Source: Candidatus Parcubacteria bacterium
GTDB taxonomy: Bacteria > Patescibacteriota > Minisyncoccia > Phycocordibacterales > UBA2100
Direction: 5' to 3'
Assembly: GCA_003599175.1 (NCBI GenBank)
Contig: QZIY01000013.1
Location: forward strand, 1-57,289
DNA: 57,289 nt
Shown here: in pieces, positions 1-57,289 of the stretch
Layout of the letters: each line of letters opens with the position of its first letter
How positions within the stretch are numbered: position 1 is the stretch's first letter
Position numbers and translations under genes: made by a program
The notes under the pieces: model-generated
The model's database searches: none
What the model was told of the DNA's origin: nothing
What the model saw: the letters and a program-made list of their open reading frames with translations, nothing else

Positions 1-140
1 AATGATGTTCTTGGTACCCATATTCATACGTGGGCACGGTATCAGCAATTATGAGCTCCCCGAGAGGGTCATGGTTGCATTATTTGTGAGCTACAGCGCT
101 TGCTTGACCGGAAATACTGCGCAGGTTAGAGTGTTGTCTC

Positions 141-296
141 ATGTCGCAGGATCAACTCATAATGCTCAAACACGCAGCCACGGGCGAAGTGTATTGGACA
201 CGCAAGAACAAGAAGCTCGTGACCCGCAAAATCGAGCTCAAAAAGTACAGCAAAAAACTTCGCAAGCATGTTGTCTTCAAGGAAGCGAAAAAGTAG
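141..296 (+). CDS. rpmG: 50S ribosomal protein bL33 (51 aa, below the ORF-track cutoff)
   Basis: Manual translation MSQDQLIMLKHAATGEVYWTRKNKKLVTRKIELKKYSKKLRKHVVFKEAKK*. The Y-x-T-x-KN ... ELKKY..RKH..FKE pattern is the bL33 signature. tRNA-Trp follows, a common rpmG neighbourhood. Confidence 0.85.
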   Translation: MSQDQLIMLKHAATGEVYWTRKNKKLVTRKIELKKYSKKLRKHVVFKEAKK

Positions 297-349
297 GTTA
301 CAGGTGATAGCTTTCAGCTTGCAGTAAAATACATTAGAATTCGCCACAA

Positions 350-1724
<1,375 letters not shown>

Positions 1725-1768
1725 ATTTCCGCTACACCAAATCGTAGCTATAGCTACACTTTGGTGTA

Positions 1769-2650
1769 TCAGAGCAAGGTGCGAATTTTCTTAAAAATGG
1801 CGGCGTTTGAATTTGGGAAGAACCACTCTATATCTTTATTGCGGCGCCAGTAGGTTTTCTGGCGTTTTGCATACTGCCAAATCGCGCTCTGTAATTCCGA
1901 TTCCATTTCCTCTTTTGAAATAATTCCTTTGAGATGTCGTGCGAGTGAACGATACTCAAGCCCGAGAGATTCCATGCGTTTGTAAGAAAGCCCCGCTTTC
2001 TTGAGACGCTTCGCCTCCGCAATCATTCCCGTCTTTATACGATCACGAAGTCGTACATCGATCCGCCTGCGCAATTCGTCCCGCTCCGGCGCAATCCCAA
2101 CCCATATCACGTCATACCCCCTAAGGTCGGACCTTAGGGGGTCGGACTTTGGAGACTGGGCGATCTCGAGCGCGCGGATAAGGCGGCGTTTGTTGTGCTG
2201 ATCGATCGACTGCGCTCGATTTTGATCACGACGTTTGAGTATTGTGAACAACTGTTCCGCGGTTTTTTTGTCGAGCTCCGCGCGAAGTTTTTTATTTGCG
2301 GGGACGTCCGAGAGGGTAATGCGGCCGACGAGTGCATCGATATAGAATCCGGTGCCACCACAGATGATCGGAAGTTTGCCGCGAGATGCTATGTCGTCGA
2401 TCGCTTTCCGTCCGCGCACGACAAAATCATGTGCGGTGAACGTCTTTTTTGGTGAGTAGACGTCGAGAAGGTGATGCGGTACGCCTTTCATCTCACGCTT
2501 GGTGATTTTGCCTGTGCCGATATCGAGTCCCTTGTAGACCTGCCTTGAATCGGCAGAAATGACCTCGCCGCTAAGCTTTTTGGCGAGTTCGACGGCGAGA
2601 GCGCTTTTGCCCGATGAGGTCGGGCCAACGATTACGATAATTTTCTGCAT
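1769..2650 (-). CDS. miaA: tRNA dimethylallyltransferase
   Basis: 293 aa. P-loop GPTSSGKSALAVELAK, then ISADSRQVYKGLDIGTGK, typical of MiaA. Confidence 0.95.
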   Translation of the reverse strand: MQKIIVIVGPTSSGKSALAVELAKKLSGEVISADSRQVYKGLDIGTGKITKREMKGVPHHLLDVYSPKKTFTAHDFVVRGRKAIDDIASRGKLPIICGGTGFYIDALVGRITLSDVPANKKLRAELDKKTAEQLFTILKRRDQNRAQSIDQHNKRRLIRALEIAQSPKSDPLRSDLRGYDVIWVGIAPERDELRRRIDVRLRDRIKTGMIAEAKRLKKAGLSYKRMESLGLEYRSLARHLKGIISKEEMESELQSAIWQYAKRQKTYWRRNKDIEWFFPNSNAAIFKKIRTLL

Positions 2651-2661
2651 AGGAGAGGAAG

Positions 2662-3246
2662 TCAGCGTTTGTGTAGACCTATCAATGCAATAAGTTTCTC
2701 GACTTCAAGTTTACGTGCAAAACGTACAGTATATTTGGGTCGCCGTAAATCCATCGTTTTTGACACCATTGGCCGAAGTCCTAAACACTTCGACATTTCA
2801 GCCACGTCTTCAATAAGTTCTTGGGTTTGATTCGTAAAATTGATCATACGATAACCTCGGTCTTCGTAAATACTCCCGTCAGTTTGTATAAGACCTCGGA
2901 GACATGCTGACATGTAAACGGTGTTGCATTTTATCCAATCTGGTACGCGGGCTTTTTGGGCATATTTAGTACCCAAGCCGACCTTCCACGGCATTAATTC
3001 ACTCAGCTTATTTGAGTATATTGATATATTATGGAAAGTGTTCTTTCCTGGAACTCTGACTATCGAAATGCGATTATTGGGCAAGATCATCTTCAGATTC
3101 TTCTGAATTTCCTCGGATACACCTGAATACTTTGTATCGCAGGTAATTCTTAATCGTATCGCTCGACTGACTTTTGATAAGTTACCGTCCCCCAATGCGA
3201 CGCCTACGATATACGCTAAAGCGACCTTTTCGGGGTCAGCATACAT
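2662..3246 (-). CDS. free-standing double-motif LAGLIDADG homing endonuclease (194 aa)
   Basis: Two LAGLIDADG motifs (YIVGVALGDGNLS and LRGLIQTDGSIY). Start moved to the Met at 3246 because the upstream part of the tracked ORF (to 3396) is the tRNA-Leu gene. Visibly AT-richer than neighbours. Confidence 0.8.
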   Translation of the reverse strand: MYADPEKVALAYIVGVALGDGNLSKVSRAIRLRITCDTKYSGVSEEIQKNLKMILPNNRISIVRVPGKNTFHNISIYSNKLSELMPWKVGLGTKYAQKARVPDWIKCNTVYMSACLRGLIQTDGSIYEDRGYRMINFTNQTQELIEDVAEMSKCLGLRPMVSKTMDLRRPKYTVRFARKLEVEKLIALIGLHKR

Positions 3247-3248
3247 AA

Positions 3249-3329
3249 TGCCGGAGGAGGGACTCGAACCCTCACGAGTTGCCTCAATCGATTTTGAGTC
3301 GATCGCGTATACCATTCCGCCACTCCGGC
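3249..3329 (-). tRNA. tRNA-Leu (anticodon CAA), class II with long variable arm
   Basis: 81-nt cloverleaf on the minus strand: acceptor GCCGGAG/CTCCGGC, anticodon stem ATCGA/TCGAT with loop CTCAAAA, variable arm GAG-GCAA-CTC, T arm GAGGG-TTCGAGT-CCCTC, discriminator A. Confidence 0.85.
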
Positions 3330-3379
3330 AATAATGGCTAGTGTACGAGTTTTGCGACGAAAAACAAATATATGCAACA

Positions 3380-3388
3380 TGGTATAAT
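3380..3388 (+). promoter_or_regulatory. extended -10 (TGGTATAAT) 6 nt upstream of the parB ATG
   Basis: CATGGTATAATCGCGGCATG. Spacing leaves no room for a leader or SD. Confidence 0.55.
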
Positions 3389-3394
3389 CGCGGC

Positions 3395-4405
3395 ATGCCA
3401 GCGAGCCCCTACAGACAAGACTCGATTTTTTGGGTGGAGGTGGAGCGGATAGAGCCCAATCCATACCAGCCGCGCAAGGTATTCGACGAGGCGGCACTCA
3501 ATTCACTCGCTGAATCCATTCGCCAATATGGCGTCTTGCAGCCCCTCACCGTTACCCGCAAAGAGATCGAGCGACCGGGAGAGGGGATTTCTGTGCACTA
3601 TGAACTGATCGCAGGAGAGCGACGCTTGCGTGCCGCCAAAATCGCGGGAATTGTGCAAGTGCCGGTTGTCATCCGAAGCGGCGAAGACGATGATCGATTG
3701 AAGCTCGAGCTTGCCATCATCGAGAATTTGCAGCGCGAGGATTTGAATGCGATCGATCGCGCACTCGCGTTTCAGCAGCTCGCCACGCAATTCGGTCTTA
3801 CGCACATGCAGATAGGGAAGCGCGTCGGCAAAAGCCGCGAATACGTATCCAACAGTTTGCGCATGCTCCTTTTGCCGCAGGAGATGCAGGAGGCCGTGCG
3901 CAGCGGGGAAATCAGCGAAGGTCACACACGCCCGCTCCTCATGCTCATGGACCGCCCGCAGGAGCAGAAGACGTTTTTCCAAGAACTTTTGCTTCGCAAG
4001 ATTACCGTGCGCGACGCCGAGCAGCTCGCGCGCCGCATCGCCACGGAAAAGACGCGCAAGCCCGATCTCACGCCGGAGCTCCTCCTCTTTGAGCGCGAGC
4101 TTACCGAGAAATTGGGTACACGCGTCCGTATCGAAAAGAAAGATCAAGGCGGAAAGGTGGTGATCGACTTTTTCTCAGTCGATGATTTGGCGCAGATTCG
4201 CACGCTGCTTTCGGAGGCGGGAATTAAGGCAGTGGCAGCGCCCGTGGTGAGGAAGCAGGAAGAGCCCGTTCTTTCTGAAGCGCCGGAAGCCGAACCGCAG
4301 CCAGAGAGAATACCTGAAGAGACCAAAAGGGACGAAAGGGTAGAAGGGGAGAAAAGGGATGAAAAGGAAGACGAGTTGTACTCGATCAGTAATTTCAGCG
4401 TGTAA
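3395..4405 (+). CDS. parB: ParB/Spo0J-family partition protein with acidic/Lys-rich C-terminal tail
   Basis: ParB boxes: EPNPYQPRKVFDEAALNSLAESIRQYGVLQPLTV and LIAGERRLRAAKIAG. Start set at the Met after the -10 box. No parA is adjacent. Confidence 0.9.
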   Translation: MPASPYRQDSIFWVEVERIEPNPYQPRKVFDEAALNSLAESIRQYGVLQPLTVTRKEIERPGEGISVHYELIAGERRLRAAKIAGIVQVPVVIRSGEDDDRLKLELAIIENLQREDLNAIDRALAFQQLATQFGLTHMQIGKRVGKSREYVSNSLRMLLLPQEMQEAVRSGEISEGHTRPLLMLMDRPQEQKTFFQELLLRKITVRDAEQLARRIATEKTRKPDLTPELLLFERELTEKLGTRVRIEKKDQGGKVVIDFFSVDDLAQIRTLLSEAGIKAVAAPVVRKQEEPVLSEAPEAEPQPERIPEETKRDERVEGEKRDEKEDELYSISNFSV

Positions 4406-4416
4406 AGTGTTATGCG

Positions 4417-4520
4417 TTATTCGGCAGCGCGGCGCGTATCGGTAGACGGCATCCGACGTGCGTCAACGTTTGCCGCGAGCCGTGAGTCGCTGACGCGCAG
4501 CGCTGCCGTATACCGTATTA
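4417..4520. repeat. structured intergenic element (SIE family, reverse orientation) between convergent parB and RSH
   Basis: Outer arms CGGCAGCGCGGCGCGT / ACGCGCAGCGCTGCCG. The reverse complement carries CGCGTCAGCGACTCACGGC, resembling the SIE core CGCGTCTGCGGGACTCGTGGC. Confidence 0.4.
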
Positions 4521-6059
4521 CGAATTTTTCTTCTCGCGCGCTGCAAGCGCCGCACGGATATGCTTTTTCGCCATGTTGGTCTTTGCGATGTCGTGCCACT
4601 TGCGCGACGGCTTGCCGAGCGGGCGATTGATGATTTCTACCACATCGCCGTTTCGAAGCTCAGTGTCGAGCGCGACCATCTTGCCGTTGACCTTGGCACC
4701 CGACATTGTGTTGCCGATATCTGAGTGCACTGCGTATGCAAAATCGATCGGTGTCGCCGAGACGGGCAAGTCGATGACATCGCCCTTGGGGGTGAAGACG
4801 AAAATGCGGTGACTGAAAAAGTCAGTCTTCAGCGTATCGAGGTATTCCTCCGATGCAGCGCTGCCGCCGTGCGCGTGTGAGAGCTCTTTGACCCACTGCG
4901 GGATCGTTTCCGCCGCATCGTCTTTTTCACGCAGCGTCGTCTCCGTACCTTTCCCTAGCGGGAAAAATTGCCGTACCCAATCGAGAGAGCCGCGGCGCGG
5001 CACATTGCCTTCCTGTGTTTCCTTGTATGCGAGGTGCGAGGCGATACCGAACTGCGCTTCTTGGTGTTGACCTTCCGTGCGAAGCTGGATTTCGAGCGCC
5101 CCTCCGTCGCCTGTGTAGACGGTCGTGTGAATTGATTGATAGCCGTTGGGCTTTGGGAAGGCAATATAATCCTTGATCTTGCCTGGTACCGGGCGCCAGT
5201 GGGCATGAATGATGCCGAGTGCGCTATAGCAATCCGCAACTGCGGGGAAAATGACGCGGAGCGCGATGATGTCGTAGATTTTGTTAATATCCCAATCTTT
5301 GCGCTCGAGTTTGCGGTATAAGCTGTAGAGTCCTTTCTTGCGTGCCTCCATGCTGAAATTGCGCAGACCCGCATCGGCAAACTCGCGCTTCAGTACTTTT
5401 TCGGTTTTCTCTAAGCGTTTTTCGTTCTCATGGCCGCGTTCTTTCAAAAGCTCGCGCGTCTTTTCATATTCTTCAGGGTAGCCGTAGGGGAATGCAGCGT
5501 CTTCCAATTCCTGCTTCAAAACGCTCATACCGAGTCGGTCCGCTATCGGCGCATAAATTTCGAGCGTTTCGAGCGCGATGCGTTGGCGTTTCTCGGGCTT
5601 GGGGACGTGTTTCAGGGTCTTCGCGTTGTGGAGACGATCCATCAATTTCACAATCAAGACACGGATATCCTTTGCGGTGGCGGCGAAGAGATTGCGGAGC
5701 GATTCGGTATGGCGTTCGAGCCCGCGATAGCGGAGCGCGCCGAGCTTTGTCACTCCTTCGACCAGATACAAGACTTCAGCACCGAAGTGTTCCTCAATCT
5801 CCTTGGCGCCGACTCCCGCGTCTTCGATGGTGTCGTGCAAGAGTCCCGCTGCTATTGTCTGTGCGTCGAGCCCTGCCTCGGCGAGGAAGAAGCCCACATT
5901 GGTCGTGTGCACGGTGTATGGGTCGCCCGAATAGCGCTTCTGATTTTTGTGTGCTTCGACTGAGAAATCATATGCTCGCGTCACCAGATCCACGTCACTC
6001 TCCGTCTTGTTCGGCATCGCGTCGATGATTGTTTTGAGTGGGATGGTTTGATTGAGCAT
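4518..6059 (-). CDS. RelA/SpoT homologue (HD hydrolase + synthetase + TGS), truncated after TGS
   Basis: 513 aa. HD motif LLHDTIEDAG, synthetase region YQSIHTTV, TGS region IFVFTPKGDVIDLP. Ends about 60 aa after TGS, so no ZFD/ACT regions. Confidence 0.9.
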   Translation of the reverse strand: MLNQTIPLKTIIDAMPNKTESDVDLVTRAYDFSVEAHKNQKRYSGDPYTVHTTNVGFFLAEAGLDAQTIAAGLLHDTIEDAGVGAKEIEEHFGAEVLYLVEGVTKLGALRYRGLERHTESLRNLFAATAKDIRVLIVKLMDRLHNAKTLKHVPKPEKRQRIALETLEIYAPIADRLGMSVLKQELEDAAFPYGYPEEYEKTRELLKERGHENEKRLEKTEKVLKREFADAGLRNFSMEARKKGLYSLYRKLERKDWDINKIYDIIALRVIFPAVADCYSALGIIHAHWRPVPGKIKDYIAFPKPNGYQSIHTTVYTGDGGALEIQLRTEGQHQEAQFGIASHLAYKETQEGNVPRRGSLDWVRQFFPLGKGTETTLREKDDAAETIPQWVKELSHAHGGSAASEEYLDTLKTDFFSHRIFVFTPKGDVIDLPVSATPIDFAYAVHSDIGNTMSGAKVNGKMVALDTELRNGDVVEIINRPLGKPSRKWHDIAKTNMAKKHIRAALAAREKKNS

Positions 6060-6254
6060 ACGTCTATATAAAGATAGTACTCTATATGTCTTTGGTCACA
6101 AGCTTCAAATATTCTATCGTTTTCGGTCACGAATAATTTCCTCGCCGTCGCTCGGAAATTTTCGCGACCCCGGCTCGCGGTTCCGCCTGCTGGCGGAACA
6201 TCGCTGCGCCTCACAAAGACCATGCGCAGGCAAAGCAGTTTGCCTGCTGCCGAG

Positions 6255-8465
6255 TTACTTTGCCGCTAATTTGTGCGGATTATGATTTGGACATTGCTTA
6301 TTGCTACAACGCTCGGGGATGGTCTTTGTGCCTTCCATCATGAGAGACCCACACATCGTACAAATCTTACCGGTCGGGCGAGCTTTGATGGTGTTTTTGC
6401 AGTCGGGATAGTTTGAGCACGCGAAGAATGGTCCGAAGCGACCACGCTTTTCTACCATTTCACCCTTGCCGCAGACGGGGCATTGCACGCCGGTCTTTGC
6501 GCGGGCTTCTTCCTCCGGATCTTTTTTCACAAACTTGCACTTGGGGTAGTTGGAGCAGGCGATAAAGCGGCCGAAGCGCCCTTCGCGCTCAATCTGTTTG
6601 CCGTCTTTGCACAGGGGGCACGCTTCGCCGATCTCTTTGGGCGGCGCGATTTCGCTACCGTCTTCTTTGCGAGCGCCGAGACAATTGGGGAACTTTTTGC
6701 ACGACATAAAGCGACCGTTCTTTGACAGCTTGTATTCCATCGGGCCCTTGCAGATGGGGCAGGGGAATTCTTCTGGGGCATCGCCCATTGAGGTGATTTT
6801 CGGGATTTTTTCTTTGCCCTTCACCGCTTTTTTAAACGGCGAGTAGAAATCTTTGAGTGTCTTTTCATATCCGCGCTTGCCCTCGGCGATTTCGTCGAGC
6901 TCGTCTTCCATCTCTGCGGTAAAGGTGTCGGAAATATAGTCACCAAAATTGTTTTCGATAAAGGTGGAGACAACATCGCCCGTTGCGGTCGGGATGAGCG
7001 TGCGACCCTGTTTTTCCACGTAGCCGCGCGTTTCGAGCGTCTGGATGATCGACGCATAAGTGGACGGGCGGCCGATACCACGCTTTTCAAGCTCCTTCAC
7101 GAGCCCTGCTTCCGAATAGCGCGGAGGCGGCTGAGTTTCTTTTTCCTCCGTATGTGCTTCAACGAGCGTAAGCGGATCCTGTGCGACTACCTTTGGCAAC
7201 TCAACATCTTCGCCGCGTGCGCCGGGATCGGCTTTGAGCCAGCCGTCGAAGACGACGCGCGAGCCATTGGCCGCAAAATCGGGAATATTTTTCGTGTCTT
7301 TAGGAAGCGCGGAGATCTTGGTACGCAAAATTTTTGCATCGGTCATCTGACTCGCCACGGCACGCGCACGAATGAGTTCGTACAATTTTTTCTGCTCGTC
7401 ATTATGACCAGCGCTACGTTTTTTGGAGTCGGTCGGGCGGATCGCCTCGTGCGCTTCTTGCGCGCTCTTGGATTTCGTCTTATATACGCGCGGTGAAAGA
7501 TACTGCTCGCCGTATTCGCTCTTTACGACACCGATGATATTGCCCTGCGCTTCTTTGGCGAGATTCGTGGAGTCGGTGCGCATGTAGGTGATGAATCCGC
7601 CTTCGTACAATTTTTGGGCGATGCGCATCGTGCGAGAAGGGGAGAAGCCGAGGCGTGTCGATGCGGCTTGCTGCAAAGTGGAAGTAGTGAAAGGCGCGCG
7701 GGGAGAGCGCGAGGCCTCTGTTTCATCGACGGAGATGACACTCCACTCCTTATTTTGCGCAGCTTCGTAAATGCGCTTCGCCTCTTTTTCATCGCGCGGC
7801 TCTTCAGCACAGATGACGGTAAATTGCTCGCCCCCGCCTCGCGTCGGCTCGCCGTCGCGAGTCGAGGCGGGCTTCTTCGTCTTTATATCCGCAGAAAGCA
7901 CCCAGAATTTTTCCGGGACGAATGCGCGGATCTCGCGCTCCTTTTCCATCAAGATGCGAAGAGCAGGGGATTGCACGCGGCCGGCGGAGAGGCCATAGCG
8001 TACTTTTTTCCAGATGAGGCCGGAGAGATCGTAGCCGAAAAGGCGATCGAGAACGCGGCGCGCTTCCTGTGCCTTTACCAATTCGTCATCAATCTTGCGT
8101 GGATTCGCGAGTGCTTCCTGTACCGCATGCTCGGTGATTTCATGGAAGACGATACGCTTGGGTTTTTTGAGTTTGATCGTTTCGGCCAAGTGCCACGCGA
8201 TCGCTTCGCCCTCGCGATCGGGGTCTGTCGCAAGGATCACTTCATCGGCCTTTTTAGCGTCGCGCTGGAGGCCGTCGATCACGTGCTGCTTGAGCGCAAC
8301 GATTTGATACTTGGGTTTGAAGCCATTTTCGATGTCTACCGCGTCTTTGTTGCTCTTGGGCAAATCACGAATATGCCCGACTGATGCGCGGACGGTGAAC
8401 CCCTTGCCGAGGTATTTTTCGATTGTTTTCGCCTTTGCCGGCGACTCTACGATCACTAATTTCAT
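6255..8465 (-). CDS. topA: DNA topoisomerase I with C-terminal Zn-ribbon repeats
   Basis: 736 aa. TOPRIM start MKLVIVESPAKAKTIEKYLG, ITYMRTDS active-site region, and four CxxC...C..C modules at the C-terminus. Confidence 0.97.
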   Translation of the reverse strand: MKLVIVESPAKAKTIEKYLGKGFTVRASVGHIRDLPKSNKDAVDIENGFKPKYQIVALKQHVIDGLQRDAKKADEVILATDPDREGEAIAWHLAETIKLKKPKRIVFHEITEHAVQEALANPRKIDDELVKAQEARRVLDRLFGYDLSGLIWKKVRYGLSAGRVQSPALRILMEKEREIRAFVPEKFWVLSADIKTKKPASTRDGEPTRGGGEQFTVICAEEPRDEKEAKRIYEAAQNKEWSVISVDETEASRSPRAPFTTSTLQQAASTRLGFSPSRTMRIAQKLYEGGFITYMRTDSTNLAKEAQGNIIGVVKSEYGEQYLSPRVYKTKSKSAQEAHEAIRPTDSKKRSAGHNDEQKKLYELIRARAVASQMTDAKILRTKISALPKDTKNIPDFAANGSRVVFDGWLKADPGARGEDVELPKVVAQDPLTLVEAHTEEKETQPPPRYSEAGLVKELEKRGIGRPSTYASIIQTLETRGYVEKQGRTLIPTATGDVVSTFIENNFGDYISDTFTAEMEDELDEIAEGKRGYEKTLKDFYSPFKKAVKGKEKIPKITSMGDAPEEFPCPICKGPMEYKLSKNGRFMSCKKFPNCLGARKEDGSEIAPPKEIGEACPLCKDGKQIEREGRFGRFIACSNYPKCKFVKKDPEEEARAKTGVQCPVCGKGEMVEKRGRFGPFFACSNYPDCKNTIKARPTGKICTMCGSLMMEGTKTIPERCSNKQCPNHNPHKLAAK

Positions 8466-8564
8466 ATACTATATATAGAAGAGGTTTACACACATTCGCG
8501 CTGAATGCAAAAAAAGTAACGAAACAACCCACGGAACGGATTGTTCCGTAGGCTGCAATCTTCA

Positions 8565-10321
<1,757 letters not shown>

Positions 10322-10567
10322 ATGAGTGCAAATACTTTCCATCTCGTCATTGCATCTGTCGGCGACACCAAATTCGACGCCGCAGCGGAAAGCGCGACGC
10401 TCCCGGGTGTCGACGGCATCATGACTATCCTTCCTCACCACGAACCATTCGTGACGATTCTCAAAAAGGGGAAGGTGAGCGTGAAAGCAAGCGGGGAACA
10501 CAAAGAATTTGATATCGAAGGCGGGGTGCTTGAGTGCAGTGGAAATCGCGCCGTTGTGCTTCTCTAG
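10322..10567 (+). CDS. atpC: F-type ATP synthase epsilon subunit, beta-sandwich domain only (81 aa)
   Basis: Matches the epsilon N-domain pattern (LPGVDGIMTILPHHEPFVTILKKGKV...GGVLEC...VVLL). No C-terminal helical hairpin. Confidence 0.85.
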   Translation: MSANTFHLVIASVGDTKFDAAAESATLPGVDGIMTILPHHEPFVTILKKGKVSVKASGEHKEFDIEGGVLECSGNRAVVLL

Positions 10568-10584
10568 TACGTTACAATAATCGC

Positions 10585-12735
10585 ATGCGCATCATGCGGC
10601 TCTTAGCCGCTCTGGCGGTTTTTTCTATACCGTTTTCTGCTTTTGCAGCCGCTGTTCCTACCGGCGGATCGCCATTTTCGCAGGTGAATCCGTTTTCATT
10701 TATTACTGATTCCTCGCATGCTCCCATAAGTGCTACGATCACTCCTTCTGCGCAAGTCGCCGCAACAGAAGCGACCCAACAAGCAACAAACGTAGGCACG
10801 AGCGACATTTGTTATGACGAAGCGGTTTCTATTAAAGATGGGAAGCAAGTGGCGACCCCATCCAAGGGAAAAAATTTTGATGAGTGCAAAAAACAGAAGA
10901 TTACGAAAGCAGATTGTTCCAACAAAACAAAAGCAGCCCTCGTCGGTAAGACGACCTACACGGTACTTGGCTCTGATAAACCAACGACGATTAGCCGTTG
11001 CGAGAAACAGCCGACTTCCAGCGCGTCAAAATGCGTTGCGATCGGAGACAGTCTTGCACTTGGTGCCGTGAAAGCAGGTTGCAACAGTGGCGGTAGTGTT
11101 TCGAGCAGCGGGTGTGATGTTGCGAAAATGGGACCTTCACTTGATCGGCTTGCATGCGGAAGCCGCAACCCGCAAGGGGTTTTGGATGCTATTAAAAATG
11201 CCAGTCCGGAACAATTGAAAGACGCGACAATTGTGCTTTCTCCGGGATGTTCAAACGGTGCGGCTATGTGTAAAGCGTGCGCCAATGACTCTTCCTGCAT
11301 CATTTCGCAGCAATTGAAGGAGCTTGAAAATAAGGGAGTTGATCTCGCAAACGTAAAAGTGATGGGTGTTTCTGAAACGCACGGCACCGTCAACACGGGA
11401 TACCTTGATGGTGTCAATGGTGGGGTAGGGCAAATAGTTAAAGACACTGGTGCCGAATTCCTCGGGCCCCTTCAGAACGTTGCAGGAGACGGCGTGCATG
11501 CGAATAATTATGGCTGGGTTCTCAACGAGATTGGACCTCCAACAGTTGCTATGCAAAACGGCGATTTCGGGAGCCCATTTACTGAGGGTGCCTCGGTGCA
11601 AACGGCAACCGGACCGGATGCTTCAGGCGTGGCTCAAAACTTGGCGCCGATGTGCGATAGTCTCGGTGGTTGCGGTTCAGCCGCATGTAATGTGCCAAAC
11701 CCAAGTCTGACATGTCGCACGAACAATCCGGGCGCTCTCACTTATGCGCCGTGGCAGGCCAAATACGGCGGTGTCCCATGTGGTATGGACAACAACACAA
11801 CTTGTTTCCCCACTATGGAACAGGGAATTGCCGCTCACGGTGGACTTCTCGTTGGTCCCAAATATTACGGATCTGGTGAGGGCACGATCGGTGACGCTGC
11901 AACGAGGTATTCAACGGCGAATCAATCCCAATATGCATCTTTTGTTTCCAACGCCACTGGTATCGGCGTGAACCAACCCGTGGATCCTTCGAACCCTCAA
12001 CAGCTTGGCAGCATTATGATGGCGCAATCGAGATTTGAGAATGGAAGGGGTGTGATATATACTCCCGAACAATTGGAAGCCGGTCTCGCGCTTATGTACA
12101 GCTCACAAACCACGCCTGTTGGATCAAATATCGTTCCGCTCGGCGGTGTTTCGAGCGGATTGGTGGGCAGCACTGTATCTACTCCCGCATCCTCGGGCAC
12201 TCTGACTGGTGAGTGGTCCGCGAGACAGAGCAGCACGAATGTTGTGACAGCTGAACCATATACACCGCCGACTGTGGTTAAGCCGGACTCTGAGACGAAA
12301 GAATATGTCGTTACGTACAAACCATACGAAAGCTCAAATGGTTGGGGTGGGATGAACTCGATGATGATGGGCAACTCTCTCGGCAGTTCGCTCGGCGGAG
12401 GCCTTTTTGGGTCTTCGTGGTCACAACCTTCGTACTCTAATCAAGGGCAATATCGAAATCCGCCTCCGCCACCGGCGAGCGTTTCGATCACGGCAGCACC
12501 TTCAACGGTCAAAAAAGGTGAGCAGATTGCAGTCAATTGGACATCCGAAGCGACGCTTCTCAATCCGCCATGTCGCGTCACCCAAAACGGCACCATTATT
12601 TCAGAATCTAATGCGGGTAGTCGTACCGTCACGACAAGCAGCTCCACGCCATCCACGCTCACGTTCCTCCTGCAGTGCAAAGCGGCGCGCGATGGGCAGA
12701 CTATCCAGCAGCAGGCAGCGGTCAGCGTGCAATAA
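10585..12735 (+). CDS. large secreted Cys-rich protein with GDSL/SGNH-like motif, Pro-rich linker and Ig-like C-terminus
   Basis: Signal peptide MRIMRLLAALAVFSIPFSAFAAAV. Motifs AIGDSLALG, TNNPGALTYAPW, PPPPPA linker. Function unknown. Confidence 0.7.
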   Translation: MRIMRLLAALAVFSIPFSAFAAAVPTGGSPFSQVNPFSFITDSSHAPISATITPSAQVAATEATQQATNVGTSDICYDEAVSIKDGKQVATPSKGKNFDECKKQKITKADCSNKTKAALVGKTTYTVLGSDKPTTISRCEKQPTSSASKCVAIGDSLALGAVKAGCNSGGSVSSSGCDVAKMGPSLDRLACGSRNPQGVLDAIKNASPEQLKDATIVLSPGCSNGAAMCKACANDSSCIISQQLKELENKGVDLANVKVMGVSETHGTVNTGYLDGVNGGVGQIVKDTGAEFLGPLQNVAGDGVHANNYGWVLNEIGPPTVAMQNGDFGSPFTEGASVQTATGPDASGVAQNLAPMCDSLGGCGSAACNVPNPSLTCRTNNPGALTYAPWQAKYGGVPCGMDNNTTCFPTMEQGIAAHGGLLVGPKYYGSGEGTIGDAATRYSTANQSQYASFVSNATGIGVNQPVDPSNPQQLGSIMMAQSRFENGRGVIYTPEQLEAGLALMYSSQTTPVGSNIVPLGGVSSGLVGSTVSTPASSGTLTGEWSARQSSTNVVTAEPYTPPTVVKPDSETKEYVVTYKPYESSNGWGGMNSMMMGNSLGSSLGGGLFGSSWSQPSYSNQGQYRNPPPPPASVSITAAPSTVKKGEQIAVNWTSEATLLNPPCRVTQNGTIISESNAGSRTVTTSSSTPSTLTFLLQCKAARDGQTIQQQAAVSVQ

Positions 12736-12761
12736 TTCAGAAGTTGGTCTACTATCGAGAG

Positions 12762-13190
12762 ATGGCCAAGAAATTTCAAAGGCGAGTCGAAAATTTTCCC
12801 TGCCAGCACTGCGGTGCTCTCGTGGTTGGCAATGGCTATACCAATCACTGCCCGCGCTGTCTTTGGAGTAAGCATGTGGATACCTACCCCGGCGATCGCG
12901 CGGCGAGCTGTGGCGGCATGATGGAGCCCGTTTTGCTTGAAGGCCCAAGTCCCAATTACCGCATTTTGCACAAATGTACTATTTGTGGCGCCGAACGCGT
13001 GAACAAAGTACAAGCCGAAGATTCCACAGAAGCGCTTCTGAACCTCGCCAATAATCCGCATGCGCCGCTCGGCAAGAGTTTCAATGTGGTTACTGGTGAG
13101 GAATTCGATCCGCTCAAAGTAGAGCGCAGTTATGAAAATCCGGACGCTGACATCGGCGATATGGAATCGAATCTTCGGAAAAAGCGCTGA
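12762..13190 (+). CDS. RNHCP-domain Zn-binding protein
   Basis: CQHCG...YTNHCPRCLWSKHVD..PGDRAASCGGMM...CTICG matches my memory of the RNHCP domain. Start set at MAKKFQRR. Confidence 0.65.
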   Translation: MAKKFQRRVENFPCQHCGALVVGNGYTNHCPRCLWSKHVDTYPGDRAASCGGMMEPVLLEGPSPNYRILHKCTICGAERVNKVQAEDSTEALLNLANNPHAPLGKSFNVVTGEEFDPLKVERSYENPDADIGDMESNLRKKR

Positions 13191-13228
13191 TTGCGCCCCG
13201 CGACGGATGTGTCATCATTACATTATCT

Positions 13229-13822
13229 ATGCAATCGAAAAAAATATTCATCCTCCTCGGACATCCTGACAAAAGTGGCATGTGCGGTTCCTTGGCGGAT
13301 GCCTACGAAAAAGGAGCGCGCGACGCGGGGCACACCGTGGAGCGTATGAATATCGGGGAGATGCAGTTTGATCCGATTTTGCACAAAGGGTATCGCGCAA
13401 TGCAGGAGCTCGAACCGGATTTGAAGCGTTTTCAAGAGCTCGTCACCAATTCTGATCATTTTGTCGTGATTTACCCTGTGTGGTGGGTGGGCATGCCCGC
13501 AATTCTCAAAGGCCTGTTCGACCGCGCGTGGCTTCCGGGCTCCGCATTTCGCTATATCAAGACGAAGGCGGGAAAGCGGACAATATTTTGGCACCGCCTT
13601 TTCCGCGGGAAGACGTCTCGTATCATTATGACCAGTGGTACCGCACCCATCTTGGTGCGATTCTTGCCGGGCAACGTCAACGCGCAGCTGCGCTGGGGTA
13701 TTCTCTGGTTTGCCGGATTCAAAGTACGCACCACCTGGTACGGCCCGGCCGAAAACACGCCCGAGCCGACCAAAATGCGCTGGATTAATCAGGTGACTGA
13801 GCTTGGCCGCCGCGGGTGTTAA
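13229..13822 (+). CDS. flavodoxin-like NAD(P)H dehydrogenase (quinone) family protein
   Basis: KIFILLGHPDKSGMCGSLADAYEKGARDAGHTV...FDPIL...HFVVIYPVWW is typical of the Flavodoxin_2/KefF-like fold. Confidence 0.8.
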   Translation: MQSKKIFILLGHPDKSGMCGSLADAYEKGARDAGHTVERMNIGEMQFDPILHKGYRAMQELEPDLKRFQELVTNSDHFVVIYPVWWVGMPAILKGLFDRAWLPGSAFRYIKTKAGKRTIFWHRLFRGKTSRIIMTSGTAPILVRFLPGNVNAQLRWGILWFAGFKVRTTWYGPAENTPEPTKMRWINQVTELGRRGC

Positions 13823-13860
13823 ATGCGTAGTGTCAGGCAAATGAGCAGCGTGTTAAGATA

Positions 13861-13904
13861 ATAACCGTGAATGAGAGCCAATTTGCTTAGATATTCACGA
13901 TTAT
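13861..13904 (+). promoter_or_regulatory. 12-bp inverted repeat (terminator of the upstream gene or fic operator)
   Basis: ATAACCGTGAAT-N20-ATTCACGATTAT (11/12 complementary). A T-run lies 7 nt further on, and TGCTAATAT (-10) lies 8 nt before the fic ATG. Confidence 0.35.
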
Positions 13905-13943
13905 CCTTGCCTTTTTCGTGAAAGAATGCTAATATGGTGCATT

Positions 13944-14822
13944 ATGGCTCGGAAATTCAGTGTATTCGATCAAGTTGCAAAACTGCGCGAACGCTACTAT
14001 CGGGCGTTGCCGGGCAAAGAGTCGCTTATCAAAGTCATTAATGAAGCGGAGATTCCCGAACACGTATACAATTCCAATGCTATTGAAAACAGCACGTTGT
14101 CGCTTGAGGAAACTGAAAAAATTCTTCTTCAAATCGATCTCGATCGTTTTGTGAGCGAGCGCGAACTCTTCGAGGCAAAAAACCTCGCGCGTGTAATGGA
14201 TTATATTGATACAAAAGCGAAAGACGCGGAATTGTCGTTGTCACAGATCCTCTTTTTACATAAAATGCTCATTTCAAATATTCGCGACGAAATCGCGGGG
14301 CGGTTTCGCGCGGAAGGCGAGTGGGTGCGCGTGGGGACCCATATCGGGGCGGATCCGAATGATATTGATCGCTTGCTGACTGATATGCTTATCGAATACC
14401 ACGCCACTAAGGATGCACATATCGTTTCGCGGATTGCAAAATTGCATCTTTCATTCGAATATATCCATCCGTTTTGCGATGGCAATGGCCGTATTGGACG
14501 TGCTGTAAACAACTATGAGCTTATTCGTGAAGGATATGTTCCGATAAACATTGCATTCGCACATCGCGCACGCTACTACGAAGCATTCCGAGAACACGAA
14601 CAGCGCGGGAGCGTGCACATCATGGAAGAAATTATCGGACGCGCGCTCACGGAAAGCTACCACAGACGACTCGCATATATGGAAGGAAAACACGTCATCT
14701 CTCTTCCGGAATACGCGAAAGCTCATAAGCAGAGCTTGTCGAATGTAATCAACAAAGCGCATCGCCAGACGATTCCCGCATTTCGTGAAAAAGGGGAATG
14801 GAAGATAGCTGCCGATGCATAA
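13944..14822 (+). CDS. fic: Fic-domain protein (AMPylase-type), class II with N-terminal inhibitory motif
   Basis: Fic motif HPFCDGNGRIGR. Auto-inhibitory (S/T)xxxE(G/N) present as SNAIEN near the N-terminus. Confidence 0.9.
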   Translation: MARKFSVFDQVAKLRERYYRALPGKESLIKVINEAEIPEHVYNSNAIENSTLSLEETEKILLQIDLDRFVSERELFEAKNLARVMDYIDTKAKDAELSLSQILFLHKMLISNIRDEIAGRFRAEGEWVRVGTHIGADPNDIDRLLTDMLIEYHATKDAHIVSRIAKLHLSFEYIHPFCDGNGRIGRAVNNYELIREGYVPINIAFAHRARYYEAFREHEQRGSVHIMEEIIGRALTESYHRRLAYMEGKHVISLPEYAKAHKQSLSNVINKAHRQTIPAFREKGEWKIAADA

Positions 14823-14836
14823 TTGAAAAAATCTTT

Positions 14837-15940
14837 ATGGCTTCGATACAAATCGGACTTGTGGGGCTCCCGAATGTGGGGAAATCCACGCTTTTTAATG
14901 CGCTGACGCGCAAGGGGGTTTTGATTGCCAATTACCCGTTTGCCACGATCGATCCGTCGGTCGGCGTCGTGGCCGTACCGGATCACCGCCTGGATGCACT
15001 CACCAAGATGAGCAGCTCCGCGAAGCGTGTGCCTGCAATTGTCGAATTCGTCGACATCGCCGGGCTCGTCAAAGGTGCTTCGGAAGGAGAGGGACTGGGT
15101 AATCAATTCCTCTCACATATTCGCGAAGTCGATGCGATTCTTGAAGTCGTCCGCATTTTCGAAGACGAGGATGTGCATCACGTCGCAGGTAGTGTAGATC
15201 CTCGCTATGACGCAGAAGTGATCGACCTCGAATTGATCCAATCGGATTTGCAGAGCGCGCAGAAGCGCCTGGAGCGACTTGAGCGCGATGCGCGGGGAGG
15301 AGACAAGGATATTATTGCGGAGCGAGATGTGCTTAGAAAAATCGTCCCCGTGCTTGAGCAAAACAAACCAGCCCGCACCGTGAGTCTCTCCGAAGAAGAA
15401 AAGAAAATTTCACGCACTTTGCATCTCCTCACCATGAAGCCGGTCCTCTACGCGCTCAATAGGAAGAGTGGCGCGCTCAACATCGATGCGGAAGCAGGGG
15501 AGCGGTGGCGACAGCTCCAGCAATACTTCGAAGATCAGGGTGCGCAGTATGTGTTTGTCGACGCGGGCGTTGAGAACGAGCTGGCCGATGTAGGAGACGA
15601 CGAACGCGCGGATTTCCGCCGCGAGCTGGGCGTATCCGAAGACGGACTCGATGCACTGATTCGCGCGAGCTACCGACTTCTCGATCTGATTTCATTTTTC
15701 ACGACTGGTCCGACAGAATCACGGGCATGGACGATAAAGCGCGGCTCTACGGCGCCCGAAGCCGGTGCAGCCATTCACACCGATTTCCGCGACAAATTCA
15801 TCCGCGCAGAAGTCGTTGTCTGGGACAAACTGCTTGAGGCCGGCAGCTGGGGCAAGGCGCGCGAAAAAGCGACGCTCCGCACTGAGGGTAAGGAATACAT
15901 CGTCCAGGATGGCGATGTCATAGAGTTTTTGCACAGCTAA
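14837..15940 (+). CDS. ychF: ribosome-binding ATPase YchF
   Basis: MASIQIGLVGLPNVGKSTLFNALT, plus C-terminal TGPTESRAWTIKRGSTAPEAGAAIHTDF. Confidence 0.95.
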   Translation: MASIQIGLVGLPNVGKSTLFNALTRKGVLIANYPFATIDPSVGVVAVPDHRLDALTKMSSSAKRVPAIVEFVDIAGLVKGASEGEGLGNQFLSHIREVDAILEVVRIFEDEDVHHVAGSVDPRYDAEVIDLELIQSDLQSAQKRLERLERDARGGDKDIIAERDVLRKIVPVLEQNKPARTVSLSEEEKKISRTLHLLTMKPVLYALNRKSGALNIDAEAGERWRQLQQYFEDQGAQYVFVDAGVENELADVGDDERADFRRELGVSEDGLDALIRASYRLLDLISFFTTGPTESRAWTIKRGSTAPEAGAAIHTDFRDKFIRAEVVVWDKLLEAGSWGKAREKATLRTEGKEYIVQDGDVIEFLHS

Positions 15941-15967
15941 CTATATCTTTGTGATATATTTATACAT

Positions 15968-16207
15968 ATGAAGAGATTGAGTCTAGAAGGGAAGGTTGAT
16001 CTAATTTTGAAAACTGTCGTGACAATGGGAGAAGAGGTGCGGGAGATCAAAGAAACGATGGCCACAAAGGATTATGTTGATCAGAAAACAGGAGAGGTCA
16101 TTAGAGAAGTTCGAGCAATTTCAAAAGCTGTCGACAAAGATGCTGTGACTATAATCAATCACGAAAAACGCATCACTAGAATAGAAAAGCGCTTTGCATT
16201 GAAATAA
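15968..16207 (+). CDS. small coiled-coil protein, paralogue family member 1 (79 aa)
   Basis: C-terminal block ISKAVDKDAVTIINHEKRITRIEKR is shared with ORFs at 45847-46200, 42168-42488 and (weaker) 40495-40749. 1-nt gap to the next gene. Confidence 0.6.
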   Translation: MKRLSLEGKVDLILKTVVTMGEEVREIKETMATKDYVDQKTGEVIREVRAISKAVDKDAVTIINHEKRITRIEKRFALK

Positions 16208-16208
16208 C

Positions 16209-17174
16209 ATGGAACATAAAGCAAAGGTAACTCCTAAGGATTTCTTTTTGTGGGTCGGGGCAATGGTGGCGCTCTACGCGGGTGTCGTTGCATTCGTCTC
16301 GCTTATCTTCGATTACATCAATTACGTCTTCCCGAGCCGCATAAGCAACGCGTACTACTACGCCAATCCCTACGATTCGATTAGCTACGAAATGGCGTCG
16401 CTCATCGTGCTCACGCCGCTTGCCCTCTTTCTTATGCGCACCATCCGCAAGGGTATGGCGGCAGATCATTCACGCCGCGACATTTGGATTCGCCGCTGGG
16501 CACTCTATCTCACCGTCTTTATCGCGGGCGTCACCTTTGTCATCGACCTTATCGTGCTCCTCAATACATATCTCCAGGGCGAAGATCTCACCATCGGCTT
16601 CCTCCTCAAGGTACTCACAGTACTTCTCGTCGCAGGTCTCGGCTTCATGCACTTCCTCGCCGATATCTGGGGCTATTGGGATAAACACCCTGAATACGCA
16701 AAGTCGGTCAATTATGCCGTCGGCGCTCTGATCATTGTCTCGATCATCGCCGGGTTCTTTATCGTCGGCTCGCCACAAGAGATGCGTGAGCGCAAGCAAG
16801 ATGCCGTGCGCCTCGATCACTTGCAGCAGATCCAGTGGCAGATCGTGAATCACTGGCAGCAAAAGGAGCGCTTGCCGATGACACTCGCAGATCTCAATGA
16901 TGCAATCAGTGGCTTTCAGGCACCCGTAGATCCGAAGACGGGCGAACAATACCAGTATCGCCAGAGCGGCGCCATGTCGTTCGAATTGTGCGCGACGTTT
17001 GCGAAGGATGGCGGCAATCAAGGAGGCAGGATGGAATTCGCTGTTGATTCAATGGCGCCGGTCAAGGGTGTCTCCGATAATTGGCAGCACGGTGCAGGTC
17101 GCTCCTGCTTCGAGCGCACCATCGATCCCGAGCTCTATCCGCCCGTATCAAAAACGCGTCCTGTCGCGATGTAG
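16209..17174 (+). CDS. multi-TM membrane protein (DUF5671-like N-terminus) with pilin-like C-terminal domain
   Basis: Several hydrophobic helices. The start KDFFLWVGAMVALYAGVVAFVSLIFDYINYVFP resembles DUF5671 proteins common in Parcubacteria. C-terminus LPMTLADLND...PVDPKTGEQYQY...FELCATF. Confidence 0.65.
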   Translation: MEHKAKVTPKDFFLWVGAMVALYAGVVAFVSLIFDYINYVFPSRISNAYYYANPYDSISYEMASLIVLTPLALFLMRTIRKGMAADHSRRDIWIRRWALYLTVFIAGVTFVIDLIVLLNTYLQGEDLTIGFLLKVLTVLLVAGLGFMHFLADIWGYWDKHPEYAKSVNYAVGALIIVSIIAGFFIVGSPQEMRERKQDAVRLDHLQQIQWQIVNHWQQKERLPMTLADLNDAISGFQAPVDPKTGEQYQYRQSGAMSFELCATFAKDGGNQGGRMEFAVDSMAPVKGVSDNWQHGAGRSCFERTIDPELYPPVSKTRPVAM

Positions 17175-17211
17175 TTTTTCGGCTTCACTAAGCTTGTGAT
17201 AGTGTGTCTCC

Positions 17212-20200
17212 ATGAAGCAGTACGATCATACAAAGATCGAAAAAAAGTGGCAGAAAGCTTGGGCGGATGCGGAACAGTATAAGACTCCCGATCAGGTAAA
17301 AGGAAAAGATAATTTCTACCTCCTCGTCGAATTCCCGTACCCATCGGGCAATCTCCACGTAGGACACTGGTACGCTTTTGCGGTGCCCGATATGCTCGCG
17401 CGCTTGCACCGGATGAACGGGAAAAATGTGATGTATCCGATCGGCTTCGATGCTTTTGGCCTACCGGCAGAAAACGCAGCGATCAAAAATAAACTCAATC
17501 CGCGCACATGGACCGAGCAGAATATCGCGCACATGAAAAATCAGATTGCGTCGATGGGTACATCTTTCGACCTCTCGCGCATGGTTTCCACCATCGACCC
17601 TGCGTACTACAAATGGACACAGTGGCAGTTCCTCCAGTTCTTCAAAAAAGGATTGGCGTATCAGAAAGACACGCCGGTCAATTGGTGCCCCAATGACAAG
17701 ACCGTCTTGGCCAACGAGCAGGTGGTGACCCGTTCGACAAGCTCAGGGCAAGTGGCAACATGCGAACGCTGTGGCCACGAAGTGGTGCAAAAGCAAATGC
17801 TCCAGTGGAACATCAAGATCACCGACTATGCCGATCGGCTCGTCGATGATCTCGACCCCCTGGATTGGCCGAATGAAATCAAAGAATCCCAGCGCAATTG
17901 GATCGGCCGCTCGGAAGGTGCGGAGATCGATTTCCCGCTTGAAATTGGCGACAACAAAAAATACAAGTATGTGATTTTGCATGGCTTCCAGAGCAGCCCC
18001 GATCGTCCACGTTGGCTGTGGCTCAAATCAGAACTCGAAAAATCAGGGCACGAAGTCGTTATGCCTTCGCTTCCGAATCCTGATGACCCGAGCGAACAGG
18101 AGTGGGTTGAAACAGCCATCAATGCCACGACATATGATGAAAACACGGTACTGGTTGGACATAGTCTTGGCGCTGTCACCGCCCTTAAGGTCGTAGAGCG
18201 ACTCAAGAAACCAATTTTCCGTCTTGTCACGGTCGGTGGATTCGCGAACCGCGAATTTAAAGATAAGAAACGTCCGTTTGAGGAAACGTGGAAATGGGAA
18301 TTCGACGGAGAAAAGATTCGCTCAAAAACTAAAGCAATAACCGTTTTACATGATCCCAAAGATCACGCGATTTCAGATGCGCAAGCCAAAAAACTTGCCG
18401 ATTTACTTGGTGTTGCGGTAACCACAGGCACCTCAACAAAGTCGCATTTTGCAGGCGATAAGGAACCAGATGTGTTGATGTGGCTACGCCCGACGATTCG
18501 TGTCTTTACGACGCGCCCTGACACCCTCTTCGGCGCCACCTATCTCGTCCTTGCTCCTGAACATCCGTGGGTCGCGCTCGCGCTTCAGCACAAGACCGTA
18601 CTGAAGAACAACGACGAAGTGCAGAAGTACGTCGATAAGGCTAATAAGAAGACTGATCTGGAGAGGCAGGAGAGCAAGGAGAAAACAGGCGTGAAGCTCG
18701 AGGGAATCGAAGCGATCAATCCGGCGAGTGGAGAAAAAATCCCGCTCTTCGTGGCCGACTACGTACTTAGTCACTATGGCACCGGCGCGATTATGGCCGT
18801 GCCCGCGCACGACGAGCGCGACTTTGAATTTGCGCAAAAATTCGATTTGCCAATTCCGCAAGTCGTTGCTCCCGTTATTCACGTGACAAAGGGCGGGGAC
18901 GCGGTACGAGAAGGCGAGCCAATGAAGAAGCGCGATGCGGTGATGGCAATAGTGAAGCATTGGGAGAAGGATGAATACCTATGTATCGAATGGAAGGAGT
19001 TTGATGAGATTCGCACCTTTATCTCAGGAGGTATTGAGGAGGGCGAAGATGTTGTTGAGGCAGGGAAGCGAGAGATTGCGGAAGAATCGGGTTACAAGAA
19101 CGCAAAGTTCATCCGGAGCGTAGGACAGGTGCAATTTGTCGAGTTCTACCACCAGGCGAAGAAGGGGAACGTTCGAGCCAAAATGCACTACCTCTATTTT
19201 GAGTTGGAAAATGGAGAGCAAGAACCGCTTTCGGCGGAGGAAGATGCAAAGCACTCAATCGTGTGGAAGAAGCGCGACGAAGTCAGATCATTTCTTACCA
19301 TCAACGAAATCGGTCTCATTTGGGACCAGCTCGAACATGGCAATAGGCCCTACGTGGGTGCTGGAGAACTCATCAATTCGGGTGAATTTGATGGTCTTTC
19401 TATTGAGGGAGCGAAAAAGAAAATGACAGCCGCGTTTGGACGGGAAAAGAAGACCTATCGATTGCGAGATTGGATCGTGTCGCGACAGCGCTATTGGGGT
19501 GTGCCGATCCCTATTGTGCACTGCGATAATTGCGGCCCTGTGGCCGTGCCAGATGATCAGCTCCCTGTCAGGTTGCCGGATGTGGAGGATTATCTGCCGA
19601 GCGGGGAAGGGAAGTCACCGCTTGCGAAAGTCGATTCATTCGTACATACCACATGCCCGAAATGCGGCGGGGAAGCGAAGCGGGAGACAGACACACTCGA
19701 TACATTCGTCGATTCATCCTGGTACTTCCTCCGCTATACCGATCCGCATAACAGTGAACAGTTTGCAGAGAACAGTAAACAGAAGAATTGGATGCCGATC
19801 GATTTATATAGCGGCGGCGCAGAACACACGACGATGCACGTCCTCTACAGCCGTTTCTGGCACAAGGCGCTTTTCGATCTCGGCCTCGTCGCCGATGCGG
19901 AGCCGTATACGCGCCGCATGAATCGCAGCATCATTCTTGGTCCTGATGGTCAGAAAATGAGTAAATCCCGTGGCAACGTGATCGATCCTGATGCGGTCGT
20001 CGCACAGCTTGGCGCCGATACGGTGCGCATGTATTTGGCATTTATTGGGCCGTACAACGAAGTGGGGAGCTATCCGTGGAATCCCGATGGGGTGGTGGGC
20101 GTCCGCCGCTTTTTGGAGCGCTTATGGAAGGCGCAGCAATATGTGCAAAAAGAGGAAGTGGCTTCGCTTCAGAATGTGCTCCACAAGACGATCAAAAAAG

Positions 20201-20622
20201 TGGGCGAGGATGCGACACAGATGAAATTCAACACCGCAATCGCGCAGCTCATGGTATTCCTCAATGCGCTGGAGAAAGAGAAAAAGATCGGAGAGAGTCA
20301 ATGGAAAACGCTCCTTATGCTCGTCGCTCCTTTTGCGCCGCATATAGCAGAAGAGCTCTGGAGCGAACTGGGCGACCAGACTTCGGTGCATGCACAGAGC
20401 TGGCCGGAATTTGATCCGAAGCTGATGGTTGATGACGAGAAAGAGGTGGCGATTCAGATCGACGGCAAGACGCGCGGCACGATCGTGCTTCCTACCGCTG
20501 TATCGAAAGATGAAATAGAAAAACAAGCGCGCCTCAAGATTGAAGTGCGGCTCAAGGGCGTAAAGGTGGCACGGGTCATCGTCGTCCCTGGCCGCCTCAT
20601 CAATTTCGTGACTACCCGATAA
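17212..20622 (+). CDS. leuS: leucyl-tRNA synthetase, 1136 aa, with two inserted hydrolase domains
   Basis: HIGH-type PYPSGNLHVGH, editing-domain TTRPDT and GTGAIMAVPAHDERD, KMSKS present. About 300 aa longer than typical bacterial LeuRS. Confidence 0.95.
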   Translation: MKQYDHTKIEKKWQKAWADAEQYKTPDQVKGKDNFYLLVEFPYPSGNLHVGHWYAFAVPDMLARLHRMNGKNVMYPIGFDAFGLPAENAAIKNKLNPRTWTEQNIAHMKNQIASMGTSFDLSRMVSTIDPAYYKWTQWQFLQFFKKGLAYQKDTPVNWCPNDKTVLANEQVVTRSTSSGQVATCERCGHEVVQKQMLQWNIKITDYADRLVDDLDPLDWPNEIKESQRNWIGRSEGAEIDFPLEIGDNKKYKYVILHGFQSSPDRPRWLWLKSELEKSGHEVVMPSLPNPDDPSEQEWVETAINATTYDENTVLVGHSLGAVTALKVVERLKKPIFRLVTVGGFANREFKDKKRPFEETWKWEFDGEKIRSKTKAITVLHDPKDHAISDAQAKKLADLLGVAVTTGTSTKSHFAGDKEPDVLMWLRPTIRVFTTRPDTLFGATYLVLAPEHPWVALALQHKTVLKNNDEVQKYVDKANKKTDLERQESKEKTGVKLEGIEAINPASGEKIPLFVADYVLSHYGTGAIMAVPAHDERDFEFAQKFDLPIPQVVAPVIHVTKGGDAVREGEPMKKRDAVMAIVKHWEKDEYLCIEWKEFDEIRTFISGGIEEGEDVVEAGKREIAEESGYKNAKFIRSVGQVQFVEFYHQAKKGNVRAKMHYLYFELENGEQEPLSAEEDAKHSIVWKKRDEVRSFLTINEIGLIWDQLEHGNRPYVGAGELINSGEFDGLSIEGAKKKMTAAFGREKKTYRLRDWIVSRQRYWGVPIPIVHCDNCGPVAVPDDQLPVRLPDVEDYLPSGEGKSPLAKVDSFVHTTCPKCGGEAKRETDTLDTFVDSSWYFLRYTDPHNSEQFAENSKQKNWMPIDLYSGGAEHTTMHVLYSRFWHKALFDLGLVADAEPYTRRMNRSIILGPDGQKMSKSRGNVIDPDAVVAQLGADTVRMYLAFIGPYNEVGSYPWNPDGVVGVRRFLERLWKAQQYVQKEEVASLQNVLHKTIKKVGEDATQMKFNTAIAQLMVFLNALEKEKKIGESQWKTLLMLVAPFAPHIAEELWSELGDQTSVHAQSWPEFDPKLMVDDEKEVAIQIDGKTRGTIVLPTAVSKDEIEKQARLKIEVRLKGVKVARVIVVPGRLINFVTTR
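17962..18489 (+). other. in-frame RBBP9/YdeN-type alpha/beta serine-hydrolase domain inside leuS (residues ~251-426)
   Basis: YVILHGFQSSPDRPRWLWL...PSLPNPDDPSEQEW...VLVGHSLGAV...VLHDPKDHAI...KSHF, bounded by LeuRS landmarks NWIGRSEGAEIDF and VFTTRPDT. Confidence 0.75.
18883..19356 (+). other. in-frame Nudix hydrolase domain inside leuS (residues ~558-715)
   Basis: Perfect Nudix box GX5EX7REUXEEXGU = GGIEEGEDVVEAGKREIAEESGY (19027-19095), bounded by LeuRS landmarks AHDERDFEFAQKFDLPI and LINSGEFDGL. Confidence 0.8.
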
Positions 20623-20658
20623 TACGCATATTTTGTCCGATCGGACAAAATATGCGTA
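20623..20658. terminator. perfect palindrome between convergent leuS and cysS (bidirectional terminator candidate)
   Basis: TACGCATATTTTGTCCGA|TCGGACAAAATATGCGTA, with 18-nt arms and no mismatches. Confidence 0.65.
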
Positions 20659-20669
20659 AGAAGGTACTG

Positions 20670-22277
20670 TTACTTTGCGGCGGAAATACTGACACCAGCG
20701 TCAGTATCTTTGACTGTATAACCTTTCTTCTCAATCTGTTCTCGCAGCTCGTCGGCTTTCGTCCATTCTTTACTTGCCCGCGCCGCCTCCCGCTCGTCGA
20801 CAAGCGCCTTCACATCTGCTGGTAATGCAGCAACGCTGATTTCTTTGCCCGATAAGCGCTGCGCCAGTTCATCCGGTTCGTGGAGATTGAGACCGAGCAC
20901 CTTGTCCATTTCGATTATTCCTGCCAAGAGATCTCCGGCGGAGAGCGACGTATCTTTCGTCATATCCCACAATACCGCGAGTGCGCCCGGCGTATCGAGA
21001 TCGTCGTTGATGTGCGAGCGGAATTTTTTCATCCATGCGGCGGGTGGGGTGCCGGGATTATTGTTGGATGCTGCGACTGCTTTCCCCGCAATCGAAAGAA
21101 GATTCGCAAGCGCATTTTGCGATGCGGTGAGTGCCTCCCAGCTAAAATTCGACGGTGTACGGTAGTGCGCGCCAAGGAAGAGGTAGCGGAGCGCCAGGGG
21201 GTGAAATCCTTTCTCGATGATTTCCGAAAGATAGACGACATTGCCCTGCGACTTGGCGATCTTGCCACCGTCGATCTGGATATGCTGACGATGGAGCCAA
21301 AAGCGTGAGAAGGGGCGCTTGCCGGTCGCGCATTCAGACTGCGCGATTTCGTTGTTGTGGTGGATCGGGATGTGCTCGATGCCGCCCGTGTGGATATCGA
21401 TTTTCTCCCCGAGACAGACGCGCGCCATCGCAGAGCATTCGATGTGCCAGCCGGGATACCCCTTGCCCCACGGGGAGTCCCACCCCTGAAGTCGCCCAGA
21501 AATCTCATCTGCATCGTTGCGGGTCCCTTGCGCCGCCCTCGTTGTATTCTTTGATACGCCTCGTGCGCCGCCTTTCCCGCGCCTCGCAGCTGAAGCTTTC
21601 TGAGCTACTTCAGCAACACGGCTGAATTTCCATAGTGCAAAATCCGCCGCGTTGCGTTTTCCTTCCACCACGGCGACGCGTGCACCTTCTTTCTGCCCCT
21701 CGCGATCAATACCGCCGAGCTGTCCGTAGCGAGGGAACTTTTCGGTATCAAAATAGACGCCATCAGCGATTTTGTATGCATACCCTTTTTCCTCGAGTGT
21801 TTTGATCATCGCGATTTGTGCAGGGATGTGATCACTTGCGCGCGGGAATTGGATGCGAGATGTATCGATATTGAGTTTGCCAATGTCCTCAATAAAAATG
21901 CCCGCGTACTTGTCGGCGAGGAGGCGCATATTTTCGAGTGTGAGCTTCATCTTTTCGCGCTTGAGACCGAGTGTCATTTTGTCCTCGCCCGCGTCTGCAT
22001 CCGACGAAAGGTGCCCGACATCGGTGATATTGATGACCTGCTTCACTTCGTAGCCGTTTTGTTCGAGCGTACGGCGCAGAATATCGGTGAAGACGAACAT
22101 CGAGAGATTGCCGATGTGCTGCACGCCATAGACCGTGGGTCCGCAGTTGTACATGCGGACCCTTTTTGCGGGTGCGGGCAGCTGAAAGGCCTCTTTTTGC
22201 TTGGTGAGTGTGTTGTAGAAGGAGAGGGAAGAGACGTGGCCAAAGGGGAGCTTTTGAAAGAGTTTCTGGAACCACAT
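20670..22277 (-). CDS. cysS: cysteinyl-tRNA synthetase with a basic low-complexity insertion
   Basis: MYNCGPTVYGVQHIGN (HIGH), WDSPWGKGYPGWHIECSAM, KIAKSQGN (KMSKS-like). 535 aa. Confidence 0.95.
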   Translation of the reverse strand: MWFQKLFQKLPFGHVSSLSFYNTLTKQKEAFQLPAPAKRVRMYNCGPTVYGVQHIGNLSMFVFTDILRRTLEQNGYEVKQVINITDVGHLSSDADAGEDKMTLGLKREKMKLTLENMRLLADKYAGIFIEDIGKLNIDTSRIQFPRASDHIPAQIAMIKTLEEKGYAYKIADGVYFDTEKFPRYGQLGGIDREGQKEGARVAVVEGKRNAADFALWKFSRVAEVAQKASAARRGKGGARGVSKNTTRAAQGTRNDADEISGRLQGWDSPWGKGYPGWHIECSAMARVCLGEKIDIHTGGIEHIPIHHNNEIAQSECATGKRPFSRFWLHRQHIQIDGGKIAKSQGNVVYLSEIIEKGFHPLALRYLFLGAHYRTPSNFSWEALTASQNALANLLSIAGKAVAASNNNPGTPPAAWMKKFRSHINDDLDTPGALAVLWDMTKDTSLSAGDLLAGIIEMDKVLGLNLHEPDELAQRLSGKEISVAALPADVKALVDEREAARASKEWTKADELREQIEKKGYTVKDTDAGVSISAAK

Positions 22278-22322
22278 GAAGATCTATTGTACCGCGTTGC
22301 TGTGCGAGCTAAAACCACCCGT

Positions 22323-23234
22323 CTACAGCCACTTCTTGTGTTTGAAGTAGCCGAACATGAGAGAGATGCAGCCAAGGATGATTGCGAGCATGATCCAGAA
22401 GTCATGCGCTTTGCCGTGAATTGGGTTATAGGGGCTTTCAAAAGCGATGATGTCGATGAGAAGCGCGAGCGGGAAGGTGAAGAACGCCATGATCGTGAAG
22501 ATTTTCATCGTTTCGTTTTGCTTGGTGGACAGGAGGGAATTGTTGGTCTCGCGGAGCTCGTGAAGGGAATCGGTCGTGCGGATGATGTGGTTGTGGACGC
22601 GATAGTATTCGTTGGAAAGGTCGCGCAAGAATCGCGTGAATTCCTCGCCAAAAAAATCTTGGCCGTTTTCTTCGAGCGAGTGCAAGATTTCTCGGTGCGG
22701 TTCGATCGTTTGGCGCAGATTGAGGAGGCCGCGGGCGCTTCGTGATATCGCAGCGACCATTTCGACTTCGCGTCCGGAAAATATATGCTCCTCGATCACC
22801 GTGAGCTCATGGCGGATGTAGTCGATCTCGTTGTCGAGTCCTTGGTAGATCTTGCGCAGCATATAGTAGAAGAAAAAGCCGGCGTGTTCGACAGAGCTAC
22901 CCGCATTGAGCGCTGCCTGCGCTTCGAAGACCTTTGAGAATTTGTGCATCGCGTCCACGGTGTCGTAGCGTGCGGTGATGATGAAATTTTCGCCGATGAC
23001 AAAATCGATCTCCTGCTGGCGATTTTTGTGCGAGTGCTTGAGGGCGGGGAATTGGAGTACAAGATAGATGTAGTCGGGGTAAAATTCCGCGCGGGCCTTG
23101 GTGGTAGGGGAGATGAGCTCTTCCGCGACCGGCTCGGCGATATCAAACTCCGCTGCTATCTGCCTCACTTCGAGCGCATTGGGGGATTCGAGATCTACCC
23201 AGGTGATTCCTGCGTGTTGGTGTCGTGCGTGCAT
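22323..23234 (-). CDS. CorA-like divalent-cation transporter homologue lacking the GMN motif
   Basis: CorA architecture: cytoplasmic domain plus two C-terminal TM helices ending KHKKWL. The position of YGMNF reads IIAFES. Start set at Met 23234. Confidence 0.7.
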   Translation of the reverse strand: MHARHQHAGITWVDLESPNALEVRQIAAEFDIAEPVAEELISPTTKARAEFYPDYIYLVLQFPALKHSHKNRQQEIDFVIGENFIITARYDTVDAMHKFSKVFEAQAALNAGSSVEHAGFFFYYMLRKIYQGLDNEIDYIRHELTVIEEHIFSGREVEMVAAISRSARGLLNLRQTIEPHREILHSLEENGQDFFGEEFTRFLRDLSNEYYRVHNHIIRTTDSLHELRETNNSLLSTKQNETMKIFTIMAFFTFPLALLIDIIAFESPYNPIHGKAHDFWIMLAIILGCISLMFGYFKHKKWL

Positions 23235-23273
23235 GACAGTAAGTATAGCGTATGGAGTATAGAGTATGGAGGG
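23235..23273 (-). repeat. G-poor heptad-repeat leader directly upstream of the corA-like ATG
   Basis: Sense strand CCCTCCATACTCTATACTCCATACGCTATACTTACTGTC-ATG. Units are YYYATAC. The last TATACT is 7 nt from the ATG. Confidence 0.55.
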
Positions 23274-23440
23274 AATATGCGAACTGGATTTTGTGCAGCG
23301 CGAGTCGCGTGCGATAATTGCGCGAATGCGTCCCGTTAGAAATCGCGGACGCAAACAATACATGCTTTCTGGTGTCGAAATTATAAAACGTAGCAAAGTA
23401 GGGCTCGGCGAGATGTCGTCCGCGTCCTATTTCTAACGGG

Positions 23441-24709
23441 ATGCGCAGCGAAGAAAGGAAAATCATCATCTCTGTGGCGGCTGCGATGATCGCCACCGTC
23501 GTGCTTCTCATCGGGGGATTCTTGGGGGGATACTTTTTGGCGGTCAATCAGGCACATCGCGGCGTAGGGCTTGCGGCAGGTGCGCCGGAGGGCGTGGATC
23601 TTTCACCGGTCTGGAAGGCCTGGTACACGATCGATGAGAAATTCGTTCCCGCATCCGTCTCGACATCGACTCCGATGGCTACGACCACGGCCGAACTCAA
23701 TCAAGAAAAAGTGTGGGGCATGATCCAAGGTCTCACGGCATCCTTGAACGATCCATACACCTATTTCATGCCGCCGGTGGAGAACGAGCAGTTTGCGACC
23801 GAAATGCAGGGTTCCTTCGAGGGTGTGGGTATGGAAATTGATGTGAAGGACGGCATTCTCACGGTCGTCTCTCCGCTCAAGGGATCTCCTGCAGAGCGCG
23901 CGGGGGTGCGAGCGGGCGACCACATTCTCAAGATCGATGGTGAGACGACTGAGGGCATGGATACGGGATCGGCGGTGCGCAAGATTCGCGGCGAGAAGGG
24001 GACCAAGGTGGTGCTCACACTCCGCGGCGAGGAGGACAGCCAGTCGCGGGAGGTTTCCGTGACGCGCGATGTGATCAATATCCCGATCGTCACCACCGAG
24101 AGCCGGCAAGACGGCATCTTCGTGATCCAGATCGCGGAATTCACCGCCAATGCGCCGGATCTCTTCCGCAAAGCACTCCGTGAATTTATGGAATCGGGCG
24201 ATTCGAAACTCATCATCGATCTTCGCGGCAACCCGGGTGGCTACCTCGAGGGCGCGGTGGAGATCAGCAGCTGGTTCCTCCCATCAGGTGCCATCGTAGT
24301 GTCTGAAGATTATGCGGGACACGCATCGAATATCGATCATCGCTCATACGGCTACGATATCTTTACAGACAAGCTCCAGATGATCATTTTGGTCGACAAG
24401 GGATCCGCATCGGCCTCTGAAATTATGGCGGGCGCACTCCGACACCATGGCGATGCAAAATTGGTCGGTACGAATACATTTGGCAAGGGTTCGGTGCAGG
24501 AACTGGTGCCGATCACCTCGGATACCTCGCTCAAGATTACGGTCGCGCGCTGGCTCGGCCCCGATGGCGAGCAAATCCCGCGTGACGGTATCGCACCCGA
24601 TTACGAAGTCGAAGTTACCGAAGAAGATCGCGAAGCGAAGAAAGATCCCCAATTGGCGAAAGCAGTGGAACTCCTTGGGGGCAATCCGGCGGTTGGGTCT
24701 GCAAATTAA
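23441..24709 (+). CDS. ctpA: S41 C-terminal processing peptidase with PDZ domain and N-terminal membrane anchor
   Basis: PDZ region GSPAERAGVRAGDHILKIDG, S41 motifs DLRGNPGG and GSASASEI. Confidence 0.9.
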   Translation: MRSEERKIIISVAAAMIATVVLLIGGFLGGYFLAVNQAHRGVGLAAGAPEGVDLSPVWKAWYTIDEKFVPASVSTSTPMATTTAELNQEKVWGMIQGLTASLNDPYTYFMPPVENEQFATEMQGSFEGVGMEIDVKDGILTVVSPLKGSPAERAGVRAGDHILKIDGETTEGMDTGSAVRKIRGEKGTKVVLTLRGEEDSQSREVSVTRDVINIPIVTTESRQDGIFVIQIAEFTANAPDLFRKALREFMESGDSKLIIDLRGNPGGYLEGAVEISSWFLPSGAIVVSEDYAGHASNIDHRSYGYDIFTDKLQMIILVDKGSASASEIMAGALRHHGDAKLVGTNTFGKGSVQELVPITSDTSLKITVARWLGPDGEQIPRDGIAPDYEVEVTEEDREAKKDPQLAKAVELLGGNPAVGSAN

Positions 24710-24713
24710 ATAA

Positions 24714-24840
24714 CCGCGGGATGGAATGTTTTCGCGTCTGCGGGACTCGTGGCGTCCTAAACACCGTTGGGCGTTACCAACTGGTGTTTAGGCGCTACTC
24801 GAACAAGGTCCTCGACGCAAAAAGCACTCCATCCTGCGGG
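24714..24840. repeat. structured intergenic element SIE-1 (127 nt)
   Basis: Outer stem CCGCGGGATGGAATG/CACTCCATCCTGCGGG, core TTTTCGCGTCTGCGGGACT, inner hairpin GCGTCCTAAACACC...GGTGTTTAGGCGC, 3' core CTCGAACAAGGTCCTCGACGCAAAAAG. Confidence 0.55.
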
Positions 24841-24878
24841 CGCTTGCTTCACTTCGTTGGCCGCGGTACAAAAAGGAG

Positions 24879-25325
24879 ATGAAAGTCCTCTTTATAAAAG
24901 ACGTGGGTGGTGTGGGGCGAAAAGGGGAGATCAAGGACGTGGCCGATGGATACGCTTTGAATGCGCTCATTCCGAGCGGCAAGGCTGTGCAGGCGACTCC
25001 AGCAGCTGTCGCTGCGCATGAGAAGCAGACGGCGCAAAATAAGGAGGCCGAAGCCAAACACATGGCTGCGATGAAGGCGAAGCTGCAGAGCTTGGAGGGC
25101 AAAAAGATAGTGATCAAAGTGCGTGCCAATGAAAAGGGTCATCTTTTCAAAAGCATCAATGCGAGAGAAATTCTCGATGCGATCAAGAAGGAAACTGGTG
25201 AACAATTTTCCGAGCAATCACTTAAGGGAAATGAGCTTCCGCTTCGCGGGGTAGGGGAACATCCGCTACACATAGAAATGGCCGGCGCAAAAGCGAAGGT
25301 TACGTTTTCAATTCAAGCGGCTTGA
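24879..25325 (+). CDS. rplI: 50S ribosomal protein bL9
   Basis: [32 protein letters not shown] is the canonical L9 N-domain. Confidence 0.9.
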
Positions 25326-25329
25326 TGAC

Positions 25330-25458
25330 CTAGTGTGTCTTTAAAAATCCTCAGATACGAGGCGCGGGGAAAAGAAAAGCCGAAACGTATATAGATATAC
25401 GGCGAGGCTTTTCTAGGGGCCCCGCAACGATGTAGCTGAGATTTTTAAAACGCACTAG
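25330..25458. repeat. 129-nt nested imperfect palindrome between convergent rplI and rpmA
   Basis: Outer arms CTAGTGTGTCTTTAAAAATCCTCAGATAC / GTAGCTGAGATTTTTAAAACGCACTAG, with inner stems GCGGGG/CCCCGC, GAAAAGCC/GGCTTTTC and CGTATAT/ATATACG. The 3' arm overlaps the rpmA stop. Confidence 0.55.
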
Positions 25459-25727
25459 AGCACTTCGGCCATTTGGCGAGTCGTTTTTTGTCCGTCGTAG
25501 TTGGTCTTGCGAACGCGGCGAAACTTTACAGTCCCCGCTGCAAGTGCAAAAAGTGTGTGATCCTTGCCCACACCGATGTTTTTGCCTGCCATGATCTTGG
25601 TACCGCGCTGGCGCACGATGACTTCACCCACACCAACCTTTTGACCATCGGAGCGTTTGACGCCGAGGTACTTCGGATTTGAATCATTCAGGTTTTTTGC
25701 TGATCCGCCTGCTTTTGTATGTGCCAT
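25455..25727 (-). CDS. rpmA: 50S ribosomal protein bL27
   Basis: [31 protein letters not shown]...IVRQRGTK is the canonical L27. Confidence 0.95.
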
Positions 25728-25734
25728 ATAAGAA

Positions 25735-25766
25735 AGTATGGAGTATGAAGTATGGGGTATAGAGGG
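25735..25766 (-). repeat. G-poor heptad-repeat leader upstream of rpmA
   Basis: Sense strand CCCTCTATACCCCATACTTCATACTCCATACT-TTCTTAT-ATG. Confidence 0.55.
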
Positions 25767-25798
25767 TAAAATGCACTCAATATCCCACTCAAACTCGT

Positions 25799-26164
25799 AT
25801 GCAGAGAATACATGAATATTCGGGCAAGATCAAGGGCGTATTGGACCAGGGGCTCTCCGAGTGGGGCATCTTTGCCATCGTGGTCCTCGTAGGGCTTATT
25901 TCCTTTGGTTTGGGCCGTTTATCGGCCTTAGAGGAGGCCAGACCCCCGGTATCCGTCTCTATGGCGGCCGCCGTGGCCGCCCCTGCCCCTGTAGCCCCTG
26001 GGGGCCTCGTGGTGGCGTCGAGGGGAGGGAGTAGCTACTACTACCCCTGGTGCGGCGGGGCGCAGAATATAGCGGAGGGGAATAAGGTCTGGTTCGACTC
26101 GGAAAAGGAGGCTGAGGCAGCCGGATATGTACCTGCGAAGAATTGCAAAGGTCTAGAAAAATAA
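25799..26164 (+). CDS. membrane-anchored small protein with C-terminal Cys motif domain
   Basis: One TM helix ([18 protein letters not shown]), Ala/Pro linker, C-terminus [35 protein letters not shown]. Confidence 0.6.
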
Positions 26165-26328
26165 CGAGCGAAGCGACTATATTTTTCTTGATCCCGCCCC
26201 AATTTTGAACCTTCGGATAAATGTGCAAGACTGATGATAATTGGAGACGAGAAAGAGCATATGATCATCGAATTTACAAAGTCGAAATTGGGGCGGGATG
26301 TAAGAGCTTCTAAGCTCGCTTCGCTCGC
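26165..26328. repeat. 164-nt nested hairpin between the 25799 gene and the exonuclease gene
   Basis: Outer CGAGCGAAGCGA/TCGCTTCGCTCG and inner GATCCCGCCCCAATTTTGA/TCGAAATTGGGGCGGGAT, with a 73-nt apical region. Confidence 0.5.
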
Positions 26329-26342
26329 TAAGAATCTCTAAC

Positions 26343-26936
26343 ATGTTAGTCGTAGACGTAGAGGCCTCCGGAACAGACTATTCGAAACACTCGATCGTAT
26401 CAGTGGGTGCGCTCGATTTTGCCAATCCGCAGAATCGTTTTTATGAGGAATGCCGGATTTGGGACGGGGCTCATATCATGGATGAGGCGCTCAAGGTCAA
26501 TGGTTTTACCAAAGAGGAGATCACGGATCCCAAGAAGCAATCCGAAGCCGATCTCGTGCATGGATTTCTCGCATGGGCCGATAAGCTCGAGGAGCGCACG
26601 CTTGCCGGGCAGAATGTCTCTTTCGATCGCGACTTTTTGAAGCACGCAGCGGAGAGGGCAGGGCACACCGACTGGCCTTTTGCCTATCGCACCATCGACA
26701 TCCATTCGCTTGCGTACATGCACATGGTCAATCGGGGCCTGCAGATCCCTGTCGTCCATCGCCGATCGGCACTCGATCTCGATGCCATTATGAAATACTG
26801 CGGCATTCCGGAAGAGCCAATGCCACACAATGCGCTCACCGGCGCGCTCTCGCACGCCGAAGTCATTTCGAGACTCCTCTTTGGCCGCAAACTCCTGCCC
26901 GAATTCACCGACTTCCCGATTCCTTGGAAAGCATAA
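26343..26936 (+). CDS. DnaQ-like 3'-5' exonuclease (DEDDh)
   Basis: ExoI VVDVEASG, ExoII NVSFDRDFL, ExoIII H..LTGALSHAEV. Confidence 0.8.
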   Translation: MLVVDVEASGTDYSKHSIVSVGALDFANPQNRFYEECRIWDGAHIMDEALKVNGFTKEEITDPKKQSEADLVHGFLAWADKLEERTLAGQNVSFDRDFLKHAAERAGHTDWPFAYRTIDIHSLAYMHMVNRGLQIPVVHRRSALDLDAIMKYCGIPEEPMPHNALTGALSHAEVISRLLFGRKLLPEFTDFPIPWKA

Positions 26937-27138
26937 GGTTGAAAAACAAAAAGCTGCGCGATTCTTCCGTCAAAGAATTCGCGCAGCAAGCGCGGCACGC
27001 CCGCGCAAGAACTTCAACGGACTCGCACTTCCTGGGGGTGTCGGGGGTGGAAGTGCTATTGCCGGGACGGGTTTCAATGCTAGCAATTGAATATAAAGAT
27101 CGAGTTAAATTTTTATGTCGCCTTTATGCTACGCTCTA

Positions 27139-27394
27139 CCTGTCTCCCCGCGGAGATCTCCAATGCGCTTCTGCCCGTAGGGTAGGGGGACGGCATCGGA
27201 GTCTGTAGCAGCAACGGAGGCAGCAATGCCGATCGCTTGCATCGGTCAGGTCGAAAAGCGCCACGAGCCGTGCGCATCGACCGAGACCACCATCGCCCTC
27301 TGGCCAGAGCTCTAAGCACCATCCCGCATTGAGCATCTGAGCAAGAGGAAGGCCGGCACCTTACCGCCAATTGGGTACCGGCCCTCTCTTTTGC
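27139..27394 (+). ncRNA. candidate structured RNA of unknown class with its own terminator
   Basis: GC-rich ~255-nt non-coding block preceded by an AT-rich promoter-like stretch (27080-27130). Strong hairpin at 27244-27288. Ends in GGCCGGCACC-N13-GGTACCGGCC followed by CTCTCTTTTG. No credible ORF. Confidence 0.4.
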
Positions 27395-27425
27395 TGCGAT
27401 CGAAAACGCCTCCTTGTGGGGTCTA

Positions 27426-28394
27426 ATGAAGAGCGTAGAATGGCGGGGCATGGCGATTACAATAGAACAGCTGGATAATAGATATCGAGAGAAAAATGCC
27501 ACGATCATTCTTGGGGAAAATATTTTATTGAAATTTGTTCCGGAAAAATCAGTATTTGATCGAAATGACTCTCTTCGAGAATTAATCAGTACGCAAAATT
27601 TTCTTCTGGGTGAAGGTCCTAAAAACATTGGCCAAATGGTCAATCTGTCGAACAGGATCAAAAAAAGACTTGAGCATCATATTCAGTCCCAGGAACTCGC
27701 AGGTTCCTTTTTAAAGAAAGACAGATCAGGCAAGCCTGATATCGGTTTTTTTGAAAGACATATTAAACCCGACTTGATCGCGGGGGTAAAAAAACTTGAA
27801 GACTTGAGCCAGGCCGTGGATAAGTTAGAGGATTCTTTCCCACGTCGTCTTGGTCGCTCGGCGCCACATTATTTTTGTGATAACTGTATCGCCTATATCG
27901 GAACAGATATAGCACCGAGCAAATGCACGATTTGTGGAAGTGCTATAAATATTCATAGCGCTGTTCGCAATTTGCGATACTTAGAGCCAGATGTCTTTGA
28001 TTATCTCGGCGGGAAATGGTTTGAGGATTACATCGGAAAGATCTTCGAGTCCAATGGATGGAAGGTTTGGAAGCATGGATCAGTTATGGGGACTTCAGGT
28101 GAAAAGCATCCAATCGACGTATTAGCTGCAAACAATAAGACTGCAAACGTTCTAGTTGCGGAATGCAAAATCTCCCAGGATAGTTTTGCTGACAAAGACA
28201 TGCTCGCTTTCAAAGCGAGATGGCACGAAATTAGTGCGGCTCACGGTTTTTTCATCGTGCTAGGTAATGATGAGAGAGGTGAACTACAGACAAAAAGAAT
28301 ATTTGCTCGGACACCGGGCCTCTGCTTTCTGAGTGGCATGGGCGGCATGACTGACGCGCAAATCTACGAACAAATAACAAGTGAAATAGCTTAA
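27426..28394 (+). CDS. Zn-ribbon + PD-(D/E)xK (Mrr-cat-like) restriction-endonuclease-fold protein
   Basis: CDNC...CTIC ribbon, then WFEDYIGKIFESNGWKV...HPIDVLAANNKTANVLVAECK (D...ExK). The ORF opens at TTG 27414, with ATGs at 27426 and 27450. AT-rich relative to flanks. Confidence 0.65.
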   Translation: MKSVEWRGMAITIEQLDNRYREKNATIILGENILLKFVPEKSVFDRNDSLRELISTQNFLLGEGPKNIGQMVNLSNRIKKRLEHHIQSQELAGSFLKKDRSGKPDIGFFERHIKPDLIAGVKKLEDLSQAVDKLEDSFPRRLGRSAPHYFCDNCIAYIGTDIAPSKCTICGSAINIHSAVRNLRYLEPDVFDYLGGKWFEDYIGKIFESNGWKVWKHGSVMGTSGEKHPIDVLAANNKTANVLVAECKISQDSFADKDMLAFKARWHEISAAHGFFIVLGNDERGELQTKRIFARTPGLCFLSGMGGMTDAQIYEQITSEIA

Positions 28395-28402
28395 TTTTAT
28401 GA

Positions 28403-28702
28403 ATGTGTAAAAATACCGATATGAATGGCGTTAAGGAACAGTCCGGAATATTGACGTGGACAAGAGACAATATAAAAGACGCACCTGAAACCTGCGGTGT
28501 ACTTGTGCTTAGATTTTCACCAGTTAATGGTGACATTCTTTTAATTGAGGCTAGCGAGAATATCAACATTGCTTTGCGTACCCATTTGGAAAAGGAGGAA
28601 CCCGATTCGAAAATTAAATTTTTTGAATGGTACTCTACGAATAAACGAGAAGAAGCAGAAGCACTAGCAAATTTCTTACTAGAAAAGCATAGCTTGCACT
28701 AG
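28403..28702 (+). CDS. small protein with degenerate GIY-YIG-like layout (99 aa)
   Basis: CGVLVLRFSPVNGDILLIEASENINIALRTHL...EEAEALANFLLEKH mirrors GVY..-..YIG...L..R...H...E..LI, but the Tyr residues are replaced. 8-nt gap after the nuclease gene. Confidence 0.4.
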   Translation: MCKNTDMNGVKEQSGILTWTRDNIKDAPETCGVLVLRFSPVNGDILLIEASENINIALRTHLEKEEPDSKIKFFEWYSTNKREEAEALANFLLEKHSLH

Positions 28703-29223
28703 TCGGAAAAGCTAACTTCCCCGTGCGCACCAAAAGAGGGGAGCGAGTGAGCTTGGATTGCAATCGCCGAAATATTTTTGTCGTGGAAATTTTATGGCAG
28801 ATAGTTTGAGGGGAGAGAGGAGAAAAGTTTTAATTGGACAGGTGTTGACATACCTGTGGATAACTATGGTGTAATACTAGGGAGGGCGAGAACTTCTTCA
28901 TTTACGTAGCGCGCACAATATATCTTTTGCGACATTACTCTATCTACAAAGGGGCTTTGCTAAGCCTCAGCCACGGCCCGCGTGAGCCTCTAGGAGCCTC
29001 TCCAGTGCCCGCCTCCCATGCCTTGCGTATCATTCATCCCCCACTCATATCTCCGATTTCTACGGCGGCGGTTCCCTGAATCTTCTAATCCGATATTTCT
29101 TCCGAGCCCTGGGTATTTCCGATTAGCGACTCCCCCGCCTGTCTCAAATTTTTGAATCATTGGGGAAGTCACGAGATTTGTTTTTTTGGAATTTTCACCG
29201 ATTTAAATGCGATATAGGCTTCG

Positions 29224-29709
29224 TTAATCTTTCGAGTCGATACTTTGGCCGTTCAAAATTTCTCTAAATTGCTCCAGCGGTATCGTTCTTTCCTCTAACC
29301 AGATTGCCAAATCATCTACAGCTTTTTCTATTGGTAATTCTGTTTGAGCGAGCCACAGAGCTTTGTCACGTAATTCACCGCGACCAGCAACGACCGCTAC
29401 ATTGTTTATGTATAGAAAAACGATTGTGGCAGCAACGGAAAGCCTTTTGTTCCCGTTACCAAACGCGTGATTTCTATTAAAGGCATAAAACGTGATGGCG
29501 GCTTTTTTGTAGATTCCCGAATAAAGTTCCTGACCAAAGACTGCCTGTCTCGGCAAATTCAAACAAGAATCAAGTTTCGCTTGATCGTGGTCCTCATATA
29601 AGCCCATCGGCTCCTCCTCTTGGAAGAGCCGAGATGCTATATCGTGGCAAAGATCCTTCAGGATCTCTTTGTCGAGATAATTAACGGGAGAATCGTTCTC
29701 CTTTATCAT
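29224..29709 (-). CDS. doc: Doc (death-on-curing) family Fic-fold toxin
   Basis: Doc-type motif HAFGNGNKR. Confidence 0.9.
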   Translation of the reverse strand: MIKENDSPVNYLDKEILKDLCHDIASRLFQEEEPMGLYEDHDQAKLDSCLNLPRQAVFGQELYSGIYKKAAITFYAFNRNHAFGNGNKRLSVAATIVFLYINNVAVVAGRGELRDKALWLAQTELPIEKAVDDLAIWLEERTIPLEQFREILNGQSIDSKD

Positions 29710-29836
29710 AGCGGGCTAGATCTTTGAGCGTTTCGCCGTACTGACGAATAGCAAAATCGATACCAGCTTTTGCTTTCTGGTCTTTAGTTACAAAGTTGCC
29801 CGTTTTGCGGCTTTTCCTGAACATTCTCCAAAACAT
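29681..29836 (-). CDS. putative antitoxin of doc (51 aa)
   Basis: Small basic ORF (MFWRMFRKSRKTGNFVTKDQKAKAGIDFAIRQYGETLKDLARYDKGERFSR) overlapping the doc start by 29 nt. TATAAT lies 6 nt upstream of its ATG. Direct repeat CGTCTGTCA x2 lies upstream. Family not recognised. Confidence 0.45.
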   Translation of the reverse strand: MFWRMFRKSRKTGNFVTKDQKAKAGIDFAIRQYGETLKDLARYDKGERFSR

Positions 29837-29974
29837 ATACAAATTATAGCATATTCGTGTTCTGACAGACGTATGCTGTTGACAGACGATTCCCCAATTA
29901 CGTCGCAAAATATTTAAAATATTTCCCGACATAACTCTATAGCAGGGTAGGTCCCCTACTCGGTACAATGCGGT

Positions 29975-30631
29975 ATGCGATATGGCGACCGGATCAAGAA
30001 GCTTCTGACTCCTCTTGAGCACGCGATTTTTAAGAAGCTCAATACGCCGCAGAAGATTCAGGATTATTTGGATCGCCTCCCAATCAATTTTGAGATGGAC
30101 GGGGAGACATACCTCTCCCCTCGCCTCGTGATGAGGCAGGGGACGGCGCATTGCTTTGAAGGCGCGGTATTTGCAGCGACTGCACTCGCCTATCATGGCG
30201 AGCGGCCGCTCTTACTCGATCTGAAGACGAAGAAGCCGGATGTGGATCATGTCGTCGCACTCTTCAAGCAAAACGGCTACTGGGGCTCGATTAGCAAAAC
30301 CAATCGCAATATTTTGCGCTGGCGCGATCCGGTCTACACATCGGTGCGCGAGCTCGCACTTACCTATTTTAACGAATATTTTTACGACGACGGCCGCAAA
30401 ACGCTCGTCTCCTATTCGAGGCCCTTCGACCTCTCACAATTTCGCCCGGAAGAATGGGTGATTGCGGAAGAGGATTTGGATGATATCGCCCTTCGGCTCG
30501 ATAAGAGCCCTCACTTCCCTATCGTGCCCGCCAAAAATAAAAAGCTTTTGCGGAAGGCATCGAAGGTAGAGATCGATGCGATGAAAATCGTCGAGTGGAA
30601 GGTGCCCAAGGGGTATAAGGCGGGTATTTAG
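29975..30631 (+). CDS. hypothetical protein, possible papain/transglutaminase-like Cys-His fold
   Basis: GTAHCFEGAVFAATALAYHG ... DVDHVVALF ... suggests a Cys/His pair. No firm family call. Confidence 0.5.
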   Translation: MRYGDRIKKLLTPLEHAIFKKLNTPQKIQDYLDRLPINFEMDGETYLSPRLVMRQGTAHCFEGAVFAATALAYHGERPLLLDLKTKKPDVDHVVALFKQNGYWGSISKTNRNILRWRDPVYTSVRELALTYFNEYFYDDGRKTLVSYSRPFDLSQFRPEEWVIAEEDLDDIALRLDKSPHFPIVPAKNKKLLRKASKVEIDAMKIVEWKVPKGYKAGI

Positions 30632-30651
30632 CATTGCGGTATAATTGGCGT

Positions 30652-31539
30652 ATGCAACAACAGAAGTCTCATGAGACAGTCGTCATTTCGCTCTCCATTG
30701 CGCTCGCTGCCCTTACAGTAGCCGTAGCCATTGGTGCGTGGATGGGCTATGAGCGCTTTATGGCACTCTCAATGCGTGTGGAGACACTCGAAGCCGAGGT
30801 GGCTACGACGACCGATCGCTTGGCTCGCGGCCTCGAGGAGACGCATAGCACGCTCGCGAGTGCACTCGAAGAAGAGCAAGAGCGATCGGAAAAATTGCAG
30901 ACGCAATTTGGCACGATTTCGGATAGCGTTGATGTTTTGGAAAAATTGAGCACACTCGATGGTCAGCTTCTCAAAAAATATTCCAAAGTCTACTTCCTCA
31001 ATGAAAACTACATGCCCGAGCAGCTCTCGGTCATCCCCAAAGAATATACATACAATGAAGAGCGCGAGTATTCTGTAGCTTCTCCCATTCTCCGCGATCT
31101 CACCAACATGCTCCGCGCCGCAAAACGCGCGGGGATCGAGATCTATGTCGCTTCCGCGTACCGCTCTTTTGGCGAGCAAGGCGCACTCAAGGGTCAGTAT
31201 TCTATGACGTATGGCGAAGGTAGTGCAGGACAATTTTCAGCAGATCAGGGCTATTCCGAACACCAGTTGGGCACGACGCTCGATTTCACCACGACGGGTC
31301 TTGGTGGCGGGCTTGCGGGTTTCGGTAACACACCGGCCTTTGAGTGGCTCCAGGAAAACGCATACAAATACGGCTTCATTCTCTCGTATCCCGAGGGCAA
31401 TCAGTACTACATGTATGAGCCGTGGCATTGGCGATTTGTCGGTGAGGACTTGGCCGACGATCTCCACGATGAAGGCATGAACTTCTACGACATGGATCAG
31501 CGTGAGCTTGATAAGTATCTGGCGACCATCTTCGATTAA
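30652..31539 (+). CDS. VanY/M15B D-alanyl-D-alanine carboxypeptidase, membrane anchored
   Basis: SEHQLGTTLDF and EPWHWRFVG zinc-ligand motifs. TATAAT (30640-30645) lies 6 nt before the ATG at 30652. Confidence 0.85.
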   Translation: MQQQKSHETVVISLSIALAALTVAVAIGAWMGYERFMALSMRVETLEAEVATTTDRLARGLEETHSTLASALEEEQERSEKLQTQFGTISDSVDVLEKLSTLDGQLLKKYSKVYFLNENYMPEQLSVIPKEYTYNEEREYSVASPILRDLTNMLRAAKRAGIEIYVASAYRSFGEQGALKGQYSMTYGEGSAGQFSADQGYSEHQLGTTLDFTTTGLGGGLAGFGNTPAFEWLQENAYKYGFILSYPEGNQYYMYEPWHWRFVGEDLADDLHDEGMNFYDMDQRELDKYLATIFD

Positions 31540-31548
31540 AAGTGGGCG

Positions 31549-31674
31549 GGAGGCAAGGTGCTTTTCGTGTCTGCGGAACTAGCCGAGTCTTGAACATCGC
31601 TCGACGTTACGAGCGATGTTCAAGCTCTGCGTCGGACAAAAACCCCCTCGCCACAGAAAAGCCACCTTACCTCC
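31549..31674. repeat. structured intergenic element SIE-2 (126 nt)
   Basis: Outer stem GGAGGCAAGGTGCTTTTC/GAAAAGCCACCTTACCTCC, core TTTTCGTGTCTGCGGAACT, inner hairpin GAGTCTTGAACATCGCTCG/CGAGCGATGTTCAAGCTC, 3' core GTCGGACAAAAACCCCCTCGCCACAGAAAAG. Confidence 0.55.
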
Positions 31675-31689
31675 TCTAGAGTTCGTGCA

Positions 31690-32979
31690 TTAGAGATAGT
31701 TCATCGGATTAAGATATCCGGCCTTATCCCGTGGTACTGGCATCGTTGCGCTGCCACACGCTTTCGCGCTCGCGCTTGCTTCGGAAAGTTTTACGATTGA
31801 TGTCACTGATGTCGCATATACTCCGAAGTGAAGATGCGGCCCGGTCGCATAACCCGTCTCTCCGCTGTATCCGATAGGTTGGCCCGTATACACCTGCTGT
31901 CCTGTTGAGACCGAAATTTGTGAGAGATGCGCATACATTGTACTGAGCCCGTTAGCATGTTTGATCATGACCCATCTACCAAATGAATAACACCCAGATG
32001 CGCCACCGCGCGATGGATCGCCAGTGTCTCCTGTTCCTATGACAGTACCTGCCAAAGCAGCCTTTATTGGTGTTCCAATGGGTACACCGAAGTCGATGCC
32101 GTTGTGGCCGTTGCCGTTATAGGCACCACTCGCGGCAAATGCAGTGTTACCGAAATATTGCGTTATTCGCACGTTATCGACCGGATACTTGAGGACTCCT
32201 TTGCCTGCAGGTGTAATTTGAGAAGGATTGAGTACTTGCTGATATTGGGCGTTTAGATTGGAAAGCGCCTGCTCAAATGCTTGCTGCTGCATCTTTTTTT
32301 GCGCAATAATCTTTTGATAGTTGGCCTCCTGCGATTTTGTCTCCGCTAAAAGATCAGCCTGTGCCGATTTCTGCGCACTCAAGGAACCCTGCTGCGTCTT
32401 CAGCGTTTGCTGTTGTTTTATCAGTTCATTTTGTTTTGCCTGCGTTGTGGTACGCGCGTCGGTGTATTCTTGCTTCGCATCTGCAAGATTTTTGATATTG
32501 GTGCGCACGGCACCCTGCACGGTCTGCGACATCACGATGTCATCCCAGACATCTTGCGTACCCACCGAGAGAAGCTGTGCTGCCATCGTCTGTGATTCGG
32601 CGATCGCGAGTGCGCGGATCGATTCGCTGAGTCCCTGGCTGTTTACATCGATCGACTGCTGCGCAGTTTGAATGTTGCCCGAGAGTTTTTTGATCTCGAG
32701 CCGCGTCGCGTCGATTTTGTTTTCCGTCTGGCTGATTTCTGCGTTCTTTTTCTTTATTTGAAGATTGAGTTCATCGAGCTTCGCCTGCAACGTATTTTTG
32801 CGGGCCGAGGTTTCGGTGAGCTGCTTCTGGTATTGGGCGATTTCCTCATCGAGTTTCTTGATTTCGTTGTTGTGATTGTTGATCTGTGCCTGGATTTCAG
32901 CTGCGCTCTGCGCCGATACCAAAAAAGGACTTCCCAAGAGTAAGAGTGCAATAAAAAGTGCGGTTGAGCGTTTTGTCAT
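31690..32979 (-). CDS. secreted M23 peptidase with N-terminal coiled coil (EnvC-like)
   Basis: Signal peptide, long Q/K-rich coiled coil, and M23 motifs HNGIDF and GPHLHFGVY. Confidence 0.9.
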   Translation of the reverse strand: MTKRSTALFIALLLLGSPFLVSAQSAAEIQAQINNHNNEIKKLDEEIAQYQKQLTETSARKNTLQAKLDELNLQIKKKNAEISQTENKIDATRLEIKKLSGNIQTAQQSIDVNSQGLSESIRALAIAESQTMAAQLLSVGTQDVWDDIVMSQTVQGAVRTNIKNLADAKQEYTDARTTTQAKQNELIKQQQTLKTQQGSLSAQKSAQADLLAETKSQEANYQKIIAQKKMQQQAFEQALSNLNAQYQQVLNPSQITPAGKGVLKYPVDNVRITQYFGNTAFAASGAYNGNGHNGIDFGVPIGTPIKAALAGTVIGTGDTGDPSRGGASGCYSFGRWVMIKHANGLSTMYAHLSQISVSTGQQVYTGQPIGYSGETGYATGPHLHFGVYATSVTSIVKLSEASASAKACGSATMPVPRDKAGYLNPMNYL

Positions 32980-34328
32980 GCGGCAAGTACTGTGCGAGCG
33001 TCATCTATGCGTGCGAGCGTCGATTCACGGCCGATAATCGAAGCAATGAGAAACGGATCGGGACTTTTGTCGCGACCCGAGAGCGCGTAGCGAAGCGGCC
33101 ACAAGACAGCGCCTCGTCCTTCGGCTGTCGCATACTCCCAGAGTGCATCCTTGATCCCCTCTGCGGTCCATGCGGAATCGGAGATCTCTGTAAGCGCATC
33201 TCGCGCGAATGAAAGATGCTTCAGAGCCGCTCCCGCTTCTGATTTTTTATCAGGAATTCGTGCAGGATCAAGAGTCGGCTTAATGAAAAAGAAATCAAAC
33301 TCCCCTTCCGCGACCGCTTCCTTTATGTCGCTCGCGACGTCGATCCGCTCACGTAGGAGCGATAGGAGTTTCCCTGCCAATCTTTCATCATAGCTATTCC
33401 CCTTCTCTTCGAGCGCGGATTTAAAAACGGGCAGTGCGTATTGCGCAAACTCGTCTTCATTCATGCGCTCTACATACTGACGATTAAACCAGCGCAACTT
33501 TTCAAGATCAAAGACTGCGGCACTCTTGTGGAGATCATGCAAGTCGAATTCCGCGATCATTTCATCGATATTCATGATTTCCCTACCCGATGGCGGTGTC
33601 CACCCAAGCATCGCGAGGTAGTTGAGGAGTGCTTCCGGGAGAAATCCTTTCTCACGATATGAGCGCACGGCGACGTCCCCTTTTCGCTTTGAGAGCTTGG
33701 ATTTGTCGGCAGCAAGATGCAGCGGAAAGTGAGCGTATTCTGGCCGACTGTATCCGAGCGCTTCTTGGATCAGAATTTGCCGCGGCGTATTGGAAATATG
33801 ATCCTCACCGCGAATCACATGGGTGATGCCCATCAAGGCATCGTCGATGACGACGGTGAGATGGTAGAGCGGGTCATCTACGGCGCGGGCAATCGCAAAA
33901 TCGCCGAGCTCGGTCGTGTCGAAGGTGATGTCGCCGCGGATAATGTCGGTAAAGGTGATCGATTTGCCGGGATTGCGCAGACGGACAACTTCGACCTCGA
34001 TGCTCGGATCTTTTTTGCTTGGCTCTTTCGAGAGGTACGCCTTGTCCTCATCAATCAATCGTTGAAGCTCCCTCGTATAGGTGGGCGTGCGCTCTGATTG
34101 GCGGTAAAACTCATCCCATTCCAGCCCGAGCCACTTCAATTCATGGACGATATCTTCCTCGAATTCCTTGGTGCTGCGCTCGCGATCGGTGTCTTCGCTG
34201 CGGAAGACGATCGTGCCGCCCATCTTTTTGGCGAACATATAGTTTAAGACCGCCATGCGGGCGGTCCCGACGTGACAATAGCCAGTCGGACTCGGTGGAA
34301 ATCGTACTTTTATCGCTTTTAAACTCAT
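32976..34328 (-). CDS. gltX: glutamyl-tRNA synthetase
   Basis: VRFPPSPTGYCHVGTAR (HIGH) and KLSKRKG (KMSKS). Start set at Met 34328. 4-nt overlap with the M23 gene. Confidence 0.95.
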   Translation of the reverse strand: MSLKAIKVRFPPSPTGYCHVGTARMAVLNYMFAKKMGGTIVFRSEDTDRERSTKEFEEDIVHELKWLGLEWDEFYRQSERTPTYTRELQRLIDEDKAYLSKEPSKKDPSIEVEVVRLRNPGKSITFTDIIRGDITFDTTELGDFAIARAVDDPLYHLTVVIDDALMGITHVIRGEDHISNTPRQILIQEALGYSRPEYAHFPLHLAADKSKLSKRKGDVAVRSYREKGFLPEALLNYLAMLGWTPPSGREIMNIDEMIAEFDLHDLHKSAAVFDLEKLRWFNRQYVERMNEDEFAQYALPVFKSALEEKGNSYDERLAGKLLSLLRERIDVASDIKEAVAEGEFDFFFIKPTLDPARIPDKKSEAGAALKHLSFARDALTEISDSAWTAEGIKDALWEYATAEGRGAVLWPLRYALSGRDKSPDPFLIASIIGRESTLARIDDARTVLAA

Positions 34329-34459
34329 AAGGCGATAAAAGAATACCCAATAACCAAGATACAAACACCAAACAAATTCCAAATAGCAATGTCAGAATTT
34401 CCAATTTGAATATTGGATCTTGAATATTGTTTGGTTATTGTCTCTTGTATCTTGTTCAT
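34325..34459 (-). CDS. 44-aa tail-anchored micro-protein (not in ORF track as such)
   Basis: MNKIQETITKQYSRSNIQIGNSDIAIWNLFGVCILVIGYSFIAL*. GAGGAG lies 8 nt upstream. Starts 5 nt after the murG stop, and its TGA overlaps the gltX ATG (ATGA). Confidence 0.45.
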   Translation of the reverse strand: MNKIQETITKQYSRSNIQIGNSDIAIWNLFGVCILVIGYSFIAL

Positions 34460-34463
34460 GTTG

Positions 34464-35609
34464 CTACTCCTCTGGTTCGTGCTCAAGCCCCACATCGAGG
34501 AGCATACGAGCGATTTTACGCGCTGCATCAGGACGTGCAAATTGCTGCGCCGCCTTTTGCATTTTGCCCTTGAGCTCGGCGTTGCCGATAAGACGGTCGA
34601 TTTCGGCCGCAAGAAGATGCGGCGTGAGATTATGCTGCTCGATCACCACTGCAGCGCCCGAACGGGCGTATGAAAAGGCGTTTTCCGTCTGATCATGCGA
34701 GACATCGGGCGGAATGGGCACCAGGATCGCTGGAATGGCCCAGGACGCGATTTCGAAGATGGTACCGCTTCCTGCACGGGCCACGATGATGCTCGCGGCC
34801 CCAGCGGCCATGCGCAAGGAGAGCGTATTCAAGAGGCCAAATGCGCGGTACCGGTCCCCATGCTCCACGCCGCGCAGGACGACGGATGAAATTTTCGTCA
34901 CCTCATCGATATTGGCTTTACCTGTCTGATGCACGACATTGTATTTTTGGAGGAGTTGCGGAAGCGCATCCAAGACGGCTTCATTGATCGCCTTGGCACC
35001 TTGCGATCCGCCCATGAAAAAGACGGTCGGCACCGATGAATCGAGATGCAAGAATTCGTATCCGCCTTCCTTTGCGACGCCCAAAATCTCCTTGCGAATC
35101 GGGTGCCCGGTGCGTGCGATATTGTGGCGGACCTTTTCTGGAAACTCTGCTGCGGCTTCCGGGTGTGCCACGGCGATTGCACGCGCAAACTTTGCCGACC
35201 AGAGCGACACGCGGCCGGGCTTTGCGTCGGCATCATAAATAATGACGGGGATCTTAAGGATGCGTGCCGCGACAAGCGTGGGGAATGCTGCATAACCGCC
35301 CGTGGAGAAGACGACATCGGGATAGATCGAGAAGAGTTGCGGGATGGCGCGGACGATGCCGAATGCGGTACGGAAATAATCGAGGAAATTCAATACGCTG
35401 CCGTAGCGGCGCATGCGGCCGGCCGAGGTAGGTTTGAAAATAATGTTGTGCTCGAAGATCGCTTCGCTATCGAAGACGCTGGGGCTTATGTAGATAAGCT
35501 GCGGCTCCAAGAGTCGCTTTTCTTCACAGATGTCTTCAATCGCCTCCGCAACCGCGATGAGCGGATAGAAATGACCTCCTGTTCCCCCACCGACGAGTGC
35601 GATCTTCAT
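34464..35609 (-). CDS. murG: UDP-GlcNAc:lipid I GlcNAc transferase
   Basis: MKIALVGGGTGGHFYPLIAVAE and the overall MurG pattern. Sits in the dcw context. Confidence 0.95.
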   Translation of the reverse strand: MKIALVGGGTGGHFYPLIAVAEAIEDICEEKRLLEPQLIYISPSVFDSEAIFEHNIIFKPTSAGRMRRYGSVLNFLDYFRTAFGIVRAIPQLFSIYPDVVFSTGGYAAFPTLVAARILKIPVIIYDADAKPGRVSLWSAKFARAIAVAHPEAAAEFPEKVRHNIARTGHPIRKEILGVAKEGGYEFLHLDSSVPTVFFMGGSQGAKAINEAVLDALPQLLQKYNVVHQTGKANIDEVTKISSVVLRGVEHGDRYRAFGLLNTLSLRMAAGAASIIVARAGSGTIFEIASWAIPAILVPIPPDVSHDQTENAFSYARSGAAVVIEQHNLTPHLLAAEIDRLIGNAELKGKMQKAAQQFARPDAARKIARMLLDVGLEHEPEE

Positions 35610-36739
35610 TACCCGCTCATTTTACCACTTTTTGCCCGGAACTTTGACACATTGAGGAGAATTCCCGCGCTCGCGAGCGAGATCATCATGGCGCTACCGC
35701 CTTGCGACACGAAGGTGAGCGGTATACCGGTAAGCGGCACGATAGAAAGCATAGCCGCGATGTTGATGAATGCTTGTGTGACGAGCCCGGCGGATATGCC
35801 TGCGGCAAGGAGTGCGCCAAAAAGATCAGGTGCGTGTGCCGCAATGAAGAAACCGCGAAGCGCGAGCCCGAGGAAGACGAGGATCAGAAGCGCTCCGCCT
35901 GCAAAGCCAAGTTCTTCTCCTGCGACTGCGAAGATCGAGTCGCCCATCGGCTCGGGGAGGTATGTGAATTTTTGTACGCCTTGCCCGAAGCCGCGGCCGA
36001 ATACGCCGCCGGAGCCGATCGCGATGAGTGATTGGCGGATCTGATAGCCCTCCTGCTGCTGATTGTGCGATGGGTTGATGAAGGTGATGATGCGGTCGCG
36101 CACATAGGGGCGGATTGCCGCGAGAAGCGCGAGCGCCAAGAGGCCGGCAAGAATGATGATGAGGATGTCGCGCCAGCGTGCCCCCGCCATGAAAAAGACA
36201 GTGCCAATACCCGCGAGGACGATGCCGAGCGTGCCAAGATCTGGCTGCAAGATAAGGAGCAAGACCGGAAGCGCGATAATCGCAAGAAATCCGCCGACGG
36301 CCCACTGATATGTCGCAATTTTCCCGCGTATAGTGGCAAAGTATGCGGCGGCGGCGATGATACCGGTGATCTTGAGCATTTCCGCGGGTTGAAAGGTGTG
36401 ACCACCGATCAAAATCCAGCGTGTGCCACCGCCATGCGAAAAGCCGAGGCCCGGTACGAAGACGAGCGCGGTGCCGATGATCGCGAGCCCGAAGACGTAT
36501 GGTGCAAACTGCCGCCAGCGGTGGTAGTCGATCTGCATGACCGTCAGGAGAAAGACGAGACCGATACCGAGGCCACCAATGAGATGATTGAACACAACAG
36601 ACGACATGCCTGCCTCCCCTCTCGCGACGAGGCCGAATGCGGCAGAGGTGAAAATCATGGCACCCGCCACGACCAAAAGCGCAATCAACAAAAGCAGAAC
36701 CTTATCGGCTTTGATCCGAGGGGCGCGCATTGCGCTCAT
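35609..36739 (-). CDS. ftsW: SEDS-family peptidoglycan polymerase FtsW/RodA
   Basis: About 10 TM helices with the conserved PEPMGDSIFAVAGEELGF block. Lies between mraY and murG. The tracked ORF opens at GTG 36760; the first ATG is at 36739. Confidence 0.88.
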   Translation of the reverse strand: MSAMRAPRIKADKVLLLLIALLVVAGAMIFTSAAFGLVARGEAGMSSVVFNHLIGGLGIGLVFLLTVMQIDYHRWRQFAPYVFGLAIIGTALVFVPGLGFSHGGGTRWILIGGHTFQPAEMLKITGIIAAAAYFATIRGKIATYQWAVGGFLAIIALPVLLLILQPDLGTLGIVLAGIGTVFFMAGARWRDILIIILAGLLALALLAAIRPYVRDRIITFINPSHNQQQEGYQIRQSLIAIGSGGVFGRGFGQGVQKFTYLPEPMGDSIFAVAGEELGFAGGALLILVFLGLALRGFFIAAHAPDLFGALLAAGISAGLVTQAFINIAAMLSIVPLTGIPLTFVSQGGSAMMISLASAGILLNVSKFRAKSGKMSG

Positions 36740-36770
36740 TGTACCGTATTCGTAAGGCACCGTTCGCTGC

Positions 36771-36883
36771 GAGGCGGCGGAACATTTCCGTGCCTGCGGG
36801 GCTTGTAGCGTCCGATCGTGTCCAGAGGCACGATAGGCGCTACTTCGGACAAAGTCCTCGTCACAGAAACGTTCCGCCGCCTC
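36771..36883. repeat. structured intergenic element SIE-3 (113 nt) between mraY and ftsW
   Basis: Outer stem GAGGCGGCGGAAC/GTTCCGCCGCCTC, core TTTCCGTGCCTGCGGGGCT, inner hairpin TAGCGTCCGATCGTGTC/GCACGATAGGCGCTA, 3' core TTCGGACAAAGTCCTCGTCACAGAAACG. Confidence 0.55.
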
Positions 36884-36886
36884 TCC

Positions 36887-37960
36887 CTACTGCGCTGAAA
36901 GGGCAAAAATCACGCCCATGAATGCAAACATGATCGAGAGCACCCAGTATCGCATTGTGACTTTGTATCCCGGCCAGCCCATTGCCTCGAAGTGATGATG
37001 GAGCGGCGCGATGAGAAAGAGTTTCTTGCCGAATACCTTTTTCCAGAACATTTGCATGAGATTTGAAGCGACGGTCGCGACGAGAAGCGCACCTATGATG
37101 GGGAGCGGCGCGATACCCATCCCTTCCCCTAGGGTGTCTGTCATGAAAACGATTACGCCGAGCGCCAGGGTGAGCGCCATCGTGCCCGTGTCGCTCATGT
37201 AAAAGCGCGCGGGCGGAATGTTGAACCAGAGGAACGCAAGGAGGCCGCCCACCACTGCCCCGCAAAATGCAGCGAGGTCTATTTGATTTTGCATGAAGGC
37301 GATGATCGCGTACGCGGAGAAAATGGAGGCGAAGACGCCGCCGGAGAGCCCGTCGATACCGTCGATCACGCCGGATGCGTAGAGTGATAGAGAAACGAGC
37401 ACGAAAAGCGGCACGATGAGCCAACCGATCTCAAGTGGCACGCCAAATGGAATCGCGACGGTGGTGACATCGAGTTTGAGCCAGAACCACAGCCCGATGA
37501 CGATCGAAAGTCCGAACACAAGGAAGAGGCGGAAGCGGAGCGGCAATCCTTCGCCGCCCGGGCGGATGATGAGCATGTCGTCGATGAAACCCCATATGGC
37601 ACCCACGATGAGCGCCGCGAGCGGGACCCACGTCTCGCTGCGGGAGAGGAAGTTGAGCTGCTCAAATGTCGGAATGGGCAGTATCCATGCGAGTGCGGCG
37701 ATGCCGACGGTGGTGAGAAGAGTGCTCACCCAGATCACGATGCCGCCCATGCGCGGAGCGCGCACCTCGTGCTCCTGGTGCAAGCGGTTGAATTGCTCGG
37801 CTGTAGTGCCATCGAGCGATTTTTTGCCTGCCGCCTTTTTCCAGGTTTTGTATTGGTAGAGATAGTGAGTGACGATAGGAGTGATCGCCATCCCGATAAG
37901 GAACGAGATTGTGGCTGGTACCAATATTTGCAGCGTCGGCGAAATCATGGTCTGTATCAT
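36887..37960 (-). CDS. mraY: phospho-N-acetylmuramoyl-pentapeptide transferase
   Basis: 357-aa polytopic protein with MraY blocks (GGIVIW, DDMLIIR, DGIDGLSGG, APLHHHFE). Confidence 0.95.
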   Translation of the reverse strand: MIQTMISPTLQILVPATISFLIGMAITPIVTHYLYQYKTWKKAAGKKSLDGTTAEQFNRLHQEHEVRAPRMGGIVIWVSTLLTTVGIAALAWILPIPTFEQLNFLSRSETWVPLAALIVGAIWGFIDDMLIIRPGGEGLPLRFRLFLVFGLSIVIGLWFWLKLDVTTVAIPFGVPLEIGWLIVPLFVLVSLSLYASGVIDGIDGLSGGVFASIFSAYAIIAFMQNQIDLAAFCGAVVGGLLAFLWFNIPPARFYMSDTGTMALTLALGVIVFMTDTLGEGMGIAPLPIIGALLVATVASNLMQMFWKKVFGKKLFLIAPLHHHFEAMGWPGYKVTMRYWVLSIMFAFMGVIFALSAQ

Positions 37961-37990
37961 ACCCCGCTTCCTGCCTCGCTAAAAGGCACT

Positions 37991-39121
37991 CTATTGACCC
38001 GATTTGAGTGCCTCCTTCGTCGTCGAAACAAGTTTTCGCATATCGTCGAAGCGTCCGTTTTGGGTCGAGCCAAGGACAACTGCGCTGATGCGGTGCCCCT
38101 CCACCTCAAACACGATTGCGAGATTGCCACCCGCAAGGTCGGTATAGCCGGTTTTGCCCAAAATGGCACCTGGAATGTCGGGAAGCGCCTCATCGGTATT
38201 GATGGCCGTGGATTCGGTGCCGTCGAGCGATTGCAGGCGGAAATTTTCTTTCGTTGTCGCGGCAAAGAGCGCGGAGTTGGTGTTGGCTGCGTGAGCAAAA
38301 AGCTTTGCCATGTCGCGTGCTGATCCATAAGCGCCGGCTTGGGTGGTGCTTTCGTCGAGTCCCGTCGCATTTACAAAGTATGTATGCGTGAGGCCGATGT
38401 TTTGGACGAGCTGATTCATGCGCCATACGGCAGCATCCTCTGCGGGTGCACCCAAGTACCGTTCCTGGATTGATTTTTCGGCCGCAGAAGCAAGGATATC
38501 GGCGCCGGTGTTGGAAGAAACCGCAAGCGTGAAGTCGATCACGTCTTGCAGGCGCCAGCGCTCCCCTTTGCGAAGCTTCTGGCTGGTCTCGTACGGAGAC
38601 GTATCGTATGGAATCGTGATGATGGTCGATTCGGGTAATGCTTCATACACCGCGAGCGTGAGTGGGACTTTGGTGAGCGACGCGAGCGGTAGCGGCGCGT
38701 CCGCATTCAATTCATAGAGTGTACGGTCGTCGGTGAGATCGACGACGATCGCTCCTTTGGCCTGCAACGTGATATTTTCAAAAATCGCGGGCGGGGGTGG
38801 CGGAGGGGGCGGCTCGGGTGTTGCCTGCGCTGCAGCGGCAACCGATACCGGAGCGGTCGGCAGATCGCGCTCCGAGAGAAATACCCACGTAAATGAGGCG
38901 CCTGCAAAGAAAATGAGTACTAAGGAAACGATGCCCGCAGTGCGGCCATCGAGACTATTGTGTATTTGGAGCGCCTTCTCCGCCGGTGTGGGCGCTGGAG
39001 TTTTCGGCTCCTCCAGTTGTGGCTTGGCTTCCACTGCCGGCGCTTCTGGTTTCGGAATTTCCGGAGCCGTCTCCGGTTTCGACTCCTCCGTGGTGTACGT
39101 CATTGGTGTTTGATCGTCCAT
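37991..39121 (-). CDS. S11 D-alanyl-D-alanine carboxypeptidase (PBP5/6-like) with Pro/Glu-rich N-terminus and TM anchor
   Basis: SLTK, SSN and KTG motifs in order. Start set at Met 39121. The tracked 509-aa ORF extends further only as antisense/out-of-frame read-through of scpB. Confidence 0.85.
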   Translation of the reverse strand: MDDQTPMTYTTEESKPETAPEIPKPEAPAVEAKPQLEEPKTPAPTPAEKALQIHNSLDGRTAGIVSLVLIFFAGASFTWVFLSERDLPTAPVSVAAAAQATPEPPPPPPPPAIFENITLQAKGAIVVDLTDDRTLYELNADAPLPLASLTKVPLTLAVYEALPESTIITIPYDTSPYETSQKLRKGERWRLQDVIDFTLAVSSNTGADILASAAEKSIQERYLGAPAEDAAVWRMNQLVQNIGLTHTYFVNATGLDESTTQAGAYGSARDMAKLFAHAANTNSALFAATTKENFRLQSLDGTESTAINTDEALPDIPGAILGKTGYTDLAGGNLAIVFEVEGHRISAVVLGSTQNGRFDDMRKLVSTTKEALKSGQ

Positions 39122-39671
39122 TGTGTTCAAACGGCGCCGCAGTCTTTTCGAATGCTGCGAGTTCGGAAGAGATTGTACCATAATCAGGAAGCTCCTCTGC
39201 GGTTTGTACACCGAGATGTGCGAGTAATTCCGTGGTCGCGCGGTAAAGATATTCACGAGAATCCTCCGGGTTCGATACGCGCTCGAGAAGACCGCGCGAA
39301 AGCAGATTGCGGACGGTCGAGCTTGTATTGACGCCGCGGATGTAATCGATTTGCGCGCGCGTGGATGCGCCGCGATAGAGGACGGTCGCCAAGACTTCGA
39401 GCCCGGCTTCGCCGATGTCGCGCTGCAGTTGTTCTTCAAAAGTGGCTTTGATCGTATCGCTGACGCGCGGTGCCGTGACGAGGGCGACTTCCCGCTCCGT
39501 CTGTGCGAGCGCAAGACCACTGCCTTCGATCGCTGCTTTGAGTTCGCTTATCGCTGCTTGCGTCTCGCTTTCGGTGCAGCCGAGAAGCTGCGACAGCTTT
39601 TTCATGCTCAAAGAGCCCCCTTCGATAAAAAGGTAGCTTTGAGCGAGTGCTGCGCGGTCAGATAGTTGCAT
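38955..39671 (-). CDS. scpB: segregation and condensation protein B with a ~55-aa C-terminal tail
   Basis: ScpB pattern (LFIEGGSLSMKKLSQLL...GLALAQTEREVALVT...RGVNTSSTVRNLLSRGLLER). The tail overlaps the dac start out of frame by 167 nt. Confidence 0.85.
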   Translation of the reverse strand: MQLSDRAALAQSYLFIEGGSLSMKKLSQLLGCTESETQAAISELKAAIEGSGLALAQTEREVALVTAPRVSDTIKATFEEQLQRDIGEAGLEVLATVLYRGASTRAQIDYIRGVNTSSTVRNLLSRGLLERVSNPEDSREYLYRATTELLAHLGVQTAEELPDYGTISSELAAFEKTAAPFEHNGRSNTNDVHHGGVETGDGSGNSETRSAGSGSQATTGGAENSSAHTGGEGAPNTQ

Positions 39672-39674
39672 AAA

Positions 39675-39770
39675 GCGTATAGAGTATAGAGTATAGGGTA
39701 TAGGGGGAAATACGAAATACGCAGTAATTGAGTTGGTCTCCCTCCATACTCAATACCCTATACTCCATAC
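39675..39770 (-). repeat. inverted heptad-repeat arrays bridging the scpA stop and the scpB start
   Basis: Plus strand GCGTATAGAGTATAGAGTATAGGGTATAGGGGG (39675-39707) and CCCTCCATACTCAATACCCTATACTCCATAC (39740-39770, contains the scpA stop at 39758-39760). About 25/31 complementary. Confidence 0.65.
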
Positions 39771-40483
39771 TTCGGGACTCCTGCATTCTCTATTTCAATC
39801 TCAATATCAGAAAAGAGTTTTTCTTGCGTCACCGAAGCGGAGCCGCTTCTCACAAGTTCGAGCATTGCGAGGAAGTAGACTATGGTGTCGTGACGATTGG
39901 CTGATTTGGTGAGCTCGCTGAATTTTGCGCGAATGGCGCGTGTGAGGCGGTTGTGCACTTGCTTGATCACGTCTTCGAGTGCGAGGACGGGCGCGACGCT
40001 CGCCTCCGCGAGACTCGCGGGTGTCGGAATGGTCGAAAGAATCCTCTTTGCCGCGGCAAGAAGCGTATCGCGGCGTGATTCTCCCGGGCTAAAGACGAGT
40101 GGCCGCGCAGGCGCGCTTTTGGGGAGCATGAGAGGTTTCGCACCCCAATTTTTCTTCAGAAGTTTCGCTGCCTTGCGGACGAGTGCCAAGCGTGCGAGAC
40201 GTCGCTCAAGCTCATGAACGCTCTCGCGTTCGTCTTCGGTCATCTCCATCGTCGGCAAGAGCGTGCGGGATTTGATCAAGAGAAGCGTCGATGCAACGAG
40301 GATGAATTGCGATGTCTCCGCAAGCGGCAGTTCCGGCAATTTTTCGATGTACGCAAGGTAGCTATCGCACACTTCCGCCATACTCACTTCAGAAATCGAA
40401 AGCTTTCGTCCCTCGATCATGTCGAGAAGCGCCTCAAGCGGCCCCTCAAATTGTTCTCTCTTCAGTACAAACTTTTCAGGCAT
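39758..40483 (-). CDS. scpA: segregation and condensation protein A
   Basis: FEGPLEALLDMIEGRKLSISEVSMAEVCDSYLAYIE is the ScpA N-terminal signature. Confidence 0.9.
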   Translation of the reverse strand: MPEKFVLKREQFEGPLEALLDMIEGRKLSISEVSMAEVCDSYLAYIEKLPELPLAETSQFILVASTLLLIKSRTLLPTMEMTEDERESVHELERRLARLALVRKAAKLLKKNWGAKPLMLPKSAPARPLVFSPGESRRDTLLAAAKRILSTIPTPASLAEASVAPVLALEDVIKQVHNRLTRAIRAKFSELTKSANRHDTIVYFLAMLELVRSGSASVTQEKLFSDIEIEIENAGVPKYGV

Positions 40484-40494
40484 GCCGCTTTCTT

Positions 40495-40749
40495 TTAAGC
40501 GTCCGCGAGCTTGATGTCGCTTTTCTTCGCTATCTGTTTGATCCAGCCGTCGTGGCGGGAAAGCTGCGCGTCGCGGGCGGCGTTTTCGAATGTTTCTTGA
40601 TCTGTTTTAGAAGCTGCACTTTCTTGAATATGCAGAAGTTTGCGCACCATTTCTTCCGTTGGCGCTATTTCTTCACGAACGATAGTTCGGACCCGATCTT
40701 CTGTTACAAAAACTTTCGTTAGCTTGTCGATATCCTTATCGTTCAACAT
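40495..40749 (-). CDS. small coiled-coil protein, distant member of the paralogue family (84 aa)
   Basis: C-terminal RDAQLSRHDGWIKQIAKK aligns loosely with DKDAVTIINHEKRITRIEKR. Tightly packed between aspS and scpA. Confidence 0.5.
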   Translation of the reverse strand: MLNDKDIDKLTKVFVTEDRVRTIVREEIAPTEEMVRKLLHIQESAASKTDQETFENAARDAQLSRHDGWIKQIAKKSDIKLADA

Positions 40750-40770
40750 AAGGCCATAGTAACACAACTG

Positions 40771-42171
40771 CTATTTATCCGACTCTTTTTTTGTCGCGAT
40801 ACCAAGTTCCTTGAGCTGTTTATCGACAAGCGGTTTCGGGGCTTTCATGACTGCCGTCTGACCACCACGGGTCATCGGGAACGCCTGCACTTCACGCAGG
40901 TACGATTCTCCCGTGAGGTTCATCACGTTGCGTTCGATACCAAGCGCGATGCCGCCATGCGGTGGCGCGCCGTATTTGAATGCTTCGAGCATGTGGCCCA
41001 CGCTTGTCTCCGTCTCCTCCGGCGAGTAGCCCATTACCTCGTACGTGGCGCGCAGAATTTCTGGGCGATGCGCACGGATTGAGCCGCCGCCTGTTTCGAA
41101 TCCGTTGCAGACGAGGTCGTACTGCGTGGTCAAAATGTTTGCAATGTCCTCTTTGTTTAAGAGTTTCTCCACGTGCTCTTTGATCGGCATGGAGAACGGA
41201 TTGTGCGTAAAGGTCCAGCCACCCTCGTCGGTTTTTTCGAAGAATGGGAATTTGTAGACCCATGCGTATGCCAAGACACCGCGCGCTTTCTCTTCTTCGG
41301 TGCGAAGATCGAATTTGTCCGCACCAAACTTTTCCATCGCCTCCTGGTAGGTAAATCGCGGGAACGGTTTTTCTTTGATCTCAAAGCCGAGAGACTCTAC
41401 CGTTTCGGTAATCATGCGCTCGATCATGTTCATCACATCCTCCTGCTCCACGAACGACATCTCGATATCTACCTGGCTATGCTCAAAGCCGCGATCGGCA
41501 CGGAGATCTTCGTCGCGCACGCAACGCGCGATTTGGAAGTAGCGCTCAAAGCCGCCGACCATGAGGAGCTGCTTGTACTGCTGTGGTGATTGCGGAAGTG
41601 CGTAGAAGTGGCCCGGGTGGAGGCGTGACGGCACGACGAAATCGCGCGAACCCTCGGGCGTCGATTCGGTGAGAATCGGCGTCTCGATTTCGATGAATTT
41701 ATTTTTAAAGAGGAATTCGCGCACTTTTTGTACAAAGGCGCTTCGCATACGCATATTTTTCTGCATGCGGTCGCTGCGCAAATCGAGATAGCGGTACTTG
41801 AGACGTACCTCCTCCCCTACCCCGGCCGTATCGCTCGAGATGTCGAATGGTACGGGCTCGGATGCATTCAAAATCTCGATCGCTTCGATCTGCAATTCGA
41901 TATCGCCGTTTTGTTTATCGGCCTGGACATTTTTCTCCGGCCGCGCATTGACGAGACCACTCACTTGTACGGCATATTGCTGACGCACATCCTTGGCCAC
42001 ATCCATCGCAGGGCTCTTCGGCAACACGACGCCCTGTACGACGCCGGTCATATCCTTGAAATCGAAGAAAACCATCTTGCCCTGATCGCGACGGACATCT
42101 ACCCAGCCACAAATCGATACTTGCGAGCCAGTGTGTTCTTTCAAATCTCCGATATATACCCGATCTTTCAT
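40771..42171 (-). CDS. aspS: aspartyl-tRNA synthetase, bacterial-type motifs but no GAD insertion (466 aa)
   Basis: OB-fold N-terminus, FQIARCVRDEDLRADR (bacterial AspRS motif 2 region), GGGSIR, and PPHGGIALGIER motif 3. Confidence 0.88.
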   Translation of the reverse strand: MKDRVYIGDLKEHTGSQVSICGWVDVRRDQGKMVFFDFKDMTGVVQGVVLPKSPAMDVAKDVRQQYAVQVSGLVNARPEKNVQADKQNGDIELQIEAIEILNASEPVPFDISSDTAGVGEEVRLKYRYLDLRSDRMQKNMRMRSAFVQKVREFLFKNKFIEIETPILTESTPEGSRDFVVPSRLHPGHFYALPQSPQQYKQLLMVGGFERYFQIARCVRDEDLRADRGFEHSQVDIEMSFVEQEDVMNMIERMITETVESLGFEIKEKPFPRFTYQEAMEKFGADKFDLRTEEEKARGVLAYAWVYKFPFFEKTDEGGWTFTHNPFSMPIKEHVEKLLNKEDIANILTTQYDLVCNGFETGGGSIRAHRPEILRATYEVMGYSPEETETSVGHMLEAFKYGAPPHGGIALGIERNVMNLTGESYLREVQAFPMTRGGQTAVMKAPKPLVDKQLKELGIATKKESDK

Positions 42172-42488
42172 GACAGAGAGGTCGCCGTACTTTTCTTTTC
42201 AAGTACCCCGAGGCGCACCTCGTGATTGCCAAGCTGTGTGCCGTGCTTCACGGTGGTCTCGGCGTCTCTATCAACCGCTTTCGACATAAGATTGATGACT
42301 TCGAGCAGTTCCTCCTTGGCCCTATCCACCTTCCCGTCCACGATTTCTTTCACTTCGTGCAAGACTTCCAGCTTCATATTTTGCAAATCTTCTTTCGTTG
42401 CCATCCGCTCTTCCATTCGTATCGCTCTTTGATCCATCTCCAGAAGGAGTGTATAGATCTTCTCCGTTTTGTCCTCGCCTTCTGCCAT
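42168..42488 (-). CDS. small coiled-coil protein, paralogue family member (106 aa)
   Basis: MSKAVDRDAETTVKHGTQLGNHEVRLGVLEKK matches the family block. Its stop overlaps the aspS ATG (ATGA). Confidence 0.6.
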   Translation of the reverse strand: MAEGEDKTEKIYTLLLEMDQRAIRMEERMATKEDLQNMKLEVLHEVKEIVDGKVDRAKEELLEVINLMSKAVDRDAETTVKHGTQLGNHEVRLGVLEKKSTATSLS

Positions 42489-42500
42489 AATCCAACTATA

Positions 42501-43436
42501 TCACAAGGCCACTCCGACCTTCTTTCGGACGTCTGCCATCTTGGCGGCCGCGAGTGTCTTTGCCTTTTCCTTACCTTCTCGAAGAACCGTCTTCACGTCT
42601 TCGTCCGATATATTCGCGCGGCGCTCACGCATCGGGCCGATGACCGATTCAATATCCTCGACAAGCGCATCCTTGAGCGCCTTGTATTTGCCCTTATTTT
42701 CTTTGTAGAGCGATGAGAGCGCCTCGCCTTTCCTAAAGAGTGCATGGATGTTGTACACGTGCTCCGGGCTCTCCCCTTTTGAATCCGTGACGATGCTCAT
42801 CACGGCTTTGGCGATCTCATCTTTGGTTCCAAAAAGCGGGATCGTATTGCCATAGCTCTTGCTCATTTTCTTGCCGTCGGTACCCGGAATCACACCGACG
42901 CTGGTCATAATGTGTTCCTTGGGCTCTATAAACGTCTCGCCATAGGTATTGTTGAATTTTGCTGCTGCCTCGCGTGCGTATTCTATGTGCTGGCGTTGAT
43001 CTTCGCCTACCGGGACGATGACCGTGTCATACAGCAAAATATCCGCCGCCATAAGCATGGGGTATGTCAGAAGTCCGGCATTGGCCTCGAGACCTTTGGC
43101 GATCTTGTCTTTGTAGGCGTGGCCTTGCTGCAAAAATGGCACAGTCACGAGACAATCAAAGATCCATCCCAGCTCAGTATGCTCGGATACATCGGATTGT
43201 TTGAAGATGATGGCCTTATTTGAATCGACACCGGCTGCAAGATAATCGCGTACGGAATTATAGATGCTCCCGCTCACCTTTTTGGGATCCTTAAGGGATG
43301 TAAGTGAGTGATAGTCGGCGACCATCAAGAGGCTTTCGTATTTGGGATACAAATCGAGAAAAGGTTTCAGTGCGCCAAAATAGTTGCCGATATGCAAATC
43401 CCCCGAAGATTGTAATCCTGTCAAAAGTCGCTGCAT
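42501..43436 (-). CDS. trpS: tryptophanyl-tRNA synthetase
   Basis: MQRLLTGLQSSGDLHIGNYFGA (HIGH-type) and KMSKSYGN. Start set at Met 43436. Confidence 0.95.
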   Translation of the reverse strand: MQRLLTGLQSSGDLHIGNYFGALKPFLDLYPKYESLLMVADYHSLTSLKDPKKVSGSIYNSVRDYLAAGVDSNKAIIFKQSDVSEHTELGWIFDCLVTVPFLQQGHAYKDKIAKGLEANAGLLTYPMLMAADILLYDTVIVPVGEDQRQHIEYAREAAAKFNNTYGETFIEPKEHIMTSVGVIPGTDGKKMSKSYGNTIPLFGTKDEIAKAVMSIVTDSKGESPEHVYNIHALFRKGEALSSLYKENKGKYKALKDALVEDIESVIGPMRERRANISDEDVKTVLREGKEKAKTLAAAKMADVRKKVGVAL

Positions 43437-43455
43437 AACTATGGCTGCTGCAGCA

Positions 43456-43614
43456 TTAAACGCCGTAAACGATCTTGTCAACCACTTCGCTCACGCGGCG
43501 CTTTTTTTTATTGTTTGTCGGTATGATGTAATCCCGCCAGCTTACCTTTTTGCGGGAGACGCGCGCTCGTACCATGTACCCTGCCGCGCCGCTCTGGTGT
43601 GCGACCTTAGTCAT
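43456..43614 (-). CDS. possible 52-aa basic small protein
   Basis: MTKVAHQSGAAGYMVRARVSRKKVSWRDYIIPTNNKKKRRVSEVVDKIVYGV*. TATACT lies 8 nt upstream of the ATG, fitting the local leaderless pattern. No family recognised. Confidence 0.3.
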   Translation of the reverse strand: MTKVAHQSGAAGYMVRARVSRKKVSWRDYIIPTNNKKKRRVSEVVDKIVYGV

Positions 43615-43693
43615 ACGTACATAGTATACCGCACACCCACAAAAAACAACACAAAAAAACGGCATCTCACCGCTATCGTTTTTTTAGTGGGTG

Positions 43694-43820
43694 TCAAGCC
43701 GTCAAAAGAAATTCCACGATAAATCGTGTACCCTTCCCTGCCCCACTGCTTAATCGCCCCGAAATAGTTGCCGATATGGAGCGCCCCGGAGGGTTGCAAG
43801 CCAGTCAATAACCGTTGCAT
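43694..43820 (-). pseudogene. chimeric fossil: 5' fragment of a second trpS fused out of frame to a histidine-kinase 3' end fragment
   Basis: 43820-43743 encodes MQRLLTGLQPSGALHIGNYFGAIKQW (compare the real TrpRS N-terminus). 43744-43694 encodes, in another frame, GAGKGTRFIVEFLLTA*, matching the end of the HK at 49026 (about 28/31 nt identical over the core). Confidence 0.6.
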
Positions 43821-43931
43821 GAAGGGCATTGTAGCAGAAAATGACTCGCCGGTTAGGCGTTCAAGAGAACTTTACTAAAGCTACTTTAAATTGCATAATA
43901 GAAAAAGTTCAAATCAATCGGAGCTTGATCG

Positions 43932-44945
43932 ATGCCTACAGAACGAATCGTCACGGCAGGTCTCAATGGCCTTGGGCGTTTTGGTCTCAATCTGTTGCGC
44001 TGGTGGCTACAAGACGCGAATGCGTCGTATGAAATTCGGTACATAAATGATCCGGGTCTCTCGCCTGAGCTCATTCTGCAGATCCTGAAGACTGATGACG
44101 TTGTGGATGAATTTCAAAGCTGCTCCTTGCAGCTGGAAGGTGATGTACTGCGGATCGATGCGCCGAATCGAAGTGTGTCGGTGAAATTGTCACAAACAAA
44201 GCTCGCCGAGGTCCCGTGGCGCGGCGCTGTTCATATGGTGCTCGAGTGCACAGGAGTACCCAAACGGGGTAGCGAATGCTGGCCACTTCTTCGAGGTCAA
44301 ACGGAGACCATACTCTTATCGGCCAATATTCCCGAGGTTGATGCCACGCTGCTCTACGGTTTTAACCATACGGAATACGATGCGCGGTTGCACAAGGTAA
44401 TATCCTTTGGCTCCTGCACCTCGCATCCGGCGGTACTGCTTACAACGGCAATTGCGAAACAATTTGACGTGCGCGACTGCCTCGTCAACATTATTCACAG
44501 TGTGCCGCAGAGGTATATCAGCTCCGGCGCATTTCAGACGCTCTCAAGGAAGTTTTGCACGCTTGAACGCACGGGTCCCATGCTGCTGCCCACTATGCGT
44601 CCAGATCGCTTCAAAGTGAATTATACTTTCGTTCCTTGGGGTGGAGCATCGATAATGGACTTCGCCTTTCGATTTAAGCCCCGGAGTCGGAAACCGCGTG
44701 ACAAGGATGAGGCAATAGCTCATATGCGGAGCCAGATTGCTGGCGCATTGAATGGATTGTTCGAGCTAGTGCCTGAAGATCCCGGACCTCAACCCTTCGT
44801 GCGTTCGTCTCTATCCGGAAGTATCGTCGAATCGAGTTTCGATTTGCGGGGTGATACGCTGCATTTCTTCCTGTACACCAACAACGAAGGAAGCAGCATT
44901 CGGATGCATGAGCTCGCATCCTATATCGCGGGCAGATTGCCGTAG
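43932..44945 (+). CDS. highly divergent GAPDH-family dehydrogenase
   Basis: LNGLGRFGLN (compare INGFGRIGR), INDPGLSPELILQILKTDD, SFGSCTSHPAVLL (compare SNASCTTN, catalytic Cys kept), NIIHSVPQ. SD GGAG lies 9 nt upstream. Confidence 0.65.
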   Translation: MPTERIVTAGLNGLGRFGLNLLRWWLQDANASYEIRYINDPGLSPELILQILKTDDVVDEFQSCSLQLEGDVLRIDAPNRSVSVKLSQTKLAEVPWRGAVHMVLECTGVPKRGSECWPLLRGQTETILLSANIPEVDATLLYGFNHTEYDARLHKVISFGSCTSHPAVLLTTAIAKQFDVRDCLVNIIHSVPQRYISSGAFQTLSRKFCTLERTGPMLLPTMRPDRFKVNYTFVPWGGASIMDFAFRFKPRSRKPRDKDEAIAHMRSQIAGALNGLFELVPEDPGPQPFVRSSLSGSIVESSFDLRGDTLHFFLYTNNEGSSIRMHELASYIAGRLP

Positions 44946-45007
44946 CATTTTGAGTTCTTGAACCTTCAGTCCCCGCGTGCCATGCTTGCATGCGGGGACA
45001 AAATTTT

Positions 45008-45760
45008 ATGACTCCTATTAAAAAAATATCCTTTACAAATTCCCGAAATATATCGCTTGTCGGAAGTTTTTTTGATGCCGCATCAGATCGCGGAGTCGTA
45101 ATGGCGCATGGTTTTTATGGCGACAGAACTCGTCACGGGCGTTTTGATGCGCTCGGGTCAGCGTTGCAAAATAGGGATATAGCCGCACTGTCTTTCGATT
45201 TCAGTGGGTGCGGAGAAAGCGGTGACGACACGATTGATATTGAAAAGGAGGTCGATGATATGCATGCTGCGATTGCGTGGCTCCGTGCACAAGGTAAAAC
45301 TCGCATCGGCTTACTTGGCTATAGTCTTGGAGCGCTGATTGCGGCTCGCGTGTGGAGCGAGGATATTCGCTGTCTCGTCCTTTGGGCGCCGGTATCGCGC
45401 ACCAAAAATGACCCGAGGAAAGGATTTTCTCAGGAAGAGCTGGCAGAGCTTGATGCAAAAGGATATATCACCAAGCACCTTAGAAGCTCCAGCCGGTCTA
45501 CCGTTGTTATTGATAAGGATTATTTGCCGCAAAGGAAAGCAGTCGATCAGAAAACGTTGTTAGAGAATATTACGTCACCAGTCCTGATAATGCATGGGGA
45601 TGCAGATGAAAAACAGTCGATAGAAAATTCAATCTCTGCTATGCAGTACCTCAATCAAAACTCGAAATTAGAAATTATTAAGGGCGGCAAACATGACCTT
45701 ACTGCACATATGAAGCAATATATTGATCTCTCGGTGGGGTGGTTTATAAGACACCTTTAA
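45008..45760 (+). CDS. alpha/beta-fold hydrolase
   Basis: VVMAHGFYGD, nucleophile elbow GYSLGA, and late MHGDADE and H. The start at 45008 avoids the hairpin TCCCCGC...GCGGGGA. Confidence 0.8.
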   Translation: MTPIKKISFTNSRNISLVGSFFDAASDRGVVMAHGFYGDRTRHGRFDALGSALQNRDIAALSFDFSGCGESGDDTIDIEKEVDDMHAAIAWLRAQGKTRIGLLGYSLGALIAARVWSEDIRCLVLWAPVSRTKNDPRKGFSQEELAELDAKGYITKHLRSSSRSTVVIDKDYLPQRKAVDQKTLLENITSPVLIMHGDADEKQSIENSISAMQYLNQNSKLEIIKGGKHDLTAHMKQYIDLSVGWFIRHL

Positions 45761-45846
45761 TTGTTTGGTTGGCAAAGGTGTCAGGCACCATTTTTTAGCA
45801 ATAACCATTGTATGAAGATTATTCCAGCGAAAAACGGCCGAGAGAG

Positions 45847-46200
45847 CTATCTCATGCTTTTGTACTCGAGTCTTTTGATACGACGCTCATGATCAATCAC
45901 TTTGACCGAGTCTTTGTCTATAGCGCGCGAAATCCCACGTACGGTAGATTCAAGAGCATCAAACCGCTTGTCATGTTCGAGTTGCCCATGTCTTAAGTCG
46001 CGAACATCTTCAAGCACATCTTCCAGCATCTTGTTGTGTGTCACTAGAACGTCTTGTTGGAGGTTCAGGCGCTTATCGATACCATCAAAACGCTTGTCTA
46101 CGGAGTCAAATCGAACCTCAATTCGCTCGAAATGCTTCTTCATAAAGCCCATGAGTTCATCGAGACGATCGTCAGTTGATCGAGGATTCTTCCTTGTCAT
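45847..46200 (-). CDS. small coiled-coil protein, paralogue family member (117 aa)
   Basis: ISRAIDKDSVKVIDHERRIKRLEYK is 15/23 identical to the 15968 ORF block. Confidence 0.6.
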   Translation of the reverse strand: MTRKNPRSTDDRLDELMGFMKKHFERIEVRFDSVDKRFDGIDKRLNLQQDVLVTHNKMLEDVLEDVRDLRHGQLEHDKRFDALESTVRGISRAIDKDSVKVIDHERRIKRLEYKSMR

Positions 46201-46219
46201 GCAAAAGAGTATATCACGG

Positions 46220-46294
46220 TCAGATGAGTGGGAATTGGACGATAAATCGCGTGCCTTTCCCTGCTCCTTCGCTTTCCGCCCAGATTTTAAGCCG
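46220..46294 (-). pseudogene. orphan histidine-kinase 3' end (last 24 codons + stop)
   Basis: Encodes RLKIWAESEGAGKGTRFIVQFPLI*. About 70 nt align with the 3' end of the intact HK (49026-49094). It begins immediately after, and in frame with, the TAA of the DapF-like gene. Confidence 0.7.
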
Positions 46295-47044
46295 TTATGT
46301 AGTAATCAAACTTCCAGCGCGCTTACCTCGAATAGGAGCTTCAATTTTTAGCATGCCACCTCGTATTTCAGTTCGAAAAATTGCGCCACTAGGCTGTTTT
46401 ATGCGAAGTTTGCGCACGCCCTCAAGTTTCCAACAGCGGTAAGCTAAAGCAGCTGTGCCAGAGGCACATGCCGTTTCGTCGTAAAGTGTACGAATATCTC
46501 GTACCCATACAGTGGCGGTAATTTCGTATGCACCCTCTCTTGTCTTCTTGTACCCGATGACACCGGACGCTTTACGGGATAAGAGGTGCTTCGAACGCAA
46601 CATCTCTTTTGCCTTTCTTTTAGTGATACTTCTCGAATTGAGTATGTGTGTTATTCCAGGAAGTGAGCAGACATCTTTTTTAATGCGAAAGGCACTTAAG
46701 GGGAGAGTTACGGAGGATTTTCTCTGAGAGGCCTGTACTTTGACTGGCTCGCGCAAACCACTCGTTTCTAAGAAGAAAGATTTTTTTTTGTTGATAATCG
46801 ACGCAAGTGCACGTGTTGCATTCCCGCAAAATTCACCTCCCGCCATTTCTAATCTTCCAGCCGCCTTCTGTGTTTTTGCAGGCATCCAAAAACCAACTTG
46901 TTCTACTTTTTTGTTCGCATGAAGCAGATTGAGTGCGATTCTCTTCCTCTTTGCAATATTAAAAACTCCCGGCACTATTGCCGTTGTGTTCCCTCCTGGA
47001 TCTACAATGAAATATGGTATTTTTTTGCTCATGTCAGAAAACAA
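46295..47044 (-). CDS. DapF-like (diaminopimelate epimerase fold) epimerase/racemase
   Basis: Two pseudo-symmetric active-site Cys motifs: MAGGEFCGNATRALA and DETACASGTAALA. Confidence 0.6.
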   Translation of the reverse strand: MFSDMSKKIPYFIVDPGGNTTAIVPGVFNIAKRKRIALNLLHANKKVEQVGFWMPAKTQKAAGRLEMAGGEFCGNATRALASIINKKKSFFLETSGLREPVKVQASQRKSSVTLPLSAFRIKKDVCSLPGITHILNSRSITKRKAKEMLRSKHLLSRKASGVIGYKKTREGAYEITATVWVRDIRTLYDETACASGTAALAYRCWKLEGVRKLRIKQPSGAIFRTEIRGGMLKIEAPIRGKRAGSLITT

Positions 47045-47110
47045 GCGGACCCGTTGCGTGAAAGAATACTAACAGAAAGGTCCCAGTTTCTTAAGCGCAT
47101 GTAACTAGGC

Positions 47111-47143
47111 AAGAAAGACACCTCCGCTGCGAACGGAGGTGTC
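47111..47143 (-). terminator. rho-independent terminator after the ATP-grasp gene
   Basis: Minus strand GACACCTCCG-TTCGCAG-CGGAGGTGTC followed by TTTCTT. Confidence 0.6.
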
Positions 47144-47166
47144 AAAACGGCGCCCACATAACTGCA

Positions 47167-48363
47167 TTAGGCCGCAATGATAGGCATTTGTATGCAGTCT
47201 GGTGCTCCGTGAACTATTTTTTCAGGTCGGCCAGTGATTTTCATCCCTGCAACACCGTCTTTTTGCGCGTACACCGTCAGTCGGAAGTAATACGGTGAAC
47301 GAACTCGCTCATTACCATCGAAGACGATAACATCGAACGGTTTCTGATCGATTTCCTCTTGGATGATCCAGAGTGGTTTTTTAGCGTTGCGCTGTCCCCG
47401 AACGATTCGACTAAACATTTCGCCCTCGTCATATCGCACAATACCCTTGCATCCTGAGGAGCAGGTTGCCTTCAGGATGAAGCGTTTGTGTGTACTTGGC
47501 GGCGTGAAGGTGCATTTTTCGAGTTCCCCAGTGAGAAGAGCGGTTGCCGGTATGAGTCCTTGGAAACTTGGCTGGTTTGCGAAATACGGCAAGAATGCTT
47601 TTGACCCCAAATACGCCTTTGGTGGGTAGACAGCATACGTGTCGCCTTCTGTATATCGACGCAAAAGCTGATCACGTATGGCAGGCGTACGATCCAAATT
47701 CTCTGGGATGCACAGTACTTGTGATATATCCCTCACGCTGACCATGTCACGTTCGCGGAGGGTGTTAATTGAGATACCGCGTTCGCGTAAAAAACGCGAA
47801 AGTACATCATAGGACGTCTCATAATACATCTCCTTCTCGGACACGATGATGTGCCATTTTTCGGCCGCGTTAAGGTACTTTCCGAGCGCGTCAGTAAGTA
47901 TGCGCCCCGGGTGCATACCGGCGAGGAGTGCGATGGAATCCATGAGCGCAATGGTGCCGAGCGCGCGCGGGTTGTACGTGTCAATCTCGAGTACTTGCCA
48001 CCCGCTGTCAATACCATAGGCGAAATCAATCTTCACCATTGGCGGGACATCGTCGCATACGCTTCTGCCTGGCAGTGATAATCCATGTGAGGCAATTTTT
48101 GCCTGACGCAGGAAGAATGCTTCGTCATGCAGCAGACTCTTTTTCTGTCCGAGTACGTGGAGGTTTCGCTCGAGATTCTCAACAGCGGCATAAATGTTAC
48201 TCGCGGTCGCGGTAAGCGCTTCGCTGTCCAACACGAGCGCTGCGGGAGTGAGAGTGCAAGCATGTCGTGTACGTCTTTCAACTGTTTCCCAGTAGCCAGA
48301 ACGAACGAAATGTGCCTGAACATCATCAGGGGCCAAACCCAGGTCGATGACTGAAGGAAGCAT
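47167..48363 (-). CDS. glutathionylspermidine-synthase-like ATP-grasp amide ligase (tentative)
   Basis: MVKIDFAYGIDSGWQVLEIDTYNPRALGT (compare R.DF....g..kllEyNaDtP), YPPKAYLGSKAFLPYF, LKATCSSGCKGIV, WIIQEEI. Called from memory of PF03738-like patterns. Confidence 0.5.
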   Translation of the reverse strand: MLPSVIDLGLAPDDVQAHFVRSGYWETVERRTRHACTLTPAALVLDSEALTATASNIYAAVENLERNLHVLGQKKSLLHDEAFFLRQAKIASHGLSLPGRSVCDDVPPMVKIDFAYGIDSGWQVLEIDTYNPRALGTIALMDSIALLAGMHPGRILTDALGKYLNAAEKWHIIVSEKEMYYETSYDVLSRFLRERGISINTLRERDMVSVRDISQVLCIPENLDRTPAIRDQLLRRYTEGDTYAVYPPKAYLGSKAFLPYFANQPSFQGLIPATALLTGELEKCTFTPPSTHKRFILKATCSSGCKGIVRYDEGEMFSRIVRGQRNAKKPLWIIQEEIDQKPFDVIVFDGNERVRSPYYFRLTVYAQKDGVAGMKITGRPEKIVHGAPDCIQMPIIAA

Positions 48364-48446
48364 CGCTCAACCTTTTCTGTTGTGTGAAAGAGCAAGATGC
48401 CTCTTGGGCATCGCGCTGTCGGCTAGCTTGGCCAACAGCGCGCCGC

Positions 48447-48911
48447 TCACAAGGTAACACCAATCAAGGGCAAAACCTCTCTGAGGTGGGTGATAGTTTG
48501 CCACGGGGTATCGCTGACGGTCGCAGGTTCAAGGTCGGCAAATTTGCCCGATTTTAGCCAGATGGTCCGCATGCCCGACTGATTGCCTGAACGTATTTCC
48601 TTATGGAGATGGTCTCCAATCACATAGACATCTTTTGGCTGCAGATTCGTGTCCCGCAGGATCTCGAAGAAAAGAGCGGGTTCTTTTCGCTCCACAAAGA
48701 ATGTTTTTTGAAAGTAGTTCGCAAGACCCATCTCTTCTAAGACCTGCGGCCTGCTCTCTTCTGCCTTGGAGACAAGGTACATAGGGACTTGCTTTTCGTG
48801 AAGGAATCGAAGCAGGTCCTCAGCGCCGTCGATAAAATCATTTCGATCGGGATCATAAATAGTTCGGTTGAAATCAAAAATAACGGCTAAGCCGTTTTCT
48901 TTAGGATTCAT
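48447..48911 (-). CDS. HAD-superfamily hydrolase (motif I reads DFNRT)
   Basis: AVIFDFNRTIYD (motif I with Asn at the second Asp position), LVSKA, VIGDHLHKEIRSGNQSGMRTIWL. Confidence 0.75.
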   Translation of the reverse strand: MNPKENGLAVIFDFNRTIYDPDRNDFIDGAEDLLRFLHEKQVPMYLVSKAEESRPQVLEEMGLANYFQKTFFVERKEPALFFEILRDTNLQPKDVYVIGDHLHKEIRSGNQSGMRTIWLKSGKFADLEPATVSDTPWQTITHLREVLPLIGVTL

Positions 48912-49025
48912 ATAGTAAAGCTTAGTACGATTGCTCGTGATTTAAAAGCTCTTAAGGATAAATGATAACATGGTTTTATTGGCAGGTCGCAAGTTGTTTT
49001 CCGGACTGTGGATAACTAGAATGCC

Positions 49026-50672
49026 TTAGGAAAGCGGAAACTGAACGATAAATCGCGTGCCCTTCCCTGCCCCTTCGCTCTCTGCCCAAATTTTGCCGCC
49101 GTGGGCATCGACGATTTGTTTTGCGATGAAAAGGCCGTAGCCGGTCGAATGCACATTGATCTTGATCGAATCCTTGCCATGGCCGCCTTCGGTAAAAAGA
49201 TGCTTCATATCTTCTGGGGTAATGCCGATGCCGGTATCTTCGACGAGCATCTGCGCAAGATCGCCTTGTTTTGAAAGCGTGATGGTGACTGAGCCATGCT
49301 CCGTGTATTTGATCGAGTTGTCGATCACATTGCGAATCACGTGTCGTGCGATTTTATCTTTGTCCCCATTGATCGTGAGAACTTCCGCTGCAGGGTGGAA
49401 CTGGAGCGAGAGTCCACGTGCAGCTGCGGACTCTTGTAAATCATTCACCGACTCTTCGACAGTTTTCCCAAAATCAAAATTTTCTTTTTTATACGCCACC
49501 GTTCCCTTTTTCATATTGGACGCATCCAAAATATCCATGATCGTACTCACGCCCTTGCGTACCTCGGTGAGCGCCATCTGAGCCATGCCCTTCAAATCCT
49601 GCGAGACGTCGCCATAATCACCTTCGACGATCGCGGCAAACCCCGCTTCGCTCTTAGTAAGATACCCCTTCACCTCGTGGCTCATAAAGTGAAGGAGATT
49701 TTCTTGCTGTGCATTGGCAATCTCGAGTTCTCTTGCCTGTTTCTCGATAAGTTCGCGTTGCTTCACTTCTTTTTTTACACTCCGGATGAGGACCAGACCG
49801 ATTGCCCCGGTTAAGACGAGCGTTACTCCGATCAGCACGACGTTGTAAATATTATCGGCAAATGTAAACATCGATGCGATGAGAATAACGAGCGCAATAA
49901 CGAGTGCCTGTGCAGCAAGCATGCCGACGTTGAATGTTTTAAACCGTACAATCAGAGCCGCAATAAATGCCATAAATATGGGCATGCCAAAGAGCCCATA
50001 CAGCTCAATTCGAGAGTCTTTGAAAAGACCGATGTCAATGAGATATGAGGCCAAGAAGACCAAAGTGAAGAACAGGAAGAGGAAGAGTTCAATACCAAGA
50101 CCCATGTATACGATTTGCTTCCGGAAATCCGCTGTTGTCGTGCGATATCGGTGGACCAGGAGTCCAAGGATCCAGATCATGGCTATAGCTCCAAGCGAAA
50201 CGTAGTAGTACTTGTACCAGAATCCTTCGAAGAGGAACGCATCGCAATTTGTGAGATCAAAGCCCGCGACATTCCAGTCGGTCGGCGCAAGCAGGATCAT
50301 GGGGAGCATCAGCGCCAAAAAAACACCCTTGAGTTTTGGTGATACATCTTTTTCATACAGAAAGACATAGATGAAGTAGATGCTGAATATCGAAATCAAA
50401 CTCGAAAGGATGCGCAAGAACGACCAGGAGAAGAGTAGTGAGTCGCTATTCACGTTGGTCCACAGCGTGAGATTGATCGAGCACCAGAGCGAAAAGCTAA
50501 GCGCAATGACCAAAAGAAGTCGGCTCAATAAGAGATGCCTTGCGTTGAGGAATACGAAGAGCCCGACAAGAAGTGCGACGACGATTGCAGGAATATGTGA
50601 GTAGTACAAGAGCTCAGGTACGCCTTCCGCAAAAATAAAGAATGTCGGCTCTGGAAAATATGGACAGATCAT
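49026..50672 (-). CDS. sensor histidine kinase with ~8-TM N-terminal domain; no response regulator nearby
   Basis: H-box HFMSHEVKGYL, N box DNSIKYT, G1 DTGIGI, G2 GYGLFIAK. Confidence 0.9.
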   Translation of the reverse strand: MICPYFPEPTFFIFAEGVPELLYYSHIPAIVVALLVGLFVFLNARHLLLSRLLLVIALSFSLWCSINLTLWTNVNSDSLLFSWSFLRILSSLISIFSIYFIYVFLYEKDVSPKLKGVFLALMLPMILLAPTDWNVAGFDLTNCDAFLFEGFWYKYYYVSLGAIAMIWILGLLVHRYRTTTADFRKQIVYMGLGIELFLFLFFTLVFLASYLIDIGLFKDSRIELYGLFGMPIFMAFIAALIVRFKTFNVGMLAAQALVIALVILIASMFTFADNIYNVVLIGVTLVLTGAIGLVLIRSVKKEVKQRELIEKQARELEIANAQQENLLHFMSHEVKGYLTKSEAGFAAIVEGDYGDVSQDLKGMAQMALTEVRKGVSTIMDILDASNMKKGTVAYKKENFDFGKTVEESVNDLQESAAARGLSLQFHPAAEVLTINGDKDKIARHVIRNVIDNSIKYTEHGSVTITLSKQGDLAQMLVEDTGIGITPEDMKHLFTEGGHGKDSIKINVHSTGYGLFIAKQIVDAHGGKIWAESEGAGKGTRFIVQFPLS

Positions 50673-51115
50673 AGGTGAAGAATGTCCTCTCGAGGTGTAG
50701 TTGTAGCGTCCGTATGTTCAATTGAAGGAGCCTCTGGGATTGTTTCGACCACTCCAAAATTTTCAGCTGTAATGATCTCGCACAATTCGCCATCGATATC
50801 TGGATCGCAATAGAACTTTACGCAGTTGGTGTCATTTGTCGGCAGGCAGTGGTTGATTGACTCGCAGTCGGCGATGTACTTTCCGCACTGCGCGTACACA
50901 TCCGCCGCCGGTTTTTCTATAAGTGCATAATAGTACGTTGAAAGACACTCGTCGTCTTCGCAGCCAATGAAGCAGCTCGATGTTGCGGCATCGCATTCTG
51001 CTTCGTAGGCGACGACGTAATCACGCGCAACCATAAAGCGCGCATAGCCGACTACAACGACGAGAAGAATGAGTGCAACAAGCGAGTACTCGAAAAAATA
51101 TTCGCGAAATTTCAT
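50669..51115 (-). CDS. membrane-anchored Cys-rich extracytoplasmic protein (148 aa)
   Basis: One N-terminal TM helix, then 11 Cys in about 100 aa. Its stop overlaps the HK start (ATGA). Confidence 0.55.
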   Translation of the reverse strand: MKFREYFFEYSLVALILLVVVVGYARFMVARDYVVAYEAECDAATSSCFIGCEDDECLSTYYYALIEKPAADVYAQCGKYIADCESINHCLPTNDTNCVKFYCDPDIDGELCEIITAENFGVVETIPEAPSIEHTDATTTPREDILHL

Positions 51116-51175
51116 ATCGCAGGAGATCGCTCAAGTATAGCAGGAGTAGCCTCGCCAATATGACCACCTGTGCAA

Positions 51176-51706
51176 TCAGTGTGATTTTTTCGACTCGTTG
51201 ATTTTTTCTTCTATGAAATATTGGAAATACCCTTTGTACTTTTCCTGCAAATCGGGCTTCTCCCAGTCCGTGTCGGTAATCGTCTTTCGGCACGACTTCG
51301 TTCCACAGAGACAGGCGAGGCTGTAGGGCTTTGCGTTTTTGGAGCGAAAGAGTGTCATCGCGTAATCGAACGTAACCTCCTCCCCTTTCTGTATACCGCG
51401 CATTGCGACTAGAAAAATCTGACCTTTTATGCCGGCATTTGGGTCGCAGCTGTGGTTGAAGAAATTAATCCCACCGAGCTCCCCCTTCTTCGACGCGCAA
51501 ATCGAGAGATCTTCGGTGACCTGTATACCATTGTCTTGTAAACCCTCTGGTAATTGTTCTTCATCCTCAAGTCTCATCACGTAGCCTGAAAGGACGAGGA
51601 GACGCTCACCCTTTTTAATGTCGGCAACGGCAAACGTGCCGCGGTCATACTTTTCTGTATCCTTGACCTCGAGTTTGGGATTCAGCCAGTAGAATGCGTG
51701 TTGCAT
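51176..51706 (-). CDS. SET-domain (lysine) methyltransferase with post-SET Cys cluster
   Basis: NFFNHSCDPNA, EEVTFDY, CLCGTKSCRK. Start set at Met 51706 to clear the EamA gene. Confidence 0.8.
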   Translation of the reverse strand: MQHAFYWLNPKLEVKDTEKYDRGTFAVADIKKGERLLVLSGYVMRLEDEEQLPEGLQDNGIQVTEDLSICASKKGELGGINFFNHSCDPNAGIKGQIFLVAMRGIQKGEEVTFDYAMTLFRSKNAKPYSLACLCGTKSCRKTITDTDWEKPDLQEKYKGYFQYFIEEKINESKKSH

Positions 51707-51752
51707 AGGGACATGTGGTTGATCGATACTATAGCAAAAACCTACATGAGTA

Positions 51753-52679
51753 TCATATCCCGCCCGAGAGGAAGAGAAGATACGTCCCAAAAATAACAAT
51801 GCTCATAGCAAGTGCTTTCTGTACGAGGTGCTTGAGGTGAATTTTTTCTCTTGTGAAGTTTGGAAAAAAGAGAGTCAAAAAAATGCCTATGGCGAGTACA
51901 AAAATGGGCTGGAACGAGTCAACAAGGAGTATGAGGGAAATCGGGCCCAAAAGGTATGCGAACGAAAAGACTATATTGCCTAAGATATAGAGACCTTCAT
52001 TCAAAAAATTGAGAGACAGAATTGGAGCAGAGTTTGTTCGTAGCGCCGTTAAAAAATGCCGACGGTAAGACGGAATGCATGCAAATAGAAATACACCGAC
52101 GAGCACCAGCGTAAGATGTTCCCAAAAAAGTGATCGCCACACATTTTCCTCAAGCGCGATGTACTTGAAGAGCACCGAGCCAAGAGCCCAGAAGAAGGAG
52201 GCCGCAAGCATGAGCGTCACTGTTTCGCGACGAAGTTTGAAATTGTTCTCCACATCGATTTCAAATGAAATGATCGTCGCGCCCAAAATAATGATTGTCA
52301 TAGCAATAAACTGGAAGTGTGAAATCGTTTCGCTCAAGAGAAAGTAGCCCAGAATCAAGCCAAACACGGGTACAAGTTGGTAAAACACTATGGCAACAGA
52401 GGCCTCTTCCTTCCTAAGCGCGAGGAGATAGCACCACAGCACGGCCACATTGAGAATGCCAACCATCGCGAGCATAAAAACATGCTTTGAACTTACCGTG
52501 AGCGCTTGCGGGTCTGCCCAAAAAATAAACGGCAGAGCGGCGCCAGAAAGAAGCGACGAAAAGAGGACCAGCGTTCCGACACCGCCTTGTTTGAAGTGTT
52601 TATCGAGGAGATGTTTGTCGATGTGATTCGTGAGCGCATAGAGAAAGGGCCCAATGAGCGCAAAGAGAAACCAGCTCAT
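51753..52679 (-). CDS. EamA/DMT-family transporter (10 TM)
   Basis: Two EamA-like halves. Hydrophobic throughout. Confidence 0.85.
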   Translation of the reverse strand: MSWFLFALIGPFLYALTNHIDKHLLDKHFKQGGVGTLVLFSSLLSGAALPFIFWADPQALTVSSKHVFMLAMVGILNVAVLWCYLLALRKEEASVAIVFYQLVPVFGLILGYFLLSETISHFQFIAMTIIILGATIISFEIDVENNFKLRRETVTLMLAASFFWALGSVLFKYIALEENVWRSLFWEHLTLVLVGVFLFACIPSYRRHFLTALRTNSAPILSLNFLNEGLYILGNIVFSFAYLLGPISLILLVDSFQPIFVLAIGIFLTLFFPNFTREKIHLKHLVQKALAMSIVIFGTYLLFLSGGI

Positions 52680-53614
52680 ACAGTGATTTCCCGCTGTGTT
52701 TCAGAAACGATGTATTTCTTGAGAAATTCCGCGGGATGGTATGTACTCTTTGCCTTGCGCAGACCCTCCATATCGAGATCTTGCTCCCAATTCCACAGCT
52801 GCACGTTGTGCTTCAAGAGGTGCTGCGCAATTTTTTCGTTCATAAATTCATATATTCCCTTGTATTCGACATCTCCCTTAACAAAGTGAGAAATTGCGTA
52901 CGGTTTTTGCACAATCTCGTCGATTCCAAATCCAATAATGGCGTCCTTCCAAAAAACGCACGATACGAAAATGTCGCCTCCCCGAGCGAGAGCTTCCGCA
53001 TGGGCAAGAAGTCGAAGAATTGCCGCTTCCTCATGGGCAAGATCGTAGGCGCTGTTACGTGCCTTTTTCCGCTCGCCCCATCTTCGAAAGAGTGTCATCA
53101 GGTGTGGGTGGATGCTCGCATCTGTAATAGGCCGAATCTCAAATCGAGCTTCAGGGTGGAGCTCCGGAAATGTCCGCGCAAGACGATGTTTTACCTTCAG
53201 TCCCGCGTTTTCCGAGTTGGCGAGCTTTTCGATGGCATATACATAATCAAAATTGCGCCTATCTTCCCGCACAGTTAACCCTGATGTTTCGAGTTGTCGT
53301 GCGGACTCCTCCGGCACAAAATGCAGTTCTGGCCTCATCCCGGATGATTTTGCGAACTCCAAAAGCTTGTAAGCGGTATCCGGGCACTCATTCGTACCGA
53401 TAAAAGAAAGAAAGGACTCGCTCGTCACATAATCGGTAAATAAAAGAACGAGGTTGCCATTTAGATCACATATACTCCCCTTTTCCAGGAGATTCCACTC
53501 CCAAAGATTGGTGAAATTGAAATCCGAATACGGCTTGAAACGAACAGTATACGTTCCTACCTCAGCCCTTTGATCGGCCCGTATTTTTTGGAAGTCCGGA
53601 AACGAAGAGATCAT
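52676..53614 (-). CDS. DUF2156-like (MprF C-terminal-type) aminoacyl-tRNA-dependent transferase domain protein
   Basis: FNFTNLWEWN..., DYVY, KHRLARTF, HFVKGDVEYKGIYEF, NWEQDLDMEGLRKAKSTYHP follow the DUF2156 pattern (N.eqDlG..gLr..K.sy.P). Called from memory. Confidence 0.6.
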   Translation of the reverse strand: MISSFPDFQKIRADQRAEVGTYTVRFKPYSDFNFTNLWEWNLLEKGSICDLNGNLVLLFTDYVTSESFLSFIGTNECPDTAYKLLEFAKSSGMRPELHFVPEESARQLETSGLTVREDRRNFDYVYAIEKLANSENAGLKVKHRLARTFPELHPEARFEIRPITDASIHPHLMTLFRRWGERKKARNSAYDLAHEEAAILRLLAHAEALARGGDIFVSCVFWKDAIIGFGIDEIVQKPYAISHFVKGDVEYKGIYEFMNEKIAQHLLKHNVQLWNWEQDLDMEGLRKAKSTYHPAEFLKKYIVSETQREITV

Positions 53615-53666
53615 ACTGTTGGAGTTGTTGTGATGAAGAGTACCACGTGTAAGAATACTAATATGT

Positions 53667-54500
53667 TTATTGTTGCGGCTTGCTTTCCAAGGCAAGAGCC
53701 GCGTCTATTTTTTGCACGTTTTGCGCTACCGCATCATGGAACGTCGCAATCCCCTCGCCCGCGACAGCCGGATCGTTGCCCGGATAGCTGTGGAGCCACT
53801 CTTCCTTGCTGATGTTTTGTACCTGCGCCCATGCTTTTTGGACACGTTCGTGAGCTTTCTCTATGTCCCCTATTTCATAGAGAGCGATTGCGCTCGAGTT
53901 GAGGAGCCATGGATTTTCCGGAAAATGTTTCAGGCCCTCTTCGGTTGCACGAGCAGCTTCTTCGAATCGCTCGTCCTTAAGAAGCACCCACGCATAGTCA
54001 TTGATCGCCGCCCAGTTGTATGGAGCAACTTTCAAAAACTTTTCATAATCTTCCGCCGCGCTCGCATAGTCGCCCATATACCCTTCGATCAATCCCCGCA
54101 CGTAGTATGAATTGGGGGTGTCTTTGCCGTGCTTTTGGATTTGCAGATTGATATGAAAAAGTGCGGTACTAAAATCACCCTTCAAAAACGCGACTCGTGC
54201 CAATTGGTGATGCACATAAAGTAGATTGGGGTCTAACTTGACTGCCTGTTTCAAAAACGTCTCCGCTGCCTGGATATCATAGTGGCGAGGATCTTCTCCA
54301 TCCATATGCTGTGTCCCATATTTGTATGCACGGTCCCCAGACGGATCAATTTTCATCATGAGTCGCTCGTGTGCTATTTGCAACGTGAGCGGCGCCGAAG
54401 TTTGTGTTGTAATGACAGCAAGGATGAATACGATCACGAGACCACCCGTAATCCAGCGCAAATCAATCGAGGAAAAATTTTTCTTGCGCATACTATTCAT
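53667..54500 (-). CDS. TPR-repeat protein with N-terminal membrane anchor
   Basis: TM helix WITGGLVIVFILAVI followed by about 5 TPR-like repeats. Confidence 0.8.
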   Translation of the reverse strand: MNSMRKKNFSSIDLRWITGGLVIVFILAVITTQTSAPLTLQIAHERLMMKIDPSGDRAYKYGTQHMDGEDPRHYDIQAAETFLKQAVKLDPNLLYVHHQLARVAFLKGDFSTALFHINLQIQKHGKDTPNSYYVRGLIEGYMGDYASAAEDYEKFLKVAPYNWAAINDYAWVLLKDERFEEAARATEEGLKHFPENPWLLNSSAIALYEIGDIEKAHERVQKAWAQVQNISKEEWLHSYPGNDPAVAGEGIATFHDAVAQNVQKIDAALALESKPQQ

Positions 54501-54939
54501 TTACCTGCGTCCTCGCGTTTTCAATAGGCAGACCTTCTATCATCCAATTGCGCAACCCTCCCTCAATACGCCGCAAATTGAGAAAGCCTTGATGCTCGAG
54601 GTAGCCGTACGCAACGCCGGAGAGGCTGCCTCCCGTGCAAATGAGTACAATCGTCTTCCCTTTTTTTGGAAGTTCTCCATGTCGCTCAAAAAGTTTCTGG
54701 ATAGGAATATTAACTGAGCCTTGGGCGTGATTTTCTTCGTAATCCGCGACTTGGCGTACATCGATAAACAGATAGTTGTCGGGGTTTGCGCGGTAGTCTG
54801 TCCAGAATTCCACCGGATCGATGTCATTCGTCACTGGCTGGATGATATTCAAATTTTTGAGTGGCGTCAGATAGATCGCAAGCACGGTAACAACTATCGA
54901 TGCTATCGTCGGACCAACAATGACGTATGTATTTTTCAT
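54493..54939 (-). CDS. membrane-anchored rhodanese-domain protein
   Basis: Rhodanese layout with active-site loop LICTGGSLSG. Confidence 0.8.
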   Translation of the reverse strand: MKNTYVIVGPTIASIVVTVLAIYLTPLKNLNIIQPVTNDIDPVEFWTDYRANPDNYLFIDVRQVADYEENHAQGSVNIPIQKLFERHGELPKKGKTIVLICTGGSLSGVAYGYLEHQGFLNLRRIEGGLRNWMIEGLPIENARTQVNE

Positions 54940-54951
54940 GCAAACAGTGTA

Positions 54952-56580
54952 CTACACGTTTTCTTCCTTGTGCGGAGCCTTGTATTTCGAATATCTACCG
55001 GGCGACATAATATTGTCCGGATCCAACGCTTTTTTAATTTTCTCCGCCGTCTGCCAAAACGGATGATCCATATCCACGACCATATCCATCGCCGACGTAG
55101 GTGCGCGATACACATAAATACCCTTTTCTTTACACTTCACAAATAACTCCCGATAGCATGCATGCGCCCGCCTCGTCTCTTCTGGATCGTTTTTGTCAAA
55201 AAGTATCGGCAATGACATTCGAAGACATCGATCGGAAAAATTATTAAATGAAATCAGCGGTTCTATAGCATGTGTTGCGCAAATTTTTTCAGAAATCCTT
55301 ATTGCCTCTTCGACATAACTGCGAGAAATCGGTAAAACAATTGAGAAGAAGATTAACCCAGCATGTATATCGCGATCGTAGTCATTGTTTTCTACATTCG
55401 ACAGAAGTCGACCGCGTTTCCAAAAAGGCAACCTTGGTTTTTTAAAAGGCAGCATGCCAGAGCTAACTCTCAAGTAAGATCTCAATACAATTAGAAACAA
55501 AAATCGCTGACGGATTTTGGCAGGCAATTTCCTACAAAAAAACTCCATCCAACGAATTTTTTTATCATGTGCGAACATTATTTTTTGTGAGAACAATCGT
55601 CGCAATGATGTATGGGCCGCTTCCACAACTGGCCTCTCACCCTGCAATGTCCCGAGTATGATCCATCCGTCAAGTGAATGCAGTTTCAAAGCTTTTGTAA
55701 CAGAAGCGGGATCGAGAACGCCATTGTCAAGCACGTCTGCTTTAGAATATTCCTTTAGACGTGAGAAAGTGGTTGTAGGGCTTTGAATTCTAATACTTGT
55801 CAGAGTTGATCCAAGTGCAAAAAAAGCTTTTTGAATCAATGGAATAATTTTACAAAATTCTTCATATCTCTTGATACGTATCATGAAAACCTCCGTTCTT
55901 TCTGGAATTGGAGCAAGAGAAATTGTCATACGCGTTACGATCCCGAATCCACTTTCTCCAAATAAACCGTCAATATATGGTCCAACACCCCATCTAAAGA
56001 ATCCTCCTGTCGTCGATTCGTCTGCGAATGCAGAACGGTACACTGATCCATCTGCTAAAACCGCTTCAATATGCATGATGGTTGAAAACCGATCAATAAT
56101 GGCAGATGCACCATTACCTCTATCAAGGGCATTGCCGACAATGCTGACATTCGGTCCGGCGATCGACACAGGCGGCATATAAGGAGCGGAATTGCTAATC
56201 AAATAATCATGTAATTGCTTCGCTGTCACTCCTGGCTCAATGGTAATCAAACCTGAGTCAACGTCCATGTGTACAATCTTATTCATTTTTGAAAGATCAA
56301 GGACGATACAGGAGTCATCTGAAGGTACACGACTCCCATAGCCCCAATTATTGCCAATGCTTATTGGATACAGCGGAATTCTTTGCTTGGCGGCAATTTT
56401 TACAATCGCCGCGACTTCATAAGCATTCAAAGGGAAAGCGACGCCAATTATCTTCCTTTTTTTTGAACTGAGGGTTGAGGTTGTATATTTCTCTAATTTT
56501 TCTTGCGCCGTGAAAACTCTCTCGGTGCCCAAGGCGATCGCCAACTCTTCCAGTGCTTGCCGTCTCCTATCTGTAAGCAT
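54952..56580 (-). CDS. FAD-binding (PCMH/FAD_binding_4) oxidoreductase
   Basis: N-terminal FAD-binding module (VAFPLNAYEVAAIVKIAAKQRIPLYPISIGNNWGYG) and C-terminal ALDPDNIMSPGRY. Confidence 0.85.
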   Translation of the reverse strand: MLTDRRRQALEELAIALGTERVFTAQEKLEKYTTSTLSSKKRKIIGVAFPLNAYEVAAIVKIAAKQRIPLYPISIGNNWGYGSRVPSDDSCIVLDLSKMNKIVHMDVDSGLITIEPGVTAKQLHDYLISNSAPYMPPVSIAGPNVSIVGNALDRGNGASAIIDRFSTIMHIEAVLADGSVYRSAFADESTTGGFFRWGVGPYIDGLFGESGFGIVTRMTISLAPIPERTEVFMIRIKRYEEFCKIIPLIQKAFFALGSTLTSIRIQSPTTTFSRLKEYSKADVLDNGVLDPASVTKALKLHSLDGWIILGTLQGERPVVEAAHTSLRRLFSQKIMFAHDKKIRWMEFFCRKLPAKIRQRFLFLIVLRSYLRVSSGMLPFKKPRLPFWKRGRLLSNVENNDYDRDIHAGLIFFSIVLPISRSYVEEAIRISEKICATHAIEPLISFNNFSDRCLRMSLPILFDKNDPEETRRAHACYRELFVKCKEKGIYVYRAPTSAMDMVVDMDHPFWQTAEKIKKALDPDNIMSPGRYSKYKAPHKEENV

Positions 56581-56672
56581 GCGCTAAAAGTAGCATAAAC
56601 AAAACGACCGCTCCTCCGTGGAGTGCGGCCGTGCCCGATGTGCGCTCGAGCTTTGGGGAAAGATGGGACGAC

Positions 56673-57086
56673 TCACTGGCGCTTCATCGACAGCTTGAAC
56701 CAGTAGTTGGCTGTCTTGAGGTCACCCTCGCCGTTGGCGCCGGTTGTGTACGTTGCTGCGCCGATGGCCACGTACAGCCCCCCGCCGGAGCTGGGCTGGG
56801 CGGACGGCTTTTGGCCGTTGTGGGTGAACGTGCCAGTCGAGTTTATGCACCCGATCTGGTACGTCCCGGCCAGATAGCCGGATTGGTACACGCCCGTGAT
56901 GACAAACTCGGCTGGGTACGCCACCGCCCCACTGCAATCGCCGGTCTGGATCCATTTTCCCGCCAGCGTGCTCGGGAGCACGCTCTCCTGCGGGGTTCCG
57001 GGCGGCATAGTGCTGCCGGAGCCTTGAGCGTACGCCGCCGAGACCGATATCATCATTAAAGCAGCGCCGAACGCGAGCCTGATCAT
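56673..57086 (-). CDS. small secreted protein, GC-rich relative to the adjacent island
   Basis: Signal peptide MIRLAFGAALMMISVSAAYA. Gly/Thr/Tyr-rich mature part. No family recognised. Confidence 0.5.
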   Translation of the reverse strand: MIRLAFGAALMMISVSAAYAQGSGSTMPPGTPQESVLPSTLAGKWIQTGDCSGAVAYPAEFVITGVYQSGYLAGTYQIGCINSTGTFTHNGQKPSAQPSSGGGLYVAIGAATYTTGANGEGDLKTANYWFKLSMKRQ

Positions 57087-57289
57087 AATCGCCAACTCCT
57101 TCTGCGATTCGGACAATGAGCTTCAGTAGCCCATCATTCCTGCTGCGTAATACAGCAATATTAATAAAATGTCAATGAAGATGGTGCTAGTGTCAGAGCA
57201 AAGCGATTAGTGCATCTTGTGGAGTTTTAGCGGGCGTTGTGTGATTTTTTCGCAGTTTCTGCGGCCGCTGCCTTGCGCCACGGATGACC

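Follow-up and report, generated by a model that had tools for sequence, protein, structure and literature searches.

Inverted heptad arrays between the scpA stop and the scpB start of a Candidatus Parcubacteria genome: a probable young copy of a general class of period-7 repeats

The closest published analogue of the arrays described here is the TAACTGA heptamer, a direct repeat found in marine Beggiatoaceae, some Cyanobacteria and some Bacteroidetes (MacGregor 2015, PMC4679880). It occurs in sets of 2-6 tandem 7-nt units, mostly intergenic and in forward orientation, which end a few nucleotides from a start codon; for 132 of 170 sets the start codon that follows has no ribosome-binding site (RBS), whose position the repeats take up, and some overlap the end of the upstream ORF (PMC4679880). 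Genes for ribosomal proteins are among those downstream, and a translational role has been proposed for the repeat, whose function is unproven; its unit has stop codons in all frames, and inverted pairs account for 1 of 170 (PMC4679880). In Nostoc PCC 7120, TTTTGAA repeats of the STRR type form contiguous heptamers by start codons and promoters, and reporter experiments show that deletion of the heptamers alters the response of the recO promoter to its regulators (10.1101/2022.06.06.494920). These cyanobacterial heptamers are exact repeats of units other than ours, with effects mainly at promoters, and no stop-to-start hairpin is described for them (10.1101/2022.06.06.494920).

The arrays that we analyze here, at the junction of scpA and scpB in a Candidatus Parcubacteria genome, share with the TAACTGA sets their tandem 7-nt units, forward orientation toward start codons without an RBS, occasional overlap with the upstream ORF and occurrence before ribosomal-protein genes. 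They differ in that several unit families (GTATRGR/YCYATAC, CTACGWW, AGCTANN and others), each with 2-3 free positions, take the place of one exact heptamer, in that the start-proximal arrays contain no stop codons, in that inverted pairs forming long hairpins are common, and in that the host is a CPR bacterium with leaderless, Shine-Dalgarno (SD)-less initiation. Like REP and REPIN elements, the inverted pairs are short extragenic doublets that form hairpins at gene junctions and are patchily distributed among relatives. However, their arms are tandem heptads rather than a single imperfect palindrome, their spacing to the start codon is fixed, and the RAYT transposase (PF01797) that mobilizes REP elements had no match in the genome, which is 88% complete (6 of 14 controls were matched). 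They also differ from MITEs in having no conserved internal sequence, the loops of one hairpin family being unrelated to one another.

Coupling structures that are opened by the ribosome are known from the RNA phage MS2 (coat/replicase) and from E. coli rpmI-rplT. As in those systems, the downstream initiation region at our locus pairs with a stretch over which the upstream ribosome has to pass, and the stem includes the stop codon; but pairing there is conserved and experimentally shown, whereas here it is young, not co-adapted and moderately masking. SD-independent leaders, standby sites and 70S-scanning re-initiation offer a further likeness, namely a G-poor, start-codon-free, unstructured tract at an SD-less start, although strict 7-nt periodicity and conserved cores are not among the features of known enhancers. 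A full-text literature search found no paper on such heptad arrays in CPR bacteria.

The window analyzed is the whole 57,289-nt stretch of contig QZIY01000013.1. It belongs to a 0.92-Mb assembly (40 contigs, 52% GC) of a Paceibacterota/Kaiserbacteria-like CPR bacterium, whose closest named relatives are Candidatus Paceibacterota/Kaiserbacteria MAGs. The parts of the junction are as follows.

39758..40483, minus strand: scpA (PF02616), assigned by Pfam
38955..39671, minus strand: scpB (PF04079), assigned by Pfam
39740..39770, minus strand: 5' (stop-proximal) arm, or arm 1, GTATGGAGTATAGGGTATTGAGTATGGAGGG, purine-rich GTATRGR x4, sequence read directly
39758..39760, minus strand: scpA stop codon TAG, inside the 5' arm at arm-1 positions 11-13
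39708..39739, minus strand: loop or spacer of 32 nt, with two more degenerate units (GTATTTC x2) in its 3' half
39675..39707, minus strand: 3' (start-proximal) arm, or arm 2, CCCCCTATACCCTATACTCTATACTCTATACGC, YCYATAC x4, written CCCCC + (TATACYC)x4
39669..39671, minus strand: scpB start codon ATG, with TTT between arm 2 and the ATG and no Shine-Dalgarno motif upstream

The original prediction, made from the sequence of 39675-39770, described a hairpin of inverted heptad arrays bridging the stop of one gene and the start of the next. The letters and coordinates of both minus-strand arms match that description exactly, and the geometry holds: the 5' arm encloses the scpA stop, and 3 nt separate the end of arm 2 (position -4) from the scpB ATG. 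Each arm holds 4-5 heptad units. Tandem Repeats Finder assigns period 7 to both arms and to a further row at 39707-39721 in the spacer, and the motif GTATRGRGTATRGR (≤2 mismatches) has 12 matches in the window, compared with 1.16 expected. Slippage-based contingency loci, such as the 7-bp repeats of the H. influenzae hmw promoter, consist of perfect tandem units whose number varies within populations; the units here are imperfect, with no adjacent identical units in arm 1 and at most two in arm 2.

In the ungapped register 0, 25 of the 31 arm positions form Watson-Crick pairs, which matches the complementarity that had been claimed, and the remainder comprise 3 G-U, 2 A-C and 1 other. The predicted RNA fold of 39660-39790 has an energy of -47.3 kcal/mol, versus a shuffle mean of -28.8 (z = -4.8; 0 of 200 shuffles as stable). 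The hairpin of the two arms falls between -42 and -47 kcal/mol, with a nearly continuous stem of 28-35 bp at -42 kcal/mol, followed by GCTTTATG. The first 31 nt of arm 2 (CCCCC...CTATAC) contain no stop codon in any frame and no G, and so cannot contain an ATG, GTG or TTG start codon. At the junction, a terminator scan found no intrinsic terminator (GC-rich short stem plus T-run), a sigma-70 promoter scan found nothing, and an Rfam scan returned no family at its gathering score, generic plant miRNA-precursor models reaching 19-25 bits against thresholds of 73-135.

The spacer is not conserved in the other hairpins built from the same units. A 23S-IVS-type gene cassette with heptad arms was rejected as the identity of the hairpin, since PF05635 (23S-IVS four-helix bundle) has no match in the genome and the 32-nt loop holds no such ORF. 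The resemblance of CAACTCAATTACTGCG to CAACTATCTGACCGCG had prompted the idea that the loop is a degenerate copy of the codons that open the gene after it; this too was rejected, because the scores lie within the null (local alignment of loop and gene start in five hairpins, with 0.27-0.82 of the null values from 648 gene starts scoring at least as high).

To place this junction in context, we compared it with its orthologues in 29 congeneric genomes (ScpB 46-61% identical), which are non-independent samples. The scpA-scpB gap is between -11 and +22 nt in 25 of the 29, so that the genes overlap or abut (e.g. ATGA, TAGtATG); it is 54 nt in one further relative, and in two others it holds unrelated palindromic inserts of 133 nt (genome G070) and 141 nt (genome G054). 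Heptad arrays and arm complementarity are absent from all 29 orthologous junctions (phase statistic 0/29), contrary to the conservation that the original prediction had proposed as a check. A search of metagenome and genome collections for closer relatives of the junction found none; the best matches were 63% and 71% identical in amino-acid sequence, respectively, none of them at strain level. Because the hairpin is missing from the 29 relatives and the genes mostly overlap or abut there, the element is best read as a recent, lineage-specific insertion of ∼86 nt into a junction where the genes ancestrally overlapped or abutted.

The end of scpA bears on how this insertion came about. The last scpA codons and stop, AAG TAT GGA GTA TAG, are spelled by the start of arm 1, as had been predicted, and this spelling fits the array better than expected under the genome's own codon usage (P = 0.002-0.003). 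However, the C-terminal motif P-[KR]-Y-G-x-stop is kept in relatives and is ancestral, so that the first 13 nt of arm 1 are conserved codons rather than inserted repeat. Two of the five arm-1 heptads are thus the conserved K-Y-G-V-stop codons, and only GGGTATTGAGTATGGAGGG lies beyond the ancestral gene end. One array-free relative reads TATGGAGTATAA at the same place. The element may have landed at a pre-existing microhomology, the gene end may have been overwritten synonymously, or the codon choice may have been selected for a longer stem.

The scpA/scpB element is one copy of a genome-wide class. Gene calls came from a crude ORF model, with the starts at arrays inspected by eye. Among tandem periodicities in the genome, period 7 stands out with 34 arrays, other periods giving at most 9 except for period 14, twice the unit, with 11. 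Using a family-agnostic statistic (at least 4 in-phase identical trimers within 45 nt upstream of a start), we found period-7 arrays at 27 of 644 gene starts (∼4% of genes), versus 0 of 597 coding windows and none at periods 5, 6, 8 or 9; the predicted tie between arrays and gene junctions is thereby borne out. Several unit families coexist: GTATRGR/YCYATAC (family A), CGTAGWW/CTACGWW (family B), AGCTANN (family C), TCAAATC, GGTTTCA, GATACTT and others. An array has 4-5 imperfect units of 7 nt, in which a core is fixed and 2-3 positions are free, and occurs singly or as an inverted pair. Three copies in the window are directly comparable with the scpA/scpB junction.

25736..25763, minus strand: stand-alone family-A array, YCYATAC x4, 8 nt before the rpmA ATG (L27 by Pfam)
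23243..23270, minus strand: stand-alone family-A array, YCYATAC, 8 nt before the corA ATG (CorA by Pfam), with its last unit GCTATACT at -15..-8
10247..10321, plus strand: family-B sister hairpin (GTAGTWN / CTACGWW) reaching from the atpD stop to the atpC start (ATP synthase epsilon by Pfam)

The first two agree with the earlier statement that the start-proximal arm carries the motif of the stand-alone rpmA and corA leaders, and the third with the statement that the atpD/atpC junction has the same layout with different units (CGTAGWW/CTACGWW). Most arrays, like those of rpmA and corA, have no partner arm; the hairpin is therefore not needed for the usual placement of the motif.

Placement follows rules that are sharpest in family B. 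There, the distance from the end of the array to the ATG is 7-9 nt (twice 2 nt) in 13 of 18 cases; one degenerate CTAnnnn unit fills the 7-9-nt gap, so that the ATG is in phase with the array. Every stand-alone or divergent-pair family-B array beside a start has the same sense polarity, the opposite polarity occurring 0 times. Polarity is mixed in family A, with four pyrimidine-sense arrays (before scpB, rpmA, corA and a gene at C2:45747), two purine-sense arrays (before def and before a gene on contig 23) and one pair in a divergent region. Across the two families, all six inverted pairs have the purine or TAG-type arm 5' and the pyrimidine or CTA-type arm 3', and the stop codon of the upstream gene falls within or beside the 5' arm in each of the five co-directional hairpins. 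Co-directional junctions hold 22 of the 32 array-preceded genes, and some arrays sit inside operons such as groES-groEL and atpD-atpC. The genes are largely core machinery (GroEL, EF-Tu, RpoC, RecA, NusG, L27, L23, S11, RF1, SerRS, PheT, GatA, Map, Def, AtpC, AtpE, KsgA and TrxB). As a separate observation, heptad arrays overlap stop codons, recode gene ends and even occur within fmt.

The class extends beyond this genome. Family A was found in 16 of 61 genomes of the genus and family B in 9 of 25, with reversed-pattern controls near 0; family B had no match among 16 genomes that represent other families of the order. Of 201 Patescibacteria genomes sampled, 60 (55 of 169 genera) contain five in-phase CTAs at period 7. 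These counts suggest a class that is genus-wide and, in a looser form, phylum-wide. Its behavior at single genes is illustrated by rpmA, upstream of which relatives have a promoter in common (TTGATT...TGTATATTCT). A leader with an array of 4-5 units, ending ...CTAAT-YYY-ATG, is present in 9 of 29 relatives, with cores that differ between them (ATAC, CTAG, CTAC, GACTAT, GTATAC), and no arrays were found at periods 6 and 8 in the rpmA leaders of relatives. The junction between an Ada-like gene and an RNase T-family exonuclease gene (window 26165-26342) exists in three states: a short one in about half of the relatives, where the -10 box is positioned to yield a leaderless mRNA; a heptad hairpin of 74-99 nt, in at least four flavours, in eight relatives; and an unrelated palindrome of 175-183 nt in three genomes, our own included. 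Judging from these comparisons, arrays appear to recur at some genes far above the ∼4% genome rate while their unit sequences turn over, and gene junctions in general appear to attract hairpin-forming inserts.

We then asked whether the pairing of the arms is itself under selection. When the arms are shifted by one heptad, to registers -7 and +7, they still pair at 24 and 26 of 31 positions. All 24 permutations of the arm-2 units give 25-26 of 28 pairs (mean 25.5), at least as many as the 25 observed, so that the compensatory pattern that had been anticipated is not seen; over 13 hairpins, including the orthologous hairpins of relatives, the observed pair sum is 299 versus 292.8 for permutations. 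The sense strand shows no G-U bias when arms are chosen by Watson-Crick pairs only (G-U:A-C = 17:15); a seeming G-U excess of 30:11 arose because the arms had been picked by a score that treated G-U as paired. Nor is there a consistent difference between sense and antisense fold stability. RNA-level selection on the stem is rejected by these register shifts, unit permutations, strand comparisons and G-U:A-C counts. Since pairing is indifferent to register and order, complementarity follows from two arrays of the same family lying head to head. With no conservation, no compensatory pattern and many stand-alone copies, the scpA/scpB hairpin is thus not a conserved control device of these two genes, but a recent copy within a general class of repeats. 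The observation of a bridging hairpin is confirmed, and its first interpretation is partly supported.

The stem nevertheless affects the scpB start in our models. The predicted cost of opening scpB -15..+12 is 13.9 kcal/mol with arm 1 and 5.0 kcal/mol without it, versus a genome median of 9.1 kcal/mol, which puts scpB at the 87th percentile. Masking of the scpB start by the predicted stem would therefore be real but moderate.

How starts are found elsewhere in this genome is relevant to any function of the arrays. The Shine-Dalgarno signal is absent: GGAG, GAGG or AGGA occurs at -20..-4 in 10.7% of genes, compared with 12.9% in a control region, and no 16S rRNA gene was found in the assembly. 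Instead, TANNNT peaks exactly at -12 from the ATG (78 of 644 genes, versus a background of ∼9 per position), with an extended -10 consensus, TGnTAnAaT, and top octamers GCTATACT and GCTATAAT. This peak and the extended -10 are the signature of leaderless mRNAs. There are also 130 same-strand gene pairs with a gap of 10 nt or less. Together, the leaderless signature and the short gaps indicate that first genes are often leaderless and that internal genes are often coupled by overlap.

We propose that an inverted-array element was inserted between scpA and scpB, that its start-proximal arm acts as an SD-independent leader, and that its stop-overlapping arm keeps scpB coupled to scpA translation; we put the probability of this reading as a whole at roughly 0.55. 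A host without SD pairing would normally couple internal genes through overlapping stop and start codons, and the element would have opened this junction. Arm 2, with no G, no start or stop codons and no structure when alone, would then provide an open ribosome runway to the next ATG, while arm 1 overlaps the upstream stop codon and would pair with the runway. A ribosome that finishes scpA would melt the stem and free the leader for initiation or re-initiation at scpB, so that scpB initiation would stay dependent on scpA translation despite the 86-nt gap, as in the ancestral overlap. A ribosome that terminates on scpA must have unwound the stem, since the stop codon lies within the 5' arm; and an arm 2 devoid of G and stop codons, with an initiation region that is open on its own (5.0 kcal/mol), has the properties expected of an SD-independent runway for (re)initiation. 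The two halves of this proposal differ in strength. What the element is we regard as nearly certain; its sequence, fold potential, insertion history, class membership and placement rules are established, as is the SD-less, leaderless context. How it works is more tentative, and we would give the mode of action somewhat less than an even chance: initiation promoted by the array, with the hairpin as its gate, is what we infer. A broader form of the idea, that heptad arrays are a Patescibacteria-wide substitute for the Shine-Dalgarno sequence (a G-poor ladder in 7-nt steps read by the ribosome or by a ribosome-associated, single-strand-binding factor of S1- or Csp-like type, which would place the ribosome at the start codon, with the purine-5'/pyrimidine-3' hairpin as a ribosome-gated form in which translation of an internal cistron would have to wait for that of the upstream one), is speculative and, in our estimation, unlikely. 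If true, it would amount to an undescribed mode of translation initiation and coupling.

The alternative that survives best is that the element is a REP/REPIN- or MITE-like palindrome, selfish or neutral, that spreads into gene junctions and is tolerated there, the hairpin looping the insert out and the apparent placement rules reflecting where insertions survive in a compact genome. We consider this unlikely on balance, while ranking it above all other competitors. It would account for the absence of the element from every orthologous scpA-scpB junction and its patchiness across the genus, for the lack of covariation, and for the unrelated palindromes that occupy the same junctions elsewhere, both between scpA and scpB (133 and 141 nt) and before the exonuclease gene, where at least four flavours of heptad hairpin (eight relatives) and the 175-183-nt palindrome (three) are found. 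With long flanks, moreover, arrays are about as frequent after stops (5 of 185) as before starts (4 of 250), and two family-B hairpin loops have AACATGAAAA in common. The family-A loops, however, are not conserved, and no RAYT gene was found, albeit in a genome only 88% complete. Tolerated repeats also explain poorly the fixed 7-9-nt, in-phase ATG spacing of family B and the single polarity of its stand-alone and divergent copies at starts, the recurrence of rpmA arrays in 9 of 29 relatives compared with ∼4% of genes genome-wide, and the enrichment of arrays before core, highly expressed genes.

The element could alternatively be a processing site for RNase III or another endonuclease, cleavage separating the cistrons and leaving scpB a very short, G-poor 5' end fit for leaderless-type translation. 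The nearly continuous stem of 28-35 bp (-42 kcal/mol), the start codon only 3 nt outside its base and the strong leaderless signature of the genome are in line with this; but most arrays have no partner arm, and hence offer no double-stranded substrate, and pairing bears no sign of selection, which makes processing improbable. More improbable still is that the pyrimidine arrays are tandem -10-like boxes, the pair acting as a bidirectional or internal promoter from which scpB would have a leaderless or near-leaderless transcript of its own. The units yC-TATAC-t (family A) and AGC-TAnAA (family C) do resemble the local -10 consensus TGnTAnAaT and its top octamers, and the last unit, GCTATAC(T/A), falls at -12/-13 at corA, at the C2:45747 gene and at the exonuclease junction of three relatives. 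Against this, TANNNT occurs at -14..-11 in only 8 of 32 array genes, equal to the genome background, and arrays as working -10 boxes for leaderless transcripts are rejected on this count as a general explanation. The boxes before scpB lie at -10 and -17, the family-B units (TACGAA, TACGTA) have no T at the invariant last position, arrays occur within operons such as groES-groEL and atpD-atpC, and the sigma-70 scan of the scpA/scpB junction is empty.

Least likely of all is a dedicated hairpin that sets the ScpA:ScpB ratio, as the original prediction implied, or a binding array for a periodic HutP-type or TRAP-type protein: the exact stop-to-start geometry, the fit of the terminal scpA codons to the array (P ∼0.002) and a period-7 TA/UAG spacing that resembles HutP sites, which are UAG-N4 repeats, speak for it, but the element is present in 0 of 29 orthologous junctions, a lack of conservation that refutes the scp-specific version, the same element type precedes dozens of unrelated genes, and one sequence-specific reader would not explain several unrelated heptad cores in one genome.

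The inserted inverted-array element between scpA and scpB, then, is a variant within a recognized though unexplained type of element, of which the class is testable and this copy is young and non-conserved. Even if the arrays are inert they matter for annotation, since arrays lie over stop codons, gene ends and fmt, which gene callers and motif hunters should take into account. The arrays bear on the question of how bacteria without Shine-Dalgarno pairing find internal start codons, and the CPR is a large and almost unstudied part of bacterial diversity. This genome provides a clean setting for that question, with no SD, a sharp leaderless signature, many overlaps, and in-phase heptad arrays before ∼30 genes that mostly serve core expression. 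The value of the scpA/scpB copy is that its past can be read: 86 nt came to separate two tightly coupled genes while ScpB was still needed. This split offers a natural before-and-after case for array-supported re-initiation, and for its gating by an opposed arm.

The final five codons of scpA, AAG TAT GGA GTA TAG (window 39758-39772, minus strand), spell out two heptad units, with minor codons used for both Gly and Val; conditional on the conserved peptide K-Y-G-V-stop, this spelling has a probability of P ~0.002. The 3' half of the hairpin loop between scpA and scpB (39708-39721, minus strand) carries two more heptads, GTATTTC GTATTTC, oriented as in arm 1 and without a complementary partner. 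An ATG in arm 1 also starts a 29-codon mini-ORF (MEGDQLNYCVFRISPYTLYSILYTLYATI and stop; 39658-39747, minus strand), which stays open through both loop and arm 2 until its stop codon, 11 nt beyond the scpB ATG. Taken alone, this read-through is weak evidence, because arm 2 is stop-free by composition. Between aspS and scpA, a 90-aa ORF (40495-40767, minus strand) has no Pfam match.

Three hairpins of the second heptad family (family B, CGTAGWW/CTACGWW) have an ATG in the loop:

Window 10272-10325, plus strand: atpD/atpC junction
Contig C2 of the same genome (G000), 51920-51995
Contig C4, 34919-34995

The three ATGs share the context A-A/C-C-ATGAA, and each starts a mini-ORF of 17-24 codons that runs through the 3' arm. 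At atpC and on C4 its end overlaps the start of the downstream gene (ATGA); on C2 it ends 3 nt short of that start. Such a mini-ORF may serve as a re-initiation relay, or may have arisen by chance. Family-B units also occur inside a gene:

Contig C21, 2696-2723 (locus L084): in-frame four-unit array, CTACGTT x3 and CTACGAA

This array lies within the Formyl_trans_N domain of an fmt-like gene, at about residues 73-82, where the product reads ...YYVLRSTFYE.... A separate, CAA-type family (AACCAAG/AAACAAG/ATACAAA) is found directly 3' of stop codons, not before starts:

C17, 2353-2400
C17, 6379-6410
C23, 998-1040
C27, 8530-8577: 5' arm of a hairpin at the rpoB-rpoC junction

Across the whole of G000, no Shine-Dalgarno (SD) signal was found at gene starts, and TANNNT peaks sharply at exactly -12 from the ATG (78 of 644 genes); its consensus, TGnTAnAaT, is that of an extended -10 element. 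Together these features make the genome look largely leaderless, or SD-less. A further TANNNT peak lies at -6 (37 genes).

In two genus relatives, the scpA-scpB junction contains unrelated palindromic inserts of 133 and 141 nt (L014 of G070 and L037 of G054, respectively), which suggests that this junction has repeatedly accepted hairpin-forming insertions. Another junction exists in three states across the genus:

Window 26165-26342, plus strand: with an Ada_Zn-like gene (25799-26164) on one side and an RNase T-family exonuclease gene (26343-26936) on the other

These are a short leaderless-promoter form; heptad hairpins of 74-99 nt, with at least four unit flavours, in eight relatives; and a long palindrome of 175-183 nt, in G000 and two other genomes. 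This junction is a good locus at which to reconstruct gains, losses and flavour switches.

Follow-up and report, generated by a model that had tools for sequence, protein, structure and literature searches.

The window analysed here, a stretch of 57,289 nucleotides, constitutes contig C1 of a tiny Candidatus Kaiserbacteria (CPR) genome, a metagenome-assembled genome (MAG) of 40 contigs with 88% completeness. Towards its right end, twelve open reading frames (ORFs) run on the minus strand from a FAD-linked oxidase gene to a gene for a small coiled-coil protein (56580 down to 45847), and the ORF listing and translations bear out the extent and order of this run as described in an earlier note drawn up from the letters of the DNA. 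The domain calls of that note (FAD_binding_4, Rhodanese, TPR, LPG_synthase_C/DUF2156, EamA, SET, HATPase_c and HAD) hold in Pfam, its DapF-like gene proves to be a CntK_N family member with both catalytic cysteines, and no mobility-family match was found among the proteins scanned, as it had also stated. The overlaps or gaps of at most 60 nt that it reported apply to the right eight genes, whereas the left four are separated by 83-134 nt. The features of the locus, from right to left, are as follows.

57191..57287, no strand: terminal repeat of 97 nt, recurring unchanged at the ends of contigs C25 and C5
56673..57116, minus: secr147, a predicted exported protein of 147 aa with a signal peptide
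54952..56580, minus: VAO/PCMH-type FAD-linked oxidase (Pfam FAD_binding_4)
54493..54939, minus: single-domain, membrane-anchored rhodanese (Pfam Rhodanese; active-site Cys loop LICTGGSLS)
53667..54500, minus: membrane-anchored TPR protein (TPR Pfams), with which the YcaO cluster ends
52676..53614, minus: stand-alone DUF2156/LPG_synthase_C protein (Pfam, 1e-22), with which the conserved backbone begins
51753..52679, minus: EamA/DMT permease (Pfam EamA), part of the backbone
51176..51799, minus: SET-domain protein (Pfam SET)
50669..51115, minus: membrane-anchored Cys-rich acidic protein of 148 aa, adjacent to HK
49026..50672, minus: HK, a polytopic orphan histidine kinase (HATPase_c)
48447..48911, minus: small HAD-family hydrolase (HAD Pfams), fixed partner of the ATP-grasp ligase
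47167..48363, minus: CPR-specific ATP-grasp ligase of the glutathione-synthetase/glutathionylspermidine-synthetase fold (predicted structure)
47117..47143, minus: strong terminator-like hairpin with a 12-bp stem, between the ATP-grasp and racemase genes
46295..47044, minus: PLP-independent racemase/epimerase of the CntK/DapF fold (PF26317 CntK_N), the DapF-like gene; likely start ATG 47032
46227..46288, minus: fossil 2, an orphan copy of the HK 3' end (85% nt and 21/21 aa identity to 49033-49094)
45847..46200, minus: cc117, a coiled-coil protein of 117 aa, native to the HK-trpS interval
43932..45760, plus: gene pair for a divergent GAPDH-family protein and an alpha/beta hydrolase (Pfam)
43704..43838, minus: fossil junction of a trpS 5' copy (43756-43838) and a third HK 3' end (43704-43765), out of frame (repeats, alignments)
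42501..43436, minus: trpS, the anchor of the locus (Pfam; true start ATG 43436)

The stretch is poorer in GC (46.9%) than the rest of the window (52.3%) or the genome (52.5%), lying at the 4.7th percentile among the genome's 10.7-kb windows, and stretches of still lower GC occur on contigs C22, C2 and C15. The spot values quoted in the earlier note are exact (35% at 55441 and 61.7% at 36001), but they contrast extremes, since 60-nt lines have a SD of 7.9%. Tetranucleotide usage is ordinary (24th-40th percentile of correlation). Codon usage deviates in two of the twelve genes, those of the FAD oxidase (97th percentile; GC3 at the 2nd) and the racemase (94th; its GC3, at the 1st percentile, is the lowest of the stretch), and the HK, Cys-rich, SET and HAD genes are among the genome's most typical (1st-8th percentile), HK being the most typical of its length class. 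No deviation in k-mer or codon usage thus extends across the run, an outcome that the earlier note had itself named as speaking against its proposal of an acquired island and that largely does so. The "foreign expression signals" it described were not borne out, an SD-like motif being absent from 68% of the genome's genes and the genes of the stretch being alike in this respect. Runs of at least twelve genes on one strand number seven in this genome of ~900 genes.

Genes of a SagB/YcaO-type cluster at the contig end

Gene order on other contigs indicates that secr147, the FAD oxidase, the rhodanese and the TPR protein are the tail end of a SagB/YcaO cluster of LAP type whose head lies on contig C23. 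The cluster is contiguous on three external contigs (L047, L051 and L052), with the order DUF1194-SagB-AMMECR1-YcaO-small-orf377-AMP-binding-orf149-FADox-orf87-Rhod-TPR on L047 and with SagB-AMMECR1-YcaO-...-FADox repeated on the other two. The first seven L047 genes are matched at 47-78% by C23:8753-16663, a segment that extends to the end of C23, and the remaining ones, orf87 excepted, are matched at 39-74% by the end of C1. The head on C23 comprises a SagB-type dehydrogenase (TIGR03605, 125 bits, above cutoff), an AMMECR1-fusion protein and a SagD-type YcaO protein (Pfam, 176 bits), followed by genes for an 84-aa membrane-anchored Cys-rich acidic protein, a ~400-aa anchored helical protein and an acyl-CoA-ligase-like enzyme. 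The 84-aa protein is an uncertain candidate for the precursor of the cluster, given that the prediction places its Cys-rich part on the outer side. Contig C23 presumably joins the end of C1, so that the cluster would continue beyond the window; a sequence overlap between the two ends was sought and none was found. The 97-nt end repeat is the likely reason why the assembly breaks inside the cluster.

The nearest homologs of the FAD oxidase (55%, 41% and 41% identity) lie on L047, L051 and L052, just downstream of SagB-AMMECR1-YcaO-small ORF-~370 aa, and in the single congener where it was found (G074) the gene again stands beside YcaO; it appears to be an accessory enzyme of this SagB-AMMECR1-YcaO cluster subtype. 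The rhodanese and the TPR protein are 74% and 71% identical, respectively, to their L047 counterparts and have paralogs on C24 (52% and 73%), that of the rhodanese lying next to a second YcaO cluster. The two form a genus-wide pair accompanying 45 of the 57 YcaO loci in congeners; a TPR homolog occurs within 10 kb of 45/57 such loci and is carried by 44 of the 45 YcaO-bearing congener genomes. As for secr147, it is 39-40% identical to orf149, whose neighbours on L047 are the AMP-binding gene and the FAD oxidase. The GC-rich secreted gene that the earlier note placed at the right border is indeed the GC-richest of the genome (GC 62.4%; GC3 81.8%, 100th percentile), but it would be a cluster member and not a border: because both it and the FAD oxidase belong to a YcaO cluster continuing on C23, the supposed border falls in the middle of another cluster.

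The conserved block and the interval upstream of trpS

The synteny further to the left suggests that DUF2156-EamA-Cys-rich-HK-trpS is an old, genus-conserved backbone that has been vertically inherited. This order, followed by the aminoacyl-tRNA synthetase (aaRS) gene, is found on G111 and L058, EamA-Cys-rich-HK-trpS on G125 and G018, and DUF2156-EamA-Cys-rich-HK on L055 and L056 at 50-80% identity; for the DUF2156 protein, which has an aminoacyl-tRNA-dependent transferase fold, conserved order on G111, L055, L056 and L058 goes with 33-75% identity. An alternative start of this ORF, TTG 53695, is possible. The EamA permease is 59-80% identical and syntenic in G111, G125, G018, G011, L055 and L056. 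The Cys-rich protein has no Pfam match; the stop of its gene overlaps the HK start (ATGA), and their adjacency is kept in G111, G125, G018, L055, L056 and L058. In the genome studied, orf106 and a class II Asp/Asn-type aaRS gene come after trpS, the product of which is 62-74% identical in all relatives, the alignments starting at about residue 16 of the TTG-started ORF. Every relative's locus with upstream sequence has an HK match upstream of trpS on the same strand, mostly directly adjacent, and HK appears to be the ancestral neighbour of trpS; no response regulator was found on C1. The GC content of the homologous block is 0.6-5.8 points below that of the neighbouring aaRS genes in six of six relatives (GC 48 to 60%), and the dip therefore belongs to the genes themselves and does not point to recent import.

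The SET gene represents a single-gene insertion into the spacer between EamA and the Cys-rich gene. In G111, G125, G018, L055 and L056, the two follow each other after ~40-120 nt with SET absent; many members of the genus have SET paralogs, which lie directly upstream of HK in G123, G014, G019 and G073.

The HK-trpS interval, to judge from its changing content, is a recombination hot spot with the HAD and ATP-grasp genes, the racemase and the coiled-coil gene as cargo. It holds cc117 alone in G073 and G048 (orthologs at 45-53%); PEP-mutase-like, TPP-decarboxylase-like and TauE-like genes (labels taken from translations, without an HMM check) plus ATP-grasp-HAD in G011; and HisRS-like, SLOG, TrpR-like and orf335 genes, then the racemase (73%) and an aldolase, downstream of HK on L056. 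A cc117 paralog lies at C1:15971-16186. The GAPDH-like/hydrolase pair, with orthologs of either gene found in 0/115 congeners, adds lineage-specific cargo to this hot spot. This pair falls outside the coordinates of the earlier note.

The HAD gene adjoins an ATP-grasp homolog in G011, G022, G113, G012, G119 and L054. The ATP-grasp call of the earlier note has no match in Pfam or NCBIfam but is upheld by an AF2 model (pLDDT 93) with TM of 0.6-0.66 to glutathione synthetase/GspS/YjfC folds (Foldseek matches 8fbz, 2hgs, 7uk6 and 2io8; E 1e-13 to 1e-9); among its 58 homologs, the four with source names given all come from Patescibacteria-group bacteria. The racemase retains both readable catalytic Cys motifs (GEFCGNATR and ETACASGT) and reaches 5e-16 and 8e-15 against the NCBIfam histidine racemase models, below the model cutoffs.

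The gene fossils that the earlier note placed at the left border are real, and we regard the two orphan HK 3' ends and the one trpS 5' end as true insertion scars. The trpS copy covers residues 10-41 at 69% identity (tblastn), the third HK 3' end retains a 29-mer core with 2 mismatches, and the copies at this junction appear as direct repeats D1 and D2. All three genomic occurrences of the HK 3'-end 29-mer lie in the window (0 expected by chance), and orphan HK 3' ends are present in L056 and G022 too.

Origin of the stretch

We consider it probable, at roughly 0.8, that the stretch is a mosaic whose units evolve independently and merely share a strand. Unit 1 (53667-57116 and past the window end) would be the far end of a peptide-maturation cluster of the LAP/TOMM type. 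In the biochemistry that we infer, YcaO and SagB would form azol(in)es on Cys/Ser of a small peptide, the VAO-type flavoprotein would oxidize the peptide further, and the exported rhodanese, TPR protein and 147-aa protein would provide extramembrane sulfur/thiol handling or scaffolding. Unit 2 (49026-53614), comprising the DUF2156 transferase, EamA permease, Cys-rich ectoprotein and orphan sensor kinase, with one SET gene inserted, is probably an envelope-modification and sensing module. Unit 3 (43482-48911) would be the hot-spot cargo, i.e. the HAD and ATP-grasp amide-ligase pair, the CntK-like racemase, the coiled-coil gene and the opposite-strand GAPDH-like/hydrolase pair; successive replacement or insertion via illegitimate, possibly homology-anchored, recombination may have left the two kinase 3' ends and the trpS 5' end. 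Against a mosaic count the below-average GC and common strand of all units. The boundary between units 1 and 2 is also tight (the DUF2156 ATG lies 52 nt from the TPR stop, and the TTG start would give an overlap of 29 nt), so that read-through transcription and some co-regulation may cross it.

It is improbable that the whole stretch was inherited vertically and nothing was acquired, with the patchiness due to differential loss as the lineage was streamlined and the low GC due to membrane or weakly constrained genes. CPR genomes are known for gene loss, every homolog carrying a name is from CPR, and the conserved GC dip and ordinary k-mers fit vertical inheritance, but the orphan HK 3' ends and the chimeric trpS 5'/HK 3' junction are products of insertion or replacement rather than simple loss, and SET occupies a spacer intact in five relatives. 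Frequencies of 0-1/115 for four genes would, moreover, demand very many independent losses, and the codon usage of the FAD oxidase and racemase is deviant.

Quite unlikely is also a true attachment site at the kinase 3' end, with integrase-less cassettes captured site-specifically, as in tRNA-gene or integron integration, and the repeats serving as attL/attR. The 29-nt core is kept with at most 2 mismatches in all three copies here and both on L056, even where frame-broken, the repeats directly flank the HAD-ATP-grasp-racemase cargo and the locus varies in several genomes; yet the fossils differ in length (~53 and 86 nt here, 78 nt on L056, 108 nt in G022), so that the breakpoints are not at one position, the copies are 15-39% diverged, and none of the scanned proteins from the locus or its surroundings was identified as a recombinase. 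On L054, furthermore, a complete short kinase comes after the ATP-grasp pair, and fossil 2 may thus be all that is left of a second kinase since deleted.

The proposal of the earlier note, one horizontally acquired, functionally coherent twelve-gene island for envelope or partner-interaction chemistry, is largely refuted and very unlikely to hold. Several genes are accessory and the left edge bears insertion scars, as it supposed, and the low GC, single strand, close spacing and absence of housekeeping functions of the run are compatible with it; the genes are nevertheless neither one unit nor one functional system. Our comparison with 115 congeners and metagenome contigs found the FAD oxidase in 1 congener, the DapF-like gene in 1, the ATP-grasp in 5 and DUF2156 in 6, where absence means "not found" and is not proof, at most 4-7 candidates having been scored per genome and many congeners being incomplete MAGs. 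No congener has more than one of these four rare genes or more than one sub-block of the stretch, which argues against a single coherent acquisition. The middle block is syntenic in relatives and shares their GC dip, ten of the twelve genes are typical or hyper-typical in codon usage, the right edge lies inside the YcaO cluster, and a terminator and variable cargo interrupt the run. A chimeric contig with a low-GC part from another organism, conceivable for a 40-contig MAG whose end repeat recurs on two other contigs, can be dismissed as extremely improbable, with the HK-trpS-aaRS junction spanning the supposed boundary in synteny with more than 20 relatives, and with tetranucleotide and HK codon usage fitting the genome.

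LAP clusters are already known in CPR bacteria, and serial-displacement loci are known to carry orphan 3'-end scars.

Three components in one co-directional run

The twelve minus-strand genes that occupy positions 45847-56580 of contig C1, which the window covers in full, are a composite. They combine the tail of a gene cluster of a kind known from CPR, the LAP-type YcaO cluster, with a block inherited vertically and a hot spot marked by gene-end scars. The genome to which the contig belongs comprises 921 kb in 40 contigs, is 88% complete and has a GC content of 52.5%; the few source names attached to homologues place it in Candidatus Kaiserbacteria (Patescibacteria/CPR). All twelve ORFs are present, from 56580 down to 45847, in the order described in the earlier note, and Pfam bears out eight of its domain calls (FAD_binding_4, Rhodanese, TPR, LPG_synthase_C (DUF2156), EamA, SET, HATPase_c and HAD).

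Features of the window referred to below
56673-57116, 147-aa exported protein (secr147)
45847-56580, minus strand, twelve genes: FAD oxidase, rhodanese, TPR, DUF2156, EamA, SET, Cys-rich protein, histidine kinase (HK), HAD, ATP-grasp, racemase, coiled-coil protein (cc117)
49026-50672, minus strand, orphan histidine kinase (HK)
46227-46288, orphan HK 3' end
45847-46200, minus strand, cc117
43704-43765, third HK 3' end, joined to a 5' copy of trpS

The run had been proposed as a single horizontally acquired, functionally coherent island. That it is co-directional and AT-richer is real (46.9% GC versus 52.3% in the remaining window, the 4.7th percentile of equal-sized windows of the genome), but such an island is not. 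Stretches of lower GC occur on at least three other contigs, and co-directional runs of at least 12 genes number seven in this genome. The values of 35% and 62% GC quoted for single 60-nt lines are correct, but such lines have a standard deviation of 7.9%. As for the compositional hallmarks of a genomic island, GC is low but k-mers are ordinary (for composition-normalised tetranucleotides the correlation with the genome falls at the 24th-40th percentile) and codon usage is deviant in just two of the twelve genes, the FAD oxidase and the racemase. These two are extreme in GC3 (2nd and 1st percentile, respectively) and high in Karlin-type codon-usage distance (97th and 94th percentile); the codon usage of the HK, Cys-rich, SET and HAD genes is hyper-typical (1st-8th percentile of distance).

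No foreign expression signals, another feature ascribed to the run, were seen: 68% of the genes in the genome lack a Shine-Dalgarno-like motif and those of the run are alike in this respect. Scans for sigma-70-like promoters and terminators returned no enrichment relative to shuffled sequence. TATACT/TATAGT-like boxes lie 7-15 nt 5' of many minus-strand ATGs (e.g. at 46201-46217, 42489-42505 and 51116-51135), and their proximity to the ATG, together with the SD-less starts, suggests that very short leaders or leaderless mRNAs are the norm genome-wide.

The distribution of the genes speaks against a unit as well, with the sub-blocks occurring independently of each other among 115 species-level congeners. 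A DNA-level search of the relatives retrieved only trpS, the HK catalytic domain, EamA and TPR, and protein-level tblastn on the fetched loci was needed.

Occurrence of rare genes among 115 species-level congeners
FAD oxidase: 1/115
ATP-grasp: 5/115, HAD gene always adjoining
DUF2156: 6/115
Racemase: 1/115
GAPDH-like/hydrolase pair: 0/115

No congener (0/115) combines two or more of the four rare genes of the minus strand, which rules out a co-inherited 12-gene system. Integrase and transposase domains were not found among the scanned proteins, in keeping with the earlier statement that no mobility gene is present, and rather than att-type repeats at the borders of the run we found direct repeats that flank only the HAD-ATP-grasp-racemase sub-block and have variable breakpoints. 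For a small CPR genome from an uncultivated organism, a shared strand and AT-richness in a series of non-housekeeping genes are insufficient grounds for calling a genomic island.

A YcaO cluster probably broken between two contigs

The nearest homologue of the FAD oxidase in the window (55% identity) resides on an external contig, L047, in the order DUF1194, nitroreductase, AMMECR1-fusion (607 aa), YcaO, an 80-aa ORF, a 377-aa ORF, AMP-binding protein, a 149-aa exported protein, FAD oxidase, an 87-aa ORF (orf87), rhodanese and TPR. The first seven of these genes are matched, with 47-78% identity, at C23:8753-16663, i.e. on another contig of the same MAG, up to the contig end, and the end of C1 carries secr147 (39-40%), the FAD oxidase, the rhodanese (74%) and the TPR protein (71%), orf87 being absent. 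Given the gene order on L047 and these matches on C23 and C1, secr147, the FAD oxidase, the rhodanese and the TPR protein can probably be assigned to the YcaO cluster. The order nitroreductase-AMMECR1-YcaO-small ORF-~370-aa ORF-X-FAD oxidase recurs on two further external contigs, L051 and L052; linkage of the window-type genes to YcaO is contiguous on L047 and partial on L051, L052 and in the congener G074. In the present assembly the link spans a contig break, and no sequence overlap was found between the ends of C23 and C1. Judging from gene order and similarity, the GC-rich gene at the border and the three 'island' genes next to it appear to belong to one YcaO cluster that the assembly has broken, and the presumed right edge of the island would lie in the interior of that cluster.

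The break falls at a repeat common to the ends of C1, C25 and C5, a 97-nt segment identical at window positions 57191-57287, C25:15832-15928 and C5:47969-48065. In translation the repeat looks like the final part of a small, very basic ORF (...GHPWRKAAAAETAKKSHNAR, then stop), and C23 ends with the beginning of a basic ORF (MAKKKRAARKRKKR...); the assembly may be interrupted here by a small gene or element present in multiple copies.

The YcaO gene itself lies outside the window, at C23:12142-13719 (Pfam YcaO, 176 bits, cutoff 25.7); against TIGR03604 (SagD-type maturase) its product scores 196 bits, slightly below the cutoff of 219. The nitroreductase at C23:9432-10301 is a SagB/McbC-type FMN dehydrogenase (TIGR03605, 125 bits versus a cutoff of 78; SagB-family peptide dehydrogenase in NCBIfam). 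Beside YcaO, an 84-aa ORF (C23:13763-14017) encodes a protein with a membrane anchor at its N-terminus and a C-terminus that is acidic and contains Cys (...ECFSEDPGESACECSAEAAESC); this candidate precursor is 61-62% conserved on L047. Searches with Pfam and NCBIfam did not find an E1-like/RRE (SagC) domain in the AMMECR1-fusion or the ~400-aa protein, and no peptidase or E1-like partner was recognised in the cluster. Unlike those for DnaK, DnaJ and DUF1194 further upstream, the C23 genes from SagB onward are low in GC (GC3 at the 1st-14th percentile). Despite this low-GC setting, secr147 is the most GC-rich gene of the whole genome (62.4% GC, GC3 82%). No YcaO cluster occurs upstream of DUF2156 in the closest relatives (metagenome loci L055 and L056 and congener G111), so the juxtaposition is specific to the present lineage.

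Within the genus, YcaO genes occur in 47 of the 115 genomes. Among the matches listed, a TPR homologue lies within 10 kb of YcaO in 45 of 57 loci and is present in 44 of 45 YcaO-bearing genomes; a rhodanese gene usually adjoins it. The present genome has a second, paralogous YcaO cluster at C24:738-6371 (locus L028).

Paralogous YcaO cluster (gene; position on C24; strand or remark)
SagB-like; 738-1334; -
YcaO; 1441-2643; -
orf377-like; 3268-4305; +
Rhodanese; 5063-5488; 52% to window rhodanese
TPR; 5694-6371; 73% to window TPR, 86% nucleotide identity over 394 nt

In biochemical terms, YcaO would activate backbone amides on a small Cys-rich peptide with ATP and SagB would oxidise the resulting azolines, with the VAO-type flavoprotein, the acyl-CoA-ligase-like enzyme and the AMMECR1-fusion possibly catalysing tailoring steps. 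An outward orientation is predicted for the anchored rhodanese, which has its active-site Cys in place, and for the TPR and 147-aa proteins; the three may serve sulfur or thiol handling or scaffolding of the product at the surface. An unlikely extension of this scheme is that SagB/YcaO and the exported rhodanese-TPR pair, associated across the genus, define an undescribed, CPR-specific class of modified and possibly surface-retained peptides, in which the anchored, Cys-rich acidic 84-aa protein would be the substrate and the rhodanese would supply or handle sulfur (e.g. as thioamide or persulfide), and not a classical secreted LAP antibiotic. The proposed joining of two MAG contigs into one YcaO cluster, and the regular presence of a rhodanese-TPR pair beside YcaO clusters of the genus, provide a defined gene set for testing azole-type products of CPR bacteria.

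An inherited block and a gene-exchange hot spot upstream of trpS

Wherever upstream sequence was fetched for a relative's locus, trpS is preceded on its own strand by a match to a histidine kinase, in most cases right next to it, and the kinase is thus an ancestral trpS neighbour rather than imported cargo. On the opposite side of trpS, the relatives have a class II Asp/Asn-type aaRS. Here that gene (40771-42171, 3' of trpS) has a bimodal similarity pattern, with 71-77% identity in ~10 congeners, 31-38% in ~16 and two intermediates, as though two different Asp/Asn-type synthetases seem to share the same slot. The order DUF2156-EamA-Cys-rich-HK-trpS-aaRS is found in G111 and on the metagenome contig L058, EamA-Cys-rich-HK-trpS in the congeners G125 and G018, and DUF2156-EamA-Cys-rich-HK, at 50-80% amino acid identity, on L055 and L056. 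SET occupies what in five relatives is a spacer of roughly 40-120 nt between EamA and the Cys-rich gene, and is therefore a single-gene insertion; the order HK-cc117-trpS in congeners G073 and G048 indicates that the coiled-coil gene is native to its interval. In 6/6 relatives (locus GC 48-60%) the orthologous block is 0.6-5.8 GC points below the adjacent aaRS genes, i.e. the GC dip is a property of the backbone genes that tracks each host. Directly upstream of DUF2156, L056 carries a kinase H-box fragment (1638-1733; residues 314-345, 75% identical), so the backbone is bordered by an additional kinase scar at its far end.

The DUF2156 protein matches LPG_synthase_C with 81 bits over profile positions 41-297 of 298. 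HATPase_c is detected in the HK with 92 bits, and an H-box-like motif, FMSHEVKG, is readable; C1 encodes no response regulator, all seven Response_reg matches of the genome being on other contigs. The block looks like an envelope module, in which a polytopic orphan kinase would be coupled to a Cys-rich ectoprotein, DUF2156 would act as an aminoacyl-tRNA-dependent transferase without a flippase, and the EamA permease could move the product.

The interval between HK and trpS holds different cargo in different relatives.

Cargo between HK and trpS in relatives
Many congeners: nothing
G073, G048: cc117 only
G011: ATP-grasp-HAD plus PEP-mutase-like, TPP-decarboxylase-like and TauE-like genes (translations read, not HMM-checked)
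G022: HAD-ATP-grasp
L056: HisRS-like, SLOG, TrpR-like, orf335, racemase (73%), aldolase

From translations alone, positions 4909-9090 of L009 (the G011 locus, on its contig C1) hold genes for a TauE-like permease, a 454-aa P-loop-like protein, a TPP-dependent decarboxylase-like protein and a member of the PEP-mutase/isocitrate-lyase family; these would be a phosphonate-type cassette beside ATP-grasp-HAD. In the present genome the order on the coding strand is HK, HAD, ATP-grasp, a strong terminator hairpin, racemase, the orphan HK 3' end, cc117, a hydrolase and a GAPDH-like gene on the opposite strand, the trpS-5'/HK-3' joint and trpS. The GAPDH-family protein (43932-44945) is divergent and matches the N-terminal (NAD-binding) domain only; a Gp_dh_C domain was not found anywhere in this 88%-complete genome, whereas GAPDH genes of the usual ~340-aa kind are present in congeners.

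The ATP-grasp protein is matched by neither Pfam nor NCBIfam, and its family profile gave nothing below E 0.1 against PDB sequences. An AF2 model built from a 34-sequence alignment (pLDDT 93, pTM 0.92) nevertheless has as its top 50 Foldseek PDB matches exclusively GSS, GspS, trypanothione synthetase, YjfC/YgiC or ligase Cp1B, the best with TM 0.6-0.66, E down to 9e-14 and a probability of 1.0, and the alignment has invariant K, D, E, N and R columns. On the strength of the predicted model and these fold matches the ATP-grasp call stands, and a CPR-only family for which Pfam offers no model can now be given a fold. The protein called DapF-like is a member of the CntK_N family (PF26317, precomputed for it and its homologues), with both catalytic Cys motifs readable (GEFCGNATR and ETACASGT); NCBIfam histidine racemase models match it at 5e-16, below their equivalog cutoffs (59 versus 400 bits). 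Racemase, ATP-grasp and HAD are not one cassette: a terminator lies between, the racemase occurs without these partners on L053 and L056, and the only conserved pair is HAD-ATP-grasp. On those two CPR contigs (L053 5457-7732, L056 8480-10686) a TrpR-like gene (Trp_repressor), a ~340-aa Pfam-less ORF and a CntK-like racemase gene form a conserved trio, which is missing from the present genome. The GSS-fold ligase and HAD would probably make a small amide or pseudopeptide; the racemase could supply a D-amino acid but is not a fixed partner.

The gene fossils reported at the left border proved genuine. The kinase 3' end contains a 29-mer of which the genome has exactly three copies, all at this locus and with none expected by chance; the orphan 3' end at 46227-46288 matches that of HK with 85% nucleotide identity and 21/21 amino acids, and the third is joined out of frame to the trpS 5' copy. 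L056 and G022 have orphan HK 3' ends, too. One event that would fit the trpS-5'/HK-3' chimera is the entry of DNA from a related locus that ended inside the donor trpS, with homology further upstream as its anchor and an illegitimate joint in the 3' end of the resident kinase. Comparison of the orphan 3' end at 46227-46288 and the functional HK 3' end with relatives assigned no donor, the sequences being short and highly diverged. This orphan 3' end could alternatively be the remnant of a second, short kinase, such as the one that follows HAD-ATP-grasp on locus L054; under either origin the fossils are, as read from the sequence, scars of replacement. The retained lengths differ (~53 and 86 nt here, 78 nt on L056, 108 nt in G022), which argues against a precise att site, rejected as the main explanation of the conserved 29-mer, and for illegitimate joints. 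Retention of the HK 3' end as a trpS promoter is likewise rejected: the third copy, upstream of trpS, is separated from the trpS ATG by ~270 nt that include a terminator-like hairpin. Replacement scars between HK and trpS are direct sequence evidence of how accessory genes are exchanged, with no recognisable mobile element involved, by CPR bacteria that are symbiotic and possibly competent.

Comparison with known systems

What is new here is the proposed C23-C1 link, the regular companionship of rhodanese-TPR with YcaO in the genus, the fold of the ligase family and the gene-exchange scars between kinase and trpS. LAP/TOMM clusters with YcaO and a nitroreductase-like SagB dehydrogenase have been described as widespread in CPR genomes (Sharrar et al., PMC7298704). 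Compared with these, the present subtype adds the AMMECR1-fusion, the acyl-CoA-ligase-like enzyme, the VAO-type FAD oxidase and the exported rhodanese-TPR pair, its candidate precursor is membrane-anchored through its N-terminus, and its genes are distributed over two contigs of the present assembly. The added genes are absent from the cluster description of Sharrar et al., and we found no literature link between them.

The CPR ligase shares its overall fold with glutathione synthetase, glutathionylspermidine synthetase and Escherichia coli YjfC-YgiC, but differs from them in sequence (11-15% identity), in its fixed HAD partner and in its CPR-only distribution. CntK/HisR histidine racemases and DapF are PLP-independent two-Cys racemases; the racemase of the window resembles them as a CntK_N member with both catalytic Cys motifs but, unlike CntK, has no CntL/CntM neighbours. 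MprF is an aminoacyl-phosphatidylglycerol synthase/flippase, whose LPG_synthase_C/DUF2156 catalytic domain the DUF2156 protein (312-339 aa) covers almost end to end, whereas it lacks the hydrophobic N-terminal flippase domain and is partnered by the EamA permease.

The closest parallel to the scars is provided by arrays of orphaned 3' ends at Rhs, CDI and T6SS effector-immunity loci, attributed to serial displacement by homology-facilitated illegitimate recombination (Kirchberger et al. 2017, Sci Rep, PMC5361080, citing for such recombination de Vries & Wackernagel 2002 and Meier & Wackernagel 2003). As in those arrays, a conserved upstream anchor is followed by variable downstream cargo, older 3' ends are pushed downstream as fossils, and relatives carry different cargo at the same site. 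In contrast to them, the anchor is a sensor kinase beside trpS, the cargo consists of small-molecule enzymes rather than toxin/immunity pairs, and one of the scars is a chimeric trpS 5'/HK 3' joint.

Follow-up and report, generated by a model that had tools for sequence, protein, structure and literature searches.

A DUF2156-EamA gene pair with an optional SET-domain methyltransferase in a recurrent cassette of ultra-small (CPR) bacteria

What could a SET-domain methyltransferase, an EamA-family exporter and a DUF2156-type aminoacyl-tRNA transferase make together when their genes are packed into one block? A sequence-only reading had proposed that such a block could aminoacylate a lipid or small molecule and export it. 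We analyzed the locus in the window, the whole stretch of 57,289 nt. The three open reading frames, their coordinates and their tight spacing were confirmed on the minus strand. The DUF2156 (LPG_synthase_C) gene, 52676-53614, encodes a freestanding protein of 312 aa, and its ATG start is supported because homologs align from residue 1. The start of the EamA/DMT-family gene, 51753-52679, lies over the DUF2156 stop in a 4-nt ATGA overlap at 52676-52679 (letters gtATGAgc); its product is a polytopic permease of 308 aa. The SET gene, 51176-51706, follows after 46 nt, starts with ATG and encodes a methyltransferase of 176 aa with a post-SET Cys3 motif; a further 60 nt separate it from the next gene. 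All three domain assignments held in a Pfam search: PF09924 for the DUF2156 protein (81 bits against a cut-off of 27.5, 1e-22, profile positions 41-297), PF00892 for the permease (57 bits, 3e-15) and PF00856 for the SET protein (50 bits against a cut-off of 22.4, 3.5e-13).

All three genes are genuine, and CPR bacteria carry them together repeatedly, but the block had been drawn too small: two further minus-strand genes belong to the same conserved cassette. The first, 50669-51115, encodes an acidic, Cys-rich protein of 148 aa with 10 Cys and one N-terminal TM segment, and had no match in Pfam or NCBIfam. The second, 49026-50672, encodes a histidine kinase of 548 aa (HATPase_c, 6e-26) with a polytopic N-terminal region whose many hydrophobic segments span residues 18-296. 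The Cys-rich gene lies directly upstream of the kinase gene, again with an ATGA overlap that places the kinase start on the Cys-rich stop, and is a conserved partner of the kinase. The neighborhood survey covered 80 species-level DUF2156-related loci, with proximity defined as lying within three genes. By this measure, the kinase was close to DUF2156 in 51 of the 80 loci; homologs of the Cys-rich protein occurred in 27, and in 26 of these they were close to DUF2156. In relatives, the kinase gene is followed by those for TrpRS and AspRS. No receiver-domain gene was found among the neighboring genes scanned with Pfam and NCBIfam, such a gene being adjacent only in distant relatives. A blastp comparison of the kinase's N-terminal membrane region with c3, a separate membrane protein of 277 aa found at distant loci, yielded nothing significant (E 0.32). 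The Cys-rich membrane protein and the multi-TM kinase may constitute a sensor that accompanies the module in Paceibacteria-like genomes.

Upstream genes for an FAD-oxidase, a rhodanese and a TPR protein were considered as module parts and rejected: homologs of the TPR protein and FAD-oxidase occurred in 0/80 loci and the rhodanese had one weak match. A 398-aa open reading frame at 47167-48363 had no match in Pfam, NCBIfam or PDB sequences and was set aside. Promoter and terminator counts between 48 and 57.3 kb did not exceed those in shuffled sequences; the only signal in the promoter scan was a weak extended -10-like site directly upstream of the SET gene.

The DUF2156 protein was evaluated by hydropathy, structure prediction and conservation. 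Its gene is the only one of the PF09924 type in the source genome. It contains zero hydrophobic segments, carries no fused membrane domain of the kind found in MprF, and aligns over its entire length with the soluble protein 2hqy, which a PDB sequence search retrieved at 1e-13 and a profile search at 3e-35. In Foldseek, the AF2 model (pLDDT 91.9) matched 2hqy best (TM 0.83), followed by the C-domains of MprF (~0.64), FemX (0.59) and Sbb17/Sba18 (0.53-0.56). The probability was 1.00 for 2hqy, the MprF C-domains and FemX, indicating two tandem GNAT subdomains in the model. These are joined by a helix, residues 137-152, in which positions 138, 140, 142, 143 and 148 are Lys or Arg in 18 to 29 of 30 sequences and position 151 in 17 of 30. 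No sequence has an acidic residue at 140, 142, 143 or 148, and only 3/30 do at 138 and 151. Tandem GNAT domains and a basic helix are the defining features of aminoacyl-tRNA transferases (PMC7334510, PMC8913301). The earlier description of a soluble DUF2156 protein was borne out, and its fold is that of aminoacyl-tRNA transferases. The family to which it belongs comprises 609 representative clusters at E<=1e-30, nearly all of ~300 aa and almost always freestanding, and is found mostly in CPR/Patescibacteria. Two longer members (P0272 and P0307), considered as possible Rosetta stones, were discarded as their extensions are Pro/Ser/Arg-rich low-complexity tails that hold no domain.

On the basis of the fold and helix, we infer that the DUF2156 enzyme would transfer an amino acid from charged tRNA to an acceptor, with the inter-domain basic helix holding the tRNA. 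A GNAT enzyme that uses acyl-CoA, such as a polyamine N-acetyl or N-acyl transferase whose acylated product is exported by EamA, appears very improbable. The tandem GNAT fold would suit such an enzyme, as would the polyamine context described below. In addition, acetyl-CoA enzymes are among the lower Foldseek matches, and at one locus (L109) the slot upstream of EamA-SET-Cys-rich-kinase holds a 179-aa open reading frame that looks by eye like a single GNAT, with no Pfam match. Against this, a conserved, positively charged helix between the GNAT halves is the tRNA-binding hallmark of tRNA-using enzymes (PMC8913301), and the best structural matches of assigned function, MprF, FemX and Sbb17/Sba18, all depend on aminoacyl-tRNA.

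The permease has ~10 hydrophobic segments spanning its full length, of which Pfam recognizes the first repeat only (residues 2-138), and it matches TIGR00950 (carboxylate/amino acid/amine transporter) weakly. Its homologs are of ~305 aa and receive the same Pfam call. The proposal that DUF2156 is paired with EamA rather than with a flippase domain gained strong support, as an EamA gene adjoins DUF2156 in 44 of the 80 loci, in either order. Indeed, DUF2156 and EamA are the conserved core of the cassette. When polytopic membrane proteins of any kind were counted, one adjoined DUF2156 in 61/80 loci. The permease was also considered as an obligatory importer of SAM feeding the SET enzyme; the presence of MetK makes such a role unnecessary.

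The neighborhood survey bears on the acceptor. Genes of polyamine type lay within three genes of DUF2156 in 36 of the 80 loci, encoding AdoMet_dc-type proteins (16), PvlArgDC (16) and agmatinase (4). At one further level of association, an AdoMet_dc domain is fused to DUF2156 (P0111, at locus L178); the fusion gene is followed by EamA, a 208-aa open reading frame and SET, with no kinase. CPR homologs of SpeD have been shown to be arginine or ornithine decarboxylases (PMC10407285). Counting against an amine acceptor, neither an AdoMet_dc nor a PvlArgDC gene turned up in the source genome, which is 88% complete; it has only an arginase-family gene, on another contig. Searches of the literature on DUF2156 with CPR or with decarboxylases found nothing relevant, and no paper linking parts of the cassette. 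The polyamine genes, including the fusion, are the strongest additional association, so an amine acceptor is at least as well indicated as a lipid.

To our knowledge, every characterized PF09924 enzyme acts on a lipid, which counts against an amine acceptor and favors a split analog of MprF. In such an analog, DUF2156 would work at the inner leaflet and aminoacylate phosphatidylglycerol, a glycolipid or a similar membrane lipid obtained by scavenging. EamA would be the flippase, a function that in MprF resides in the N-terminal domain, the kinase would sense envelope charge and SET would be unrelated to the chemistry. The fungal protein ErgS shows that a soluble, freestanding DUF2156 can modify a lipid with no membrane domain (PMC8913301), in structure the MprF C-domains rank second to 2hqy as matches, and the frequent adjacency of a polytopic membrane protein fits as well. 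We nevertheless consider the split analog unlikely. The PDB sequence profile search reached 2hqy only and not MprF, which places the DUF2156 protein in a separate subfamily, and a search of the 88%-complete genome turned up no CDP-alcohol phosphatidyltransferase. Moreover, the analog leaves unexplained the decarboxylase fusion, the 36 loci with polyamine genes and the recurrent methyltransferases.

The SET protein carries the full signature attributed to it: NHSCDPN at N84-N90, FDY at 113-115 and the post-SET motif CLCGTKSCR at C132-R140. Residues N84, H85, C87, Y115, C132, C134 and C139 are invariant in 31 homologs. It has no hydrophobic segment, and its AF2 model has a pLDDT of 92.9. The nearest solved relatives in sequence and fold are MLL1, ASH1L and NSD, the alignment to MLL1 and ASH1L running through the post-SET region; MLL1 is the top PDB sequence match (1.6e-17) among the best 60 of 115. 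SET proteins had been described as uncommon in bacteria, but they are not rare in the source's class, in which 84 of 301 genomes carry one.

The distribution of SET beside DUF2156 is patchy. SET falls inside the three-gene range in 7/80 loci (~10%) and is missing in the closest relative (L176). On the DUF2156 tree, where its occurrences do not cluster, it requires at least 7 gains or losses. In the class sample of 301 genomes, DUF2156 and SET lie less than 4 kb apart in 5 of the 8 genomes having both; among the 12 genomes with both in a phylum-wide sample, the window is the one case of adjacency. None of 80 metagenomic loci with more distant SET homologs contained DUF2156. Co-occurrence of the three genes therefore stands in part: the trio recurs elsewhere (L172, L173, L020, L011/L014, G255 and L178), but SET is facultative. 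The sequence-only reading had named two findings that would count against it, lack of profile support for DUF2156 and trio genes that never co-occur elsewhere; given the profile match and the recurring trio, neither was obtained. SET is an optional add-on to the cassette, in which its homologs of at least 70% identity occupy the corresponding position.

This pattern could also reflect synteny with no shared chemistry. The locus would then be a variable slot upstream of the kinase in Paceibacteria in which accessory genes collect, SET a protein-lysine methyltransferase that spreads horizontally and acts on a target of its own, such as a nucleoid protein, a host protein or the kinase, and DUF2156 and EamA might each act alone. 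Consistent with this, the flanks are constant (GrpE-DnaK-DnaJ at one end, kinase-TrpRS-AspRS at the opposite end) and the middle varies. Between cassettes, SET keeps an identity of 71-76%, against 30-60% for the other genes. Many SET homologs lie directly upstream of the kinase with no DUF2156, and the protein resembles a canonical MLL-type protein lysine methyltransferase. The number of changes and the lack of clustering on the DUF2156 tree point the same way. On these sequence comparisons, SET may be mobile and serve a separate target.

As an account of the whole cassette, synteny alone seems doubtful. The DUF2156-EamA adjacency is kept despite flips in gene order and includes the 4-nt overlap, and the decarboxylase-DUF2156 fusion also argues against it. 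Further, the trio or DUF2156 with SET recurs away from the kinase and flanks (L178, L073 and L063). At least three SET subtypes occur beside this DUF2156 family, sometimes with class-I N-methyltransferases, in at least six arrangements, at least two of which have no kinase. For example, the gene order is SET-EamA-DUF in G255, DUF-SET-SET-TM-PrmA/PRMT-like methyltransferase in L073 (60% GC), SET-class I methyltransferase-DUF in L069 and SET-DUF in L063. At related SET loci there are additional genes of amine pathways, encoding a deoxyhypusine-synthase homolog, PurD-like ATP-grasp ligases and PrmA-like methyltransferases; these favor the preferred reading given below.

Overall, the probable role of the cassette is to make and transport a cationic amine or lipid in modified form, by chemistry not yet described for the DUF2156 family. 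The original proposal of an aminoacylated lipid or small molecule that is exported thus survives in its transferase fold and conserved EamA pairing, but the context points at least equally to an amine. Our preferred reading, to which we give a little less than an even chance, is a tRNA-dependent aminoacyl transferase whose acceptor is a polyamine-type amine or a lipid, served by a permease of its own and, at some loci, by N-methylation. DUF2156 and EamA would be the translationally coupled core of a modular CPR locus. If this reading is correct, the acceptor would most likely come from the polyamine pathway, as a small cationic amine of the agmatine or putrescine kind or some related diamine. 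Less probable is a membrane lipid like those used by MprF and ErgS, and an acceptor of another type is a little less probable still. EamA would move the substrate or product through the membrane, flipping it if it is a lipid. Where present, SET could provide optional tailoring by N-methylating the product's free amino group, which is plausible because a lysyl or aminobutyl group resembles the lysine side chain.

A more specific version is, in our estimation, improbable: that this family contains the first aminoacyl-tRNA transferases of the Pfam lineage to act on polyamine-type amines, yielding conjugates like aminoacyl-agmatine or aminoacyl-putrescine. SET and class-I methyltransferases would N-methylate the product, SET being the first to act on a polyamine or aminoacyl-amine, and EamA would export a cationic surface or host-directed compound under the control of the sensor kinase.

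CPR/Patescibacteria are unable to synthesize most lipids and live attached to hosts. For a large DUF2156 family with no assigned function, the neighborhood pattern of EamA, decarboxylases or agmatinase, N-methyltransferases and kinase suggests a concrete and inexpensive set of candidate substrates. With a polyamine-type amine as acceptor, tRNA-dependent aminoacylation would reach a class of small molecules new to it, and SET enzymes would gain a second class of non-protein substrate after that of BurB. With a lipid as acceptor, the cassette would amount to an MprF divided between two proteins in membrane-scavenging bacteria. Either acceptor bears on how the charged CPR cell surface is shaped.

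Among known systems, MprF and other aminoacyl-phosphatidylglycerol synthases (PDB 4v34, 4v36, 5vrv, 6lv0 and 7duw) share with the window protein the Pfam family, tandem GNAT domains, basic helix and a membrane-translocation partner. They differ in that the window protein has no fused membrane domain, is 11-14% identical and has a DMT/EamA partner in place of the MprF flippase domain; its family's context is one of polyamine genes, sensor kinase and methyltransferases. The closest solved relative, 2HQY from Bacteroides thetaiotaomicron, is likewise a freestanding DUF2156 protein of ~300 aa, but it is 22% identical and, as a structural genomics target whose function is also unassigned, permits no functional transfer. 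ErgS, the ergosteryl-3beta-O-glycine synthase, is similarly a soluble DUF2156 protein with no membrane or aaRS domain and is tRNA-dependent via its basic helix, but it is eukaryotic, uses a sterol acceptor and has no reported transporter, methyltransferase or decarboxylase partners (PMC8913301).

The pyruvoyl-dependent Arg/Orn decarboxylases derived from AdoMetDC (SpeDA/SpeDC), described in CPR, and PvlArgDC flank or are fused to DUF2156 in relatives of the window locus, whereas the clusters reported for SpeDA/SpeDC comprise speY, hss and speE with no link to DUF2156, EamA or SET (PMC10407285). MLL1/KMT2A, ASH1L and NSD resemble the window SET protein in the NHSC motif, catalytic Tyr and post-SET Cys3, but the latter is a single domain with a family-specific C-terminal helix, DW..LQKKY.GYFQYY. 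BurB methylates free methionine and is thereby an example of a SET enzyme with a small-molecule substrate (PMC12542666); it is a mid-rank fold match to the window protein and is absent among the best 60 of 115 PDB sequence matches. Finally, the streptothricin-type peptide synthases Sbb17/Sba18 (PDB 9wqw-9wqy) and FemX belong to another Pfam lineage, match less well in structure than MprF and serve antibiotic or cell-wall pathways. Like the enzyme proposed here, they are tandem-GNAT aminoacyl-tRNA transferases, and they acylate the amino group of a non-lipid substrate; the Sbb17/Sba18 structures, relatives with a bound amine substrate, provide a small-molecule precedent.

The block comprises five genes, all read from the minus strand (49026-53614), of a 0.92 Mb genome in 40 contigs that is 88% complete: DUF2156 (52676-53614), EamA (51753-52679), SET (51176-51706), a 148-aa Cys-rich protein (10 Cys, a single TM segment; 50669-51115), and a 548-aa histidine kinase whose N-terminal half is polytopic (49026-50672; Pfam HATPase_c). 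Pfam agreed with the three domain calls of the sequence-only reading, at 81 bits for DUF2156 (LPG_synthase_C), 57 bits for EamA and 50 bits for SET. The SET motifs named in that reading were likewise present, with key residues invariant among 31 homologues. The start codons used for DUF2156 and SET were the ATGs at which homologue alignments begin. The DUF2156 stop and EamA start overlap in an ATGA, and DUF2156 is translationally coupled to EamA. Spacers of 46 and 60 nt separate EamA from SET and SET from the next gene, respectively.

The neighbourhood of DUF2156 was evaluated in 80 loci from a scan using one genome per species, in which ORFs were clustered and then mapped. The contigs of these loci carry labels such as Paceibacteria, Nomurabacteria and Kaiserbacteria, which places the window genome in the CPR/Patescibacteria. 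A polytopic membrane protein gene lies directly next to DUF2156 in 61 loci, and EamA does so, in either order, in 44. Within three genes of DUF2156 are a histidine kinase (51/80) and the Cys-rich protein (26/80); 33 loci have a 277-aa membrane protein, in most cases accompanied by a 92-aa protein beside the kinase. Polyamine-pathway genes also recur within this distance: an AdoMet_dc-type pyruvoyl decarboxylase in 16 loci, PvlArgDC in 16 and an arginase-family (agmatinase-like) gene in four, with at least one of the three in 36. Experiments have identified CPR homologues of SpeD as arginine or ornithine decarboxylases (PMC10407285). At locus L178 (34% GC, no kinase) the AdoMet_dc-type decarboxylase and DUF2156 domains are fused in a single protein, P0111, and the gene order is fusion-EamA-208 aa-SET.

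Upstream of DUF2156, the window carries genes for a FAD-linked oxidase, a membrane-anchored rhodanese and a TPR protein (53667-56580) that are peculiar to the region as it stands in this genome: the oxidase and TPR genes have counterparts in none of the 80 related loci and the rhodanese has one weak match. Relatives have the cassette flanked by GrpE-DnaK-DnaJ on one side and TrpRS-AspRS on the other, with trpS directly after the kinase. In the window, TrpRS (42504-43433) and AspRS (40876-42162) are separated from the kinase by an insertion of approximately 5.5 kb that holds, among others, HAD, a DapF-like gene and a 398-aa ORF. Approximately 310 nt upstream of intact trpS, at 43743-43817, 25 codons duplicate the TrpRS N-terminus, with 76% identity to the TrpRS of a relative.

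The association of SET with DUF2156 is real but facultative, and involves particular SET subtypes. In its favour, both domains occur in eight genomes of the class sample, lying within 4 kb in five of these, in about four independent lineages; counting against it, in the phylum-wide sample both occur in 12 genomes and are adjacent only in the window. The SETs of the other phylum-sample genomes appear to be mostly of the short type, as judged by ORF length alone (mostly 130-200 aa). In G255, a genome of the same order as the window, a SET of a different subtype (29-32% identical) lies upstream of EamA-DUF2156. Locus L073 (60% GC, labelled Rhodocyclaceae) has neither EamA nor kinase; two SETs that differ in subtype come after its DUF2156, and then a membrane protein gene and a PrmA/PRMT-like methyltransferase. 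SET is upstream of DUF2156 in L063 and, together with a class-I methyltransferase, in L069. Of the tight three-gene block described from sequence, the trio itself recurs (G255, L178), but SET is optional: seven of the 80 loci have it within three genes of DUF2156, and it is missing between EamA and the Cys-rich gene in L176, the closest relative of the window cassette (75% identity for DUF2156, 80% for EamA, 75% for the kinase). In L176 (3019-4082), EamA is read in two parts covering residues 1-179 and 191-304; a frameshift, decay to a pseudogene or an error of assembly could account for this.

On the DUF2156 tree, the SET label requires at least seven changes and clusters no more strongly than shuffled labels. 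In cassettes with the window-type SET, this protein is 71-76% identical to that of the window, far above DUF2156 (39-48%) and the kinase (30-55%); SET therefore either moves between cassettes or is under much stronger constraint than the genes around it. Every close SET homologue examined occupies the same slot, immediately upstream of either the Cys-rich gene or the kinase. Among 80 metagenomic loci of more distant SET homologues (37-54% identity), none contained DUF2156; SET directly upstream of the kinase was recurrent, as were EamA, AdoMet_dc, PvlArgDC or agmatinase, a deoxyhypusine-synthase homologue, PurD-like ATP-grasp ligases and PrmA-like methyltransferases. SET domains had been considered uncommon in bacteria; in this class they are common (84/301 genomes).

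Several related loci were also noted. The window genome has a second, short SET of 138 aa (contig 21, 13957-14262, plus strand; L083/L091), which resembles the generic SETs of 28% of class genomes and has no DUF2156 nearby. In L173 (GCA_041389045.1, JAWKSQ010000003.1; 5072-9652), a decayed cassette with DUF2156, EamA and kinase in fragments, SET is intact and 73% identical to that of the window. In L126 (239-4656), TrpRS comes after a row made up of an AdoMet_dc-type decarboxylase, a homologue of deoxyhypusine synthase on the opposite strand, a membrane protein of 176 aa, SET and kinase, such that a polyamine (homospermidine-type) gene pair directly adjoins the SET-kinase pair. PurD-like ATP-grasp enzymes join a carboxylate to an amine; their genes (GARS_A + GARS_C) recur beside SET/EamA or divergent DUF2156 genes in L109 (3282-4583), L105 (116-1528), L095 (4662-5969) and L086 (12287-13594). 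In L086 (G049), this gene follows two Cys-rich proteins of approximately 550 aa with hydrophobic N-termini and two tandem divergent DUF2156 paralogues (7176-12265), with a long SET 3.8 kb upstream. In L085 (G162) and L087 (G284), from another family of the class, three genes lie next to one another: a longer, 260-aa SET, one resembling glutamate racemase (Asp_Glu_race) and a divergent DUF2156 of ~330-350 aa.

The DUF2156 protein has no hydrophobic segments and belongs to a family of 609 representative clusters (E ≤ 1e-30), nearly all members being approximately 300 aa. Its alignment with 2HQY, a functionally uncharacterised protein of 305 aa, spanned the whole length (1e-13 as a single sequence, 3e-35 as a profile); the profile search of PDB sequences did not reach MprF. 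A confident AlphaFold model (pLDDT 91.9) matched 2HQY with a TM of 0.83, the C-terminal domains of MprF with ~0.64, FemX with 0.59 and the aminoacyl-tRNA-dependent peptide synthases Sbb17/Sba18 with 0.53-0.56. The tRNA-using DUF2156 fold consists of two GNAT halves and an intervening, positively charged helix essential for activity (PMC7334510, PMC8913301). At six positions of the corresponding helix here (residues 137-152), K/R is found in 17 to 29 of the 30 family members compared.

A literature search found no paper tying DUF2156 to CPR, polyamine decarboxylases, EamA or SET, and the cassette carries a concrete, if putative, biochemical prediction. We infer that the DUF2156 enzyme would use aminoacyl-tRNA. 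The acceptor would be an amine from the neighbouring decarboxylase or agmatinase, or one scavenged in the window genome, in which, at 88% completeness, neither an AdoMet_dc-type decarboxylase nor PvlArgDC was found and only an arginase-family gene, away from the block, was present. EamA may move the substrate or product. A lipid acceptor is a serious alternative, because every characterised member of the DUF2156 family uses lipids and ErgS is lipid-active as a soluble protein (PMC8913301); the window genome, 88% complete, yielded no CDP-alcohol phosphatidyltransferase. SET is predicted to methylate the free amino group of the product. MetK is present in the genome. Among solved structures, SET is closest to protein lysine methyltransferases; BurB is a bacterial SET enzyme that methylates a free amino acid (PMC12542666).
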